From Bacteroidia bacterium (GTDB lineage Bacteria > Bacteroidota > Bacteroidia > M30B66): a stretch of 64,000 nucleotides of DNA. This document shows, piece after piece, positions 1-64,000 of the stretch. Numbering within the stretch: the first letter of the stretch is position 1; the number at the start of each line of letters is the position of its first letter. Made by a program: the position numbers and the translations under genes. The stretch spans positions 576,001 to 640,000 of the forward strand of contig OZ257142.1 of the NCBI GenBank assembly GCA_965279035.1, given 5' to 3'. A model generated the notes under the pieces. That model was not told the origin of the DNA. It was given only the letters and a program-made list of their open reading frames with translations, and searched no databases.

Positions 1-192
1 CGTTGGGGAATTACCAAACACAATCGTTTAAGTATATCAAAGTTTGATGTTGGGTTTAATGGTGAGTGGGATATTGTAACACTGAAAAATGGTGTACTTC
101 GGATTGTATTGAAAGTATTCGCTACAGATCCTGAATCTGGTAAAGAAGCACCTGCAGGTCAAGTTCTTGTTGAAATGACCAAAGAACGATAA
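1..192 (+). CDS. 3' end of a hypothetical protein (partial, runs off the window start)
   Basis: Frame 1 is open from base 1 (RWGITKHNRLSISKFDVGFNGEWDIVTLKNGVLRIVLK...EMTKER*) to TAA at 190-192 and is followed by a terminator hairpin. Confidence 0.7.
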   Translation, partial: RWGITKHNRLSISKFDVGFNGEWDIVTLKNGVLRIVLKVFATDPESGKEAPAGQVLVEMTKER

Positions 193-216
193 GAACAAAT
201 TATACAAATACGAATC

Positions 217-240
217 AGCCCTCTTTTTGAGGGCTTTTTT
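217..240 (+). terminator. Rho-independent terminator
   Basis: AGCCCTC-TTTTT-GAGGGCT stem followed by a T-run. Confidence 0.7.
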
Positions 241-243
241 ATT

Positions 244-1614
244 ATGGCTAAGATTAAAACAAGTTTTTACTGTCAGAGTTGTGGTCATGAATCGCCCAAA
301 TGGCTGGGGAAATGTCCTAATTGCGGAGCATGGAACAGCTTTGCTGAAGAGTTGGTGCAGAAAGAAAAAGCAGCGAAAAGTTGGGTAAAAGGAGATCTTC
401 CTGCTAAAGCGCCACAGCCTGTTCGTATTTCGGAAGTAGAACAACATGCCGAAGTTCGAATTGATATGGGCGACCAGGAATTGAACCGAATATTAGGTGG
501 TGGATTGGTGCCTGGATCGTTGATATTGTTAGGGGGCGAACCCGGAATTGGAAAATCAACCTTGATGCTGCAAGTGGCGGTTAAATCAACACGGTTGAAG
601 GTATTGTATGTTTCTGGTGAAGAAAGCGAGCAGCAAATTCGCATGCGCGCCGAACGTATTGGAATTCAAAATACCGATTGTTTTGTGTTGGCCGAAACCG
701 GGATGCAACGGATTTTCCAGCACATTCAAAAAGTTGAACCACAACTGCTGGTCATTGATTCAATCCAAACACTACAAACCGATACGATTGAATCTTCACC
801 CGGAAGCGTTTCTCAAATACGAGAATGTACCGCCGAATTACTGCGTTATGCCAAGGAAAGCTCAACACCGGTCATGTTAATTGGCCACATCACTAAAGAT
901 GGACAAATTGCCGGACCAAAAATCCTGGAACACATGGTAGATGTGGTTTTGCAGTTTGAAGGTGATCGCAATCATTTGTATCGCATTGTGCGTTCGGTGA
1001 AGAATCGTTTTGGCTCAACTGCCGAAATGGGTATTTACGAAATGGCAGGTGAAGGTTTACGTGAAGTGGAAAATCCTTCTCAAGTATTGCTTTCGCAACT
1101 CGATGAACCATTCTCCGGAATTGCAATATCTGCCACCATGGAAGGTGCTCGTCCGATGTTGGTAGAAACACAAGCATTAGTAAGCACGGCTGTTTATGGA
1201 ACTCCCCAACGTTCTGGAACAGGTTTCGATTTACGTCGCTTGAATATGCTTTTGGCAGTGATAGAAAAGCGCTGCGGTTTTAAACTCGGTCAAAAGGATG
1301 TATTTCTCAATATCACTGGAGGAATTCGAGTAGAAGATCCTGCCATTGATTTAGGGGTAATCTGCGCAATACTTTCTTCGGATTTGAACATGCCAATACC
1401 AACAAAGACCTGTTTTTGTGGTGAAGTAGGATTGAGTGGTGAAATTCGTCCGGTTAGCCGCTTAGAACAACGCATTGCAGAAGCAGCACGCATGGGCTTT
1501 GCGCAAATTCTGGTGTCGGATTACAATTTAAAAGGAATCAACACCGGGAAATTTGGCATTCGTGTTATCCCAGTGAAGAAGATTGAAGAAGCTTTTCAAG
1601 TGCTTTACGGATAA
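244..1614 (+). CDS. radA: DNA repair protein RadA/Sms
   Basis: N-terminal C4 zinc finger (CQSCG..CPNC), Walker A GEPGIGKST, KNRFG motif, Lon-like C-terminus. Confidence 0.97.
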   Translation: MAKIKTSFYCQSCGHESPKWLGKCPNCGAWNSFAEELVQKEKAAKSWVKGDLPAKAPQPVRISEVEQHAEVRIDMGDQELNRILGGGLVPGSLILLGGEPGIGKSTLMLQVAVKSTRLKVLYVSGEESEQQIRMRAERIGIQNTDCFVLAETGMQRIFQHIQKVEPQLLVIDSIQTLQTDTIESSPGSVSQIRECTAELLRYAKESSTPVMLIGHITKDGQIAGPKILEHMVDVVLQFEGDRNHLYRIVRSVKNRFGSTAEMGIYEMAGEGLREVENPSQVLLSQLDEPFSGIAISATMEGARPMLVETQALVSTAVYGTPQRSGTGFDLRRLNMLLAVIEKRCGFKLGQKDVFLNITGGIRVEDPAIDLGVICAILSSDLNMPIPTKTCFCGEVGLSGEIRPVSRLEQRIAEAARMGFAQILVSDYNLKGINTGKFGIRVIPVKKIEEAFQVLYG

Positions 1615-1625
1615 TGATGATTAAC

Positions 1626-1633
1626 TAATTTTG
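1626..1633 (+). promoter_or_regulatory. Bacteroidota -7 promoter element (TAATTTTG), probably giving a leaderless transcript
   Basis: Matches TAnnTTTG and lies 4 nt before the ATG at 1638. Confidence 0.5.
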
Positions 1634-1637
1634 AAAT

Positions 1638-1844
1638 ATGGATTTTCGATTAGATAAAACAAGTTTTAGCCTACAGACACTAGAAAACCAAGGCAAAAAC
1701 AAGACATATTGGTTAGAGAAATCAGCAGATGAACGTTTTGCTGCTTCTGCATTTTTAATTGCGAATGCTTTCGGAATAGATTTGAAAAAATTACCTAGAA
1801 TGGATAAAACTGTTTTTTCAATTCGTAAACTAAAAGACCTTTAG
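1638..1844 (+). CDS. Small hypothetical protein (68 aa)
   Basis: Fills the gap after radA; has its own -7 element; YW..KS..ER..A motif and repeated R[LM]DKT.FS. Confidence 0.75.
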   Translation: MDFRLDKTSFSLQTLENQGKNKTYWLEKSADERFAASAFLIANAFGIDLKKLPRMDKTVFSIRKLKDL

Positions 1845-1852
1845 ATTCTATA

Positions 1853-3496
1853 TCAATCCTTCCAGAACTTGCGGCCATGTTCATCTACATAGCCCATTGG
1901 TATTCCTTTTTCATCCACTAAAAGCATTAGGAAATAATTGGCTGTGGATTTTTCTCTTTTCAGGTGAAATATCGTGCGCGGTTGATAATCAAATTGAGGT
2001 TCAAAAAGCTGACGAGGATAACGGGTGTCGGAGTTATGATCGCGATCGAAAAACAAACCATATTTCCCATTTTTCATTAAGACCATACAATCTGTAGTTC
2101 CGGATTTCCTTGCTAAGTAAATGCTGTCATACGCAAAAGGCAATTGTTGCTCGTTATTAGCATTTATTAGTCCCCATTGATTATCTTTTTTCGCAATGAG
2201 ATACATGTATGGTGCTGTTAATGACGCATTAGCAGGTGTGTTTTCAAAATTGATGATCTGTTCAAAATCTTGTGGTAAATGGGTATTCCCGTTTTCATCT
2301 AGAGTTCCCAAACGCCATGAACCATCGCTGGCTTTATCACCAACAAGAAAATGATGCAATCCTTTCTGTGCAGCCGAAAACAAGAGAATAGAATCATGAT
2401 AAACAGGTTCAATTTTCTCATCAGTCAGCAAACCCTTCTTGTCTTTGTAATTAAATAAAACCGCATTGGCGCGAGACATTCGTATGTTCTCTTCGGTGAG
2501 TGTTACATAGCTGAAATACTTGACAATTTCAGGCTTCGTACTTCCCTCGGGAAGATGAATGGGATTCCGAACAAATTGAGGAGGACGACTGCCTCGAAAA
2601 TCCCCATACATATAGCGACAAAACAGCGTATCGTTCTTGATTTCGAATGATTTATTGATCGTTTGAATGGTAGAAATAGTTTCTTCGGATTCTTGTTGTT
2701 CAGTCCCAACAGTACTTATATATTCACGCTCACCTACGTATCCAGATCCATTTCCAACATATCCCATTTCATCATTGCCATTGCTTTTTTCTACTTTGGG
2801 ATTCGTGCTTAGATACGTTTCCATAAACACTTTCGTAGCTAGGTCATATGTTAAAGTTTGGATGTACTCGGTTTGAGGTTCTTCTTTTCCTTTTCGTTCA
2901 AACAAGATGGTTTGGTCGCTTTTAGAAACACTATAGCGAATGCTAATGCAGTCTTTATACAACCAACCCGACTTGGCTGGTTCGTTTAAGTAATAACAGA
3001 AAATAGCTTTGAGTTTATCCGGTTGAGTGCATTTTATGAAGACGACTTCTGGCTTACCTGTTTTTGGATTTTCATACGACCAAATAGCTTGTTCAATGGT
3101 GCATGAATCTTTTATAACCAGCTTTCCTTCTAGGTTATAAAAAACCGGATTGCTATTTTTATTCGGCGCTGCACCAAATAGAATTCCGTCGAAACATTCG
3201 ATTACTCCATGTATAGGAGGAATAATTTCTTTATTACTAATAATACCTAGTAAAGAATCTTTCACCACATAAAAATATCCTGTAGGCAAAGTGAATTTGC
3301 TCTTTTTCTTCTGCGAATTAAATTCAATGTAATCGTATTTGGGTGCGACAATGATTTTACCTGTCGTGTCGGCCATTCCCCATAGCTTTCCTTGTCGATA
3401 AGGAATAAGTTGTTGATGCTTTTGCGCCTTTAAAGGGAGGAAGGAAAGCAGAAGAATTATAACTAGAATTAGATTTCGAAAGAGCATAAATGACAA
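1853..3496 (-). CDS. WG-repeat-containing exported protein
   Basis: Signal peptide; repeats such as KLWGMADTTGKIIVAPKYD and QWGLINANNEQQLPFAYD. Confidence 0.8.
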   Translation of the reverse strand: MSFMLFRNLILVIILLLSFLPLKAQKHQQLIPYRQGKLWGMADTTGKIIVAPKYDYIEFNSQKKKSKFTLPTGYFYVVKDSLLGIISNKEIIPPIHGVIECFDGILFGAAPNKNSNPVFYNLEGKLVIKDSCTIEQAIWSYENPKTGKPEVVFIKCTQPDKLKAIFCYYLNEPAKSGWLYKDCISIRYSVSKSDQTILFERKGKEEPQTEYIQTLTYDLATKVFMETYLSTNPKVEKSNGNDEMGYVGNGSGYVGEREYISTVGTEQQESEETISTIQTINKSFEIKNDTLFCRYMYGDFRGSRPPQFVRNPIHLPEGSTKPEIVKYFSYVTLTEENIRMSRANAVLFNYKDKKGLLTDEKIEPVYHDSILLFSAAQKGLHHFLVGDKASDGSWRLGTLDENGNTHLPQDFEQIINFENTPANASLTAPYMYLIAKKDNQWGLINANNEQQLPFAYDSIYLARKSGTTDCMVLMKNGKYGLFFDRDHNSDTRYPRQLFEPQFDYQPRTIFHLKREKSTANYFLMLLVDEKGIPMGYVDEHGRKFWKD

Positions 3497-3548
3497 TGAG
3501 CGGCGAAGTTAAGTCGAAACGAACTCAAATGAACTTTTCAAAAAAATT

Positions 3549-3563
3549 AGCAAATAGCGCCTG
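3549..3563 (+). repeat. 15-bp direct repeat AGCAAATAGCGCCTG, copy 1
   Basis: Exact match at 5541-5555. Confidence 0.8.
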
Positions 3564-3592
3564 CTCATCTTATCTTTCGGTTCCATCATTCT

Positions 3593-5518
3593 ATGATTAA
3601 ACAACTCTGCATTTTCGCGCTGCTCCTTTTCGCTTTCATTTCCAACTGCACGTTTGCTCAATCGGCAAAACCCGAATGGTTGTATATTATTGATGGTTAC
3701 AACGACACGTTTGTAAGTGATTTGGAGGTAGATAAAGAAGGAAATACCTATGTGGCTGTTAACTATTGCGGGGCGCTAACTGTAAGTGGCTTGAATAAGA
3801 AAAAGCCACCATCTGGGCATGTTCATGGCTTATTGATTAAGTTGAATAAAAATGGAAAACCACTTTGGGCGCATGGTTTTAAAAGTGCTTACGATAACCG
3901 AATTAATGATTTGTCGATTGCTCCTGATGGCGATGTGCTCTTTACAGGATTTGGTGATGGAGTGATGAGTTTTCCGGGATTGAGTGATACACTAAAATGC
4001 GGTAGAGAACGCGAGAAAAATGGCTACCATTATCCGCAAGCGGTTTACGCTGCTCGTTACTCACCCAAAGGAGAACGCATTTGGGCGCATTTCTGGAATA
4101 CAGGTTGGGCCGAAGGAATGAGCATTGCCGCAAATAGTAAAGAGGAAGTGTATTTCAGCTTTTATCATCGGGGAAGCTTGAGAAATAATGAAATGCTGAT
4201 AGATTCTTTTCCCATAGTTCCAAAGCTTTCGGCAATGGTTTCGTATGCACACATCGATAAAGATGGAAAGTTGGTCAAGATTCATCATTTCGATTTTCAG
4301 GAAACGAGTAGTAGTGCACTAACGCCGCATTTGAAGTTCGATCAAAACGATAATTTATTCTTGTATGGTGCTTTCAAAGGCAAGGTGAAGTTCAGCGAAA
4401 AGGATTCGCTCACAAATGATTCGTATTATGAAAGCAACGATTCCTATATCGTGAAATACAATCCAGCTGGTGAATTACTGTGGAAGAAGAAGATTGGAGG
4501 ACAAAATGGACAATGGATTAAGGAAATTCAATTTGGGGAAGATGGATCCGTTTACGCAACAGGAGAATTTAGCTATGAATGCACAATAGGCGATGGGATT
4601 AGTTTGACTCAGAAGAGCAAATACGAATATAAATCGGGCGATAGCTTTATGTATTTCAAGTTGGCTGCCGATGGTGAGCTGGTCTTTACCCGTTTCGAAG
4701 AACAAGGGAATTACGGCACTTATTTTACGGGAAGATCAATTGCACTTGATCCAAATGGAGAATCGCATGTTGTTGGTTATTACACAGATACTATTCAACT
4801 GGATGGGTTTTTTCTTCCGGGAATTTCGCGAACGAATCAGATGTTTTACAGTAGATGGCAGGAAGATAAATTAGTGGAACTTGAAAATGTGGGGAATAAC
4901 AATCGATACGGGCTTAGTCCCATGCGCATTGGGTTTGGACCAACAGGACAGTTTGCTGTTACAGGAGTTTATAATGATAAAAGCTGTTCTATCACTATTC
5001 AAGGACAAGAAAGGAAGTTTGGGAAATACGAATATGGCAATGCCACGTTTGTGTATGGAGGAAGTATTCCTGTTTTAAGAAAAACGGAGCCTTCATTATT
5101 GGCAACAAAGACGAAACGAATCAATCACTTAGAAACGTTGAAGCCTTTGTTAGCATGCCTAAATCCTCAGGAAAATGGCATTCCCAATGTTTGGTTTCCA
5201 ACTACCGATTCTATCCCATCACGCCAAACATGGTTAAGTGAATCTCCTTGCGGAAGAGAAATAATTCAGTTAGAAGCGAGTTTGTATCCCAATCCAAGCG
5301 CGGGACAAAGCACCTTGAAACTAAATGGAATGCTTGGTGGTCAAGTCCAACTGGATGTGTTTTCGGAAAACGGAGCATTACTTTTTTCTCAACGATTGAC
5401 GGTGCCGAGTAACGAATATTTACAAGAACTTGATTTGAGTTCTGCAGCACCCGGAATTTACTTCGTACGCATTGTCCATGGCGGTTTTGAAAAAGCGATA
5501 CGGATGGTGAAGATTTGA
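3593..5518 (+). CDS. Beta-propeller (SBBP-like) protein with T9SS type A C-terminal sorting domain
   Basis: Signal peptide; blades such as DLEVDKEGNTYV, SIAPDGDVLFTG, IALDPNGESHVVG; C-terminal LYPNPS...PGIYFVRI...MVKI. Confidence 0.85.
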   Translation: MIKQLCIFALLLFAFISNCTFAQSAKPEWLYIIDGYNDTFVSDLEVDKEGNTYVAVNYCGALTVSGLNKKKPPSGHVHGLLIKLNKNGKPLWAHGFKSAYDNRINDLSIAPDGDVLFTGFGDGVMSFPGLSDTLKCGREREKNGYHYPQAVYAARYSPKGERIWAHFWNTGWAEGMSIAANSKEEVYFSFYHRGSLRNNEMLIDSFPIVPKLSAMVSYAHIDKDGKLVKIHHFDFQETSSSALTPHLKFDQNDNLFLYGAFKGKVKFSEKDSLTNDSYYESNDSYIVKYNPAGELLWKKKIGGQNGQWIKEIQFGEDGSVYATGEFSYECTIGDGISLTQKSKYEYKSGDSFMYFKLAADGELVFTRFEEQGNYGTYFTGRSIALDPNGESHVVGYYTDTIQLDGFFLPGISRTNQMFYSRWQEDKLVELENVGNNNRYGLSPMRIGFGPTGQFAVTGVYNDKSCSITIQGQERKFGKYEYGNATFVYGGSIPVLRKTEPSLLATKTKRINHLETLKPLLACLNPQENGIPNVWFPTTDSIPSRQTWLSESPCGREIIQLEASLYPNPSAGQSTLKLNGMLGGQVQLDVFSENGALLFSQRLTVPSNEYLQELDLSSAAPGIYFVRIVHGGFEKAIRMVKI

Positions 5519-5540
5519 GTAAACACGCAAAAGCGACAGC

Positions 5541-5555
5541 AGCAAATAGCGCCTG
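5541..5555 (+). repeat. 15-bp direct repeat AGCAAATAGCGCCTG, copy 2
   Basis: Exact match at 3549-3563; partial third copy GCGAATAGCGC at 5567-5577. Confidence 0.8.
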
Positions 5556-5610
5556 AAAGGACTATTGCGAATAGCGCGGGCCGCCCGAAATGCTGGAACA
5601 ATAACAAAGT

Positions 5611-5631
5611 GTAGAGGCGGCTTTGCCCTAC
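5611..5631. repeat. REP-like imperfect palindrome (GTAG...CTAC)
   Basis: GTAGAGGCGGCTTTGCCCTAC between convergent genes. Confidence 0.4.
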
Positions 5632-5635
5632 AAAA

Positions 5636-6058
5636 TCAATCGATTGTCGCGATAACTTTGAGTTCGATGGCGATTGGAGTAGGTAAGCAATTGATTTCGA
5701 TGGTAGTACGGCAAGGCAAGTTATCCTTGAAAAACTCAGCGTAGATGCGATTGTAGGTGGGAAAATCGGCTTTCATGTTGGTGAGAAAAACCGTTACATC
5801 CACGATTTTATCCCATGAAGAGCCACAATCTTCAAGTATGTAACGAATGTTATTGAACACCGAACGGCACTGTGTTTCAATATCGTAGCTACTGATTTCG
5901 CCTTGCTCGTTCAATTCTACACCCGGAATCTTTTTAGTTCCTCGTTCACGTGGACCAACACCAGAAAGAAAAAGTAAGTTTCCAACTTTACGTGCATGTG
6001 GATATAAACCTACCGGTTCGGGCGCTCTAGAAGAATTAAGTTTGTCGGATGTAGACAT
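5636..6058 (-). CDS. RidA/YjgF family deaminase (2-aminomuconate deaminase-like)
   Basis: APEPVGLYPHARKVGNLLFLSG, PCRTT, LPTPIAIELKVIA. Confidence 0.9.
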   Translation of the reverse strand: MSTSDKLNSSRAPEPVGLYPHARKVGNLLFLSGVGPRERGTKKIPGVELNEQGEISSYDIETQCRSVFNNIRYILEDCGSSWDKIVDVTVFLTNMKADFPTYNRIYAEFFKDNLPCRTTIEINCLPTPIAIELKVIATID

Positions 6059-6105
6059 GGCTGAAAGCTTAAGGCTGCGAATTTAATTGGAAATTTGAGA
6101 AAGCA

Positions 6106-7401
6106 TTAGCCTTTTTTCTGAGCCTTAGCTGCAATGGCAGTGATGGCTTTTACGAGCACATCTAAATCGGCAAATGGTGTGTAAACATGCGGTGTAACAC
6201 GCACTCCTGAGATATTATTCCAATCAATACCTACCGTATGAATTCCATAGGGTTTGAATAATTCGGGTTCAATCTCGGAAGGCTTCATTCCTTCGATGGA
6301 GAATAATCCAATAGCACCGCTGAATTGAGCCGATGCTGGTGTATGAACGGTTACCCCAGGAAGTGTTTTGACTTTTTCGGTCCAGTAGGTTTTGAGTTGG
6401 TGCAAACGTTCGAATTTTCGTGTGCTTCCGATTCCATTATGAAAATCAATGGCTCGTCCAATAGCTAATTCGGTAGGGAATGAACGTGTACCCAAGGTTT
6501 CGAATTTACGGATGTCGTCACTTTCGGGTTTTTCACCGGGGAATAATGGGGCTAGATTGGCAATTCGATCTTTACGCACATAGAGCAATCCAGATCCAAA
6601 CGGCGCGCAGAGCCATTTATGTAGACTGGTTCCGCAAAAATCGACCTGCAAATCGGGAATCTTGAAATCGAGATGAGCAAAGGAATGAGCACTGTCGGAA
6701 ATGGATAAGATTCCCTTTTCGCGTGCTTTTTGAGCAATTTTCGCCACCGGAATTACTTGTCCGTTCCAATTGATTAAGTGCGTAATATGTACAACTTTGG
6801 TTTTAGAAGTAAATGCATCGGTGTAGCGTTTTGTGAGCTCATCGGCGTTTTCAGATGTGTTAGGATGTTCAACCCAAACGAGTTTGATTCCATCACGTTT
6901 CTCCCGCCATTTCCAGGCATTAATCATATTGGGATAATCCCATCTGCTCAACACAATTTCATCGCCTTTTTCCAATGGAAGTCCCATGATAATGGTTCCC
7001 AACGCCTCGGTTGCATTTCGGTTAATTGCTAGTTCATCGGCCGAACAGCCGGCTAACTCTGCCAAAGAATTTCGAAGTGGCTCACGACCTTGGTCTAATA
7101 TGCGCCACATGTAATACGATGGTCCTTCGTTACTTAAGCGATTGAAGTTTTCGAATGTTTCCTGTACCACTTTAGGCTGCGGACTAACACCTCCATTGTT
7201 GAGGTTGATGATATTAGGTGATACTGAATAGGATTGTTGAATTCGGTACCAGAAATCCTCGTCATTTTCAACTTGATTTAAAGAAAATGAATCGAAATGT
7301 GTATCTAATTCAGCCGCTTCAAGTGTATTCCATTGCTGAAGGAATGGTAGCGAAAGTGCAGAAATACCTACGTTTTTAAGAAAGGAGCGGCGAGGAGTCA
7401 T
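6106..7401 (-). CDS. Aminotransferase class V-fold PLP enzyme (isopenicillin-N epimerase / cysteine desulfhydrase-like) with Tat signal
   Basis: TPRRSFLK twin-arginine leader; NLNNGG, RNATEA, DSAHS, SLHKWL (PLP lysine). Confidence 0.85.
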   Translation of the reverse strand: MTPRRSFLKNVGISALSLPFLQQWNTLEAAELDTHFDSFSLNQVENDEDFWYRIQQSYSVSPNIINLNNGGVSPQPKVVQETFENFNRLSNEGPSYYMWRILDQGREPLRNSLAELAGCSADELAINRNATEALGTIIMGLPLEKGDEIVLSRWDYPNMINAWKWREKRDGIKLVWVEHPNTSENADELTKRYTDAFTSKTKVVHITHLINWNGQVIPVAKIAQKAREKGILSISDSAHSFAHLDFKIPDLQVDFCGTSLHKWLCAPFGSGLLYVRKDRIANLAPLFPGEKPESDDIRKFETLGTRSFPTELAIGRAIDFHNGIGSTRKFERLHQLKTYWTEKVKTLPGVTVHTPASAQFSGAIGLFSIEGMKPSEIEPELFKPYGIHTVGIDWNNISGVRVTPHVYTPFADLDVLVKAITAIAAKAQKKG

Positions 7402-7538
7402 GGAATCGAGGCTTAGTATTTTATAAAAATAGAATTATATCCAGAAGAAAATAGTCTTAGTTAGGAGGGATGAATAAGTTATATTATTGATTCGATAAAA
7501 AATCTGGAAATTAATACGGGAAGCTATTGCCGTAAATG

Positions 7539-7565
7539 AAAAAAGCAACACGATTGTGCTGCTTT
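7539..7565 (-). terminator. Rho-independent terminator of the tRNA transcript
   Basis: Minus strand AAAGCAGCAC-AATC-GTGTTGCTTT followed by a T-run. Confidence 0.7.
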
Positions 7566-7567
7566 AG

Positions 7568-7641
7568 TGGAGAATACCGGATTCGAACCGGTCGCCTCTT
7601 GCCTGCCAGGCAAGCGCTCTAGCCAAATGAGCTAATTCCCC
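7568..7641 (-). tRNA. tRNA-Ala(GGC), CCA not encoded
   Basis: GGGGAATTAGCTCATTTGGCTAGAGCGCTTGCCTGGCAGGCAAGAGGCGACCGGTTCGAATCCGGTATTCTCCA folds as a cloverleaf; anticodon GGC; G3:U70 pair. Confidence 0.97.
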
Positions 7642-7660
7642 TTTATTTCAATCTCATTCT

Positions 7661-7729
7661 GGTCGCATTCCCGATTTTACATCGGGACGCTCTAGCCATC
7701 CCGATAACTATCGGGAGAGCTAATTCCCT
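7661..7729 (-). pseudogene. Truncated tRNA-Ala duplicate carrying two TCCCGAT..ATCGGGA palindromes
   Basis: GGGAATTAGCTC[TCCCGATAGTTATCGGGA]TGGCTAGAGCG[TCCCGATGTAAAATCGGGA]ATGCGACC aligns to the 5' two-thirds of the adjacent tRNA. Confidence 0.85.
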
Positions 7730-7742
7730 TATTGAAGGATGG

Positions 7743-7750
7743 CAAAAGTA
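7743..7750 (-). promoter_or_regulatory. -7 promoter element (TACTTTTG) for the pseudo-tRNA/tRNA transcript
   Basis: TAnnTTTG consensus 13 nt upstream of the pseudo-tRNA. Confidence 0.65.
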
Positions 7751-7833
7751 GAAAAAAATAGATACTGCTGATTATCCAACTTTGGAATGTTGAGGTACTT
7801 ACTTGTTCTTAAATGTATATTGCATTTTCCTAT

Positions 7834-8682
7834 ATGATTCCCCACTCCATTCTATCTCAATTAAGCGATGCTCCAGTCGTTTCTCAATCTCCCGTCAATG
7901 GTGGTTCGATAAACGAGTGCTTTCAAGTTGATTTGGCAGATGGGCAATCGTTTTTTCTCAAACGAAATAAGCTAAAGGAATTTCCGGGGATGTTTCTAGC
8001 CGAGAAAAAAGGGCTGGAATTGTTGGCTCAATCGGGAGCTCCAACACCTCAAGTCTTGGCCTGTTGGGAGGAAGAACCTCATCAATTTCTTTTGCAAGAA
8101 TTTCTTGAACCACAAATTTCAACCAATACAGGCTGGGAAAATGCCGGCGCACTTTTGGCTCATCTTCATCAAACAACTTCAGAAACATTTGGGCTCGATC
8201 ACAGCAATTATATGGGAAGTTTGATGCAGCGCAATAATTTCTGCAACAGTTTTCATGAGTTCTTCATTGTGTATCGTTTAGGAGATCAAATTCGAATTGC
8301 ACGAGATGCTAAGTGGCTTGATTCTTCTCATGTAAAAGCATTTGATCGTTTGTTTCTTCGTTTTGAAGATCTCATACCTTCAGAGAAACCGGCACTCATT
8401 CATGGAGATTTATGGACAGGAAACATTCATGAAACCAAGCAAGGAATTTACTTTATTGATCCAGCCATTGCTTTTAGTCACCGTGAAACGGATATCGCTA
8501 TGACTCAACTTTTTGGGAACTTACCTGAGGCGTTTTACCGAAGCTATCACGAAACTCTTCCGCTTGAAAATGGTTGGCAGGATCGTGTTCCCATTTTTAA
8601 CCTCTATCCATTACTTATCCATTTGAATTTATTTGGATACACGTATTTACGAAGCATAGAAGAAGTCTTGAGGCGTTTTTAA
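7834..8682 (+). CDS. Fructosamine kinase family protein
   Basis: GGSIN, FFLKRN, FGLDHSNYMG, LIHGDLWTGN, IDPA motifs; ATG 7834 preferred to 7813. Confidence 0.9.
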   Translation: MIPHSILSQLSDAPVVSQSPVNGGSINECFQVDLADGQSFFLKRNKLKEFPGMFLAEKKGLELLAQSGAPTPQVLACWEEEPHQFLLQEFLEPQISTNTGWENAGALLAHLHQTTSETFGLDHSNYMGSLMQRNNFCNSFHEFFIVYRLGDQIRIARDAKWLDSSHVKAFDRLFLRFEDLIPSEKPALIHGDLWTGNIHETKQGIYFIDPAIAFSHRETDIAMTQLFGNLPEAFYRSYHETLPLENGWQDRVPIFNLYPLLIHLNLFGYTYLRSIEEVLRRF

Positions 8683-8724
8683 GTCCAAGTTTTTCACAAA
8701 CAAAATTTTGCTTAGGTTAGGCTC

Positions 8725-10398
8725 ATGAACTGGAGCAATATTTTCCGTAAAAAGAGCATCGATAAGATTATTGGCGATTCCACGCATAGCGAACATGGTC
8801 CCGCCTTGGTTCGAAATCTCGGAATGCGCGATTTAACCTTCATGGGAATTGCTGCTATTATTGGCGCAGGTAGTTTTAGCAGTCTCGGACAAGCCTGTTT
8901 TTCGGGTGGTCCAGCTGTGGTAATTCTCTTCATCATTTGTGCAATTGCCTGCGGGTTTACCGCATTATGCTATGCTGAATTTGCCTCGCGTGTGCCCGTT
9001 TCGGGAAGTGCATATACATACGCCTATGTTTCTTTCGGGGAGGTTTTTGCCTGGATAATTGGCTGGGCTTTGCTGATGGAATATTCCATTGGAAACATCT
9101 ATGTAGCCTTTTCCTGGAGTGGATATTTCACCAATTTACTGGATGGTATTGGTCTTCACTTACCCGATTGGCTAACCATAAACTACCAAGCTGCTTCATC
9201 TGCATTTGCCGAAGGAAAACCGGGAGAAGGTTTAAACGCCTGGAATACAGCTCCTCAATTAGGAAGTTTACGTATCATCTTCGACTTACCGGCAGTCCTC
9301 ATCAACGTACTTATTACAACCTTGGTTTACATCGGAGTGAATGAAACCCGTCGTGTGAGCAATGCCATGGTAATCCTAAAGTTGCTCATTGTTGTGATGG
9401 TGATTGTTGTTGGAGCTTTTTATGTCGATATTGATAATTGGTCACCATTTATGCCCAATGGCTTTCACGGAGTGATGGGCGGGGCCGCTGCTGTTTTCTT
9501 TGCCTACATTGGGTTTGATGCCGTTTCTACGTTGGCTGAGGAAGCAAAAAATCCCCAACGCGATCTTCCTAAAGGGATGATTTATTCCTTGCTAATCTGT
9601 ACGGTCGTTTACATTCTTTTGGCTCTTGTACTTACAGGAATGGTAGGATATCAATCCTTAGGTGTGAGCGATCCATTGGCAGAAGTTTTCAAACTTAAAG
9701 CAGTAAAATGGATGCTGTACATTGTTTCTGTTGCCGCAGTAGTAGCCATGACCAGCGTACTTCTCGTATTCCAACTTGGACAACCGCGTATTTGGATGAG
9801 TATGAGCCGCGATGGTCTATTACCTAAACGTTTTGCTAAGATTCATCCGAAGTACAAAACTCCTGGTTTTTCATCTATCGTTACCGGATTGGTGGTTGGT
9901 ATCCCCATCTTCTTTACGGATGAACAGTTTGTTCTCGATTTTACTTCCATCGGAACTTTATTTGCCTTTTTGCTGGTCTGCGCCGGAGTATTGATGCTTC
10001 CTCCCAAAGACAAGAGTATTCCACACGTTCATAAAACCTTTCGTTTACCCTATATCAATGGGAAGTGGATTGTGCCTCTGATGGTCATTGGTTCTGCTAT
10101 TAGTTTGTTCAAATGGGCACCAGATTTTCTCACTCAACAATTAGCCATCACAGGCGATAATGCAGCGAACACCATTCCGATGCTTGTGTTTTTTGCCCTG
10201 TGTTTAGTGATGTCGGTGATGAGCTATATGAAAAATCTATCGCTCATTCCTGTTTTGGGAGTTCTTTCCTGTACCTATTTGCTTACCGGAATGGCTGCTT
10301 CTAACTGGATTTGGTTTGGTGCATGGCTTCTGATAGGATTAGTCGTATACCTGCTATACGGAGCTAAAAACAGCAAACTCGCTAAACTTAAATTGTAG
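8725..10398 (+). CDS. APC-family amino acid permease
   Basis: GIAAIIGAG, CYAEFASRVPVSGSAYTY, FFAYIGFD, MSRDGLLP; many TM helices. Confidence 0.93.
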   Translation: MNWSNIFRKKSIDKIIGDSTHSEHGPALVRNLGMRDLTFMGIAAIIGAGSFSSLGQACFSGGPAVVILFIICAIACGFTALCYAEFASRVPVSGSAYTYAYVSFGEVFAWIIGWALLMEYSIGNIYVAFSWSGYFTNLLDGIGLHLPDWLTINYQAASSAFAEGKPGEGLNAWNTAPQLGSLRIIFDLPAVLINVLITTLVYIGVNETRRVSNAMVILKLLIVVMVIVVGAFYVDIDNWSPFMPNGFHGVMGGAAAVFFAYIGFDAVSTLAEEAKNPQRDLPKGMIYSLLICTVVYILLALVLTGMVGYQSLGVSDPLAEVFKLKAVKWMLYIVSVAAVVAMTSVLLVFQLGQPRIWMSMSRDGLLPKRFAKIHPKYKTPGFSSIVTGLVVGIPIFFTDEQFVLDFTSIGTLFAFLLVCAGVLMLPPKDKSIPHVHKTFRLPYINGKWIVPLMVIGSAISLFKWAPDFLTQQLAITGDNAANTIPMLVFFALCLVMSVMSYMKNLSLIPVLGVLSCTYLLTGMAASNWIWFGAWLLIGLVVYLLYGAKNSKLAKLKL

Positions 10399-11749
10399 AA
10401 CTGAACAGTTGAGTAGAAGGTAAATTCCTCCAAAGTCGGGCATCAAATGCCATACAGATGTTGCGCACAAAACCTTTTCCTTTCTCAGTTACTTTTAACT
10501 GAAATGGCTCACGGATAATTAATCCATCCTGCTCCATTTCACTTAATCGCTCCAACCCTTCATACCAAGCATCGGTTTGCAAACGTGTACACGACCAATC
10601 GGTTTCGAAGCGGCACATCAAATTGGTGATATGTTCCCGAATGACCTTGTCTTCTCGGTTGAGTAAATGTCCTCTGAAATAAGCCCATTCGCCTGCTTTT
10701 ACACGAGCGAGGTAGTCTTCTACTTTCTTCTCATTTTGCACGTAAGCTGTTCCGCAATCGCTAATGGAAGATGCTCCTAGACCAATTAGGAGTTCACTTT
10801 GGGTTGTTGTATAACCCATGAAATTCCGATTAAGTCGGCCATCCGCTTCGGCAAGCATGAGGGAATCGTTTTTCAAAGCAAAATGATCCATGCCGATTTC
10901 AGTAAACCCAGCATTTTCGAGCATTTCACGTCCTTTTTCATACAGCTCCCTTTTTTGATCGGGTAGAGGAAGATCCATTTCGGTGAATTTCCGTTGACCG
11001 GGTTTTATCCAAGGAACATGCGCATAACTATAAAAGGCAATCCGATCAGGCTTTAAACGAACCACTTCATCAATGGTTGTTGTAATGCCACTTAATGTTT
11101 GAAATGGCAATCCGTAAATTAAGTCGTAATTGATTGATGTATAGCCAATTTCACGTGCTGTACGAGTAACAGTTTCGACTTCTTCTACCGTTTGAAAACG
11201 ATGAATAGCATCTTGTACTTTTTCATCAAAGTCCTGAATCCCAAAACTAACCCGACGAAATCCTAACTCAAATAAAGTTTCAAGGTGTTCACGTGTTGTG
11301 TTACCGGGATGACCTTCAAAGCTAAATTCCGCATCTGGAGTAACAACAACAGTACTTAAGATTCCATCTAACAGAAACTTCAAATTTTCGGGACTAAAGA
11401 ATGTGGGAGTTCCTCCTCCTAAGTGCAATTCTGCCAAACGTGGTGTGGTAGCAAAAAGATCGAGGTATTTACTCCATTCGTTCAGAACGGCTATTTTATA
11501 TGGCTTTTCAACTAAGTGATTGCGGGTGATACGAGTGGTACATCCACAATAAGTACAAAGACTTTCGCAATAAGGAAGGTGGATGTATAAACTAATTCCG
11601 TTTTCACCATTGTTCCTTAAATATGTTTGGAGCGCTCGGTTTTCCCATGATTCCTCCTCCGGCCGTCCCGAGTCCCAATAGGGAACCGTTGGATAGCTCG
11701 TGTATCGAGGTCCAGGGACAGCATATTTGCGAAGAAGGTCAGTTTGCAT
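10388..11749 (-). CDS. hemN: Oxygen-independent coproporphyrinogen III oxidase
   Basis: GPRYTSYP, radical-SAM CESLCTYC, GGGTP, RNFMGY. Confidence 0.96.
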   Translation of the reverse strand: MQTDLLRKYAVPGPRYTSYPTVPYWDSGRPEEESWENRALQTYLRNNGENGISLYIHLPYCESLCTYCGCTTRITRNHLVEKPYKIAVLNEWSKYLDLFATTPRLAELHLGGGTPTFFSPENLKFLLDGILSTVVVTPDAEFSFEGHPGNTTREHLETLFELGFRRVSFGIQDFDEKVQDAIHRFQTVEEVETVTRTAREIGYTSINYDLIYGLPFQTLSGITTTIDEVVRLKPDRIAFYSYAHVPWIKPGQRKFTEMDLPLPDQKRELYEKGREMLENAGFTEIGMDHFALKNDSLMLAEADGRLNRNFMGYTTTQSELLIGLGASSISDCGTAYVQNEKKVEDYLARVKAGEWAYFRGHLLNREDKVIREHITNLMCRFETDWSCTRLQTDAWYEGLERLSEMEQDGLIIREPFQLKVTEKGKGFVRNICMAFDARLWRNLPSTQLFSSTI

Positions 11750-11755
11750 GGGAAA

Positions 11756-12481
11756 TTAATGTGCTTGTTGCATTCCCGGCTTGTGACAGCAGGAATGTTC
11801 TGTATTGTCTGTATGTGAAAGTTGAGGACTGATATACGGAATACCCAATCCGAGTCCTCTTAAAATGAGCAGGCATGCCATAACACCAGCAACGATAGGT
11901 GCTAGTTTACGCATGGAGCTACGGAAAGATGCCGAAAGAGAAGAAAAGAGGGTGACACTGAACATAGCGGGCAAAGTACCCAACCCGAACACCGCCATGA
12001 ACAGTGCACCCAAAAAAATATCGCCTGAAGCAGTAGCTCCGGCCAAAGCCATATAAACTAACCCACAAGGCAGTAAACCATTGAACACACCAGTTAGAAA
12101 AAGAGCTGTATAGGAACGTTTGCTAAACAAATAGCTGAAACGCGCTTTAAGCCAGAATGCTAACTGAGGAAACACCACAGAGAAGAATCCATCTTTTTTA
12201 ACAGAAGGCAGCACAACCGTTATAAGTAGAAGAATACCTAACACAATCGAAAGTGTTTGTTGGTATCCTGCTAGAATTACTCCCATTCCAAGTGCACCGA
12301 AAATGGCACCTAAAACAGCATAGGTAAAAGCTCGACCAATGTTATACAGGATTATTCCAGCAACTCTACCCTGAGGACTAAGATGATGAACAGGTAGTGC
12401 CAGTGCAATAGGTCCGCACATTCCCACACAGTGGAAACTTCCAAGTATTCCTAAGCTAAATGCAGCAATCAGGAGTTCCAT
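11756..12481 (-). CDS. DsbD_2 / TauE-SafE family membrane protein (cbb3 assembly)
   Basis: GSFHCVGMCGPI, NGLLPCGLVY, FGLGT; typical position in cco clusters. Confidence 0.9.
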   Translation of the reverse strand: MELLIAAFSLGILGSFHCVGMCGPIALALPVHHLSPQGRVAGIILYNIGRAFTYAVLGAIFGALGMGVILAGYQQTLSIVLGILLLITVVLPSVKKDGFFSVVFPQLAFWLKARFSYLFSKRSYTALFLTGVFNGLLPCGLVYMALAGATASGDIFLGALFMAVFGLGTLPAMFSVTLFSSLSASFRSSMRKLAPIVAGVMACLLILRGLGLGIPYISPQLSHTDNTEHSCCHKPGMQQAH

Positions 12482-12487
12482 GGTGGC

Positions 12488-12943
12488 TTAGTTTAATACA
12501 ACAACACCTTCGTTGTAATACGTTTGAGCATCGGCAGACCAATCAATTCGGATCTTGTACATGCCTTTTCCAAGTGTTTCGGTTGAAATTTCCTGTTTCA
12601 TTTCAACATTTGCTTGAACAGGGAAGTTCACATCCGAATTATTGTTAGAAGGCTTGAAAAGCGTAATGGTTCCGCCAATTTTCTTTCCAGTAAAAGATGC
12701 TGGATAGTTAATCAGTAATTTCCCGGTTTCCACTTTCCAGCTAAGCGGTTCTGCTAAAGCTTTCGAACGGTTCGATTTATCGATTTGCTCTTGAAATACA
12801 AGCTCTTTAGCATAGTAATCTTTCGAAGTAAGGTCGAGCTTCTTGCCGAAACTATTTACGACCATTCCGATAATTCCAAGGGCAAACAAAGAATAAACGA
12901 TTGCTATTCCAGTGCCCCATGTCCAGATTTTTGATTTTTTCAT
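12488..12943 (-). CDS. fixH: FixH/CcoH family protein
   Basis: WGTGIAIVY TM helix, DYYAKEL..QEQID; follows ccoG. Confidence 0.88.
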   Translation of the reverse strand: MKKSKIWTWGTGIAIVYSLFALGIIGMVVNSFGKKLDLTSKDYYAKELVFQEQIDKSNRSKALAEPLSWKVETGKLLINYPASFTGKKIGGTITLFKPSNNNSDVNFPVQANVEMKQEISTETLGKGMYKIRIDWSADAQTYYNEGVVVLN

Positions 12944-12965
12944 GATGGTTGGGTTTTACATGAAA

Positions 12966-14387
12966 TTACTTAACAGGTCCGAGGAAGTTCGTTTTGGTAT
13001 TTTCCAGCGTTTCTCCGTCGACATTGAGTTTGAATTTTATCTCATTCTTTCTGCCTTCCAGATCTTTACGAGCAATTGTTACGAAGAATGTTCCTTCTGC
13101 TAATCCTGCTGATGGAATATTGAACTTTTCTTTTGATCCAACATGTTTAATTACACCAGCCGGAGATTCAAGAATTAAATCCAGTTTCATTTCATCCTTC
13201 GTCTTATTGACAATTTTGAAATTGTACAGATTGCTGATACTGTCTTTTCCAACTTCTTGGAACATCATTCCGGGTGCACGAAGTATAGTAGCTTCTACTT
13301 TGCTTCTTCCTGCAATTCCAAAACTTAAGCCGACCATTAGTCCTACCAAAATGATTGAATATCCAATCATTCTTAAAGTAAATGTTAGCTTTTTGCCTGA
13401 AGCAATACCGTTTTCAGAATCGTATCGAATTAATCCTTTTGGCTTATGGATTCCTTCCATAATACCATCGCAAGCATCCATACAAGCAGTACAATTCACG
13501 CATTCGAGCTGAGTACCATTACGAATGTCGATTCCAGTTGGACAAACCCGAACACATAAACCACAATCAATACAGTCGCCTAGTTTGGATGTGTCATCTC
13601 CTTTATGATGTTTTCCTCTAGGTTCGCCACGAACATAGTCGTATGCTACCATGATGGAGTTCCGATCCAGGAGTACACCTTGTAATCGTCCGTAAGGACA
13701 AACAACCAAGCATACTTGCTCACGGAAATACATGTACACGAAAAAGAAAGCTCCGGTGAAGAAAATCATCGCAGAAAATCCTCCGTAATGTTTACTGAGC
13801 GGCTCTTGAACGATGCTAATCAATTCATCCATCCCGATGATGTAGGAAAGGAAGAAGTTTCCAAACAAGAAAGAAAGAACAAAGAAGATGAATGTTTTGG
13901 TTCCTTTTTTTCGGATTTTTTCCAAGTTCCAAGGACCTTTATCGAGTTGACGTTGCTTGTTTGCATCGCCCTCTATCCAATATTCAATCTTCCTGAAAAC
14001 CATTTCCATGAAAATGGTCTGAGGACAAGCCCATCCACAGAATAACCTTCCAAAGATGACGGTAAATAGTACGATGAACACCATAAAAGTGAGCATCGCC
14101 AATGCAAACAGGAACAAGTCTTGAGGAAAAAAGACAAGTCCGAAAATGATGAACTTTCGTTCAACGATATTCATTAAAACCAGTGGATCACCATCAAGTT
14201 TTATGAATGGAATGGTAAAGAACAGAATCAGGTAGACAATACTTACAATTGTCCGTCTGTTGTAGAACTTCCCTTTGGGTCTTTGCGGGTAAATCCAATT
14301 CCGTTTTCCATCAGCAGTGATGGTGTTAATGGAGTCGCGGAAGGATTCATCTTGGGTTGGGTTTTCCCTTTTAGGGTCGGAATCCAT
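12966..14387 (-). CDS. ccoG: Cytochrome c oxidase accessory protein CcoG
   Basis: FCGWACPQT, CPYGRLQ, CIDCGLCVRVCPTGIDIR, CVNCTACMDAC. Confidence 0.96.
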   Translation of the reverse strand: MDSDPKRENPTQDESFRDSINTITADGKRNWIYPQRPKGKFYNRRTIVSIVYLILFFTIPFIKLDGDPLVLMNIVERKFIIFGLVFFPQDLFLFALAMLTFMVFIVLFTVIFGRLFCGWACPQTIFMEMVFRKIEYWIEGDANKQRQLDKGPWNLEKIRKKGTKTFIFFVLSFLFGNFFLSYIIGMDELISIVQEPLSKHYGGFSAMIFFTGAFFFVYMYFREQVCLVVCPYGRLQGVLLDRNSIMVAYDYVRGEPRGKHHKGDDTSKLGDCIDCGLCVRVCPTGIDIRNGTQLECVNCTACMDACDGIMEGIHKPKGLIRYDSENGIASGKKLTFTLRMIGYSIILVGLMVGLSFGIAGRSKVEATILRAPGMMFQEVGKDSISNLYNFKIVNKTKDEMKLDLILESPAGVIKHVGSKEKFNIPSAGLAEGTFFVTIARKDLEGRKNEIKFKLNVDGETLENTKTNFLGPVK

Positions 14388-14402
14388 GGTGTGGGTTGGG
14401 TT

Positions 14403-15632
14403 TTATTTGACTTCAGTGGCAGCCATCGCTTTGGTGGTGTCGGTTTTTACTGTTGATGTATCGCCTGGAGTGGCAGTTGGCTCAACCCAAACTTCTCCTT
14501 GAGGAGCTTTTGGGTTAGCAGGATTAGTTCCTTGTAGGGAAAGAATATAGCTGGCAACTTTTTGCATGGCTTCAGGTTTCAACTGAGCTTGCCAAGCAAT
14601 CATCCCTTTTGCAGGAACACCGTATTTGATGGTTTTGAATACATTTTGGATACCTCCTCCATGTATCCAGTTAGGATCTGTCAAGTTTGGACCAACTCCA
14701 CCTTCACCATTTTGACCATGACAAGCAGCACAATTGCCAGAATAGATTTCTTTAGCAGAGGCCAAAGAACCAGCATCCGTTAATAGTGTAACATTGGTTT
14801 CATCGACGTTAGCCGCAGTTTCTTTCAAGTGTTCTTTTTTCAACAACTCAGCTTCAATCATTGAAGATTGATATTCCTGTGTTTGGAGTGGAGAGCTGTG
14901 TGAAACGTGATAGTTGAAGAGATACACTATACCGAATACAATCGTAAAATAAAATCCGTATTTCCACCAAGGAGGAAGATTGTTGTCCAACTCACGAATA
15001 CCATCGTACTCATGGTCGGTCATAACAGTAGCTTCTTGTTCCAATGGAACAGCATCTGTTAATTGACGATCGAGCCATTTCCAGTTAATCCAAGGTTTAA
15101 CATTTTCCATATCTGGAGCTGGTTGGAAGCCAAATCCGATAAGAAGTTGTTTGATTGACTTAAGTAATCCTAGAATGATGATGAATTCTATTACAATCAT
15201 GACCAACATCAAAACGAAAATCCAACTATCGAGACCTGCAATTTGAATTGGAGGCATCCATTTATTGGTTGTTGGTCCTGTTGCAACTTCTGCTGCAACT
15301 TCTTGAGCTGAACTGCTAAGTGGCAATAAAAACGCAAGTGCTAAAATCGGGCTTAGACTTGAAATTTTGTCTTTGCGAAGTTTAGCTCTTCCTGATTCAG
15401 AAAGGTTGCGAATGGCTCCTGACAAGCTCAAAATCACTCCTAATAAAACTAATGTTGTTACCAGAAGGATGATGAATGTTGGATTCATCATGAGTGATGG
15501 AGATTCTACTGGAGTTGCTGCAGCTGCTTCAGGAGCAGCCTGTTGGGCAACTGCTGACAATGTTGTAAATAACATTGCCGGCAGGAGCATCCAACTTGAA
15601 TTCAAACGGGCGTTAGATTGAACTGTTTTCAT
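14403..15632 (-). CDS. ccoP: cbb3-type cytochrome c oxidase subunit III with long N-terminal extension
   Basis: DHEYDGIRELDNNLPPWW, single CAACH, GPNLTD, KGMIAW. Confidence 0.93.
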   Translation of the reverse strand: MKTVQSNARLNSSWMLLPAMLFTTLSAVAQQAAPEAAAATPVESPSLMMNPTFIILLVTTLVLLGVILSLSGAIRNLSESGRAKLRKDKISSLSPILALAFLLPLSSSAQEVAAEVATGPTTNKWMPPIQIAGLDSWIFVLMLVMIVIEFIIILGLLKSIKQLLIGFGFQPAPDMENVKPWINWKWLDRQLTDAVPLEQEATVMTDHEYDGIRELDNNLPPWWKYGFYFTIVFGIVYLFNYHVSHSSPLQTQEYQSSMIEAELLKKEHLKETAANVDETNVTLLTDAGSLASAKEIYSGNCAACHGQNGEGGVGPNLTDPNWIHGGGIQNVFKTIKYGVPAKGMIAWQAQLKPEAMQKVASYILSLQGTNPANPKAPQGEVWVEPTATPGDTSTVKTDTTKAMAATEVK

Positions 15633-15644
15633 AGCTGCTGTTTT

Positions 15645-15815
15645 TTACTGTTCGTCTTGCTCAAATGGGAGATTTTCCATGATTGCTACTTCTTGTTTGC
15701 TGGTGTTAAATACATGCCATAACAGCGCAATAAAGAACAAGAAGAAGATTGTTAGTGAGATCATCGGGAAGATGTCGACACCTGCAATCGTTGAGAGATA
15801 ATTAATGAATTTCAT
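15645..15815 (-). CDS. ccoQ: cbb3-type oxidase subunit CcoQ (56 aa, absent from the ORF track)
   Basis: Hand translation MKFINYLSTIAGVDIFPMISLTIFFLFFIALLWHVFNTSKQEVAIMENLPFEQDEQ*; one TM helix; lies between ccoNO and ccoP. Confidence 0.9.
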   Translation of the reverse strand: MKFINYLSTIAGVDIFPMISLTIFFLFFIALLWHVFNTSKQEVAIMENLPFEQDEQ

Positions 15816-15835
15816 GACGAATCAGGTTGGGTTGA

Positions 15836-17992
15836 TTAAGGCTTGGTTGTAGCAATTTGACCAAAGACAATTTTGTTCTCTCCTTTGATGTCTGTTCCAA
15901 GTCGTTGCAAGTAGGAAATCATGGCGATGATTTCTTTGTTAGGCAAGGCTTCGATACCAGACTCTTTAAGGTTATTTACAATTTTGTTTTGTTGGCGAAC
16001 CAAGTCTTGGTTAGCAATCTTATCATAGCCTTCAGGATAAGGTACACCCAAAGTCATCATAGCACGAATTTTAGGAGCAGTTGATGTAGTATCTAAATCA
16101 TCGTCAAGTAACCAAGGATACATTGGCATGATTGAACCTGGTGACATGGTACGAGGATCATCCATGTGGTTGTAGTGCCAGCTATCAGGATATTTTCCTC
16201 CTTCTCTTTGCAAATCTGGACCTGTACGTTTTGATCCCCACTGGAATGGATGGTCATAAACATATTCTCCAGCTTTTGAATATTCACCATAACGTTCTGT
16301 TTCGAAACGGAATGGACGAATCATTTGGCTGTGACAAGTGTAACATCCTTCACGAACATAAATATCACGACCTTGAAGTTCAAGTGGAGTGTAAGGTTGA
16401 ACAGAAGCAATTGTTGGAATATTACTCTTAATCAAGAATGTTGGAATCATTTCAACTAAACCACCAATCAGAATCATGATTAAGCTGAACAATAGCATTT
16501 GAAATGGCTTACGTTCAATTACACGGTGCCATCCTTCTGAAGCTTGGTGACCTGGAGTTGCGCCTTTTGGAAGTGGAGCAGCTTCGGCAGCTTCGTTTGC
16601 AATGAATTTACCAGCAAATGCTGTTTTCCATAAGTTGTAAATCATTACCAAGAAACCAACTAAGTATAACGTACCACCTAAAGAGCGAAGCGCATACATT
16701 GGAATCAATTGAGTTACTGTTTCCAAGAAGTTTGGATAACGTAGGAATCCATCAGCAGTAAACTCTCTCCACATTTCGAACTGAGTTAGACCAGCCCAAT
16801 AAAGTGGAATCGCATAGAACATGATTCCAAGTGTGCCAATCCAGAAATGGAAGTTGGCTAGTTTTTTAGAGAAAAGTTCACGGCCATAGAAGCGTGGGAA
16901 TAACCAGTATAGCATACCAAAGGTTAACATACCGTTCCATCCTAAAGCCCCCACGTGAACGTGTGCTATAATCCAATCGGTAAAGTGAGCAATCGCATTT
17001 ACGTTTTTCAACGAAAGCATTGGTCCTTCAAACGTCGACATACCATAAGCAGTGATTGCCACTACCATGAACTTCAATACCACATCTTCACGAACTTTAT
17101 CCCAAGCTCCACGAAGTGTCAATAATCCGTTAATCATACCACCCCAACTTGGAGCGATCAACATAAAGGAGAATACTACCCCTAATGATTGAGCCCAATC
17201 AGGAAGTGCTGTATATAACAAGTGGTGAGGACCAGCCCAGATATATAAGAAAATAAGTGCCCAGAAGTGGATAATCGATAGACGGTAAGAGTAAACCGGA
17301 CGACCAGCTGCTTTTGGTACGAAATAGTACATTAAACCTAAGTAAGGAGTAGTAAGGAAAAATGCCACCGCATTGTGACCATACCACCACTGAACCAAAG
17401 CATCCTGAACACCTGCGTATGCACTGTAGCTTTTCAAGAAACTTACAGGAAGTTCCATTGAGTTAACAATGTGTAATACCGCTACTGTTACGAAGGTTGC
17501 GATGTAGAACCAAATCGCTACATATAAGTGTTGCACCCGGCGTTTAACAATGGTTCCGAACATGTTAATCCCGAAAACCACCCAGATTAATGCAATTGCA
17601 ATATCGATTGGCCATTCGAGTTCGGCATATTCCTTACCAGTTGTGTAACCCAATGGTAAAGTAAGAGCAGCTGCAAGAATGATTAATTGCCATCCCCAGA
17701 AGTGAATGTTACTTAATGCATTACTAAACATTCGGGCTTTTAAAAGCCTTTGAAGTGAATAGTAAACACCTGCAAATATTCCGTTTCCTACAAAAGCGAA
17801 AATTACCGCATTCGTATGCAGCGGTCTAAGTCGGCCAAATGTAGTTAAGGGAAAACCCAGGTTAAGGTTCGGGAATACGAGCTCCAGCGCGATGTAAAGT
17901 CCTACAAGCATTCCAATTAATCCGAAGATTATGGATGCTACAGCGAAGTTTCGCGGGGTTCGGTTGTCGTACTCAAAACGTTCTAGTTCCAT
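15836..17992 (-). CDS. ccoN: cbb3-type cytochrome c oxidase, fused subunits I+II (CcoNO)
   Basis: GRLRPLHT, QWWYGHNAV, WAGPHH, HVH; C-terminal CYTCHSQMIRP and WGSKRTGPDL of CcoO. Confidence 0.97.
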   Translation of the reverse strand: MELERFEYDNRTPRNFAVASIIFGLIGMLVGLYIALELVFPNLNLGFPLTTFGRLRPLHTNAVIFAFVGNGIFAGVYYSLQRLLKARMFSNALSNIHFWGWQLIILAAALTLPLGYTTGKEYAELEWPIDIAIALIWVVFGINMFGTIVKRRVQHLYVAIWFYIATFVTVAVLHIVNSMELPVSFLKSYSAYAGVQDALVQWWYGHNAVAFFLTTPYLGLMYYFVPKAAGRPVYSYRLSIIHFWALIFLYIWAGPHHLLYTALPDWAQSLGVVFSFMLIAPSWGGMINGLLTLRGAWDKVREDVVLKFMVVAITAYGMSTFEGPMLSLKNVNAIAHFTDWIIAHVHVGALGWNGMLTFGMLYWLFPRFYGRELFSKKLANFHFWIGTLGIMFYAIPLYWAGLTQFEMWREFTADGFLRYPNFLETVTQLIPMYALRSLGGTLYLVGFLVMIYNLWKTAFAGKFIANEAAEAAPLPKGATPGHQASEGWHRVIERKPFQMLLFSLIMILIGGLVEMIPTFLIKSNIPTIASVQPYTPLELQGRDIYVREGCYTCHSQMIRPFRFETERYGEYSKAGEYVYDHPFQWGSKRTGPDLQREGGKYPDSWHYNHMDDPRTMSPGSIMPMYPWLLDDDLDTTSTAPKIRAMMTLGVPYPEGYDKIANQDLVRQQNKIVNNLKESGIEALPNKEIIAMISYLQRLGTDIKGENKIVFGQIATTKP

Positions 17993-17999
17993 GGCAACG

Positions 18000-18191
18000 T
18001 CAATGTTTAGGGATTGGTTGGGTTGAAGGTGTTTCTTTCTTAGGCTCTATGGCTTCATCATCAAATAGCATTCGCACAGATGGTGTGTAACTGTCGTCGA
18101 ACTGACCTTTTTTCACCGACCAAAGGAAGGCTGCTAAAAAGGCAAGTGCTACGCAAATGCTGATAAAAATTAGTACATAGAGTGCGCTCAT
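18000..18191 (-). CDS. ccoS: cbb3 oxidase assembly protein CcoS
   Basis: TM helix followed by FLWSVKKGQFDD...RMLFDD. Confidence 0.93.
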   Translation of the reverse strand: MSALYVLIFISICVALAFLAAFLWSVKKGQFDDSYTPSVRMLFDDEAIEPKKETPSTQPIPKH

Positions 18192-18223
18192 AAGGAGGAG
18201 CTAATTGGGATTTCTAATAGTGT

Positions 18224-18288
18224 CAAAAATAGACCTGTGTTAAAAGGTGTTAAATGATGCGAGTCAGGTGGGAATATGATTTTAGTCA
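18224..18288 (-). promoter_or_regulatory. ccoS/ccoN promoter: -7 element (TATTTTTG) plus two Crp/Fnr-type boxes
   Basis: TGA-TGCGAG-TCA at 18255-18266 and TGA-TTTTAG-TCA at 18277-18288, 22 bp apart; same geometry at 21361-21425. Confidence 0.7.
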
Positions 18289-18310
18289 GGTTTTATATGG
18301 GTATTTCTAC

Positions 18311-20734
18311 TCACAAATTTTTCTTCCTAGCTATTAGCGTAGAACTTAGTGTAGCAATTGAGACAATACTTATGGATGTTACAGGCATAAGTATGGCGGC
18401 AATTACGGGTTGTAGCTCACCTCGAACTGCGAACCATAATCCTACACAGTTATATAATAGCGAGATGGCAAAGCTTACAGCGATTACTCGTTTACCACTT
18501 TTACAATAATCCAATAGCGTGTTTAGTCGAGATAAAATCTTCCCATCCAAAATCGCATCGCAGGCTGGAGAAAAGTTGTTCAGATTATCCGATACCGCAA
18601 TTCCCGCATCACTTTGTTGTAAAGCACCGGCATCATTCAATCCATCACCCAACATCAAAACTGTTTTGCCTTCATCTTGAAGTTTGCGGATGAAGTTGAG
18701 TTTGTCTTCAGGTGATTGTTTGAAGTGCATTTGATTCGGCTCAAACCATGAGCTCAATTGCTGACGATCCGAATCGGTATCTCCACTCAACAAATACATG
18801 TCGTACTTGCGGCCTAAGCGACTTAATAATGTAGGAAGTTGATCGCGTAGCTGATGTTGAAGGGTATAAAAACCACACGATTCACCATTGATTCTTAAGT
18901 AAATCCGAGTCGTGTTAAGCTTTTCTTCCAATAACTCTTGATTGGTAAATGATGCTGATCCAACTTGAACCATCATCCCGTTTACCATTCCTTGGATTCC
19001 TTTACCCGAAAATTCACTGAAGTCGCTTACTACCAAACGTTCGTTACCCTGATACGATGCTGCTATGCTGCTACTTAAAGGATGTGTTGATTGCAGCACC
19101 AATGAATACACAGCAGTGATTTCATCTTTCGTTAGCTGTCTTCCTTGGAAAGTCACTTCCGCATCTCGACTTAAAGTAATGGTGCCAGTTTTATCAAAGA
19201 CAATCGTATCGGCTTTCGCCATTTTTTCAATCACAAAAGCATTCTTGAGGAAGAATCCATTTCGTCCTAAAATGCGGAGTACGTTTCCATTCGCAAAGGT
19301 GGATGCGAGGAGCAAAATACACGGACAAGCCACAATCAAAATGGTGGTTACCGCATTCATCATTCGATGAGTTTCTCCCGCCCAAAGCCAATAGGATGCT
19401 GAAGCAAGCGCCACAATAAAAATCCCCAGCGTAAAATACTGGTTGATTTTATTTTCCATGGATGCTTTCTCTTCTTCGGCTTGGTCTTTTCGGAAAGCAG
19501 GACTATTCCATAATTGGGTGAGGTAGCTTTGTTTAACGGGTTTAACAATTTCAAGCTCGATGCTCGTGCCCGATTGTCGCCCGCCGGCATAAACTAAATC
19601 TCCTTTTTTACGAATGATAGGATCTGATTCACCGGTAACAAAACTGTAATCCACTTTTGCCTCACCACGCAAAAGAATCGCATCAGCAGGAACTATTTCC
19701 TGATTACGAATCAACATGCGCATCCCCTTTTTAATTCGAGTTACTGGAATTTGTTCTTCTCCCGAATCGGAGATAACAGTTACTGCTACTGGGAAATACG
19801 ATTTATAATCACGGTCAAATGCTAATGTTTCGAAGGTTCTATTTTGGAATGCCCGTCCAATTAGCATAAAAAACACGATGCCTGTCATGGAATCGAAATA
19901 TCCTGGCCCAGTTCCGCTCAAGAGTTCGTAAACACTTCTGAGAAAGGTCATTAATACTGCAGCTGCAATAGGTAAATCGATGTTAAGGTGTTTGCTGCGT
20001 ATGGCTCCAATTCCCGAGATAAAAAAGTCACGACTGCTATAAAAAAGCACAGGAAGTGAAAGGGCAAAATTGAGCCAGCTAAAGGTGAGTTTCAAATCAG
20101 CATTTCCAGCTACTTCACCAATGGAGAAGTATTCAGGAAAACTCATCATCATAATATTACCAAAACAAAAACCGGCGATCCCGATTTTATACCATTGGCT
20201 CCGATCGACTTTTATGGCTTGTTTGTCTTCGATATCGTTTAAGCTGATATGCGGTTCATAACCAATCATGGTCATTCGTTCGGCAATTTTGCTCAAACTG
20301 GTTTCTGCTTGTTGGAAGATAACGGTTACCTCACGCTTAGGGAAGTTGACCGAAGAACTTATCACACCTTTTTCTAATCTTTGCAAGTTTTCAAGCAACC
20401 AAATACAGGAACTACAATGAATTCCTGGGACGAAAAAGGTAATGTGAGATTGTTTGTCGTTTGTAAAATGAAGGAGTTTGTTGCTCACTTCCGCTTGATC
20501 GAGGTAAGAGAATTTACCTGTGTAATTGGCTTTGTCAGGTGAATTTCCGGAGGATGGATTGAGTGTATAATAGCTACAAAGATTGTTTTCGTTTAGAATT
20601 TCGAATACCAATCGGCAGCCATCGCAACAAAATGCTTTGTCTTCAATCCATGTTGTAGTTTCCTTACAATTTTCTCCACAATGATAACAATGGAGATCGG
20701 TTCTGATTTTGGGCTCACTCGTTTTGGGTAACAT
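18311..20734 (-). CDS. ccoI: Heavy-metal (Cu) P1B-type ATPase CcoI/FixI
   Basis: CYHC..CCDGC N-domain, HCSSC, TGES, CPC, DKTGT, GDGLND. Confidence 0.93.
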   Translation of the reverse strand: MLPKTSEPKIRTDLHCYHCGENCKETTTWIEDKAFCCDGCRLVFEILNENNLCSYYTLNPSSGNSPDKANYTGKFSYLDQAEVSNKLLHFTNDKQSHITFFVPGIHCSSCIWLLENLQRLEKGVISSSVNFPKREVTVIFQQAETSLSKIAERMTMIGYEPHISLNDIEDKQAIKVDRSQWYKIGIAGFCFGNIMMMSFPEYFSIGEVAGNADLKLTFSWLNFALSLPVLFYSSRDFFISGIGAIRSKHLNIDLPIAAAVLMTFLRSVYELLSGTGPGYFDSMTGIVFFMLIGRAFQNRTFETLAFDRDYKSYFPVAVTVISDSGEEQIPVTRIKKGMRMLIRNQEIVPADAILLRGEAKVDYSFVTGESDPIIRKKGDLVYAGGRQSGTSIELEIVKPVKQSYLTQLWNSPAFRKDQAEEEKASMENKINQYFTLGIFIVALASASYWLWAGETHRMMNAVTTILIVACPCILLLASTFANGNVLRILGRNGFFLKNAFVIEKMAKADTIVFDKTGTITLSRDAEVTFQGRQLTKDEITAVYSLVLQSTHPLSSSIAASYQGNERLVVSDFSEFSGKGIQGMVNGMMVQVGSASFTNQELLEEKLNTTRIYLRINGESCGFYTLQHQLRDQLPTLLSRLGRKYDMYLLSGDTDSDRQQLSSWFEPNQMHFKQSPEDKLNFIRKLQDEGKTVLMLGDGLNDAGALQQSDAGIAVSDNLNNFSPACDAILDGKILSRLNTLLDYCKSGKRVIAVSFAISLLYNCVGLWFAVRGELQPVIAAILMPVTSISIVSIATLSSTLIARKKNL

Positions 20735-20748
20735 GTGGCAATTGGGAT

Positions 20749-21339
20749 TTAATCATCATTACTTCTCGATATCTTCCCTACTAAGGCAAGACTGCTCAAC
20801 TTCATTACTTCGGCTTCTAGCTCGATGATTTTAGGAAATAGATTTATTTTTTCTCGCTCAAGATTCTGAAGAAAGTCATTGTTGAATTCTTTGAGTTCTG
20901 CAAAACACAACTTCAACAATTCATCAGAATTCAATGGAGGATGGAAATTATTTGTAAGTCGTTTTATAGAATGTAAGAGCGCTTCGATGTGCGTATGTTC
21001 CTCTTGTATTCGACGAATGCTGCTTTCCATTAAGCGAACATTCAAAAAGCGGATAGGCTCTGGGTTTTCCTTTATTTCGATGAGTTTGCGAACAAAAGGG
21101 AATAGACTGTTTTCTTCTTGAACAATGAGTAGATTAACCTTGACTTCGATTTGTTCTAGTAAGGAAACTAAATCTTGTAAATGGATAGCATAATTCAAAT
21201 TGCCTTTTGAAGCGGATTTGAAATTTCGAGCCATCAATTTCAACATCGATTTCGACATAGCATGATGACGACTTTCTATAAAGTCGAGCAAATCAGCTTC
21301 GCCAATGGATGAAAAATTTATGTGGTTGAAACTTCGCAT
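20749..21339 (-). CDS. Hemerythrin-like / Ric (YtfE)-related protein with degenerate metal ligands
   Basis: LLDFIESRHH, EE.SLFP, EEH...I.RLTNNF.PP, E.INLFP follow the Ric pattern; no ScdA_N domain. Confidence 0.7.
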   Translation of the reverse strand: MRSFNHINFSSIGEADLLDFIESRHHAMSKSMLKLMARNFKSASKGNLNYAIHLQDLVSLLEQIEVKVNLLIVQEENSLFPFVRKLIEIKENPEPIRFLNVRLMESSIRRIQEEHTHIEALLHSIKRLTNNFHPPLNSDELLKLCFAELKEFNNDFLQNLEREKINLFPKIIELEAEVMKLSSLALVGKISRSNDD

Positions 21340-21360
21340 GAATCATACTTCTCGATATTA

Positions 21361-21425
21361 CAAATGTTTCTATTCTTATATCGATTTGAAATGACCAGCC
21401 TCAGGTTGAAAGATGATAAAAATCA
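21361..21425 (-). promoter_or_regulatory. Promoter of the Ric-like/ccoI unit: imperfect -7 (AACATTTG) plus two Crp/Fnr-type boxes
   Basis: TGA-CCAGCC-TCA at 21392-21403 and TGA-TAAAAA-TCA at 21414-21425, 22 bp apart. Confidence 0.7.
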
Positions 21426-21439
21426 GTTTTTGGAAAATG

Positions 21440-21473
21440 AAAAAGCCGCTTTCCAATGAAGGAAAGCGGCTTT
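21440..21473 (-). terminator. Rho-independent terminator
   Basis: AAAGCCGCTTTCC-6nt-GGAAAGCGGCTTT perfect stem downstream of 21494..24361. Confidence 0.85.
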
Positions 21474-21493
21474 AAAAAAAGAGAAGATTAATT

Positions 21494-24361
21494 TTATTGA
21501 ATCACAACGCGAATTACTTTGCTAGCATCTTTAGAAGAAACTCGTAGCATATAAATACCTGCTTGAAGCTCATTCACAGCAAGTGTTCCATTCATATTGA
21601 TATTTTGTTCTTTCACAATTCTGCCTGTTGCATCCATCAACGAAACACGCCCATTAGTAATTGAAGTGCGGATATTCAAATTCATATCTGCTGGATTCGG
21701 AAATACAGAAAGAGTTGTTGTTGAATTTAGTTCGATTCCAGTAGTATTATCAACCGTTACAGAAACAGCATGTGCATCACTTGAGCAATAAGTAGGAGCT
21801 TGTTCAATGCTGATATTGTAGTAGTAGAAATAATATTGATTTCCATAAGTATTGCTGGTGATTGAAGCTAAATCTCCAATTAAATATGGATAAGTAACAA
21901 GCGTATTGCTGTTTTCACGTTGAAGGCGAGGACTATTTTGACTTAATGTAGATTGATTAACACTCACATCAGGAAGTAAATAAAATCCAGTACCTACTGT
22001 AAGGTCAAAATTAGCATTGATCACATTTGTTCCACTTACAAGCGTTGCTGTAACTGAATTTAATAGAGTATTGCTGCTATTGTATAAATCGAATTTACGT
22101 GGACCAGGAGTATCAGTGTAAACAGTAAACGAACGAAGTGTTGAAACTTTGAATACATCAAAATACACTTTTGAATTCGTTGTAGTTGCTCCAAATTGAT
22201 TGGATGTTAATGGTGTTACAATTCCACCATTGTCAATTCCACCACCATATCCATTCACATTGACAACATAATAAGTAGCTGTTGTAGTTACTTCAGGTGT
22301 TGTAAAGCTATTTCCAGTTCCCAAAAGAGTACCTCCAATAGCATCGTACCATTGAATGCTATCTCCTGTTGCTGTTAAAGTGGCACTACCTGGAGTTGGT
22401 AAAGTTACATTGTCTGCAACCGCTTGATTAGGAGTTAATTCAGTAACATTAATTGCTGAAGATGTAAATGTTGAACAAGCTCCTTGTATTGTTAAAGTGT
22501 AGGTACCTGATTGATCAACAGTTGTTGTATTAGTACCTGTTGTTCCATTGCTCCAAGAATATCCGTTTAAGCCTGTTGGTGCTTGAAGTACGACAGAACC
22601 ACCATTACAAAATGTAGTTTCGCCAACTGCAGAAATAGCGGGTGTTTCATCTGGCGATAATGTTACTGTAATTGTTTTTGAAACTGAATTACAAGCATTA
22701 TTTGAAGTTTGTAATACTCGCACATTGTATTCTCCAGCTGCTGTAATATTAGCTGTTTGGCTTGTAGATCCATCAGACCACAAATAATCAAATCCTTGTG
22801 GAGCTGTTAAAGCAAGTGTTTGTCCTTGACATAGAACATAATCTCCAGCAGTTGTGATAATTGCCTCAGGAGCAACACACACATTTTCTCTAACCGATAA
22901 AAATTGATCTACCTGTGGGTTAAGAATTACTTGAGAAGCGCCAGACGGCCAGCTAATTACTACAGAATCAATAGCTGTGTTTGTTCCAAGTCCAAAGTGT
23001 AAGATGGAAGTATTTACAGCACCATAGCCTTCGCCAGTGCGAACTTCTCGCATTTGAACTCCCCAAGCACCGTAAATTTTAGCACGTGCACCAACTGCAC
23101 CTAAATTACTAACAGTTCCTTCCAAATCGAGGTTGAAAAAGTGCTTACCTGATGTAGATCCATTCATCCAAATCACATCATTCACCGAAGATGGAGTTGT
23201 ATAAATGCTCGCATAACTACCATAAATATCAACAGCACCGTCGTGATTCAAATCACCAATTCCAAATGACTCCATGCTGTTGTTGTCGAATGTTCCGTTG
23301 ATACGAGTAAATGTACTGTTCCCATTATTATGATAAAAACGAGATGAACTTCCTGCAACCAAGATATCCACAAATCCATCATTGTCGAAATCTTCCATTA
23401 CCGACTGAATTGGAGTGATATCAGAAAGAACTACTCCTGCAGTTGCAGAAATATCTGTGTAATGACCAGTTCCGTCGTTTTGAAATATTTGACTTTCATG
23501 GTCATGATTAGTCAACAAAAGATCTAAGTCAGAGTCATTATCAATATCACCGAAGCTTGCAGTCCAAGTTTGCCAAAAGCAATTCAAATTGTAAGAAGCA
23601 GCATCTTCAGTGAATGTACCATCGCCATTGTTTACAAACATTACGTTTACACGACGAGGATCTGAACCATCAGTAACAGATGAACTTTGACGACATTTTG
23701 CAATGTATAAATCTAAGTCGCCATCGTTATCGAAATCGGTCCAAACACTACCATAATTACCTGAATCCATTGGATCGCCACCAATATTTCCTGGGTGAAG
23801 TGTAAAGTTGATAGTAGTGGTTGAAGGAACTAATCCTCCAGATCCATTATTTAAGTAAATGTGTGCAGGATTGTTGTCGTCGCACACAAAAAGATCTTCC
23901 CAGCCATCATTATTAAAGTCAGCTGATGTTACGTTTTGAACGAAATAACTACCGGCTAAATTGCTAACAGTACCAGTCATTCCATCGTTACTAATCATCA
24001 TAATTTTTGGCTGAGAACTGCTTCCTGCCATGATGTCTTTGTAGCCATTGTGATCAAAGTCAGCAACGCACATAGCCCAAGCCCATCCTGAACTTGAACT
24101 AAAATCACCTAAATAACGAGTTTCAAAAGTTTGATTTGTACGTTGAATTTCAACATAAGCCGAACGACCATATTTTAGACGAACAATGTCATCCAATCCG
24201 TCGTTGTTCCAATCGATAACTGCAACAGGGCAGCCGCTCGTAAATGCTGGAGTGTTTAATTTAGCATTGGCATTTGTGAATTGAAATTGAGCTTGAACAG
24301 AAGCAGCAGTTCCAACGACGAACAAACACAAAGCGGCAATGCGATGTAAAGATGTTTTCAT
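21494..24361 (-). CDS. FG-GAP repeat / ASPIC-UnbV (CRTAC1-like) protein with Ig-like domains and T9SS type A CTD
   Basis: Repeats DWNNDGLDD, DFNNDGWED, DFDNDGDLDL, GDIDNDSDLDL; LHFGLG..IDSVVISWPSG; YLWSDG/YSWSNG Ig-like units; VFPNPA...GIYMLRV. Confidence 0.9.
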   Translation of the reverse strand: MKTSLHRIAALCLFVVGTAASVQAQFQFTNANAKLNTPAFTSGCPVAVIDWNNDGLDDIVRLKYGRSAYVEIQRTNQTFETRYLGDFSSSSGWAWAMCVADFDHNGYKDIMAGSSSQPKIMMISNDGMTGTVSNLAGSYFVQNVTSADFNNDGWEDLFVCDDNNPAHIYLNNGSGGLVPSTTTINFTLHPGNIGGDPMDSGNYGSVWTDFDNDGDLDLYIAKCRQSSSVTDGSDPRRVNVMFVNNGDGTFTEDAASYNLNCFWQTWTASFGDIDNDSDLDLLLTNHDHESQIFQNDGTGHYTDISATAGVVLSDITPIQSVMEDFDNDGFVDILVAGSSSRFYHNNGNSTFTRINGTFDNNSMESFGIGDLNHDGAVDIYGSYASIYTTPSSVNDVIWMNGSTSGKHFFNLDLEGTVSNLGAVGARAKIYGAWGVQMREVRTGEGYGAVNTSILHFGLGTNTAIDSVVISWPSGASQVILNPQVDQFLSVRENVCVAPEAIITTAGDYVLCQGQTLALTAPQGFDYLWSDGSTSQTANITAAGEYNVRVLQTSNNACNSVSKTITVTLSPDETPAISAVGETTFCNGGSVVLQAPTGLNGYSWSNGTTGTNTTTVDQSGTYTLTIQGACSTFTSSAINVTELTPNQAVADNVTLPTPGSATLTATGDSIQWYDAIGGTLLGTGNSFTTPEVTTTATYYVVNVNGYGGGIDNGGIVTPLTSNQFGATTTNSKVYFDVFKVSTLRSFTVYTDTPGPRKFDLYNSSNTLLNSVTATLVSGTNVINANFDLTVGTGFYLLPDVSVNQSTLSQNSPRLQRENSNTLVTYPYLIGDLASITSNTYGNQYYFYYYNISIEQAPTYCSSDAHAVSVTVDNTTGIELNSTTTLSVFPNPADMNLNIRTSITNGRVSLMDATGRIVKEQNINMNGTLAVNELQAGIYMLRVSSKDASKVIRVVIQ

Positions 24362-24423
24362 AAAGAGGTTAAGGTTGAGATGGTATTAGAACTACAAATA
24401 TGTAGAAATTTCTGTTATTCAGC

Positions 24424-26370
24424 TTAGTCGGATGTTAAAAGAATTCGTTGAGTGTAATTTTTTCCAATTGCTTGAACTTGGATTACATATACTCCGGCTG
24501 CTTTTGCGCCTTTAATATGCCAACTATTGTCAGCATTTTTTTTCCATTGAATTGGAACTTCTTGTCCCGAAATAGTAAACATTCGAATTGCTTGCGGTTT
24601 CAAAGAAAAACGCATGTTAATTCCACTCGAAATGCTGGCAGGATTTGGATAAAATACAGGAGCCTTTACATTCAACGCATCTGCATATAAAGGACTAATC
24701 AATTCGGTTAAACTATCGCCCGCAACAAGAACTGGTTTGTTGTCGGATGCATCAAACATGGTTAAAAATGAATTTATTTCAGAAGCATCCAAGGTGCGCA
24801 TCTCCGAAAGCCAAGCAGGAGGAACTGTTTGATAATAAACTTTGGCAGTTGTTTTAAATGCACCACTATATCCTTGAAGTGAAACGCGATAATGAATGAT
24901 ATCTTTTCCTGTTCCTTGTGTTGTGCCTGCTAAATTGAAATCGGGGTCTGAAGCTGCTTCTCCAACAATTTGAACAGTATCGTAAGATGCATGTTGAGTC
25001 GAGAATCCAAGTGGTGGAATACGATTATCTTTCAAATGAACATCGGCTCTCTCGAGAATTGTTGTGAAATCACCATTCACATCTCCCATATTCATTTCGT
25101 AAATCTGAACCTGATTTTCAGCATGAATCACATCATGATGAGGCTCCACAAATCCACCATAATTCACGATTTCGCCACTTTGATCAAATGTTCCTGAACG
25201 GAATAAGGTATCGCCAGCTTCTGTCGTTACTACAAATTCTACAAATGCTCTTCGAGATGGATAGCCACTTGGGAATTTATGTCCTGATTTATTGGTTAAC
25301 ATTAATTCAAATCCAACACTGTCATCAAAAAATACAGGATCTGATAATTCAGCCTTCAACGTATTGTATCGTAAATTACGTGTGATAGTTGAAATGGTCG
25401 AATCGAAATTTGCTTCATTGGCGATAATACCCAGAGCATCTTTATTTCTACGAATTAAATCAACCATGAAACTATTCGCGCCAGCAAAACTGTGTTGATT
25501 AAAAGGACTTCTTCCCAACAATGCCGTATAGCCAACAGCAATTTTAACGGGATCTTCCACTTGAGGCATGTGGCAGGTTTGACAGGTTTTTCCTTGTCCG
25601 GGATAACTCGAATTGAGCCATTCCTGAAAAGTAGCTTGTTCAACAAAAGTGCTTCCAGTGGGAACGCCTTGTAAATCGACAGTATGCGATATTAAAGTGT
25701 GACAAGGAGAGCAAAATCTTCCTTGACTAACATGTTCGCTGTATGTTGGGGTGAAATTTACGTACAACTGCATTGGTCCAAAAAAAGGATTGATAAATGG
25801 GCCATACGCAACACGGTTTGTATCATACGGAATATCTCCTGTAAATCGACTACCTAAGCCATTCGTTCCTATCGCGTGGCAGCCAAGGCATCCAACACCT
25901 GATAATCCGAGTGAATCATCTTGAAGATCTTCTAAAGTATAATGATCTGCCCCTTTAAAGAAAGCCGAAAAATGCCCCATTGGAGCGTGACAATCGGTAC
26001 ATAAATTTTGAAGTTCAATGGCATGTGCTGGATTGGTCAAAACCTCTTGTCGAACCTTTGCTTTCCATAATGGATCAACACCGGCAAGTCCCATCATGGA
26101 TGTTTCCCAATCATCGAAAAGATTAATGTCCACACCATCGAGCGTCACATTGGCTAGTCCTTGAGGATCGCGTCCATGGCATCCTTTACAGCGAGATGCG
26201 GGAAGAAAAATGGCAGTAGTATCAATACTGCGACTATGCATTTTAAGTAAAGCTTGAAAATGTCTGTTCGTGAGACTTTCTGGTTTTTCTGAACTCTCTC
26301 GTCCGGTAAGAGACACCGCTGCAAGCACGAACAAAAAAAGCGTACCAATGATGAGTAAACGTTTTTTCAC
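24424..26370 (-). CDS. Pentaheme c-type cytochrome with T9SS type A C-terminal domain
   Basis: Signal peptide; five CxxCH motifs (CKGCH, CTDCH, CLGCH, CSPCH, CQTCH); GHKFPSG; C-terminal FYPNPA...TISGQ...GVYVIQV...QRILL; GTG start. Confidence 0.88.
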   Translation of the reverse strand: MKKRLLIIGTLFLFVLAAVSLTGRESSEKPESLTNRHFQALLKMHSRSIDTTAIFLPASRCKGCHGRDPQGLANVTLDGVDINLFDDWETSMMGLAGVDPLWKAKVRQEVLTNPAHAIELQNLCTDCHAPMGHFSAFFKGADHYTLEDLQDDSLGLSGVGCLGCHAIGTNGLGSRFTGDIPYDTNRVAYGPFINPFFGPMQLYVNFTPTYSEHVSQGRFCSPCHTLISHTVDLQGVPTGSTFVEQATFQEWLNSSYPGQGKTCQTCHMPQVEDPVKIAVGYTALLGRSPFNQHSFAGANSFMVDLIRRNKDALGIIANEANFDSTISTITRNLRYNTLKAELSDPVFFDDSVGFELMLTNKSGHKFPSGYPSRRAFVEFVVTTEAGDTLFRSGTFDQSGEIVNYGGFVEPHHDVIHAENQVQIYEMNMGDVNGDFTTILERADVHLKDNRIPPLGFSTQHASYDTVQIVGEAASDPDFNLAGTTQGTGKDIIHYRVSLQGYSGAFKTTAKVYYQTVPPAWLSEMRTLDASEINSFLTMFDASDNKPVLVAGDSLTELISPLYADALNVKAPVFYPNPASISSGINMRFSLKPQAIRMFTISGQEVPIQWKKNADNSWHIKGAKAAGVYVIQVQAIGKNYTQRILLTSD

Positions 26371-26436
26371 ATTCTTGAAATATAAAATCTTGGAGATAAG
26401 GTTTGAATTGATTTATAGATTGAAAATCAACACTAC

Positions 26437-27147
26437 CTAATCGTAAATGTTTGCTGCCTTTACTAATTGCTGATGATTTAGAATAGAAATGCGTTTTCCA
26501 TTCAAAGCAATTACTTGATCATTCTTCAATTCACTCAATAATCGGATAGCTGTTTCGGTGGCAGTTCCCACAATGTTTGCAATATCTTCACGACTAAGAG
26601 TAACACTTATTGTAACTCCATCTTGATCTAGACCATAGGTTTGTTGCAAATAAAGCAAAGCTTCTGCAACCCTTTCTCTTACTGGCTTTTGAGCTATATC
26701 TGTAATGCGGTGTTCGGCATGTTTTAAATCTTCAGAAAGAAGTTTCATCAATTGCATTGATAAAACACCGTTGCCTTCAACCAGTTTTAAAAAGGAAGAT
26801 TGTGGAATAAAACAGATTTTACAATCATCTAGAGCTTCAGCACTGGAAGAATATTTATCGCCACTTAAAAGAGCTCGATATCCTAAAATATCTCCACCAC
26901 GAGCCAACCTTACAATTTGCTCTTTCCCTTCATCTCCAATACGAAAAATCTTGATTTTCCCATCGTTCACACAATAAAGACCGTGTGGATACGAACCCGC
27001 ATTAAATATTATTTGACCTTTTTTGAAATTGCTACAGCCCTTCGTTTCATTTAAAGCCTCTAAATCATGACCATGTAAGTCACAAAAAACGGAACGCGAT
27101 CTATTTGAACAATGCTCACAATCAGGTTGGTCGTTCTTTCGAAGCAT
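26437..27147 (-). CDS. Crp/Fnr family transcriptional regulator with N-terminal Cys cluster
   Basis: C10-x2-C13-x8-C22 plus distal Cys (DDCKICF); cNMP-fold GKIKIF..GKEQI; HTH SREDIANIVGTATETAIR. Confidence 0.93.
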   Translation of the reverse strand: MLRKNDQPDCEHCSNRSRSVFCDLHGHDLEALNETKGCSNFKKGQIIFNAGSYPHGLYCVNDGKIKIFRIGDEGKEQIVRLARGGDILGYRALLSGDKYSSSAEALDDCKICFIPQSSFLKLVEGNGVLSMQLMKLLSEDLKHAEHRITDIAQKPVRERVAEALLYLQQTYGLDQDGVTISVTLSREDIANIVGTATETAIRLLSELKNDQVIALNGKRISILNHQQLVKAANIYD

Positions 27148-27344
27148 AGGGATTTATTAATGGTGTAAATATAACATTCGAAATGTACAGTTCAACGTAA
27201 ATAATTCAGATCAATTTAAATTGGGTTAAAATTCTATTTGTTTTTTAAAAACTCATGAAAAAAATCGAAAAGGGGACATGAATTCGGTTCATTGGAAACT
27301 TACCTTCGCATCGAAATTAAATGCTGCGTTTTTACTAAAAATTT

Positions 27345-29093
27345 ATGCTTAGAACACATACTTGCGGGCAACTCCGCGCTTCTGAAATCGGAAACTCTGT
27401 TGAACTTTGTGGATGGGTTGCCAAATCGAGAGATCTTGGTGGAATGACGTTCATCGATTTACGCGATCGTTTTGGGATTACCCAGCTTGTTTTTAACATG
27501 GACGACAATCCCGTGCTTTGTGAAAGAGCTCGTAAACTTGGTCGGGAATATGTTTTACGTGTTAAAGGAGAAGTAAGAGAACGCTCAAGCAAAAACGCAC
27601 AATTATCAACAGGAGACATAGAAATTCGAGCAGTTGAATTTGAAATATTAAATTCTTCTAAAACTCCACCTTTCACGATTGAAGATGATACCGATGGTGG
27701 TGATGATCTCCGAATGAAATACCGCTACCTTGATTTGAGAAGAAATGCGGTTCGGAAAAACCTTGAACTTCGCCACAATCTTGCGAAAGCAATACGCTCG
27801 TATCTCGACAATGCTGGCTTTCTTGAAGTAGAAACACCTGTTTTGATAAAATCAACACCCGAAGGAGCACGCGATTTTATTGTGCCTTCTCGTATGAATC
27901 CGGGTGAATTTTATGCATTGCCACAAAGTCCTCAAACATTTAAGCAAATCCTTATGGTTGCTGGATTTGATCGATACTACCAAATTGTAAAATGCTTTCG
28001 TGATGAAGATTTACGTGCCGATCGTCAACCCGAATTTACTCAGATAGATTGCGAACTTTCTTTTATCGAACATGAAGACATTCTCACCATTTTCGAAGGA
28101 CTTGTTCGTGAACTTTTTATATCTGTAAAAAATATCACGTTCGAAGATTTTCCTCGCATTACTTATGCCGAAGCCATGGAGCAATATGGTAACGACAAAC
28201 CCGATATTCGTTTCGATATGAAGATTTGTGATTTTACTTCACAAACACGCAATTCGGGATTTGTTGTTTTTGATCAAGCAGAATATGTTGCAGGTATTGC
28301 GGCAACAGGTTGTGCAGAATATACTCGCAAGCAAGTAGATGAATTAACAGATTGGGTAAAACGCCCTCAAATTGGTGCCGGTGGTTTAATCTATATTCGA
28401 ATGAATGCTGATGGAAGCGTAAAATCTTCGGTCGATAAATTCTTTGATGAAGCTCAACTTCGTTCATTTTGCGAACAAGTAAATGCCCAAAAAGGAGATT
28501 TGGTTCTCATTCTGGCAGGAGCTAAAACACGGATGCAAAAGGCATTAAGTGAATTACGTCTTGAAATGGGAAATCGTCTAGGATATCGCCCTAAGGACAT
28601 CTTTGCTCCACTTTGGGTTCTTGATTTTCCTTTGCTTGAATGGGATGAGGACAATCAACGGTATCATGCCATGCATCACCCGTTTACTTCACCTAAGCCA
28701 GAAGACGTTCCTCTTTTAGAAAAAGAACCAGGCAAGGTGCGTGCTAATGCTTACGATTTGGTCATTAATGGTGTAGAAGTAGGAGGAGGCTCTATTCGTA
28801 TTTTCGATAAAGGCCTGCAAAAAAACATGTTTACCTTGTTAGGCTTTAGTGATGAAGATGCTCAGTCGCAATTTGGATTTTTGATGAATGCTTTTGAGTA
28901 TGGTGCACCTCCGCATGGTGGAATTGCCTTGGGTTTCGACCGACTTTGTTCTATTTTCGGAGGAGTAGATTCTATTCGAGATTTTATTGCCTTCCCGAAA
29001 AATAATTCAGGACGCGATATGATGATCGATTCACCTTCGCCAGTAAGCGATGAACAATTGAAAGAACTTCAAATCTCAGTTCAAAAAAAATAA
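27345..29093 (+). CDS. aspS: Aspartate--tRNA ligase
   Basis: [49 protein letters not shown]. Confidence 0.98.
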
Positions 29094-29095
29094 GG

Positions 29096-29665
29096 ATGAA
29101 AAAATGCATTCTATTTCTGCTCATCCCCTTTTTGCTCGTCTCTTTTACAGCAAAAGCACAAAGACATGCCGAGTCTTTTGAAAAGGGAATTGTGTTAATT
29201 GATCTTAGTTCAAGTATTGGGGTTTATAAAAACCACGACTTTGTTACACAACGAATTCCACTTTTTCTCGGAGTAGATTATGGTGTTCACAATGATATTG
29301 GCTTGGGCATTTTTGGAGGATGGAATCAACGCTCGTTTAAAACAGCAAAGTCTCCAGCTTACGATGTGAATTATTATTTCTATGGCGGTCGCTTAAGTAT
29401 GCACCTTGCTCCCTATTTACGCCATCACACGATGTTGAAATTCAATCCCAAAATGGTGGATATTTATGCAACACTTTGGGCTGGTCGACAAGTAGCAAAA
29501 CAGGTTTCTTTCTCTGGAAATAGTTTTATTGATTCCGGCGGAGTATCCATAATTGGAGGATATATTGGCGCTCGAATTTATACGATGTCTTGGCTTGGAT
29601 TTATGGTTGAACTTGGAGCCGGACCTTACGGTTTGGTTAATTTCGGACTGTGTTCAAAATTCTAA
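29096..29665 (+). CDS. Small outer-membrane beta-barrel protein
   Basis: Signal peptide, alternating aromatic/Gly strands, C-terminal Phe. Confidence 0.7.
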   Translation: MKKCILFLLIPFLLVSFTAKAQRHAESFEKGIVLIDLSSSIGVYKNHDFVTQRIPLFLGVDYGVHNDIGLGIFGGWNQRSFKTAKSPAYDVNYYFYGGRLSMHLAPYLRHHTMLKFNPKMVDIYATLWAGRQVAKQVSFSGNSFIDSGGVSIIGGYIGARIYTMSWLGFMVELGAGPYGLVNFGLCSKF

Positions 29666-29675
29666 TTGAACTCCT

Positions 29676-30110
29676 TCAAAGTTCCTTTTGATAAATCGCT
29701 TTACGTCCAGCAAACATCACGTACATCACTGGATAAGAAAGGAATGTCAAAACCCAATTATGTGCTTTAAACTGAATATCATCAATTATTACAACATCCT
29801 TTTCTTGTTGGACAATGCGATGTGTATGTTCCCAATAGCTTAAGAAAAAAGGAAGTACAATCCCTTTATCTACAAAACAGCATTCTTTTTCTGTTTGAAA
29901 ACTAGAAGTAATTCGGCTTTTCCAGGTTAACCAACTGAAAAAAAATCGCAAACGTATTTCAACAAGATCGTTTGTATTACAACCATCAAATTGCACTAAT
30001 TCGAAACGAGGAAATGGTGGTGCAAGTTTTAAGAATAATTCCTTGTCGAATTTTTTGAAAACGGAATTACAATTTCTGTTTTTAATTTGGGTTTGAAGGA
30101 GAATTCGCAT
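29676..30110 (-). CDS. SRPBCC-like ligand-binding protein
   Basis: LAPPFP, W.SRIT, FVDKG..LPFFL..WEHTH, IIDDI; last gene of the crtB/ispH unit. Confidence 0.7.
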   Translation of the reverse strand: MRILLQTQIKNRNCNSVFKKFDKELFLKLAPPFPRFELVQFDGCNTNDLVEIRLRFFFSWLTWKSRITSSFQTEKECCFVDKGIVLPFFLSYWEHTHRIVQQEKDVVIIDDIQFKAHNWVLTFLSYPVMYVMFAGRKAIYQKEL

Positions 30111-30112
30111 TC

Positions 30113-30964
30113 TCAAAGAATCTCGAGTGCCGTTTTAACATCTTGCATCAACCACATGGGTGTTGAAGTAGCACCACAAATTCCAACAGTATTGTCTTTT
30201 TCAAACCATGTTGGGTCTAGCTCATCTACACGACTAATGAAATACGTTTCAGGATTTTGGTCTTTACAAACGTTGAATAATACCTTTCCATTTGATGATT
30301 TTGTACCACTTACAAAGAGTATTTTATCATACGATTTTGCAAATGTCCTGAGCTCTGAATCGCGGTCACTTACTTGACTACAAATGGTGTCGTGAGCATT
30401 TACTTTAATACCTTTCGATTCAAGTTGCTCTCGCGTTTCTTTGAATTTTTGTTTGCTCTTGGTCGTTTGTGTATAGAGTGTTATTTCTTTAGGAAGTTCT
30501 TTTCCATCCAGTTCTGAAATATCTGAAAATACAACACCTTCATTATTTATTTGGCCCATCAGACCGGTAACTTCCGCATGACCTTTTTTCCCCATTAAGA
30601 AGATGGTTTCTTTTTTATCAAATGATCCGCGAATGCGATTCTGGAGTTTTAGAACTACAGGGCAAGTTGCATCAATCAGAGTGATATTATTTTCTATTGC
30701 TGTTTGATAAGTAGATGGTGGTTCTCCATGAGCACGTATTAATACACTTTCGTTTTTTAATTCTCTAAATGCATCATAATCAATGATCCGAAGACCTTTC
30801 GCTTTCAATCGTTTAACCTCTTCATCGTTATGAACTATGTCGCCAAGGCAATACAAATAGCCTTGTTCTTCCAATACATCTTGGGCCATTTCAATCGCGT
30901 AAACAACTCCAAAGCAGAAGCCTGAATTAGAATCTATACTGACTTTCAAATGAAGCGCGGACAT
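30113..30964 (-). CDS. ispH: 4-hydroxy-3-methylbut-2-enyl diphosphate reductase
   Basis: SGFCFGV, IVHN, RAHG, DATCP, QTT, DTIC, SSN; ATG 30964 preferred. Confidence 0.95.
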   Translation of the reverse strand: MSALHLKVSIDSNSGFCFGVVYAIEMAQDVLEEQGYLYCLGDIVHNDEEVKRLKAKGLRIIDYDAFRELKNESVLIRAHGEPPSTYQTAIENNITLIDATCPVVLKLQNRIRGSFDKKETIFLMGKKGHAEVTGLMGQINNEGVVFSDISELDGKELPKEITLYTQTTKSKQKFKETREQLESKGIKVNAHDTICSQVSDRDSELRTFAKSYDKILFVSGTKSSNGKVLFNVCKDQNPETYFISRVDELDPTWFEKDNTVGICGATSTPMWLMQDVKTALEIL

Positions 30965-31006
30965 GCTATAATTGATTTCTGATTGAATAAGCAATGAAAC
31001 CTTTGG

Positions 31007-31858
31007 TCAAAGTAAATTGAGAGAATGACGTATGTAAGAACTCAGAATGAGCGAATATTTTCGTGCATTTGGAATTCGAATTCGTTCTTCAAGTACGCGA
31101 TTGGGAGAGGAATTGATGATTTTTTTATACAAGGCGAAATAGTAAACGTATGCTACATAAACACCAAAGCGAGCTCCTTTGGGGAGTCCTTTAATTCCAT
31201 TATATCCATCGGAAAAATCTTTGAGAATGTCTTCTTCGATAGCACGTTTATTCTCTTCAGTAAATTCGCTCATGTTTAAATGAGGGAAATACACTCTTCC
31301 GAGAGTATGATAGTCATTGTGTAGGTCACGTAGAAAATTGATTTTTTGAAAAGCAGAACCAAGCCTCATAGCTGGGTTTTTGAGTCTTTCGTACATCGAT
31401 TGACTTCCTTCGCAAAAAACGCGTAAACACATTAAGCCAACTACTTCTGCCGAACCTAAAATGTATTTTTCGTATGCAGCCTGATCGTATTGTACTTTTT
31501 CAAGATCCATTTCCATGCTTTTTAGAAATGTATCAATCAGTTCATCTTCGATCCCATAGTGATTAACCGTTTGCTGAAAACTATGCAGTATAGGATTCAA
31601 ACTAATTCCCCTACGTATAGCGAGAAATGTATCTCTTCTAAATTCTTCAATTAAAAGGGAAGCATCAGAACGATTGAAACTATCTACAATTTCATCAGCA
31701 AATCGAACAAATGCGTAGAGTGTATAAACAGGATCTTGGAACCGTTTTGAAAGTGACTTTATTCCAAGTGTGAAAGAAGTACTATACCGATGTGTTGTAA
31801 ATCGACTGCAGCGAAGACTTACAAAATTGTAATCGATCATAGGTCCGTTGTTTTTCAA
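31007..31858 (-). CDS. crtB: Phytoene synthase
   Basis: YSTSF, YAFVRFADEIVD, SAEVVGLMC, FQKINFLRD, GRVYFP; alternative ATG at 31840. Confidence 0.92.
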   Translation of the reverse strand: MKNNGPMIDYNFVSLRCSRFTTHRYSTSFTLGIKSLSKRFQDPVYTLYAFVRFADEIVDSFNRSDASLLIEEFRRDTFLAIRRGISLNPILHSFQQTVNHYGIEDELIDTFLKSMEMDLEKVQYDQAAYEKYILGSAEVVGLMCLRVFCEGSQSMYERLKNPAMRLGSAFQKINFLRDLHNDYHTLGRVYFPHLNMSEFTEENKRAIEEDILKDFSDGYNGIKGLPKGARFGVYVAYVYYFALYKKIINSSPNRVLEERIRIPNARKYSLILSSYIRHSLNLL

Positions 31859-31883
31859 TCGAATTTAAGAGTCGTTGCCCTAC

Positions 31884-32390
31884 TTATTTATTATATCCTT
31901 TTAACATCGACATTAATTGACGACGCGCTAAGAAAATTCTGCTTTTTACAGTACCAATAGGTAGATCTAAATAATCAGCTATTTCCTTGTATTTATAGCC
32001 ATCGAAATACATATTAAATGGAACCCGATATTCATCTTGTAGCATTTCAATTTTCTTCAAAATTTCACGTTCAGAGTACTTTGACTCTGGGGCGAAACTT
32101 TGCGTTTGTTGAGGAATATTGAGGAAATACAAATCTTTTGTTGAATCAACAATTGTATTCGTTTTAACTGCTCTACGATAATTATTAATAAAGATGTTTT
32201 TCATGATGGTATACAACCATGCTTTCAAATTTGTTTTTTCAACAAATCGATGGCGGTTGCTGATTGCCTTCAGCAGCGTTTCTTGAAGAAGGTCTTTTGC
32301 TTCTTCATCATTGGAGGTAAGGTTTAATGCAAAGTATTTTAAGGGCTTGCTTAAACTCAAAACTTCGGAGTTGAATTCAAATGCTGACAT
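31884..32390 (-). CDS. ECF-type RNA polymerase sigma factor
   Basis: DLLQETLLKA, AWLYTIMKN, GYKYKEIA..L.LPIGTVKSRIFLAR. Confidence 0.93.
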   Translation of the reverse strand: MSAFEFNSEVLSLSKPLKYFALNLTSNDEEAKDLLQETLLKAISNRHRFVEKTNLKAWLYTIMKNIFINNYRRAVKTNTIVDSTKDLYFLNIPQQTQSFAPESKYSEREILKKIEMLQDEYRVPFNMYFDGYKYKEIADYLDLPIGTVKSRIFLARRQLMSMLKGYNK

Positions 32391-32397
32391 CTCGTTT

Positions 32398-32455
32398 TGT
32401 TTAATCTTTGAACAAATGTATTAAACATTATGGGATAATCAACATTCTGTTTAAG
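32398..32455 (-). promoter_or_regulatory. Sigma-factor gene promoter (-7 TACATTTG) overlapped by a TGTTTAAT-N14-ATTAAACA palindrome; candidate CarH/LitR operator
   Basis: 8-bp inverted repeat at 32398-32405 and 32420-32427; further TGTTTAA at 32448 and at 33635 upstream of the regulator. Confidence 0.45.
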
Positions 32456-32572
32456 AATTAACTTAAAATACATGTACCAACATATATGAAATTCAAGATT
32501 AACCATGTAAATAGCTTAACATCAATAAAATAGATTCAACTGAAAAAATGTTAAATTTCATTTTAGGCCATT

Positions 32573-32611
32573 AAAAAATGCTATTGAAGGCAAAAGTTCT
32601 TCAATAGCATT
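32573..32611 (-). terminator. Rho-independent terminator after the MerR-family gene
   Basis: AATGCTATTGAAG / CTTCAATAGCATT stem with T-run on the minus strand. Confidence 0.8.
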
Positions 32612-32655
32612 CGAAAAATTGTTGATTCTATGATTAGATTATTTAAACAGAGAGT

Positions 32656-33561
32656 TTATTTCTTTTGCTCTGCAATTTCAATTAAGTCGAAAACAGATTT
32701 GATATTTGTTACATTTTTCCAATGGAACTTAATTTCGCAGGTTTGTGCGCCAGCAACTAGAAGCTTAGTGCTTCCAATTAAACCAGAGATTTTATCGATA
32801 TATGCTACGATAGAATCTGGTGAATAAGCAGCCGTAAAAAATGTCAAAATGTACTTTGGATGGTATTTGTTGCAATAGCTTAAAACATCTTCAAGCGGAA
32901 CAGTTTGTCCTAAATAAATTACTCGTTTTCCTCTTACTTTTAATATGTATTTTGAAAACAAGAGCCCGATTTCGTGTAATTCTCCATCGGGAAGATACAA
33001 GAGCCAATCATCAGCATCTGGAGCAGCCACACCCGAATAACCATCCACTGCTACAAGGATTTTTTTGCGAATCATGTTGGTCATGAAATGCTCTTGAAAA
33101 ACACTTGCTTCTCCAGTTCTCCACATGATTCCCACTTTTTGTAAAAATGGAATGAGAATGTTGAGCATCGTTTGTTCAAACCCATATTTTAGGGAACTTG
33201 TACTTATTACTTTTTCAAAACGAGCCTCATCCAATTCAATCATAGCAATGACTAAACTATCGGTCTGCGCTTCAAAAAAATGATCAATCGAAACAGGATG
33301 TTGAACCATATCCTGAATTCGTTTGCAAATTTCATCCTGATTGAGTTTAACCAAATGAGATATTTTTCCTCCATGACGAATCAATAAGGAAATGTTCAAT
33401 AGAATTTTTAACTCTTGATCGTTGTATAAGCGAATGTTTGTATCGGTTCTGTCGGGATTTAGCAAATTGTAGCGTTGCTCCCATATGCGAATCGTATGTG
33501 CTTTTATTCCGGAAAGACGCTCCAGATCTTTTATTGTATATTTTGAAGTCATTGAATGCAT
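32656..33561 (-). CDS. MerR-family cobalamin-binding photoregulator (CarH/LitR-like)
   Basis: YTIKDLERLSGIKAHTIRIWEQRY HTH; W-x9-EH (WRTGEASVFQEH); ELHEIG B12 motif; YLG; alternative start 33552. Confidence 0.9.
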   Translation of the reverse strand: MHSMTSKYTIKDLERLSGIKAHTIRIWEQRYNLLNPDRTDTNIRLYNDQELKILLNISLLIRHGGKISHLVKLNQDEICKRIQDMVQHPVSIDHFFEAQTDSLVIAMIELDEARFEKVISTSSLKYGFEQTMLNILIPFLQKVGIMWRTGEASVFQEHFMTNMIRKKILVAVDGYSGVAAPDADDWLLYLPDGELHEIGLLFSKYILKVRGKRVIYLGQTVPLEDVLSYCNKYHPKYILTFFTAAYSPDSIVAYIDKISGLIGSTKLLVAGAQTCEIKFHWKNVTNIKSVFDLIEIAEQKK

Positions 33562-33721
33562 TTCCGATTATTCGCTATAGCACATCACTGAGCGTAATTA
33601 AAATTCTTTGATTCAAACAGATGTACTTTTAAAATGTTTAATCCCATTTAAAAGGAGTTTAAACTAAGCAAAACAAACCTATTTGAATTAGTAAGAGTTT
33701 GAAATGATAAGAATCAGTTTT

Positions 33722-34318
33722 TTATTTTGAATTCGATTGGGAATACAATTTAGCAATGTATTTACCCAATATGTCAAATTCAAGATTCACTTGATTCCCA
33801 ACAATCAGGTTTTTGAGATTAGTATTCTCCCATGTATAAGGAATAATAGCTACTTCAAAGGAATTATTTTCAGAATTAATAACCGTTAAACTAACTCCAT
33901 TCACACAGATTGATCCTTTCTCAACGGTGATAAATCCATTTTTAGCTTCATAAAAAAACTTCAACCGCCAACTACCATTTTCATCCCTTATCTCATCCAA
34001 ACTAGCAGTTGTATCAACATGGCCTTGAACTAAATGGCCATCGAGTCGTCCATTCCATTGTAAACAACGTTCAAGATTAACTTCATCGCCCGTTTTTAAA
34101 TTCGAAAGATTGGTTTTGCTGAGTGTTTCTTTTACTGCTGTGACGAAGTAAAAATCCCCTTCAACTTTAGTTACGGTCAAGCAAACTCCATTATGTGACA
34201 AACTTTGATCAACCTTCAATTCATTCGTAAAAGGACAGGATAATTTAAACGTAGTGTTTTCGGCTTCAACTATACGATCATGCACTTTACCTAAGCCTTC
34301 TATAATTCCAGTAAACAT
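33722..34318 (-). CDS. ribE: Riboflavin synthase (alpha chain; ribE or ribC depending on nomenclature)
   Basis: MFTGIIE N-terminus, NGVCLTV, VNLER, GHLVQGHVD, KGSICVNGVSLT. Confidence 0.95.
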   Translation of the reverse strand: MFTGIIEGLGKVHDRIVEAENTTFKLSCPFTNELKVDQSLSHNGVCLTVTKVEGDFYFVTAVKETLSKTNLSNLKTGDEVNLERCLQWNGRLDGHLVQGHVDTTASLDEIRDENGSWRLKFFYEAKNGFITVEKGSICVNGVSLTVINSENNSFEVAIIPYTWENTNLKNLIVGNQVNLEFDILGKYIAKLYSQSNSK

Positions 34319-34319
34319 G

Positions 34320-36938
34320 TTAATTTCCATTTTTAGATGACGTTCCAATTACTTGGATTGCTCCTTTTAACGTTGATGTTTGAATTCCATCCAATCGAAT
34401 TTCATTCACTTTGCACACATAAAAATAAACCCCATCAGGAACTTTTAAACCACTCGAAGAATCTGTTCCATTCCAACCTATTTCAGGTTTGTTGCTGCTA
34501 AATAGTTTATTACCCCAACGATTAAAAACGTCAAATTCGACCGACTCGATAAATGCATATGGAAATGGACTAAACACATCGTTTACGCCATCTCCATTTG
34601 GTGAAAAGGTATTGGGTAAATGATAAACCGGACAATTGTCGACACATGTTCGAATGAGAGGACTTTCGTTCATAAACGAATCTACTGCAGCTACTGCATA
34701 ACATCCCGCAATTGAACTCCCAGGAAAATGAATGAAACTCAGTTGCTGTCCTAAAGGAAATTCGTTCAATAAAACCAAAGTACCGGAAGTAGTTTCTGAA
34801 CGATAAATTCGGATTAATACCACATCATTATAACATGTCGAATCGGTCGGAAAATTCCAATGAATTGTATTTTTTAATGAATCACAGTTTGCTTCAACCA
34901 ATGTTTCAGGAGGACAAGGCGCTTGAGTATCTTTTGCACTTGTACAAACTTCTTGAGAAAGATTGAGTATCGGATGAATAAAACCATTGCCACTGTATGC
35001 TCCTACCGATTTCACCCGATAACAATAGGAAACGCCATTTGCTAATCCAAGATCTGAGTAGCTTTTCGTTTTACTATATCCAATGGAGTCAAACTGGATT
35101 GCACTTGGTGTTTTTCGGTACACTATAAACGAATCGTTTTGCCAAGGAACTGAAGTTTGCCAAGTCAAATTCACTTGATTATCGCTTCCGCTTGCCGATA
35201 AATAAATGGATGAAGCGGCTTGACTTTGTCCAACTAAAACCGGATTTCCGGGACTCAAATTCCGAAGCCCAATACGGTAAGTCCATGTTGTTTCAATGGT
35301 ATTCAAAGCAGATGAAATATCGCTGTATGTTGTATCATTTAAGTTATCGAGCGAATCAACCGGAGAAAAAAGATTCCCGTTCATTCCTTGAGCACGCTCT
35401 ACTATGTATCGGAATGGCCCAGGAAATTGAATGGTATCAATTGCTGTAGGTTTTGACCAAGCAATATCTACCTGTGCATTAGAACTTTGAGTTGAAATAA
35501 TACTCACATTCGTTATGACTGGAAGTATTTTGTCGAGTTGTACACAGGTTTCATTCGATGCATAACTCTCGGCACCATCGGCAAATACAGCAATGACCAT
35601 ATAACAATAGGAAGAGCCCGGTAATAATGGTCCCTGATCAGTATAAGTTAAGGTGGATAAACCCGTTACATTACTTAAGAATGTATAACCAGTATACGCT
35701 GGAACACCCGTTTCACAAGGATTTGATGTATATCCATAAAACCCTGATTTACGGTAAATGGCATATCCTATCGCTTGTTCGCAAGGACTTTGTTCCCACG
35801 TTAGTACAACTGATGTGTTTTGACTTACTGCTAGCAAACTTTCTGGAGCCTGAGCAACAACACGAATTTGCATGCTTTCAAAATCTGCCAAATTCGGGTT
35901 TCCATTATCAATCACTTTAAAGCTAAACTGATAAGGTTGTTTGCGCACATGCACACAGGATGTTTCCCAAATAAATTGCTGATTTACACTACCCAATTGG
36001 GTAACAGGAGCAAAAACGGCATTTCCGGGAGCTGGAAATTGAAATGGGCCACCCGTCGCACTTAATGTAATAGATTGTTGAGGGCTATCCGGATCAGATG
36101 CACTAACAGTGAAGTTGAGTATAGTTCCTGCATCAACACATAAATCGGGAAGTGGAACAATGGTCGGAGGTAGATTATTACATGGAACAACGCTAATTTG
36201 CATATCGCGTGTAACTGAACCGATGAGAATACCATGTCGCCATTCTTCTATGACAAACGCTACATTATATTCTCCTATCCCGCTTGGTAATGGGGAATCC
36301 CAAACTAAATCTCCAGTTATTGCATCTAAACTAAAACTGTTACTCGCTATTGGTTGATTGAATCCCGGAATGACTAAACCTCCTTCACCACGACAATCAA
36401 CTAAATGATACGAAATACTATCCCCATCGGGATCGAACGCACCTGGATTGTGAATGAAGATCTGACCTGGGCAAGCTTCGTCGATGGGAGGATTTAATAA
36501 TTGAACTGAATTATTGATTCCCAGAAAGGGATTGATGACTAGTTGGGTAGAAACATAAAAGGGAATGTTTACCGAATTGGGAATATTTACCAATCCACCA
36601 TTGCGATTAGGGTCTTCAAAACTGATTGTATAGATTGAAGGCCCAGGATAAGTATGAACACCAACGTAAATATTTTTCTTGATCGATGGGGCAACCAATT
36701 CACCCATGCCCGATCCGTTAATTCTAGGTATGGTATCTATAGATCCATCGCCCCAACTTATGCCCAAATCAGGTCTGTCGGCAGGGCTATCTGATTTGGT
36801 ATAGGTAATAATCGTGGCTTCATATTGAAAACCACCGAGGTGGCGATACGTAATTTCTCCAGCACGATTGTGCGTAGCATGAAGCAAACTACTTATGAGT
36901 AGTCCGAAAAGCAATAAAATCAGCTGACCGGTGCGCAT
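34320..36938 (-). CDS. Gliding-motility-associated (T9SS type B CTD) protein with FN3-like domains
   Basis: ATHNRAGEITY N-terminus, DPDGDSISY, FN3-like repeats, PNTFSPNGDGVND..FNRWG...GVYFY; ATG 36938 preferred. Confidence 0.88.
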   Translation of the reverse strand: MRTGQLILLLFGLLISSLLHATHNRAGEITYRHLGGFQYEATIITYTKSDSPADRPDLGISWGDGSIDTIPRINGSGMGELVAPSIKKNIYVGVHTYPGPSIYTISFEDPNRNGGLVNIPNSVNIPFYVSTQLVINPFLGINNSVQLLNPPIDEACPGQIFIHNPGAFDPDGDSISYHLVDCRGEGGLVIPGFNQPIASNSFSLDAITGDLVWDSPLPSGIGEYNVAFVIEEWRHGILIGSVTRDMQISVVPCNNLPPTIVPLPDLCVDAGTILNFTVSASDPDSPQQSITLSATGGPFQFPAPGNAVFAPVTQLGSVNQQFIWETSCVHVRKQPYQFSFKVIDNGNPNLADFESMQIRVVAQAPESLLAVSQNTSVVLTWEQSPCEQAIGYAIYRKSGFYGYTSNPCETGVPAYTGYTFLSNVTGLSTLTYTDQGPLLPGSSYCYMVIAVFADGAESYASNETCVQLDKILPVITNVSIISTQSSNAQVDIAWSKPTAIDTIQFPGPFRYIVERAQGMNGNLFSPVDSLDNLNDTTYSDISSALNTIETTWTYRIGLRNLSPGNPVLVGQSQAASSIYLSASGSDNQVNLTWQTSVPWQNDSFIVYRKTPSAIQFDSIGYSKTKSYSDLGLANGVSYCYRVKSVGAYSGNGFIHPILNLSQEVCTSAKDTQAPCPPETLVEANCDSLKNTIHWNFPTDSTCYNDVVLIRIYRSETTSGTLVLLNEFPLGQQLSFIHFPGSSIAGCYAVAAVDSFMNESPLIRTCVDNCPVYHLPNTFSPNGDGVNDVFSPFPYAFIESVEFDVFNRWGNKLFSSNKPEIGWNGTDSSSGLKVPDGVYFYVCKVNEIRLDGIQTSTLKGAIQVIGTSSKNGN

Positions 36939-37031
36939 GGAATTCGGGATTGGAAAGATAAGGATTCCAACGAATGGCGCTTCGAATTGTTGGAAAGCAA
37001 AAACGGGAAGCAAATGCCCCCCGTTTTGTAC

Positions 37032-39233
37032 TTAGTTTCCGAATTGAGAAATAAACTTGAGCCGCATTAAACGAAGCTCGTTTTCTCCAATTTCATCATC
37101 TCCCATTTCCTGAACTGCTGTTGCCATTGAATCGGTTTCTGCCTTGCGGAAATAATCCATGATTTCGTCTTGAATGTCTTCGTCTATCACATCATCAATG
37201 TAATAACTAATGTCGAGGCGTGTTCCAGAATAAACAATCGCTTCCATTTCTTCTATGAGAGCAACCAAGGTGAGTCCTTTGGAAGCAGCAATGTCTTCGA
37301 GTGAAATTTTACGATCAACGCTCTGAATGATGAAAACCTTTTGAGTGGATTTATTGACCACACTTTTCACCACCATATTCAATGGACGATCTACTTCGTT
37401 TTCTTGAACATATTGAGCAATCGTTTCCACAAATTCTTTTCCGTATTTCTCCGCTTTTCCTGCTCCAACACCTGCAATTTGTTTTAGCTCATCGAGGGTA
37501 ATTGGATATTGAATGGTCATATCGACCAAAGATTGCTCTTGGAAAATCACGTAAGGAGGCATATTCATGCGCTTCGCAATTTTACGAGTCAGATCTTTTA
37601 ACATGGAGAAAAGAACTTCGTCTGCAGCGGCGGCACCTTGTCCGGCTGATGCTATTTCATCTTCATCATCTGTATCGCTATAGTCATGATCATCGGTGAT
37701 CATCACTGGATATGGATTTTCGATGAAATCTGTACCCGATTTACTCAAATGAAGCGTTCCGTAGTTTTCAATTTCCTTTTCAAGAAATCCCATGACAACC
37801 GCTTGTCGAATAACGCCATTCCAATACAAGGTAGAGTGCTCAGAACCTTTACCGAACAATTCTATTTGATCGTGTTTGTAGGAAGTAATTGCGGAATCAA
37901 TCGTTCCAGTAAGAATATGATTGATATGCTTGTCCTTGAATTTTCCTTTTAATAATGCAACCGTATCGAGCACAAGACAAATGTCTTCCATGGCATCGAA
38001 CTTTTTCTTCGGATGACGGCAGTTGTCACACATGTTGTTGCAACCACTTTCGTCGTATTCTTCGCCGAAATAATGGAGTAAATATTTACGACGGCACATG
38101 GAAGTTTCAGCATAACCAACTGTTTCGGCTAGTAATTGCTGACCAATTTCCTGTTCTGCAACGTGTTTATTTTTAAGGAATTTCTCGAGTTTTTGAATGT
38201 CGTCGAAGCTGTAGAATGAAAGGCAAACACCTTCTCCACCATCACGTCCAGCGCGACCAGTTTCTTGGTAATAGCCTTCAAGACTTTTCGGCATTTCGTG
38301 ATGAATCACAAAACGTACGTCTGGCTTGTCGATTCCCATACCGAAGGCAATGGTTGCAACAATCACATCCGCTTCTTCCATAAGGAATTTATCCTGATGC
38401 GAAGCACGTGTAGAAGCATCTAAACCAGCATGATATGGAAGTGCTTTAATACCATTCACATTGAGAGTTTCAGCAATTTCTTCCACCTTTTTGCGGCTAA
38501 GGCAATAGATAATTCCTGATTTACCGGGATGTTGCTTGATGAATTTGATGATTTCTTTCGCGACATTTTTCTTCGGACGAACCTCATAATACAGGTTAGC
38601 ACGATTGAATGAACTTTTAAACAGGGTTGTTTCAACCATGTTCAAGTTCTTCATAATGTCCTGTTGCACTTTGGGTGTAGCAGTAGCAGTAAGAGCCATG
38701 ATTGGAACAGTTCCAATTGCTTCTATGATAGAACGAAGCCGGCGATACTCAGGACGGAAATCATGTCCCCACTCTGAAATACAATGCGCTTCGTCGATTG
38801 CGAAAAAGCTGATATTGATTTCTCGGAAGAACTGTACGTTTTCGTCTTTGGTCAAGGACTCAGGTGCTACATATAATAGTTTTGTAACTCCATTGGTGAT
38901 GTCTTCCCGAACGCGTGTGATTTCCGCTTTGTTAAGTGATGAGTTTAGGAAATGTGCAATTCCTGTTGCTCCACCAAAATTCCGTATCGAATCAACCTGA
39001 TTCTTCATCAAGGCAATCAAAGGAGAAACAATGATTGCAGTTCCTTCAGATATTAAAGCAGGCAATTGATAGCACATCGACTTACCACCGCCTGTAGGCA
39101 TGATAACAAATGTGTCGTTGCCATCGAGAATGTTTCGAATGATGGCCTCCTGCTCACCTTTGAACTTAGTAAATCCAAAATACTTCTTTAAATGACCTGT
39201 GAGGTCTATCGTCGTTTCGACAGCTTCCAACAT
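37032..39233 (-). CDS. recQ: ATP-dependent DNA helicase RecQ
   Basis: PTGGGKS, DEAHCISEWGHDFRP, QETGRAGRDG, CRR..CDNC, HRDC domain. Confidence 0.97.
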   Translation of the reverse strand: MLEAVETTIDLTGHLKKYFGFTKFKGEQEAIIRNILDGNDTFVIMPTGGGKSMCYQLPALISEGTAIIVSPLIALMKNQVDSIRNFGGATGIAHFLNSSLNKAEITRVREDITNGVTKLLYVAPESLTKDENVQFFREINISFFAIDEAHCISEWGHDFRPEYRRLRSIIEAIGTVPIMALTATATPKVQQDIMKNLNMVETTLFKSSFNRANLYYEVRPKKNVAKEIIKFIKQHPGKSGIIYCLSRKKVEEIAETLNVNGIKALPYHAGLDASTRASHQDKFLMEEADVIVATIAFGMGIDKPDVRFVIHHEMPKSLEGYYQETGRAGRDGGEGVCLSFYSFDDIQKLEKFLKNKHVAEQEIGQQLLAETVGYAETSMCRRKYLLHYFGEEYDESGCNNMCDNCRHPKKKFDAMEDICLVLDTVALLKGKFKDKHINHILTGTIDSAITSYKHDQIELFGKGSEHSTLYWNGVIRQAVVMGFLEKEIENYGTLHLSKSGTDFIENPYPVMITDDHDYSDTDDEDEIASAGQGAAAADEVLFSMLKDLTRKIAKRMNMPPYVIFQEQSLVDMTIQYPITLDELKQIAGVGAGKAEKYGKEFVETIAQYVQENEVDRPLNMVVKSVVNKSTQKVFIIQSVDRKISLEDIAASKGLTLVALIEEMEAIVYSGTRLDISYYIDDVIDEDIQDEIMDYFRKAETDSMATAVQEMGDDEIGENELRLMRLKFISQFGN

Positions 39234-39690
39234 GCTGTTTATCAATAATTATTAAACAAATCGCAATTTCCGAGCACTCTTAACAATGCTTCTTGTGTAT
39301 TGTTATCAATCCGGAAAATTATCGGGTGATTCATTTGCATAAACGCAAAATCATCCTTAAAGATACACTTAATAATCGTTTTGCAAAGAAAATCATTGCC
39401 CTGAGCTAATAATTTTTAATTGACTGATAAGCAGATACTTAAAATACTCCTTTCGGGTTTATCAAACCAAATGATAGAAAAGTTGAAAATCCAAACGTCG
39501 TTTTTTAACACGTTCTTAACAAGAAGCCATTTTGACTATGGGAAAAATCAAAACATAATATCGAAAACAAGGGGTAAGACTTTGGAATCTCAAAATAAAA
39601 TTTGGTAAAAAATGGGTGATTTTGACTGAAATAAACGCATTCTACTCTTGCATCAACGATTCAGATTGCGGATGTTTGACAAAAAAATAC

Positions 39691-40962
39691 ATGTCGCAGG
39701 ATTTTTCTTCCGAACGTGCTAATGCATTGGATAATCAAGATGAACTGAATCATTTTCGTACTCGATTTAGGATTCCTCAATTAAATAATAAAGATTCTAT
39801 CTATCTCTGTGGCAATTCGCTTGGTTTGCAACCAGATTCAATTGCCAATTCTATTAAACAAGAATTAGATGATTGGGCAAACTTAGGTGTTGAAGGTCAT
39901 GTTCATGGTCGTCGACCTTGGTTGAGTTACCATGAGCAGTTTGCAGCTCCATTAGCTCGTTTAACTGGCTCACACGAATCGGAAGTTGTTGCCATGAACG
40001 GACTTACCGTGAATCTTCACCTCTTGATGATTTCGTTTTATCGACCGACACAATCACGTTATCGTATTATATGTGAGGAAAAGGCGTTTCCATCAGACAG
40101 TTACGCTTTGAACTCCCAAGCCGCTTTGCATGGTCGAAAACCCGAAGAAGTGATTCATGAAATTGCACCACGACCAGGACAGGCTCATATTGAATTATCG
40201 GATATACTACAAGCCATTGCTGAAGAAGGTGATCGACTTGCAATGGTCATGATTGGTGGTGTGAACTATTATAGCGGACAGGTGTTCGATATGGAAGCGA
40301 TAACAAAGGCTGGACATGCTGTAGGAGCTATGGTTGGATTTGATTTAGCACATGCAATAGGAAACATCGAATTGAAATTACACGATTGGGAAGTTGACTT
40401 TGCCGCTTGGTGTAGTTATAAATACTTGAATTCGGGACCGGGCAGTGTGGCAGGAATTTATATTAACGAAAAACATGCATCCAATCCCAATACCTTTCGC
40501 TTAGCTGGATGGTGGGGACATGATAAGGAATCACGATTTAAAATGGAGCCGGGTTTTCAACCGATTCCAACAGCCGAAAGCTGGCAAATGAGCAATGCGC
40601 CTGTACTTTCGATGGCAGCACATAAAGCATCCTTGGATATTTTCGATGAAGCAGGAATATCAGCATTAATTGCTAAAAGCAAAAAACTCACAAGCTATCT
40701 CTATTCGCTTTTGCTCGAAGTGCAACAATTACCAGGTTTTGAGGGGATGTTTAGTATCATTACACCCGAAGAGCGTGGTTGTCAGCTTTCCTTATTATTT
40801 CATCGCGAAGGAAAAGCAGTTTTCGATCACCTATTTGCTCAGGGCATCATTGCCGATTGGCGAGAACCTAATGTCATTCGAATAGCTCCAGTGCCTTTGT
40901 ATAATAGCTTTTTGGATGCATTTCAGTTTGCTCAATCATTATCAACTTACACATCAAAATAA
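39691..40962 (+). CDS. kynU: Kynureninase
   Basis: YLCGNSLGLQP, DLAHA, WCSYKYLNSGPG, GWWGH, DWREP; ATG 39691 preferred. Confidence 0.96.
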   Translation: MSQDFSSERANALDNQDELNHFRTRFRIPQLNNKDSIYLCGNSLGLQPDSIANSIKQELDDWANLGVEGHVHGRRPWLSYHEQFAAPLARLTGSHESEVVAMNGLTVNLHLLMISFYRPTQSRYRIICEEKAFPSDSYALNSQAALHGRKPEEVIHEIAPRPGQAHIELSDILQAIAEEGDRLAMVMIGGVNYYSGQVFDMEAITKAGHAVGAMVGFDLAHAIGNIELKLHDWEVDFAAWCSYKYLNSGPGSVAGIYINEKHASNPNTFRLAGWWGHDKESRFKMEPGFQPIPTAESWQMSNAPVLSMAAHKASLDIFDEAGISALIAKSKKLTSYLYSLLLEVQQLPGFEGMFSIITPEERGCQLSLLFHREGKAVFDHLFAQGIIADWREPNVIRIAPVPLYNSFLDAFQFAQSLSTYTSK

Positions 40963-40968
40963 TCGAAT

Positions 40969-42306
40969 ATGTCGAAGCCGAATAAAATAACAATTGCAGG
41001 ATCTGGACTCGTTGGTGCCTTACATGCAATTTATATGAAACGTCAGGGATTTGATGTGGAACTGTTTGAGCGCCGCCCTGATTTAAGACACAACCGAATT
41101 AGTGCTGGAAAGTCAATCAATTTGGCACTTTCTGATCGCGGCTTTCGTGGTTTGGCTGGAGTTGGTATAGAAGAAGATATTCGTTCCATAAGTATCCCTA
41201 TGTACCGTCGGGTGATGCATGATGTGAACGGCAATCTTACGTTTCAACCCTATGGTAAAGATGGACAGGCAATCTATTCTGTATCGCGAGGCGGATTGAA
41301 TTGTATGTTGATGGACTTAGCTGAAGCATCAGGAGTGAAAATCCATTTCAATTATAACTTACTAAGTGTTGATTTGAATACATCTCGAACGACGTTTGTT
41401 GGAGAAGATGGAATGGTGAAAATAGATGCTGACTTTTTAGTGGGCGCAGATGGTGCCTATTCGGAAGCGCGTAATGAATTGGAAAAAACACCTTGGTTCA
41501 ATTATTCTCAATACTATATTGAATACGCTTACAAAGAATTAAGTATTCATCCGAATAATGATGGAACTCACAAATTAGAGAAAAACGCACTTCATATTTG
41601 GCCTCGTAAAGACTTCATGCTTATTGCTCTTCCCAATTTAGATGGAAGTTTTACACTTACTTTATTCTATCCTAAAACGGGAGAGCGTTCATTCGATTCT
41701 TTAGATACTCTTGATAAAGCAGAAGCATTCTTTCGAGAAAACTTCTCGGATGCCTTGGATCTGATGCCTCATTTCCGCGAAGAATATGCTTCCAATCCAG
41801 CAGCAGCAATGGTTATTGTTCGTTGTTTTCCATGGAGTTGGAAAGATAAAATGATGCTTATTGGTGATGCAGCACATGCGATTGTTCCATTTTTCGGACA
41901 AGGGATGAATTGTGGCTTTGAAGACTGTTTCGTGTTTAATGAATTGCTCAATGAGCACACCGGCGAATGGGGAGATTTATTACGTAAATACGAAATTGCC
42001 CGTAAGCCAAATGGAGATGCGATAGCCGAATTAGCACTCAACAATTTTATCGAAATGCGTGATCGGGTTTCGGATCCTATATTCTTGTTGCAAAAAAAGA
42101 TTGAAGCGCGTTTCAGCAATAAATATCCAGCTAAGTGGATGCCTTTGTATTCGATGGTAACATTCAGTCATATTCCCTATAGCGAAGCTTTGGCTTTGGG
42201 CAAAAAGCAAGAAGCCATCATGGAAAAAGTGATGAAGTTATCAGATATTGAATCGAAATGGGATTCGGAGGAAGTAGAGAAGTTGATGCTGGAGCAATTG
42301 AATTAA
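40969..42306 (+). CDS. kmo: Kynurenine 3-monooxygenase
   Basis: GSGLVG, SINLALSDRG, NALHIWPR, MLIALPN, GDAAHAIVPFFGQGMN. Confidence 0.95.
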   Translation: MSKPNKITIAGSGLVGALHAIYMKRQGFDVELFERRPDLRHNRISAGKSINLALSDRGFRGLAGVGIEEDIRSISIPMYRRVMHDVNGNLTFQPYGKDGQAIYSVSRGGLNCMLMDLAEASGVKIHFNYNLLSVDLNTSRTTFVGEDGMVKIDADFLVGADGAYSEARNELEKTPWFNYSQYYIEYAYKELSIHPNNDGTHKLEKNALHIWPRKDFMLIALPNLDGSFTLTLFYPKTGERSFDSLDTLDKAEAFFRENFSDALDLMPHFREEYASNPAAAMVIVRCFPWSWKDKMMLIGDAAHAIVPFFGQGMNCGFEDCFVFNELLNEHTGEWGDLLRKYEIARKPNGDAIAELALNNFIEMRDRVSDPIFLLQKKIEARFSNKYPAKWMPLYSMVTFSHIPYSEALALGKKQEAIMEKVMKLSDIESKWDSEEVEKLMLEQLN

Positions 42307-43535
42307 GCCGCTTCTTTTAAGGATTTAGCTTTTAACTCTTCGTAATCATCCGCATTCATAATACGCGAAGCCGCCCAAATGCTGATGATACAAGCTGCTA
42401 TTGCAATATATCCTACATAAGGATAATGTTGAAGTTTTCCAGCGCCATCTTCGGTCACAATTGCTCCAGCCATAAATGCAGCTATACCGGATGAAGTTTG
42501 TTGTACCGAAGAATTAAAACTCATAAAACTGCCACGATTCTTAGGTTGAGTTGTTGAGGTAATTAATGCCATAGCAGGTACAACGCGTCCGCTGATAACA
42601 ATAAAGAAAAAGCTAGTTACGATTAATGCCATCCAAACTGGGACAACAGGCATGTTAGTAATTAGAAACAATGGAATGGTTGCGAATGCCGCAAAGATTG
42701 CAAACACCTTGAACTTCCCAACTTTATCAGCCAGTTTGCCAATTAAAGGTGCTGCAAACACTGAACAGAGTCCACCAAAGAGGTAGATATAAGTGACTTC
42801 TATTTGAGTAAAACCTACATTTTTTTCCATGTAAGCAGCTATGAATGGGATGATGGAAAATTGCGATAACATCAATAAAGCCATCAACAGTAAAGCCTTT
42901 CGTTGATTGCTATTATTGAGCAAATTGGTAAAGACTGTTTTGAGTTGAGGTCGGTTCGATTTTACTTGAATATGACTATTGATATTAGGAATAAAGCGAA
43001 GTATTAAAAAGGCAATCAAAACACCAACAGCAGCGATGAATAAAAACGGTGCATGCCAACTGTAGATGCTCGCAAGGTAATTTCCGAACGGTACGCCAAA
43101 AACAGATGCAAGAGAAAATCCGGCAGTAACCATTCCCATGGCAGAAGCTCTTCGTTCGTTTGGAATGACATCACCCACAATGGATAAAATCAAAGTGCCA
43201 AGCAATCCTCCAAAAGCACCTGTGAAAATTCGTGCAGCAAGCATGAAAGCATAATTAGGAGCAAAAGCACAAGCCAATGTTCCTAACAAGAAACCGGTAT
43301 AACAAACGAGTAAGATTTTCTTCCGATCGAAATTATCTACGAAGAAGGCACCTGCAAAACCAACAATACCCGCAGTGATAGTATATGCCGAAACGATGAA
43401 CCCAAATTCCTGCGGTTCGATTTTGAACAAGCGCATGAGTTGATTCCCTAATGGCATGATGATCATAAAATCCATCACATGTGTAAACTGGATAAATGCC
43501 AGCGTTAATAGGATACTATACTCTTTACGACTCAT
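42303..43535 (-). CDS. MFS transporter
   Basis: About 12 TM helices; DNFDRKK and GKLADKVGK motif-A-like loops. Confidence 0.92.
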   Translation of the reverse strand: MSRKEYSILLTLAFIQFTHVMDFMIIMPLGNQLMRLFKIEPQEFGFIVSAYTITAGIVGFAGAFFVDNFDRKKILLVCYTGFLLGTLACAFAPNYAFMLAARIFTGAFGGLLGTLILSIVGDVIPNERRASAMGMVTAGFSLASVFGVPFGNYLASIYSWHAPFLFIAAVGVLIAFLILRFIPNINSHIQVKSNRPQLKTVFTNLLNNSNQRKALLLMALLMLSQFSIIPFIAAYMEKNVGFTQIEVTYIYLFGGLCSVFAAPLIGKLADKVGKFKVFAIFAAFATIPLFLITNMPVVPVWMALIVTSFFFIVISGRVVPAMALITSTTQPKNRGSFMSFNSSVQQTSSGIAAFMAGAIVTEDGAGKLQHYPYVGYIAIAACIISIWAASRIMNADDYEELKAKSLKEAA

Positions 43536-43663
43536 GAAATGGATGGAGAATCAAACGAAATTGCTCGTCCGAATGGATTGGGATTTTCGGATTGCAAAGA
43601 AAGTAGAAACTAGACAATCGGAATGTTAAAAAGTTCGATCGATAATAGATTAGGTAAAAACCC

Positions 43664-43691
43664 AAAAGCCGCCTCCTGTTAAAGAAGCGGC
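43664..43691 (-). terminator. Rho-independent terminator
   Basis: GCCGCTTC-8nt-GAGGCGGC-TTTT on the minus strand after 43715..45529. Confidence 0.65.
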
Positions 43692-43714
43692 CTCGAGCAC
43701 ACACAATAAAATCC

Positions 43715-45529
43715 TTAGTTCTTAATAAAACGAGCAGTGCTAGTTTTTTCTGATGTCATCATTCGTATCAGATAGATACCAGCTTTAAGATTGTTAAGGT
43801 TGAGTTGGTGTATTTGGTCAGGGTTAATTTTTAGGTTTTCAGTTTGAACTATTCGACCATTTAAGTCGAGGATTTCCAGTTGAGCTAGTTTCGCTAGTTG
43901 AGATTTAGACCAAACGATACTTAGGTTATCTTGAGCTGGTGATGGGAATACAGTAAAGTCAGCTGATTTGCCTGTTTTTTCTATTGATTCACAATTTACT
44001 ACCACAACGTTAATTGGTGAAGAATTGAGTGTATTTACTGCATCGGTAGCCGAAAGAGAATAGGTGCCCGATTCAGATACTGTTAATGTTGTATCATTAA
44101 GAACACCAATATCTACTCCGTCTTTTTTCCATTGATAGGTAAAGCAATCGCTCGGTTGGATAATAGTTAACAGCGTTTGATTTCCAACACAAATTGTATC
44201 CGGACCAGTATTTTGGATCTGCAGAATCTCCTCGATTAGTTTGATACGAGTAATACCTACAAAGCCAATTGATAAAGTCCCAATAATCAATTCATCATCG
44301 TTTTCAAAATAGGCGCATCTGAAAGTTGTGCCATCTAACTCTGTATAAGCCGCATACCCCGTTCCTTCAAAACTTGTGTCATAGTTTCCCTGCTCATCCA
44401 TGCGATAAATGACTCCTTTAGCTTGTCCAAAAGCAAACGAACCTGAGCCCATACACCAAAATCGATTTTGACTATCCCGAAACATAAAATGTCCGGCTTC
44501 TTCATTATTCGTTCCTGGATAATCGATCAAATCATTTATGCCATCTAAAGTATAGCTTGAATCGGGTGCACCTGTATCATCTAATTTGAAAATCTGTAAA
44601 TCGCCTGTTGCGTTGGTATGAGAATTAAATCCCCAAACTGTACCATTTTCTCCTGAAAAACTTCGGTTTAAATAACTATTTGTAGAAGGAATACTGGATA
44701 CTGCAACTCCATTTGTACCGTATGTTGTAACAAGTTCACCTAATGAATCTAGTTTAATAGAAACTATTCTAGCCGGACTAAAATCTGATGAATAGACGAA
44801 GCGCATAGATCCATCTGTATCGTAAATACCGGGTGAGCTATAACCATTAATTGGTAATGGGGTGGATGGATATGGATACACAACGGATGGATGAAATGTA
44901 GGATCAACACTACCATCTATTAAATAGCGTCGTGCAATATTTTTCGTATCACCACCATTAATATTTCCTGTTTCCATACCATAAGCAACCACTTTACCAT
45001 CCTCTTGAGCTAGGAGTTGAGTATAAAAAGAGGAAGAAACGGGATTTGTACTCACAGATTCAACCAAATGACCATTCCCATTGAATGTAGAATCAGGATT
45101 GCCATTGGAATTGAAACGAGCCACATAAGCTCTAATTGAACTATAGCCATTATCAGGAGCTTCACTTCCACATACATAAAATTTGTCGCCTTGTTTCAAA
45201 ATGCAATTCACAGTATTGCGCTGACTGAAAACCCATTTCTTCACCCCATTTAAACCGAATGTGCTGTCAATACTACCATCTGAATTAAACTGCATGAAAA
45301 AAATGTAAAATGCATTGTATGTTCCATCATAAAGATCTCCAACAATGAGGTGTTTATTTTCTGCTGTTTTGAAAATCTCTCTTGGTGAGTAATTAACAAC
45401 ATCATCAAATGTGGTAAGTCCACAGTTATTCCCGAAGGTCTTATCAACTAAGTAATGTTGTTGTGCTTGCGATTTAGTTAGTGAAACTAGGCAAGCCAGT
45501 ATGATGAAATAGAAGGTAGATTTATTCAT
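43715..45529 (-). CDS. Delta-60-repeat (DUF5122-like) beta-propeller protein with T9SS type A CTD
   Basis: Repeats FNSDGSIDSTFGLNG, RFNSNGNPDSTFNGNG, DGSVDPTF, GAPDSSY, GNYDTSF; VFPSPA...GIYLIRM...RFIKN. Confidence 0.88.
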   Translation of the reverse strand: MNKSTFYFIILACLVSLTKSQAQQHYLVDKTFGNNCGLTTFDDVVNYSPREIFKTAENKHLIVGDLYDGTYNAFYIFFMQFNSDGSIDSTFGLNGVKKWVFSQRNTVNCILKQGDKFYVCGSEAPDNGYSSIRAYVARFNSNGNPDSTFNGNGHLVESVSTNPVSSSFYTQLLAQEDGKVVAYGMETGNINGGDTKNIARRYLIDGSVDPTFHPSVVYPYPSTPLPINGYSSPGIYDTDGSMRFVYSSDFSPARIVSIKLDSLGELVTTYGTNGVAVSSIPSTNSYLNRSFSGENGTVWGFNSHTNATGDLQIFKLDDTGAPDSSYTLDGINDLIDYPGTNNEEAGHFMFRDSQNRFWCMGSGSFAFGQAKGVIYRMDEQGNYDTSFEGTGYAAYTELDGTTFRCAYFENDDELIIGTLSIGFVGITRIKLIEEILQIQNTGPDTICVGNQTLLTIIQPSDCFTYQWKKDGVDIGVLNDTTLTVSESGTYSLSATDAVNTLNSSPINVVVVNCESIEKTGKSADFTVFPSPAQDNLSIVWSKSQLAKLAQLEILDLNGRIVQTENLKINPDQIHQLNLNNLKAGIYLIRMMTSEKTSTARFIKN

Positions 45530-45550
45530 GGTGAAAGGTGTATTCAGAAT

Positions 45551-48500
45551 TTATTCTTTGATGAATCGAATGGTTTGTGCGTTTTCGGAATCAAGAACTC
45601 TCAGAAAATAAAGTCCAGGTTTTAGATTCGAAATGGAGATTTGAAAAAGTGAAGTGTTGTCAAGCTGCATACTATTAGCCGATTGAAGCTTACCAGTAAT
45701 ATCAGTCAGTTCGAAACGGATGTTTTTACTTGTCCAATCATCTCCAAATGCAACCGTTAACAAATCTGTTGCTGGATTTGGATAAACTACTGGAATACTC
45801 TTAAATGCAGAAGCGGTTTCTTGAATTGCTTTTTCGGAATGGATTTCTTCCGAAGAGAATAAAGGTCCATTGAAGGTTTTGCAAGACGGAGCTGAAGTTC
45901 CGCAAGCACTTACTGCACGAACACATACCGTAACCGATGTTGAGCCCGAGTTAAGATGAACTACAATGGATGTGCTGCCTTGTCCACTAACTATGGTTCC
46001 TCCCGTTACAGTCCAATTGTAAGACGAAGCACCAGAAACGGCTGTTATTGAAACTGGAGCAGTTAAAGCAATGATGTTTATAGTTCCAACAGTAATAGTT
46101 CCAGGACTAGCAGGAGTTCCTTGTAATAATAAACTCGATTCATTGTTGGTACATGCCGTTGGGGAAATTGCTTTTACTTTCAGAAATCCAGTTACAAAAT
46201 TGGATGGAATATTCAGCGTGATGGAGTTCCCTGTTACCGAACCAACTGGTGTTGCTCCTGGAGGAATTGTCCATTGAAAAGAGGTTGCTCCTGCTACAGT
46301 TGCAACAGAATAAGTTCGAGTAACTCCGCATGCATTTGTTGCCGTTCCTGAAATAGCACCTGTTGCAGGTAAAACGTTAAGAATAGTGACAGTTTGTGTT
46401 GAACTAACCGAAGAACATGTTCCCGATGCTGGAATGGTGTATGTAACGGTGAATGTACCTGCAGTACTAGACGATGGTGTGATAACTCCTGTTGTTGCAT
46501 TAATCGTTAATCCAGCTGGTGATCGTGTAAAAGTTCCTCCTGTTACACCTGTTATCGTAGGAGTTTGAGCGCTATTCGATTTGCAAAAACTGGCTTGTGC
46601 ATATGAAAATGCTGCCGAAGGGCTTGGTAAAATTGTGACAGTTGTTTGTGTTTCAAACTGAGCACATCCACCATTATTAAACACCATATATCGAACGATA
46701 TAAGTCCCAGGAGTGCTTGCAGAAGGTAAAATTGCTCCTGTGCTAGTGTTGATATTTAGTCCGTTTGGAGAAGCCGAATAGACTCCACCTGCTACGCCTG
46801 TTCTTGTAACATTTACGGCAGTAGTATTGGTTTTACAAAATGAGCCAGTATAGCTGATTGTAGCCAAATTGCTCCGACTTACGTTAATTGTTCCAAGTAC
46901 CGTTTTATTGCAGAAAAGCGAGAAGAATTCGCAGGTAATTTGTCCAGAAGTAAAGCTGGGAGCGAAGTTCAAGCTAACTTGTGCGGTATTGTCTTGTCCT
47001 GCAAAACTAACTCCTGCCGGAAGTGTCCAAATGATTACTGCTAACTGAGTTCCAGTAGCGAAGCCACCATCATTGATGCTATATTCGGCAGTAACTGCAC
47101 CACTAGCTTGTAAGCAAGTTGAACCAAAAATATTTTGTGCAGGATTTTGAAGAAGAGTTACTGTTATTGGGTTCGAAACCACTTGAAAGCAATTGCTGAC
47201 TTCGCACGTAACTACTTCATTATTTACAGGATTATTTATAGATAATATAGTGCCTTGTCCAGCATTTACTCCATTACGTTTCCATTGTAAAACTGAACCA
47301 GGCGCAACATTACTAGTACTTGCAGTGAAGGAGATAATGGATCCAACACATGTAGGATAGGTTGAGCTGGAAGTAATAGTAATTATACCCGGAGCAGGAG
47401 TATGAGCAGGGAAAGTACATTGAGCACTAATTGTACTTCTTGCCATTACATCGCGCCCACCATTGATATCGTTTTGTGTTAGGTTTTTCTTACTAGCACC
47501 AACACTAATGGATGAGGCCATCACTTCTGCTGATGTATTTTTTGTATGAGCTAATTGTTGCAAATGCCCAACTTCATGTAATGCAACCGTTTCGAAATCT
47601 ATTTGTCCAGCACCTGCATTTCCTGCTCCTAAATTCCAAGCAAAGTTAGCTGGAGCTGTACTAAAAATAATGTCTTGTTGAACCGTTATGCTTTTCTGAT
47701 TGGTTCCTGTTCCACAAGTAGCAATAAAATTTTCTCCTCTACCAGCCACTCCCGGAGGAAGCGGAGTTTGAACATCATCGGTAATTACATTAATACCATC
47801 AGAACCTGTTTCACGAACAGCCGTTGTTGAATTTGAAATACTCCAATTTACTTGAGTAGCACAATTCCACTTAGATATTACCCGAGTAAAAGTTGGTATT
47901 GCATCTACACCTAAGGTTTGAAACTGATTGTTGAATTGAAATGTATATCCTCCACTAGCGTTTTGACCAGTTAACGTCATAATTAACGAAGTGTCGTTCG
48001 GTGTACCGAAATTATTAAACAAAGCATAAGGAACGGTGATTGAACCTGGGCTTAAACTAGCTGTTCCTCCTGCTGGTGTTACTCGAACTTGTCCAGTGGC
48101 AGCTGCATTTGCAAAGTCATTCCCAGCAGCTAAACGCGATGGTACCATGACACGAATTTGTGCATCCGACCAAGAAACATAATCCTTAGCTAAAGGCTGT
48201 ACAAAATCATTACTAGCCGTTGTAAATTCTACAAATCCAGTTCCTCTTACGGCACCAAATCCACTTCCGTTGATGGTTAAAATGCTGCGTGTTCCAGCTG
48301 TTATGTTTGTTGGAGAAAGTGATGAAACAGTTGCTGCAGTCGATCCAATTACATGATCATGGGGAAGAACGAGTGATGGATGAATTTGTCGATAACCACT
48401 TCCTGTATGTTCGTTAACTACCAATTGAAGTTCTTCAAGATTTTTAAAACGGTGAAATGGATCTTGAACAGAAAAATCATTTTTGTTAATGCGATAAATG

Positions 48501-48910
48501 CCTTGTAAAGATGCAGTTACAGCAAAAGTATTTTCGTGACGTTGAATGCCTTTCCAATGCTTTGGAACTTCTTGTAATAGAAGGACTATCTGTTCGTCAA
48601 TCGCTAAATCAATGCGATCAGAAAAAATGTGATCCATTCCATCGACAGTTCCACCTTCGGTTATTAACGTAATGGTGGAAGGTGAATTTCCTTTCCAATC
48701 TTCTAATACTCGAATTTCACTATAAGTATAGATCCGTGTTTTTTGCTCATTCCAATGAGAAACAGTACTGCTAACTTCAGCTAGAACAATGTGCTTGCTC
48801 TCATTCATCACTTGACCAAAGGGCAAGCGAACAAGATTACAATGCATTTCTTGAGCATTTAAACCTAACAATGTGATGAGCGAAAATGCGATGGAGAATA
48901 GATACTTCAT
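45551..48910 (-). CDS. Secreted metzincin (matrixin-like) metalloprotease with IPT/TIG and PKD/Ig-like domains and T9SS type A CTD
   Basis: LTINGSGFG..SWSDAQI (IPT), HEVGHLQQLAH plus EVM Met-turn, Thr/Ser-rich Ig repeats, VYPNPA...GLYFLRV...RFIKE; ATG 48910 preferred. Confidence 0.85.
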   Translation of the reverse strand: MKYLFSIAFSLITLLGLNAQEMHCNLVRLPFGQVMNESKHIVLAEVSSTVSHWNEQKTRIYTYSEIRVLEDWKGNSPSTITLITEGGTVDGMDHIFSDRIDLAIDEQIVLLLQEVPKHWKGIQRHENTFAVTASLQGIYRINKNDFSVQDPFHRFKNLEELQLVVNEHTGSGYRQIHPSLVLPHDHVIGSTAATVSSLSPTNITAGTRSILTINGSGFGAVRGTGFVEFTTASNDFVQPLAKDYVSWSDAQIRVMVPSRLAAGNDFANAAATGQVRVTPAGGTASLSPGSITVPYALFNNFGTPNDTSLIMTLTGQNASGGYTFQFNNQFQTLGVDAIPTFTRVISKWNCATQVNWSISNSTTAVRETGSDGINVITDDVQTPLPPGVAGRGENFIATCGTGTNQKSITVQQDIIFSTAPANFAWNLGAGNAGAGQIDFETVALHEVGHLQQLAHTKNTSAEVMASSISVGASKKNLTQNDINGGRDVMARSTISAQCTFPAHTPAPGIITITSSSTYPTCVGSIISFTASTSNVAPGSVLQWKRNGVNAGQGTILSINNPVNNEVVTCEVSNCFQVVSNPITVTLLQNPAQNIFGSTCLQASGAVTAEYSINDGGFATGTQLAVIIWTLPAGVSFAGQDNTAQVSLNFAPSFTSGQITCEFFSLFCNKTVLGTINVSRSNLATISYTGSFCKTNTTAVNVTRTGVAGGVYSASPNGLNINTSTGAILPSASTPGTYIVRYMVFNNGGCAQFETQTTVTILPSPSAAFSYAQASFCKSNSAQTPTITGVTGGTFTRSPAGLTINATTGVITPSSSTAGTFTVTYTIPASGTCSSVSSTQTVTILNVLPATGAISGTATNACGVTRTYSVATVAGATSFQWTIPPGATPVGSVTGNSITLNIPSNFVTGFLKVKAISPTACTNNESSLLLQGTPASPGTITVGTINIIALTAPVSITAVSGASSYNWTVTGGTIVSGQGSTSIVVHLNSGSTSVTVCVRAVSACGTSAPSCKTFNGPLFSSEEIHSEKAIQETASAFKSIPVVYPNPATDLLTVAFGDDWTSKNIRFELTDITGKLQSANSMQLDNTSLFQISISNLKPGLYFLRVLDSENAQTIRFIKE

Positions 48911-48959
48911 GATTGAATAATTTTCAATCAAAGTAACGTGGATGCGGAAAGCGTGTAAA

Positions 48960-48983
48960 TAGCTAATATTAGCTAGCTAATTA
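48960..48983. promoter_or_regulatory. Perfect 16-bp palindrome TAGCTAATATTAGCTA plus extra half-site; candidate response-regulator box
   Basis: Lies 23 nt upstream of an imperfect -7 element (TTACTTTG, 48929-48936) of the protease gene. Confidence 0.55.
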
Positions 48984-48994
48984 GTAGATGATTT

Positions 48995-49636
48995 TTATAC
49001 CAAACGTTCTTTTAAAGCTTTGGCAACGGCTTCACCCATTGAATGCACGTGTAATTTATCGTAAATATTACGGATATGGGCATTTACTGTATGGTAGCTC
49101 AAATCTGCTTTTGCTGCAATCATTTTATAGCTAAGCCCATCTACGAGTAGAGCAAGAATTTCAACTTCTCGAGCAGTAAGGGTGTAATCTTTTTCGGGTG
49201 TGTTTTTGACTTGTTGCTTGAAGAAAAGGAGCACTCGTTGGGCAATGGCAGGAGTCATTGGCGAACCTCCTTCAACAGCATCGCGAATAGCTTCTATGAT
49301 TTTTTCGGGCGATGCTTTTTTGAGGATATAACCACTTGCTCCAGCCATGATGCTTTCGAAAATCTGATCATCGTCTTCAGAAACAGTTTGCATAATAACC
49401 GCTAACTCAGGATGCTTTTTTCGAATGATAGAAACACCTTGAATGCCATTCACATTCGGCATTTCGATATCCATCAATACTACGTCGGGCTGAGTTTCAT
49501 CGATCACTTCTACTACGCGACTACAATCTTCAAATGCACCACAAAATTCCAAATCGGGATATAGGGAAATTAACACACGTAGACTATCGCGGCGGGGAGC
49601 GCTATCATCGAAAATGATTACCCGAGTTTTTTTCAT
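48995..49636 (-). CDS. NarL/LuxR-family response regulator
   Basis: Receiver DD..PDVVLMDIEMP..GYILK; HTH LTAREVEIL..GLSYKMIA. Confidence 0.95.
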   Translation of the reverse strand: MKKTRVIIFDDSAPRRDSLRVLISLYPDLEFCGAFEDCSRVVEVIDETQPDVVLMDIEMPNVNGIQGVSIIRKKHPELAVIMQTVSEDDDQIFESIMAGASGYILKKASPEKIIEAIRDAVEGGSPMTPAIAQRVLLFFKQQVKNTPEKDYTLTAREVEILALLVDGLSYKMIAAKADLSYHTVNAHIRNIYDKLHVHSMGEAVAKALKERLV

Positions 49637-49671
49637 TCGATAAAAATACCTGCATTCTGTGAACTAACAAC

Positions 49672-52600
49672 TCATTTCGCCTCCCTAATTCTTGCTACGG
49701 GTAAGAGTATGGTAATATGTGTTCCTGAGCCAATTTCAGATTCAATCGTGATTTCACCTTGTAATTCAGCCACACGATTTCGCATGTTCCTAAATCCATT
49801 TCCCCCTTTGGTTTCGATCTGTTGAATGCCTTTACCATTATCTGAAAAAAGCAAAATCAAGGTGTCGTTTTTTAGTTGAACCGAAATGTTGAGTTCATTT
49901 GCTTCGCTGTATTTAGCTGCATTATTGATGATTTCTTTTGCAATAAGGAAGATGTTTTTACGCGCATTCATCCCAATATGCATATCATTGGCAAGCTCAT
50001 TTACATAATGAACTTCCATATCGGATGCTTGCAAAACTTCCATACAATGCACTTTAATTCGGTTGAACAAGCTCTGAAGTGTATCATTATTCGGATTGAT
50101 ACTCCAAACAATATCACTCATTCGATCCATCGTTTCGGATGCGTTTTTATTGATTTGATTTAGTAATTCTGGAACAGAGTCAGGAGAAGCTTGCATGCGC
50201 TCCATAGCAACTTTACTATATATGTTGATACTCGAAAGGGAAGCACCAACATCATCATGCAAATCACTACTAATTGTATTTCTTACGAGTTGTAGCTTTT
50301 TCAATTGATTTAATCGGTACCAATAAATTGCATAAACAATTCCTGTAACACTAAGGATTACTAAAATGCGAAACCACCATGTTTCCCAATAAGGTGCTGA
50401 AATATGAATTTTCAAATGTGTAACATCCGACCAATTTCCACCATCAACGCGTGCCTTCATTTGGAAGTCGTAATCCCCTCCATGCAGATCAGTATAATCG
50501 GCGTAGTTCTTTGTATGAGAAATAATCCAATCATCATTCACTCCAACGAGTTTACTGGCATATTCAATTCTTTCTTTAAACAGGTAAGGGAATGATGAAA
50601 ACTCTATGGTTATGAAATTTTCATTGTAATTAAATTCAAGTTCCCCGTTTGATGGAATGCCAATTTCTTTATCGAATAATTTGATAGAAGTGATGACTGG
50701 TTGTTGGACTAATTGATTCAGTTCCTGTGGCTTAAATCCATAAAAAAAAGTCTTCCAAAAAAACCAAATTCGTCCATCAGGCCCTTTGTATCCTGAACTC
50801 GAAAACAAAGGAACATCTTGAATAAAATCTTGATTTACCACTCGAACAAAACGATCGCTTTTTCTTAAAGAACCAATTCCATTGTTGGTTGTAAATAGGA
50901 TATCTCTATTACCACTATCTAAAATGCGATAAACATAATCACCTACGAGCCCCGTGTGACGGCTCAAGTAGCTCATTGATTCGGTTTTGAAATTCCAAAT
51001 ACACAATCCACCACCATGTGTTCCGATGAAGAGGTTATCGGCATCAGAATGTAAGGCATCTACCACTCCATTAAATCGTGGAAATCGTTTAGTAGTTAAA
51101 TATGGGCTGAATGATTTAATTGTTTCATCCCATTTCCAAACACCATCACCACCGTTAAATCCGATGAACAAACCCTGATTCGATTCATGAATGCAAATCA
51201 ATCCGGATTTAGGCCATCTGATTTCTGGTTTTTTGAAACTCGCATGATAAAACACCTTTCCATTCCAGGTTTCAAAACCAGTTAAATTTCCTTTCCAAGT
51301 GCCAATCCAAAGCCGGCCTTGGGAATCGGTTTGAACAAACTGTAGAATGTCGCGCTTAAAGCTAAAAGCTATGGTATCAGTAAGTTCTCGAAAACGGCTC
51401 ACACCTAAAGTGGTACGGTCAATTTGAAGGATGCCTTCTGAATGTCCAGCTAACAAAATGGAAGTACCTGGTACATCATACAAACAACTCAGTGATTTAA
51501 CATCTATATCGGGCAATTGGAGTTTTTGACGGACTTCGGTTTTTAGATCGCTTCGATATATTCCATCGGAAGCAATTAACCAACATGCAGCGGTATCGAC
51601 AATCAAGGATTTTATCACCCAATCATCAGGAATTCCTGTAAACCAATGTAATTCGTGGTTTTGGGTTTTAGCATTGCGGGCAAAAAGACCATTACTAGTT
51701 CCTATCCATTCGATATTGCGAGAATCGTTTAAGACACAAATCACTTTCACTTTTCCAATATTCCTTGGGTATTCCAAGGTAAATGGTGCAGAATAAAAAC
51801 GTTGATCTTGTGTGGAAATAAAAAAAGAAGCCTCATCCCAAAAGCTAAATAATAATGCTTGATGATCGCTCGAATAAAGCATTCGATTGGGCATTTTTTC
51901 TCCTAGTTGACAGGAAATTCCCCAATCTTTTAGTTGTTTAGTATGAGGATTGAATGAACATATATGAGTCGAAATCTCATCAACTAGCCAAATGGTTTGA
52001 TTATTATCTACTGCAGCTATGGCGAGCCATTCGTGAGTAAAAACCTCCCAATTTTCCGGATTGAAATTTTTTGAGAAGATCTTTCCGGTTTTTGCTTGAT
52101 AATACCAAAGCTCTCCAGCTTGATTTAACCACAAGCCTTGATGTTGGGAATCTTCATATAAAAAAACTTTTAGTACGCTCTTTTCTTTTGAAACACCGGG
52201 GAGTTTAATGGGTTGAAATGCTTGATGGGATGGCGTATACAAGAACATTCCTCCTTCGGTTGTACAAAGTACACTTCCATCGGGATTGACAATCAGTTGG
52301 TTAATCCGATTGGAAGCTGTTATTAAGAACCGATCAACATGCAACTGATAATGCTCAAATGTTTCTTTAATAGGATCAAAAACATCTATGCCCGAACCGT
52401 ATGTGCCAATCCAGATTTTTCCATCGGGTGCTTCTGCCAAACACTTGATTGTATTGCCACAGAGCGAATTTGTGTCAGCGGGATTGTGAAAAAATTGCTT
52501 TACTTGATGTCCATCAAAACGGTTTAAGCCTTCGGAAGTGCCAATCCACAGATACCCATTGGAATCTTCTAAAAGTGCATTACATGTATTGGAAGAAAGT

Positions 52601-52782
52601 CCATCGCTAATCGAAAAACGATGGTAAAACTCCTTGACTGACTGGGCTGGAGCAAGTAAAGCTGTCAATAGAAGACAGAAACAAAAAGTGAAGTGAAGAA
52701 TTTTAGGACGAACTGAATCGTTTTTATTACTGCTTATGAAGTAGGACTTATTAATATTTAAACCATCATCAGGGCAATCCAT
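49672..52782 (-). CDS. Sensor histidine kinase with periplasmic beta-propeller (Reg_prop) and Y_Y_Y domains
   Basis: DGLSSN..EDSNGYLWIGT..GLNRFDG, Y_Y_Y domain, PYWETWWF TM, DLHDDVGASLS, NNAAKY, DNGKG, GNG; true start may be slightly downstream. Confidence 0.93.
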   Translation of the reverse strand: MDCPDDGLNINKSYFISSNKNDSVRPKILHFTFCFCLLLTALLAPAQSVKEFYHRFSISDGLSSNTCNALLEDSNGYLWIGTSEGLNRFDGHQVKQFFHNPADTNSLCGNTIKCLAEAPDGKIWIGTYGSGIDVFDPIKETFEHYQLHVDRFLITASNRINQLIVNPDGSVLCTTEGGMFLYTPSHQAFQPIKLPGVSKEKSVLKVFLYEDSQHQGLWLNQAGELWYYQAKTGKIFSKNFNPENWEVFTHEWLAIAAVDNNQTIWLVDEISTHICSFNPHTKQLKDWGISCQLGEKMPNRMLYSSDHQALLFSFWDEASFFISTQDQRFYSAPFTLEYPRNIGKVKVICVLNDSRNIEWIGTSNGLFARNAKTQNHELHWFTGIPDDWVIKSLIVDTAACWLIASDGIYRSDLKTEVRQKLQLPDIDVKSLSCLYDVPGTSILLAGHSEGILQIDRTTLGVSRFRELTDTIAFSFKRDILQFVQTDSQGRLWIGTWKGNLTGFETWNGKVFYHASFKKPEIRWPKSGLICIHESNQGLFIGFNGGDGVWKWDETIKSFSPYLTTKRFPRFNGVVDALHSDADNLFIGTHGGGLCIWNFKTESMSYLSRHTGLVGDYVYRILDSGNRDILFTTNNGIGSLRKSDRFVRVVNQDFIQDVPLFSSSGYKGPDGRIWFFWKTFFYGFKPQELNQLVQQPVITSIKLFDKEIGIPSNGELEFNYNENFITIEFSSFPYLFKERIEYASKLVGVNDDWIISHTKNYADYTDLHGGDYDFQMKARVDGGNWSDVTHLKIHISAPYWETWWFRILVILSVTGIVYAIYWYRLNQLKKLQLVRNTISSDLHDDVGASLSSINIYSKVAMERMQASPDSVPELLNQINKNASETMDRMSDIVWSINPNNDTLQSLFNRIKVHCMEVLQASDMEVHYVNELANDMHIGMNARKNIFLIAKEIINNAAKYSEANELNISVQLKNDTLILLFSDNGKGIQQIETKGGNGFRNMRNRVAELQGEITIESEIGSGTHITILLPVARIREAK

Positions 52783-52790
52783 TTCAAAAT

Positions 52791-54908
52791 TCAGCTAAGG
52801 ATTTGAAATGCGATAAAGGCCGAAAGCCAAGCCAGTACACCCATGTAAGTAGTTTGAGCTATTGCCCATTTCCAACTTCCCGTTTCACGAATTACTACCG
52901 CTATAGTGCTCATACATTGCATAGCAAAGGCGTAAAATAAAATCAATGCTATAGATGCAGCTGGGCTGAATAATGGCAAGCCTGTTTTGTCATTTACATC
53001 GCTCATCATGCGTTGGCGTAATGTTGATTCATCATCATCGCCTCCGGCTCCATATATCGTAGCCATGGTTCCAACAAAAACTTCCCGAGCGGCAAATGAC
53101 GTAACTAAGGCAATTCCAATTTTCCAATCAAAACCGAGCGGAGCAATAACAGGCTCAATCGTTCTTCCTAAAATACCCGCATACGAATTACGAAGCTTTT
53201 CAGATGAAATCGCATTGGCAGCTTGTTCTTCACCCATTTGCTCAATCACAACCGGATTGGTGTATTTTTTCTCAATTTGCTCAAAACGATCACCCGGTCC
53301 GTAGGAAGACAAAGCCCACAGAAGAATCGAAATAGCAATAATCACCTTTCCTGCATCGCGAATAAAAACCCACACTTTTTCACCCATGGTATGCGCTACT
53401 ACGCCCCATTGAGGCATGCGGTAAACGGGCAGTTCCATGATAAAGTAGCTACGTTCGCGTGAACGGATAATCCATTTTAAAATCCAAGCTGTTCCCAAAG
53501 CAGCTAAAAACCCAAGTAAGTACAAGCCCATCATGATGAGCCCTTTCAAATTGAAAATTCCGATGTGTTTATCAGGAACTGCAATGGCAATGAGCAAAGT
53601 ATAAACTGGCAAACGAGCCGAGCAACTCATGAGCGGTGTGACCAATATGGTAATGAGTCGTTCTTTCCAATTCTTAATCGTTCGTGCCGACATAATTGCC
53701 GGAACAGCGCAAGCAACACCACTGATAAGCGGAATAACCGATTTCCCATTGATACCAAACTTACGCATAAGCCTATCCATGATGAAGCTCACGCGTGCCA
53801 TGTATCCCGAATCTTCGAGTACTGCGATAAAGGCAAATAGGATGGCGATTTGTGGAATAAACATGAGAATTCCGCCTAATCCCGGAATAATTCCCTGAGT
53901 AATTAAATCGTTGAGTTTACCTGACGGAAGTGTTTCTCCAATGAAGGCACCTGATTTCTGAAATAAGCTATCGATGAGATCCATGGGATATTCGGCCCAA
54001 GAAAAGATAGCTTGAAATAGTAAAAACAAAATGGTGAGAAAGGTTAGAAATCCCCAAACCGGATGTGTAAAAACATCATCCAATTTCATCGAAAAACGCA
54101 GAGCTCGAGTGATGGTAACCTGAGCCAGACAGTTTTCGAGAATGGTTTGAATCATTCCATAACGACGAAGAGATTCTTCACTTTGTAATCCAAATGGAGT
54201 AAGATTATCTTCAGCTAATAATTTTCGCAAGTCGGGAAGTGAGCGTTCCGACTGCAAAAGATCGTAGTTCGCAGCTGTTAAGTATGCTTCATATGCGGAA
54301 GAAATTCCGGTGCTTTTCTGTAATTTTTCCATCACACCCGGATGATAATCGGCCGGATTGTCGAAGGTTTTCATCGCCCCAACTTGTACTTGGAAAATGG
54401 CTTGTTTTATTTCGGAGATTCCTTTTTTCTCACGCGCATTCACCTGAATAACTGGAATTCCCAACTCTGCAGCTAAACGAACGGTATCGAGTTTTTGGTG
54501 ACTTCGTTCGAGAATATCAATCATATTCACCGCTAAAATCGCAGGTAAACCAAGATCAATCACTTGGAGACACAGTAATAAAGAGCGTTTCAGATTAGAA
54601 GCATCTGCCACAATCAGCACCATGTCGGGGAAATCGGGCGATTGATGATTCGTTAATACTTTGAATGTTTCGAGCTCGTCGAGCGATTTAGGAAACAAGC
54701 AATACGTTCCCGGTAAATCGATGAAATTAACGGTGCGACGGCTTTTGTCTTTTGGATGAAACATCCGCACTTGCCCAGAGTGCTTTTCAACTGTAACTCC
54801 AGGAAAATTACCCGTTTTCTGATGCAAGCCTGTTAACGCGTTGAAGAGCGTTGATTTCCCACTATTGGGATTTCCTACCAGGGCAATATGAATGGGTCTA
54901 TCTTCCAC
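52791..54908 (-). CDS. feoB: Ferrous iron transport protein B
   Basis: GNPNSGKS, GNFPGVTVE, DLPG, NMID, EDSGYMAR, CAVP, MSCSARLP, AREV. Confidence 0.97.
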   Translation of the reverse strand: MEDRPIHIALVGNPNSGKSTLFNALTGLHQKTGNFPGVTVEKHSGQVRMFHPKDKSRRTVNFIDLPGTYCLFPKSLDELETFKVLTNHQSPDFPDMVLIVADASNLKRSLLLCLQVIDLGLPAILAVNMIDILERSHQKLDTVRLAAELGIPVIQVNAREKKGISEIKQAIFQVQVGAMKTFDNPADYHPGVMEKLQKSTGISSAYEAYLTAANYDLLQSERSLPDLRKLLAEDNLTPFGLQSEESLRRYGMIQTILENCLAQVTITRALRFSMKLDDVFTHPVWGFLTFLTILFLLFQAIFSWAEYPMDLIDSLFQKSGAFIGETLPSGKLNDLITQGIIPGLGGILMFIPQIAILFAFIAVLEDSGYMARVSFIMDRLMRKFGINGKSVIPLISGVACAVPAIMSARTIKNWKERLITILVTPLMSCSARLPVYTLLIAIAVPDKHIGIFNLKGLIMMGLYLLGFLAALGTAWILKWIIRSRERSYFIMELPVYRMPQWGVVAHTMGEKVWVFIRDAGKVIIAISILLWALSSYGPGDRFEQIEKKYTNPVVIEQMGEEQAANAISSEKLRNSYAGILGRTIEPVIAPLGFDWKIGIALVTSFAAREVFVGTMATIYGAGGDDDESTLRQRMMSDVNDKTGLPLFSPAASIALILFYAFAMQCMSTIAVVIRETGSWKWAIAQTTYMGVLAWLSAFIAFQILS

Positions 54909-54914
54909 GAGAAA

Positions 54915-55145
54915 TTAAACGTGTTCTTCGACTAATACGGTTGAAGCTTCTAAAAGCCGAATACTGATAAGTGAACCGGAACAAGCGAATGCTATCGGAT
55001 CTCCTAGCGGAGCTTTGCGAATCATGGTGATGCGCGTGCCGGGAATGCAACCTAATTCGATGAGCTTGAGCGATATTTCTTCGTCGGTAAATCCACGAAT
55101 GATAGCAGATTCGCCAATAGGGACATGAGAAAGATCAGCCGACAT
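54915..55145 (-). CDS. feoA: Ferrous iron transport protein A
   Basis: LIELGCIPG...APLGDPI; directly upstream of feoB. Confidence 0.93.
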   Translation of the reverse strand: MSADLSHVPIGESAIIRGFTDEEISLKLIELGCIPGTRITMIRKAPLGDPIAFACSGSLISIRLLEASTVLVEEHV

Positions 55146-55153
55146 GATTGCTT

Positions 55154-55172
55154 GTTTAGAATGATTCTAATT
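55154..55172. promoter_or_regulatory. Bacteroidota Fur-type box upstream of feoAB
   Basis: GTTTAGAATGATTCTAATT (TTAGAAT-N-ATTCTAA palindrome) between the -7 element (TACTTTCG, 55178-55185) and the feoA start. Confidence 0.75.
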
Positions 55173-55231
55173 AAGTGCGAAAGTACAAATTTCGCGAGGC
55201 AAACTCCGAAATGAGAAAAAGAAAATGTGGC

Positions 55232-55381
55232 TTAGCAGAATGAAGGATTCAAATGCTTCTCCACCATTGCAATACGCTTCTTTTTGTGATGGTCCGGACA
55301 ATCGCATTTCTTTTTAAAGAGCTTGCAACCGGGCGTAACTAGAATGGTAATCAACACAAATAGAGGCAGGATTTTTCTCAT
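55232..55381 (-). CDS. Small putative lipoprotein (49 aa, absent from the ORF track)
   Basis: MRKILPLFVLITILVTPG-CKLFKKKCDCPDHHKKKRIAMVEKHLNPSFC*: basic N-terminus, hydrophobic core, lipobox-like Cys; fills the intergenic gap. Confidence 0.65.
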   Translation of the reverse strand: MRKILPLFVLITILVTPGCKLFKKKCDCPDHHKKKRIAMVEKHLNPSFC

Positions 55382-55415
55382 GATGGAATTAGAACGCGAA
55401 AATTAGGGAATCGTT

Positions 55416-56033
55416 TCAGCGCTGCAAAACTTTAAAGGCAATATCGCGTCCGAGTCCAGAAACAAACGCCAATTTCCCCCAAATCATCGCTAGATTTTCT
55501 AAGGGCAATTCCATCTCAGGTCCACCCACATCAAATGCTCGAAAACCCGCTTCTTTTGCTAATTGTAAAACTGTTTGTTTATCTTCTGGATAACGTCCAC
55601 AGATAAATAAATCGGCTACTTGGTCACCATAGTTGGGATTGTCCATGTTTTCTGCACCAATCATATTAAAAGCCTTCACAATATGATCGTTACCACAAGC
55701 AGCTAAAATGGCTTCAGATGTTCGGTAAAATCCATCAGGCTTTCTGAAAACAGCATTCATCGCGTCAATCAGCAGCTTGCCATCTATATTTCCTAATTGC
55801 TTCACTACATCAAACGTCGCATCTGCAGGAACTGCTAATAAAATTATTTCTGCTTTGGACGCTGCTACTTCAGGCGCATGTGCCGAAATTAATTCGGGAT
55901 TCAATTGTACCAAACTGCGAATCGAATCATTCAAAGGATTTCGAGTTCCAAGAAAAATTCGATGTCCAGCATGTGCCCAAACTTTGGCTAAGCGACCACC
56001 AATGTTTCCAGTACCAATAACTGCTATATTCAT
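55416..56033 (-). CDS. NADPH-dependent F420 reductase-like (F420_oxidored) oxidoreductase
   Basis: IAVIGTGNIG Rossmann motif, LAVP, IDAMN, VKAFN; ATG 56033 preferred. Confidence 0.88.
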   Translation of the reverse strand: MNIAVIGTGNIGGRLAKVWAHAGHRIFLGTRNPLNDSIRSLVQLNPELISAHAPEVAASKAEIILLAVPADATFDVVKQLGNIDGKLLIDAMNAVFRKPDGFYRTSEAILAACGNDHIVKAFNMIGAENMDNPNYGDQVADLFICGRYPEDKQTVLQLAKEAGFRAFDVGGPEMELPLENLAMIWGKLAFVSGLGRDIAFKVLQR

Positions 56034-56108
56034 AAGTATTTCGAACGATTTAACTAAACGAATGTATAAAAATAGAGGCTTAAGCAATCAGATTATTAGC
56101 TTTGTGCC

Positions 56109-56816
56109 ATGCGTTATGTATTGTCTTTTGTGATTCTGTGCATTACAGGAATTGTTTCCCTTGCACAAACCGATAATATGGGAGTGGGAACTTTAACTCC
56201 CGACCCTAGTGCCAAATTAGAGGTAAGCTCAACCAGTAAAGGATTTTTAGCTCCTCGTATGAGTTCGGTTGAGCGATTGGCAATCCTCAATCCCGCTCAA
56301 GGCTTACTTGTTTTCGACCTTACAACTAACACGTTTTGGTATTTTAACTCTGGAAGTTGGACCGAATTAATCACCCAACTACCTGCTGCGCCTTCTACTA
56401 TTTTATTCAGCTCGTTTAGTCAAACCGGAATTGCCGGAAGCGCTGAAGCAATCATGGGATCGTATGTGATTCCAGCTAATACGCTTGATGCAAATGGACA
56501 AGCATTTCTGGTTCATGCATTTGGTTTACTTACAACCGACACCGCTTTAGTTCGACTGAAATTTTCAGGTATTGAGTTGCCTTTCCAAACTTACGGACAA
56601 GGTTTTTGGGAACTCACTTGTCGGGTTTATCGAACATCTGCCAACACGGCGAAATGCGCTGGAACATTGGTTGTGAATGGAAGTTCAAGCACCTTCGTTT
56701 CTCAACCAGCATTGGATTTTAGTGCAGCCATTCCTTTCCAAATTACCGGACAACAAGTTCAGCCTGTGGTCAATGGTGTGAGTATGGAAGGATTTGAAAT
56801 TACTCGAATCCGTTAG
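56109..56816 (+). CDS. Exported hypothetical protein with Bacteroidota 'GIGT.TP..SA.LEV.ST.KG.L.PR' motif
   Basis: Signal peptide, then GVGTLTPDPSAKLEVSSTSKGFLAPRM...PAQGLLVFD; -7 element TAGCTTTG 4 nt before the ATG. Confidence 0.75.
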   Translation: MRYVLSFVILCITGIVSLAQTDNMGVGTLTPDPSAKLEVSSTSKGFLAPRMSSVERLAILNPAQGLLVFDLTTNTFWYFNSGSWTELITQLPAAPSTILFSSFSQTGIAGSAEAIMGSYVIPANTLDANGQAFLVHAFGLLTTDTALVRLKFSGIELPFQTYGQGFWELTCRVYRTSANTAKCAGTLVVNGSSSTFVSQPALDFSAAIPFQITGQQVQPVVNGVSMEGFEITRIR

Positions 56817-57776
56817 TTATTTCCCGGCTAACACATCTTCAACCCAACCTTTTCCCCAATTCTCGATTTCGGACTGCGACCATAATTCGGGATAGAATAT
56901 CCGTTTTTGGAAACGCGGAGGAAGGTATTTCTGCCAGTTAGTTCCACCCGTTGCTTTGATGTCTTCCGGATCACGTTGGAGATAACGAACAGCGCTTTTG
57001 TAATGTGAAAGCGGCCAATTGATGTTGACTAAAATGTCGAAGGCGCGCATGGCCAATTTCATGTCACTTAAATCAGCTCCGTTTTTTTCTAATTGACGAT
57101 ACACAGCATATATGTTCGATTGAACGTTGCTCTCGGCCAACTCGATTAGTTGCTTGCTATATTTCTTCTCGAATTGCTCCAATGTGAGTGTTTTCTTTCC
57201 AGTAGCCAATTCGGTAGCTCCAGCTTGCCAATAGATATATTTGAATTGTTCGGCGATACTTGATTGAGTTCCTTCAAATTTGGAACGATAGTCTTTATCA
57301 ACTAAATGAATAAAATCGGTGGCAAAAATCTCCACCATCCGATACTGTGCACTTTGAAAACCAGATGCAGGTAAAAGCGACATACGGAACTGCAGAAACT
57401 GCTCTCGATCCATTCCATCCACCATCACTTCAAACGAATGGGTTAGATTCATGAAATAACGATTCACGCGTTTCAAACGGTTGATGGTAAACTTTAAATC
57501 AGGTTCCGATTGTGCACCAATCTGCTTCAACTCATGTAAACTGAGCTTAAAATATAACTCAGTTATCTGGTGATACATGATGAAGATTTCCTCGTCGGGA
57601 AAGCTTGTACGTGGATTTTGAAGACTCAACAAAGTATCAAGATGTATATAATCCCAATAAGTGAGAAAATCGGCGTGTAGCAAGCCGTCGAGATAGGAAC
57701 GTAAATCCTGTCCCATGGCTGCATATTTCTTCTGCAAAAGATCGATGCGGGAAAGGATGTCTTCGGAAATTTCCAT
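56817..57776 (-). CDS. kynA: Tryptophan 2,3-dioxygenase
   Basis: YWDYIHLDTLL, FIMYHQITELYFK, PASGFQSAQYR, ATGGT. Confidence 0.93.
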   Translation of the reverse strand: MEISEDILSRIDLLQKKYAAMGQDLRSYLDGLLHADFLTYWDYIHLDTLLSLQNPRTSFPDEEIFIMYHQITELYFKLSLHELKQIGAQSEPDLKFTINRLKRVNRYFMNLTHSFEVMVDGMDREQFLQFRMSLLPASGFQSAQYRMVEIFATDFIHLVDKDYRSKFEGTQSSIAEQFKYIYWQAGATELATGKKTLTLEQFEKKYSKQLIELAESNVQSNIYAVYRQLEKNGADLSDMKLAMRAFDILVNINWPLSHYKSAVRYLQRDPEDIKATGGTNWQKYLPPRFQKRIFYPELWSQSEIENWGKGWVEDVLAGK

Positions 57777-57876
57777 TCTTTAGCGTGATTGAGGTAGGGC
57801 AAACATAGGTAAAAAGGTAGAATAGAATGAGCCATTTCGAGGTATTCTATCCGAATTACGGTTGAGAAAACCAGCC

Positions 57877-58440
57877 TTATTTTTTCTTCAAAAAGCAATC
57901 TTTCACGTGATCGTTTACCATGCCAGCAGCTTGCATATATGCGTAACAAATGGTAGTGCCAACAAAGGTAAATCCGCGTTTTTTCAAAGCTTTGCTCATC
58001 TCATCACTTTCGGGCGTGGATGCAGGAATTTCGCTCGTCGATTTACGTTTCCCATCGAGTGTTTTGCCTCCAGTAAACTGCCAGATATACGCATCGAATG
58101 TTCCATATTCTTTCTGGATTTCAAGAAACGCTCGTGCATTTTTGATTGTGCCGTCAATTTTCAAGCGATTTCGAATGATGCCTTCATCTTCCATCAACAT
58201 AGCCACATGTTCTTCGGTGAACTTGGCCACTTTTTTAGGATCAAATCCAGCAAATGCATTTCGAAAACCTGCTCTGCGATTGAGTATTGTTTGCCAACTC
58301 AAACCAGCTTGAAAGCTATCAAGCACAATAAATTCAAAGTGTTTGCGGTCGTCATGTACCGGAATTCCCCATTCGGTATCATGATATTCTCGCATGTTTT
58401 CAGTTTTCATGCACCAGCCGCAGCGGATCAGTTCGCTCAT
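57877..58440 (-). CDS. tag: DNA-3-methyladenine glycosylase I
   Basis: RCGW, YHDTEWG, QAGLSW, IIRNRLKI, FVGTTICYAYMQAAGMVNDH...C. Confidence 0.96.
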   Translation of the reverse strand: MSELIRCGWCMKTENMREYHDTEWGIPVHDDRKHFEFIVLDSFQAGLSWQTILNRRAGFRNAFAGFDPKKVAKFTEEHVAMLMEDEGIIRNRLKIDGTIKNARAFLEIQKEYGTFDAYIWQFTGGKTLDGKRKSTSEIPASTPESDEMSKALKKRGFTFVGTTICYAYMQAAGMVNDHVKDCFLKKK

Positions 58441-58561
58441 CGTTCATTTTTTAAATGCGGAAAATACCAAATTCATCTATGAACAATCGTGTTAATGAAT
58501 TTTAATCTCTTATAATTTCTACTAATTACTCATGCTCTATCTTCGCACGAAATCCTTTCTC

Positions 58562-60079
58562 ATGCTCCGATTGCTCACCGGGGTTTTTGTGCTCCTTGGA
58601 AATTTTCTTTTAGCGCAAACATCCTCCATCATTTCTCAAGAGGCATTCTTCCAAATTCCTGGAAGAGAATTACCTGCAACAAGCGATATTTCTGCAAAAG
58701 TTCAAGGATCAGCAAGTCCCGATTCTATCTTTTTTGATGTGTATGTGACCGATGATCAAGTTCTTCCCAATACAGCTGGCACAGGCGATCGTATTGAAAT
58801 TTGGTTTGGATCACCTTGGGTAAATTTTAGCGATTACATCATCGGAGAAAAAGGAAAGAAAACCTTTGTCTTTCGCAATACAGCCGAAGCGGGCGATGAC
58901 GCTAATTTGGAGCGTTTTGTTCGCGATGCCGATTATCCCAAAGGGAAACTGAAAGATGCTGAAACAGGTAAAGATGTAAAACCTGTAGTTCCCGATGCAA
59001 GTAGTTTACGCAGGGAATATGTGTTTTTCGGTATGACGCGTTTTGGTTTTTCTGCCTCACAACAAGCCGCTAAACAACTCGATCGAGATAAATATGGTCC
59101 ATTTGAAAAGCAAACAGGTTTAACATTGGATGATTTATCGCCATTTGTGAATTATACAGTCACGAAAACCGCTACTGGATTGCATTATCATGTTTCCATG
59201 CATAACCATTGTTTGGGTTTTGGAAGAGCACTTTCGATGAATAAAATGCGATTTGTGGTGGATGTGATAGACGTTGATCAAGGCGAAGAAAAAGAACAAA
59301 CCATCAGTTCTTCCGCTAACCGATTTTATGGAAGACCATTTTATTTTAATCAAGCTGAATTGCCGTTTCATTTGAATATCATGCCTTTGGCTGTTCCCAA
59401 TAAAATCATCGAACGGATGCAAATCAATCTCGATGTAATTTATTCAGGAGGAACTTGGAAAGCATTTGGTTTTAATAGCGGTGGAATTGTTTATGCCAAA
59501 GACTTTGTATCAGAAGCACTAAGCGAGTTCTATTTTTATCCAATACAGCTCAACTTTTATCCATCTACACCAAAACAAGAACAGGCGTTCGACCGACTCG
59601 ATTTAATGTATGATGATGTGAGTATTTTCCGTCAACACGAGGTATACATTCTCATCAACAATCAGATTTATTCAGGGAAAGACTATCGTTTTTCTCATTC
59701 CATACCCAACAATTTCTTTAACACCGTTTTCAAATTACCTGATGGAAATATTGCCATGGTACTTTATGACTATGAAGCCGTTGATCCACTAGGTTTTGGT
59801 AAATATGGAAATACTGCCGATGAGTTTATTTTTATTGAGAAAATAACGGCAAATGGAACCGAAGCGCTTTTTAATATTGGACAACGTATCGAAGCTTCTT
59901 CCACTTTGGTTGTTGGAGAAACAAATCAACTCAAGATCACTAACGTAAAAGAAGTGACATACGCTTGGGTTGAATTTGGGAAACTTTTCGAAGTGCGAAT
60001 TAAAGGGCTAACATCTGAATCTAGCCGCACCTTGCGATACCGAATTGATGAATTTGGTAAAGTGATCGACTCGAAATGA
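58562..60079 (+). CDS. Exported hypothetical protein, possible CBM9/DOMON-like N-terminal domain
   Basis: Long ORF with signal peptide; DSIFFDVYVTDD...GDRIEIWF; -7-like TATCTTCG at 58538 supports ATG 58562. Confidence 0.7.
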   Translation: MLRLLTGVFVLLGNFLLAQTSSIISQEAFFQIPGRELPATSDISAKVQGSASPDSIFFDVYVTDDQVLPNTAGTGDRIEIWFGSPWVNFSDYIIGEKGKKTFVFRNTAEAGDDANLERFVRDADYPKGKLKDAETGKDVKPVVPDASSLRREYVFFGMTRFGFSASQQAAKQLDRDKYGPFEKQTGLTLDDLSPFVNYTVTKTATGLHYHVSMHNHCLGFGRALSMNKMRFVVDVIDVDQGEEKEQTISSSANRFYGRPFYFNQAELPFHLNIMPLAVPNKIIERMQINLDVIYSGGTWKAFGFNSGGIVYAKDFVSEALSEFYFYPIQLNFYPSTPKQEQAFDRLDLMYDDVSIFRQHEVYILINNQIYSGKDYRFSHSIPNNFFNTVFKLPDGNIAMVLYDYEAVDPLGFGKYGNTADEFIFIEKITANGTEALFNIGQRIEASSTLVVGETNQLKITNVKEVTYAWVEFGKLFEVRIKGLTSESSRTLRYRIDEFGKVIDSK

Positions 60080-60171
60080 TTTTTTAGGAATTACCGCACC
60101 CGTAAAGGGTTGTATGTTGATTCATTTCTAGCGTTATTTGCCCCTCACAAATTGAAACCGTTCCCCAAACT

Positions 60172-62355
60172 ATGAAACGTTTAATTATTATCTGTCTCGT
60201 ACTTGCAGGTATGTCGTCTCAACACGTTGCTCGCGCCGACGAAGGCATGTGGCTTCCGCTGTTGCTCAAGCGATTGAATTACGACGACATGAAGAAAAAA
60301 GGCTGTAAGTTGACTGCCGATGAAATCTATAACATCAATACTTCCAGTTTAAAGGATGCTGTTGTGATGTTAAGTGGTGGTTCCTGTTCGGCCGAAGCGA
60401 TATCATCACAAGGTCTTTTACTTACCAATCACCACTGTGGATACGAAGCTATTCAAACCAATTCGAGTGTAGAACACGATTATCTCACCAATGGTTTTTA
60501 TGCAAAATCGCATGCAGAAGAATTGCCTTCAGGTGGTATTACTGCTTCATTCCTTGTTCGTATTGAAGATGTAACTCAACGCATTTTAGCTGAATTAAAT
60601 CCTTCTATGAGCGAAGGTGAGCGTACTGCAAAAGTGCGTCAGCTTTATAAAACGATTGAGAAAGAAGCTACCGAAGGAACTGGCTATGATGCAGCAGTAA
60701 AAGGCTTTTTTGATGGAAATGAGTTTTACCTTTTTGTTTACGAGACCTTTACAGACGTACGTTTGGTTGGTGCTCCACCTGAATCGGTAGGAAAATTTGG
60801 TGGCGATACCGACAATTGGATGTGGCCTCGTCATACAGGTGACTTCAGTTTATTGCGAGTTTATGCTGGACCAGACAATAAACCTGCTGCATTTTCACCC
60901 GAAAATCAACCCTATAAACCCAAGCATTTTCTTCCTGTTTCATTAGATGGTGTGAAAGAAGATGATTTCACTATGGTGATGGGATATCCAGGAAGAACTG
61001 ATCGTTACCTTACTTCGTATGGTGTTCAAATGGCTTTGGATTTAAGCAATCCAGCTGTAGTTAAAATCCGCGACAAGAAGTTGAAGCTCATGAAGGAAGA
61101 TATGGATGCTAGTACCGAAATCCGTATCAAATACGCTTCAACATACGCTCAAACAGCCAACTACTGGAAGTATTTTATTGGACAAAGTCAGCAATTGAAA
61201 AACAACGGTGTTGTAGAAAAGAAAAAAGACTTAGAAAATAAGTTTCAAACCTGGGCTGGTCAAGATCCTCAACGACTTGCTAAATATGGTTATGCTTTGC
61301 GTGATTTAGAAACCGCATACAACGACATGCGAAAAGTTACGCTACTTCGTACATATTTGAACGAGGCGATTTTGCAAGGTGCTGGTGTTCCGTTTTTTGC
61401 TTATCAAATGAGCCAGTTGAAGGAAGTAATTGGCGATACGAGCAATCCTGCTGGTGTGGCTGAAGCCATAGCTGAAGTTCGTGAAGCAGGTAAAGGATTT
61501 TACAAAGACTTTAATCTAGGAACAGATAAAAAATTGTTAGAGGCAATGCTTCAACTCTATTCTGAAGGAATTGCCAAAGAACAACAACCTGCTCTTCTCG
61601 ATTCTATTCGTTTAAAATACAATGGAAATTTCAAAAGTTATGTGGAAGATTTATATGCACGTTCTGTATTTTCTTCTATCGATAAATTCAACAATTTCTT
61701 AGATAATCCAACGGTTGAGGTTCTTGAAAAAGATCCCGCTTCTGAATTAAGCTCTGCTTTCTTGAAGAATTTTATCACGAATTATCGTCCTCAAATAACA
61801 GAGATACAATCGCGTATCGACAAAGGAAACCGTGCTTTTGTAGCTGGTTTACGTGAGATGATGCCCGATAAAAAATTCTACCCGAATGCGAATTCAACCA
61901 TGCGCTTAACTTATGGACAGGTGAAAGACTATGATCCACGCGACGCAGTTGAATATCTTGAATTTACTACCCTTAAAGGAGTAATTGAAAAAGAAGATGC
62001 ATCAAATCCTGAATTCTACGTTCCAGCTGGATTAAAAGAGTTGTACAAAAATAAAGATTACGGTATTTATGCCGAAAAAGGGGAAATCCACACCTGCTTC
62101 ATTTCTACCAACGACATTACCGGAGGAAATTCTGGAAGTCCCGTTATTAATGGGAAAGGTCAACTTATTGGTTGTGCTTTTGACGGGAATTGGGAAGCCA
62201 TGAGTGGAGATATTTTCTTTGAAGACAAAGTTCAAAGGACCATTTCTGCCGACATTCGTTACATTCTTTTCCTTATTGACAAATTAGGTGGAGCAGGTAA
62301 CATTGTTGACGAAATGCAACTGATGCGTAAAGGTAAAATTGTGAAACGATCTTAA
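60172..62355 (+). CDS. dpp7: S46 family dipeptidyl peptidase, DPP7 type
   Basis: ADEGMW, TNHHC, DNWMWPRHTGDF, TGGNSGSP; FDGNWE (Gly at the S1 position, where DPP11 has Arg). Confidence 0.9.
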   Translation: MKRLIIICLVLAGMSSQHVARADEGMWLPLLLKRLNYDDMKKKGCKLTADEIYNINTSSLKDAVVMLSGGSCSAEAISSQGLLLTNHHCGYEAIQTNSSVEHDYLTNGFYAKSHAEELPSGGITASFLVRIEDVTQRILAELNPSMSEGERTAKVRQLYKTIEKEATEGTGYDAAVKGFFDGNEFYLFVYETFTDVRLVGAPPESVGKFGGDTDNWMWPRHTGDFSLLRVYAGPDNKPAAFSPENQPYKPKHFLPVSLDGVKEDDFTMVMGYPGRTDRYLTSYGVQMALDLSNPAVVKIRDKKLKLMKEDMDASTEIRIKYASTYAQTANYWKYFIGQSQQLKNNGVVEKKKDLENKFQTWAGQDPQRLAKYGYALRDLETAYNDMRKVTLLRTYLNEAILQGAGVPFFAYQMSQLKEVIGDTSNPAGVAEAIAEVREAGKGFYKDFNLGTDKKLLEAMLQLYSEGIAKEQQPALLDSIRLKYNGNFKSYVEDLYARSVFSSIDKFNNFLDNPTVEVLEKDPASELSSAFLKNFITNYRPQITEIQSRIDKGNRAFVAGLREMMPDKKFYPNANSTMRLTYGQVKDYDPRDAVEYLEFTTLKGVIEKEDASNPEFYVPAGLKELYKNKDYGIYAEKGEIHTCFISTNDITGGNSGSPVINGKGQLIGCAFDGNWEAMSGDIFFEDKVQRTISADIRYILFLIDKLGGAGNIVDEMQLMRKGKIVKRS

Positions 62356-62375
62356 AATTCACAAACTCTAAATCG

Positions 62376-62409
62376 AAAACGGAAGTCAAACAATGGCTTC
62401 CGTTTTTTT
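62376..62409 (+). terminator. Rho-independent terminator
   Basis: AAAACGGAAGTCA / TGGCTTCCGTTTT stem plus T-run after dpp7. Confidence 0.8.
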
Positions 62410-62454
62410 ATGCTTTTATTTTCGGTATTTTACAATCTCTATCAAACTTACCAC

Positions 62455-63084
62455 ATGAAACGGATTATTTTCTTTGCCTTTTTGCTTTTACCAGCACTTG
62501 GCTATTCTCAGGTAAGCAAACCAGGAAGGGTTTCTCTAGGAGTTCGATCTACGATGAGTTTATTTAATCACGGAAATGTAAAAGACTTTGGATATGGAAT
62601 GGGAGGGCATTTTCGAGTTCAGCTTACCAATCGAGTGAATACAGAATGGTTTGCCGATTATTTAACGAACAATTCTGGTAATTCTGGTTATCGTCAGGAT
62701 GGACATATTGGTTGGTCGGTCATGTATTATTTAGTTGAGACGAACGATTTTCAGCGAAAATTCACACCATATATTGTTGCAGGACATTGTTTCGACTATT
62801 CGAAATTAACGGTTCGTCCTGATGGAAACAATAATGTCTTAGTGGCCTTGCCACAAACCGGAACCCGTTGGACATCAGCAATTCAAACAGGTATTGGAAC
62901 ACATTATAATATCAGTTCTAAATTCGATATTTCTCTAGCAGCTCAATACATGATGCATTTTGGAAAAGATTTAGAAGTAGAAGAATCACCTGTTAGGCAA
63001 GTTGTTGTGGAATTCGCTCACAAAGGAATAGAAGGACATTTACTGATCTCATTAAGTGCTAACATTAAACTTGTCAGAGAATGA
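62455..63084 (+). CDS. Outer-membrane beta-barrel protein
   Basis: Signal peptide MKRIIFFAFLLLPALGYSQ; amphipathic strands; PYIVAGHCFD. Confidence 0.7.
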   Translation: MKRIIFFAFLLLPALGYSQVSKPGRVSLGVRSTMSLFNHGNVKDFGYGMGGHFRVQLTNRVNTEWFADYLTNNSGNSGYRQDGHIGWSVMYYLVETNDFQRKFTPYIVAGHCFDYSKLTVRPDGNNNVLVALPQTGTRWTSAIQTGIGTHYNISSKFDISLAAQYMMHFGKDLEVEESPVRQVVVEFAHKGIEGHLLISLSANIKLVRE

Positions 63085-63647
63085 AAAAGCATCTTATCGT
63101 TTTTTTTAGTCTGCTCGTTTATTATTCGGCTAATTCGCAAGGAACTTTTTCCAAAACACATGGATTTAGATGGATGGGAACTTTTGCACCGGGCGTTTTT
63201 ACTGCGAATGGAGCAACATCCATCTATTTTGCTGGCGATTGGGATTATTACTTCAACGAACATATTTCGATGAATGGTGAAGGGCAGTATTTTCTTTCAA
63301 AACTATCAGGAAACAGCAGCATAAACAGTTATCATGCTTTGCTTTGGGGAATGAATTATCACTTCACTCTAAACAAACAACTCGATCCTTTTTTTGGTAT
63401 GGAACCCGGTTTGGGCTTTGTTGATGGTGTTCGACTTTTAGGGTCTAAACCCAGGAAATTTGAAACAGTTCCGCTCATTACTTTTTCGGCAGGAACCAAC
63501 TTTTATGTTGGATCCATCTTTCACTTCTTTGTAAAAGTCCGCTATCTTCAAGGACAATCTCTTTCTGCAACCGATTACCATCTTTCATTAAGCGAATTCC
63601 GATTTATGGCTGGTTTAGGACTGAACTTAGGAATCAAAAAGCGTTGA
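63081..63647 (+). CDS. Outer-membrane beta-barrel protein
   Basis: Signal peptide; GMNYHF, DPFFGMEPG, GTNFYV, FMAGLGLNL strands; ATGA overlap with the upstream gene. Confidence 0.7.
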   Translation: MKKHLIVFFSLLVYYSANSQGTFSKTHGFRWMGTFAPGVFTANGATSIYFAGDWDYYFNEHISMNGEGQYFLSKLSGNSSINSYHALLWGMNYHFTLNKQLDPFFGMEPGLGFVDGVRLLGSKPRKFETVPLITFSAGTNFYVGSIFHFFVKVRYLQGQSLSATDYHLSLSEFRFMAGLGLNLGIKKR

Positions 63648-63648
63648 A

Positions 63649-64000
63649 TTATTCACTTAGAGTTGATGGATATTTCATCTTGAGGCCATCTAAATATTCA
63701 ACAATTATTGATGCAATGAGAAAATCCTTGTACCAGTTTTGGTCCGATGGAATGATATGCCATTTAGCACTTTCGCTACATTCTACAAAAATATCCTCTA
63801 ATGCTTCTCGGTATTGGGGCCAAAATTTCGCCTCGGCTAAGTCAGAAGCTTTGTATTTCCAACGTTTCTCAGGGTTTGATAAACGTTCCTCAAAACGTTC
63901 ATTCTGCTCTTCTTCCGAAATATGGAGATAGAATTTCAAAATATGCGTTCCGGAATCTCTTAATAATGCTTCCCATGCATTGATATGAGCAAATCGACGC
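63649..64000 (-). CDS. ppk2: Polyphosphate kinase 2 family protein (3' part, runs off the window end)
   Basis: Frame open to the window end; ILKFYLHISEEEQNERFEERL..P.KRWK...D, WHIIPSDQNWY. Confidence 0.92.
   Translation of the reverse strand, partial: RRFAHINAWEALLRDSGTHILKFYLHISEEEQNERFEERLSNPEKRWKYKASDLAEAKFWPQYREALEDIFVECSESAKWHIIPSDQNWYKDFLIASIIVEYLDGLKMKYPSTLSE

Follow-up and report, generated by a model that had tools for sequence, protein, structure and literature searches.

A predicted type IX-secreted pentahaem cytochrome of Bacteroidota and its FG-GAP/ASPIC-UnbV partner

The pentahaem cytochrome gene and its family

The window, i.e., the whole 64-kb stretch of DNA analyzed here, carries on its minus strand a gene for a pentahaem c-type cytochrome that ends in a predicted type A C-terminal domain (CTD) of the T9SS (type IX secretion system). 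It is followed 62 nt downstream, on the same strand, by a gene encoding an FG-GAP/ASPIC-UnbV propeller protein, and preceded by the gene of an Fnr/Crp-family regulator, with cbb3 genes lying farther downstream. An ORF of FeoB size occurs elsewhere in the window. The features are as follows (positions are those of the window):

24424..26370, minus strand: whole gene, pentahaem c-type cytochrome with T9SS type A CTD, 648 aa, GTG start
26302..26370, minus strand: signal-peptide-like N-terminus, residues 1-23 (MKKR and a hydrophobic helix), judged by eye
26176..26190, minus strand: first CxxCH motif, C61-H65, CKGCH, invariant (134/134)
25987..26001, minus strand: second CxxCH motif, C124-H128, CTDCH, invariant (134/134)
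25876..25890, minus strand: third CxxCH motif, C161-H165, CLGCH, invariant (134/134)
25699..25713, minus strand: fourth CxxCH motif, C220-H224, CSPCH, invariant (134/134)
25570..25584, minus strand: fifth CxxCH motif, C263-H267, CQTCH, invariant (134/134)
25366..26217, minus strand: five-haem cap, mainly helical, residues 52-335 (AF2, 5ZE8 alignment, profile match)
24697..25365, minus strand: Ig-like beta-sandwich domain, residues 336-558 (AF2, alignment, 5ZE8 match)
24433..24657, minus strand: T9SS type A C-terminal sorting domain, residues 572-646 (TIGR04183, AF2)
21494..24361, minus strand: partner gene, 955 aa, FG-GAP propeller, ASPIC/UnbV, Ig-like region and T9SS type A CTD (Pfam, NCBIfam)
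26437..27147, minus strand: Fnr/Crp-family regulator with an N-terminal Cys cluster, 66 nt upstream of the cytochrome gene (Pfam, NCBIfam)
10388..21339, minus strand: downstream context, with genes for a RIC/hemerythrin-like protein and a CcoI-like P-type ATPase, fused ccoNO, a ccoP-like gene, ccoG, two unassigned ORFs and hemN

The GTG start is credible, since homologues align from residue 1 (coverage 98-100%), and the AF2 model places a helix at residues 2-20 followed by a low-confidence linker at 24-28. In the alignment of 134 family members, the fifteen Cys/His columns of the CxxCH motifs show no variation. Correspondingly, among the 150 listed representatives of 50% clusters, all 120 that are at least 500 aa long have five or more such motifs, the remaining 30 (<500 aa) being partial sequences. 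CxxCH counts of eight and seven are seen in two proteins, P0224 and P0246, respectively. Of 8000 candidates scored against the family, 4066 matched at E <= 0.001. In a sample of 301 genomes from the phylum, 10 encode a strong match (best E <= 1e-180).

Predicted secretion tail, constant partner and neighbourhood

Residues 574-644 match TIGR04183 with 32.1 bits (E 8.6e-8), above the cut-off of 23, whereas the score against Pfam PF18962 (Por_Secre_tail) is 20.8 bits, under its cut-off of 27; a precomputed PF18962 match exists for about half of the close homologues. The domain is modelled by AF2 as a beta-sandwich (pLDDT about 95) that resembles the translocon-bound CTDs 8glk_D, 8glj_D, 8gl6_D and 8gl8_D at Z 7.4-8.2, values that unrelated Ig-like folds reach as well. 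Across the family, a tail of 78-164 aa extends beyond the core in 77 of 134 aligned members; the 57 tail-less ones fall mostly into one starred clade of a FastTree phylogeny, a method whose stars deserve less trust. TIGR04183 scores above cut-off in 38/58 family representatives and in 0/50 tail-less distant ones. Since an HMM built from the CTDs of the partner protein under-calls, detecting 49 of the 77 tail-bearing rows, tail length and TIGR04183 were used as criteria instead.

Parts of the machinery that such a protein would require are encoded in relatives. SprA is found in long ORFs of two related genomes (G001 and G003), and the window itself encodes four other TIGR04183 proteins. The same two genomes encode CcsA-family proteins in ORFs of 837 and 879 aa, with no match to PF05140 (ResB) in either. 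Additionally, the ccoNO and ccoP-like genes of the window bear CxxCH motifs, so cytochrome c maturation must exist in the host. A multihaem cytochrome as T9SS cargo is a well-supported prediction from the CTD together with the invariant CxxCH motifs; a literature search, with most subscription journals outside its scope, returned no paper joining T9SS with multihaem cytochromes.

The most constant feature of the neighbourhood is the gene immediately downstream. The FG-GAP/ASPIC-UnbV gene directly follows the cytochrome gene on the same strand in 46/48 informative loci, and its product carries its own CTD (45.9 bits against TIGR04183). Near the tail-less relatives, tblastn matched this partner in 0/80 metagenome loci, many of them short, and no FG-GAP or UnbV Pfam match at 1e-5 was obtained among 119 neighbour ORFs from 30 tail-less loci. 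Complex prediction for the cytochrome core (residues 52-558) and the partner propeller (24-510) gave scores of 0.00, 0.40 and 0.08, which speak neither for nor against binding. We know of no assigned function for the ASPIC/UnbV (CRTAC1-like) propeller class, and a literature search confined to titles and abstracts found no paper on a pairing of UnbV/ASPIC proteins with cytochromes.

Other neighbours are less widely shared. The Fnr gene lies upstream in 13 loci, all within the 15 closest ones with upstream DNA, and cbb3 genes accompany the pair in just three related loci (L009, L010 and L013); in the window, the ccoP-like gene reaches 108.1 bits with TIGR00782, short of the 179.95 that this model requires. 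The location of the pair between an Fnr-type regulator and cbb3 genes in the window's lineage suggests use at low oxygen. Fnr boxes (TTGAT-N4-ATCAA, at most two mismatches) were not above chance, with 105 matches compared to 84.5 +/- 10 expected, and the 66-nt spacer between fnr and the cytochrome gene holds none. One site with two mismatches lies upstream of fnr, at 27201-27214. When a third conserved gene was sought in 40 deeper loci, the neighbours that recur proved to have housekeeping roles (M42 peptidase, pyruvate kinase and MacB/FtsX, among others); they reflect lineage synteny and were rejected as functional partners. No outer-membrane porin or periplasmic multihaem partner is present among the ORFs of the window, nor was either found among examples, scanned with Pfam, of the ten neighbour clusters that recur most in the 40 deeper loci.

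A preliminary description, made from the sequence of this locus, had proposed a five-CxxCH cytochrome with a type A CTD, delivered by T9SS and set within an Fnr/cbb3 cluster. The five motifs are borne out by their invariance in 134 homologues and the CTD by its TIGR04183 score, which supports a cytochrome as T9SS cargo as a prediction; the Fnr/cbb3 setting, present in the window, proved to be lineage-specific. The description had also inferred a route to extracellular electron transfer or redox catalysis, for which the loci covered here, i.e., the window and the 40 deeper ones, show no linked gene that would carry electrons across the outer membrane. The survey of homologues and synteny that the description had called for identified as the constant neighbour the FG-GAP/ASPIC-UnbV gene, which it had not linked to the cytochrome. 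Thus, across the family the partner is the FG-GAP/ASPIC-UnbV gene, and Fnr and cbb3 are neighbours in close relatives only.

These data also bear on whether the protein could be a periplasmic cytochrome, e.g., one that shuttles electrons to the cbb3 oxidase, with a tail that is merely CTD-like or goes unused. Such an arrangement would fit the adjoining cbb3 genes in the window's lineage, the sub-threshold PF18962 score, the commonness of Ig-like folds and the periplasmic location of relatives whose location is known (MccSep, according to the accessible part of its description). We nevertheless regard it as improbable: the window protein and most representatives pass the TIGR04183 cut-off, the tail is confined to one part of the tree and absent from the 57 tail-less members, the constant partner has a clear CTD of its own, and the cbb3 linkage does not extend beyond the three related loci.

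Core fold and proposed function

The whole-protein AF2 model has a mean pLDDT of 93.9, with values mostly >90 in the five-haem cap. Its core (residues 52-556) aligns over 348 residues with PDB 5ZE8, the structure of a low-potential pentahaem cytochrome, c552, from Thermochromatium tepidum (Z 26.0, rmsd 2.7 Å, 21% identity), the next entry scoring 8.8, and the same structure is reached by Foldseek (E 9.8e-17) and by profile search (E 1.2e-11). As modelled, the core thus has the c552 fold. With the single sequence, a search of solved structures gave nothing significant (best E 0.04), i.e., c552 and MccSep are both reached among solved structures by profile and neither by the sequence alone. According to the accessible text of one report, c552 has not yet been assigned a clear function (PMC11976967). 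In line with this, c552 being the sole full-length structural match, a full-length match to a characterised periplasmic enzyme, which would have spoken against the preliminary description, is absent.

The second relationship emerging from the profiles is with MccSep/ExtKL of Geobacter sulfurreducens (PDB 9WT8, NF040886), described in the part of its source available to us as a periplasmic, tetrameric polysulfide reductase. It likewise combines five CxxCH motifs with an Ig-like stem and shares a GH-x-x-P-x-G-[U]-P loop with the window protein (profile E 6.4e-7), from which it differs in being periplasmic and not T9SS-tagged. The match to NF040886 itself is distant (30.6 bits, below the cut-off of 250), and weak matches of this kind recur in 50/58 and 48/50 family members. 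The Ig-like domain contains an invariant G363-H364-K-F-P-S-G-Y370-P motif, H411 and D448-x-R450, and it is Tyr370 that occupies the position of the MccSep Sec325 (D-G-U-P loop), in a column with Y in 81, F in 34, I in 14, H in 4 and L in 1 of 134 members. The column equivalent to C239, which in MccSep is the distal ligand of haem 2 (around residue 241 here, the alignment being approximate), is also variable (T39/E18/S16/V11), with no Cys among these four commonest residues. By sequence comparison, the window protein is a distant relative of MccSep/ExtKL that lacks its Sec/Cys and its haem-ligating Cys, the residues that mark the one characterised relative as an enzyme.

Further His and Met residues had been suggested beforehand as possible distal ligands, and six such columns are indeed conserved: M93 (126 of 134 members), M200 (133), H213 (119), H293 (133), H364 (134) and H411 (134). 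The six to seven conserved His/Met residues could be enough to provide a sixth ligand to all five haems. In the profile alignment, M93 takes the position of a His in c552, and a Met in place of His would be expected to raise the potential of that haem. Electron transfer is favoured over MccSep-like catalysis on three grounds, namely that the MccSep active-site residues are missing, that the conserved His/Met residues may supply a sixth ligand for each of the five haems, and that one putative distal ligand, a His in c552, is a Met here.

Seven polar residues are also invariant in 134/134 members (E244, Q245, E250, N299, R373, D448 and R450) and have no obvious ligand role; E244, Q245, E250, R373, D448 and R450 could mark a catalytic pocket, and E244/Q245 lie three residues from the C239-equivalent column. 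They lend some weight to the alternative that the protein is a T9SS-exported extracellular enzyme, in which a single haem, corresponding to haem 2 of MccSep, would act on something soluble outside the cell (for instance, an oxyanion of sulfur or nitrogen, a peroxide or an organic compound), with the partner binding or presenting the substrate and no electrons needed from the cell. The haem core does come from a family whose characterised member, MccSep, is an enzyme according to the accessible part of its description, a weak profile match to NrfA exists (8bcx_A, E 9.1e-5), and a self-contained enzyme would account for the lack of a linked outer-membrane conduit. However, hydrophobic or aromatic residues fill the Sec/Cys position in this family, the C239-equivalent column is variable and without Cys among its commonest residues, and the conserved His/Met residues could saturate all five haems, so that we consider catalysis a rather unlikely alternative.

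It is very improbable that the protein serves not respiration but the handling of iron or haem, whether by reducing ferric iron at the surface or by carrying haem for iron uptake. T9SS does export the hemin-binding protein HBP35, whose structure, probably because of its CTD, is the second Foldseek hit, and the FeoB-size ORF of the window could be read in the same direction. However, haems bound covalently at CxxCH are no transport form, and the conserved two-gene unit has no linked iron-uptake genes.

The model and the sequence data are probably best explained by an extracellular redox pair delivered by T9SS, in which a pentahaem cytochrome of the c552/'PHC' fold and a co-secreted FG-GAP/ASPIC-UnbV propeller would serve as an electron relay or store. 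In this Bacteroidota lineage, the tagged cytochrome and the propeller are inherited together as a two-gene unit. The cytochrome would be exported by Sec, receive its haems in the periplasm from a CcsBA-type system, pass as a folded holoprotein through the SprA translocon under the guidance of its CTD and, upon removal of the CTD, be anchored at the surface or released. Outside the cell, it would relay or store electrons beside the propeller and exchange them with an extracellular redox substrate. A more elaborate version, which we think unlikely, is that the T9SS-placed holo-pentahaem cytochrome and a calcium-binding propeller partner form an extracellular electron-exchange device, possibly as an oligomer or filament; the latter form is considered because the accessible text of PMC11976967 connects cytochromes resembling c552 with the cytochrome nanowires of archaea. 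In this version, common aerobic or micro-aerobic Bacteroidota of freshwater and soil could trade electrons with minerals, humic matter or other cells with no porin-cytochrome conduit.

If the proposal of a secreted redox pair is correct, a large and conserved family of tagged pentahaem cytochromes would bring redox chemistry into the range of T9SS cargo. Bacteroidota, which abound in lakes, soils and wastewater, might then take part in the redox cycling of iron, manganese and humic substances. Additionally, the fixed pairing with a cytochrome would offer a first functional handle on the widespread ASPIC/UnbV propeller class.

Comparison with known systems

The closest structural relative, c552, shares with the window protein its two-domain architecture, i.e., a five-haem cap and an Ig-like sandwich, as well as the G-H-x-x-P-x-G motif. 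Unlike the window protein, with its core of about 505 aa, c552 lacks a CTD and measures about 400 aa; its source is a purple sulfur bacterium, that of the window protein a member of the Bacteroidota.

A comparison can also be drawn with the pentahaem 'PHC' family, by description only. It includes sPHC/lPHC of cable bacteria and Gsu2801, and PtdA of marine Alphaproteobacteria, which adjoins a porin, is considered alongside it; the accessible parts of these descriptions mention neither a T9SS tag nor an FG-GAP partner. The porin beside PtdA is reminiscent of the tail-less relatives on metagenome contigs, which in 14/30 loci adjoin a fusion of a monohaem cytochrome with an outer-membrane barrel of 12 strands, an association that connects the family at large with the outer membrane. 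The model of this fusion has 12-13 strands, and its best matches, FapF, NanC and KdgM among them, are barrels of 12 strands. Membership in Cyc2, which the accessible part of Keffer et al. (10.1101/228056) defines by a barrel of 16 strands and by PxFAR[QK][TY] preceding CxxCH, was rejected for the fusion, since it has about 12 strands and the motif is not seen in an alignment of 13 sequences. In three genomes of the CTD-bearing type (G001-G003) the barrel fusion was not found, the weak matches there covering the cytochrome c part alone.

Multihaem cytochromes are known to be exported outside Gram-negative cells by porin-cytochrome complexes, type II secretion and filament assembly. MtrCAB, PioAB/MtoAB and Cyc2 are, as the predicted product might be, c-type cytochrome systems associated with the outer membrane that exchange electrons with the outside, and there are weak local matches to MtrC/OmcA-type models (PF22113, 22.4 bits; TIGR03507 in 18/58 members). 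Porin-cytochrome conduits rely on a porin or decahaem partner, whereas none is linked to the window gene, whose product would be delivered by secretion and not by barrel insertion.

Characterised T9SS cargo consists mainly of hydrolases, adhesins and motility proteins. The type A cargo among them (gingipains, HBP35, NucA, RemA, chitinase) carries a CTD of ~75 aa recognised by TIGR04183, as does the window protein, whose CTD resembles those seen bound to the translocon (8glk_D, Z 8.2; 8glj_D, 7.9), although unrelated Ig-like folds score alike. The difference lies in what this signal would carry: in the window, the predicted cargo is a redox protein covalently loaded with haem.

Tagging and predicted fold of the cytochrome

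The pentahaem cytochrome is encoded by the following gene:

24424-26370, minus strand: pentahaem cytochrome, 648 aa, GTG start

Homologue alignments reach query residue 1, and the protein opens with MKKR and a hydrophobic segment and ends in ...VFYPNP...GVYVIQV...RILL. The preliminary description had read five CxxCH motifs and a type A type IX secretion (T9SS) sorting domain (CTD) from this sequence, and both readings are borne out: the motifs are present (first Cys at residues 61, 124, 161, 220 and 263) and invariant across a 134-sequence family alignment, and TIGR04183 (NCBIfam, T9SS type A sorting domain) scores 32.1 bits against a cut-off of 23 over residues 574-644, despite a Pfam PF18962 score of 20.8 bits, under its cut-off of 27. 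The haem region is described by no Pfam or NCBIfam model, the top scores being Cytochrome_C7 (25.4 bits) and the ExtKL model NF040886 (30.6 bits; cut-off 250).

An AlphaFold2 model built from the 134-sequence alignment (mean pLDDT 93.9, pTM 0.83) comprises four parts:

residues ~52-335: helical cap
residues 336-558: beta-sandwich
residues ~560-571: weak linker
residues 572-646: beta-sandwich, the CTD

In structural searches the CTD resembles those of translocon complexes (8glk_D, Z 8.2; 8glj_D, 7.9; 8gl6_D, 7.5; 8gl8_D, 7.4) and matches those of RgpB, PorZ and mirolase. Unrelated Ig-like domains reach the same Z, so the fold alone is no proof of a CTD. That the cytochrome is periplasmic and bears a mere CTD look-alike is nevertheless improbable, being opposed by the TIGR04183 score.

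Several features may point to T9SS and cytochrome capacity in the host. Two related genomes, G001 and G003, each hold one pentahaem gene copy and encode SprA and CcsA-family proteins (ORFs of 837 and 879 aa); ResB (PF05140) was undetected in both. In a third, G002 (locus L045), the pentahaem gene is broken into open frames of 285 and 371 aa, probably by a frameshift from long-read assembly. Within the 64-kb window, CxxCH is present in ccoNO and a ccoP-like gene, and four other proteins carry TIGR04183, among them the partner described below and the following, all above cut-off:

3593-5518, plus strand: SBBP-type propeller
43715-45529, minus strand: delta-60-repeat protein
45551-48931, minus strand: 1126-aa protein without other match

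A conserved propeller partner

The neighbouring gene encodes a second tagged protein:

21494-24361, minus strand: propeller partner, 955 aa, with FG-GAP repeats (131 bits) and ASPIC/UnbV (67.9 bits)

It also has an Ig-like region and its own TIGR04183 domain (45.9 bits), and invariant Asp/Asn/Gly calcium-loop motifs predominate in its alignment. Across 63 related loci from species genomes, 48 were informative (at least 1500 nt downstream); in 46 of these a homologue of the partner lies next downstream on the same strand, mostly 10-140 nt away, the only exceptions being L025 and L059. An Fnr-type gene lies upstream in 13 loci only, all within the 15 closest relatives having upstream DNA, and cbb3-related genes lie downstream in three only; in 40 deeper loci, the genes that otherwise recur nearby have housekeeping roles. 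Therefore, the conserved unit is the cytochrome with its propeller, both T9SS-tagged. The Fnr/cbb3 neighbourhood noted in the preliminary description holds in the window and fades beyond close relatives; this local arrangement hints at low-oxygen expression, for which an Fnr-box search gave no support.

Two further observations concern this region. The propeller gene is separated from that of a CcoI-like ATPase by a hemerythrin/RIC-like 196-aa ORF (20749-21339, minus strand; TIGR03652 at 60 bits, short of its cut-off), which keeps this place in five related loci (L009, L010, L012, L013 and L015). Inside the cco cluster, two minus-strand ORFs (11756-12481 and 12488-12943) have no NCBIfam match at 1e-6; we take them to be, probably, a FixH- or CcoH-like protein and a small membrane protein.

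In our judgement, the cytochrome and propeller fairly probably form an extracellular redox pair delivered by T9SS. The cytochrome would relay or store electrons, and the propeller would serve as its scaffold, as a docking partner or as a substrate binder; we infer the substrate, the pairing and each step from haem loading through export to CTD cleavage. The main weakness of this reading is that no outer-membrane electron route was linked to the pair, in the window or in 40 deeper loci. A less likely alternative is that the exported cytochrome is an enzyme using a catalytic haem, and a part in iron or haem handling is very improbable.

Tagged and tail-less branches of the family

Of 8000 candidates scored in a word-indexed search, 4066 passed E <= 0.001. 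Uncultured Bacteroidia and related bins are the source of the 120 best (50-100% identity, 555-680 aa), which are named, where at all, 'T9SS type A sorting domain-containing protein' or 'hypothetical protein'; an identical protein is encoded on a 4.2-Mb contig. Searched exhaustively, the 50%-identity representatives gave 2687 matches at E <= 1e-3, 561 of them at E <= 1e-30, typically spanning query residues ~50-555; of the 150 representatives listed, the 120 with at least 500 aa each carry five or more CxxCH. Several Bacteroidota clusters of a protein atlas share the cytochrome's make-up under the automatic names 'hypothetical' or 'multiheme c-type cytochrome family protein'. We sampled 301 genomes from across the phylum: matches at E <= 1e-20 turned up in 24 and at E <= 1e-180 in 10, some of them in two or three copies. 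Genomes with two or three strong copies include G106, G090 and G110.

TIGR04183 occurs in 38 of 58 representatives nearer the query and in none of 50 distant ones. A tail of 78-164 residues follows the core (52-556) in 77 of 134 aligned rows, and at most 24 residues do in the other 57. When the core alone was placed in a tree with FastTree (a quick method, root not inferred), a single starred clade gathered 52 tail-less rows, and each of the 48 rows on the window's side bore the tail. A crude pattern finds a lipoprotein-like N-terminal signal in 30 of 90 representatives without a CTD.

The tail-less relatives were sampled at 30 metagenome loci (30-35% identity). In 14 of these the pentahaem gene adjoins a gene for a cytochrome-barrel protein (13 upstream on the same strand, one divergent), for example:

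L100:6643-7833: monohaem cytochrome c fused to a 12-strand outer-membrane barrel

The others are L084, L088, L092, L093, L108, L113, L127, L129, L133, L079, L077, L105 and L087. The protein (~375 aa; ~1000 aa in one locus) has one cytochrome c domain and an aromatic last residue, and its model (pLDDT 89.1) places 12-13 strands after that domain; FapF (E 6e-11) is the closest of the 12-strand outer-membrane barrels that these strands resemble, followed by NanC, KdgM and a COG4313 channel. Its sole database name is 'c-type cytochrome', in Balneolaceae/Rhodothermaceae such as Gracilimonas, Fodinibius, Rhodohalobacter and Longibacter. The layout is similar to that of the fused cytochrome-porin Cyc2, whereas the Cyc2 signature motif is missing and the barrel is smaller; membership was thus rejected. 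Such monohaem fusions are widespread (6007 of 8000 scored candidates at E <= 1e-5). Separately, at some tail-less loci (L084:9649-10467, L085:8582-9400, L085:9363-9989) the pentahaem gene precedes genes for a DUF2231 + TPR membrane protein and a transmembrane protein resembling ferric reductases, which could form an inner-membrane electron entry point.

The cytochrome-barrel protein was not found in three CTD-type genomes, nor the FG-GAP partner at the tail-less metagenome loci; the family therefore appears to occupy two outer-membrane settings that exclude each other, a pattern that supports, without proving, that it acts at the outer membrane or beyond it.

Relation to known pentahaem proteins

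The pentahaem fold and the T9SS tag are each already known. No paper describing their combination, the fixed propeller partner or the His-to-Met change treated below was found in a literature search of incomplete coverage.

Among solved structures, the family profile matches Thermochromatium tepidum c552 (5ze8_A, E 1.2e-11), MccSep/ExtKL of Geobacter (9wt8_A, E 6.4e-7) and NrfA (8bcx_A, E 9.1e-5); 8e5g_A, presumably an archaeal cytochrome nanowire subunit, is not significant (E 0.02). MccSep reduces polysulfide in the periplasm as a tetramer; it pairs a five-haem cap with an Ig-like stem, C239 ligates its haem 2, and Sec325 lies within a D-G-U-P loop (10.1101/2025.11.18.688581). In the profile alignment this loop faces G363-H-K-F-P-S-G-Y370-P of the cytochrome; the Sec325 column holds Y81/F34/I14/H4/L1 of 134, and the column nearest C239 is variable, with Cys not among its four commonest residues. 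MccSep membership was therefore rejected: judged by these columns, the cytochrome is a relative for which the MccSep mechanism is impossible.

c552 is the top structural match over model residues 52-556 among representative structures (Z 26.0, rmsd 2.7 A, 348 residues), far ahead of the runner-up (Z 8.8), and Foldseek also finds it (E 9.8e-17). Its W-K-G-S-M-H aligns with W-x-x-S-M-M93, where M93 is Met in 126 of 134 family members, so a probable distal His of c552 is replaced by Met. Conserved His/Met beyond CxxCH (M92/M93, M200, H213, H293, H364 and H411) would be enough to supply sixth ligands for five haems, in a putative assignment; D99, P100, G190, E244, Q245, E250, S254, G297, N299, G363, H364, P367, R373, H411, D448, R450 and P453 are invariant across the 134 sequences. 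The outer-membrane settings of the family agree with published accounts in which c552-like pentahaem proteins have porin neighbours (PtdA/PtdB) and are grouped with ExtKL and Gsu2801 in a 'PHC' family (PMC11976967).
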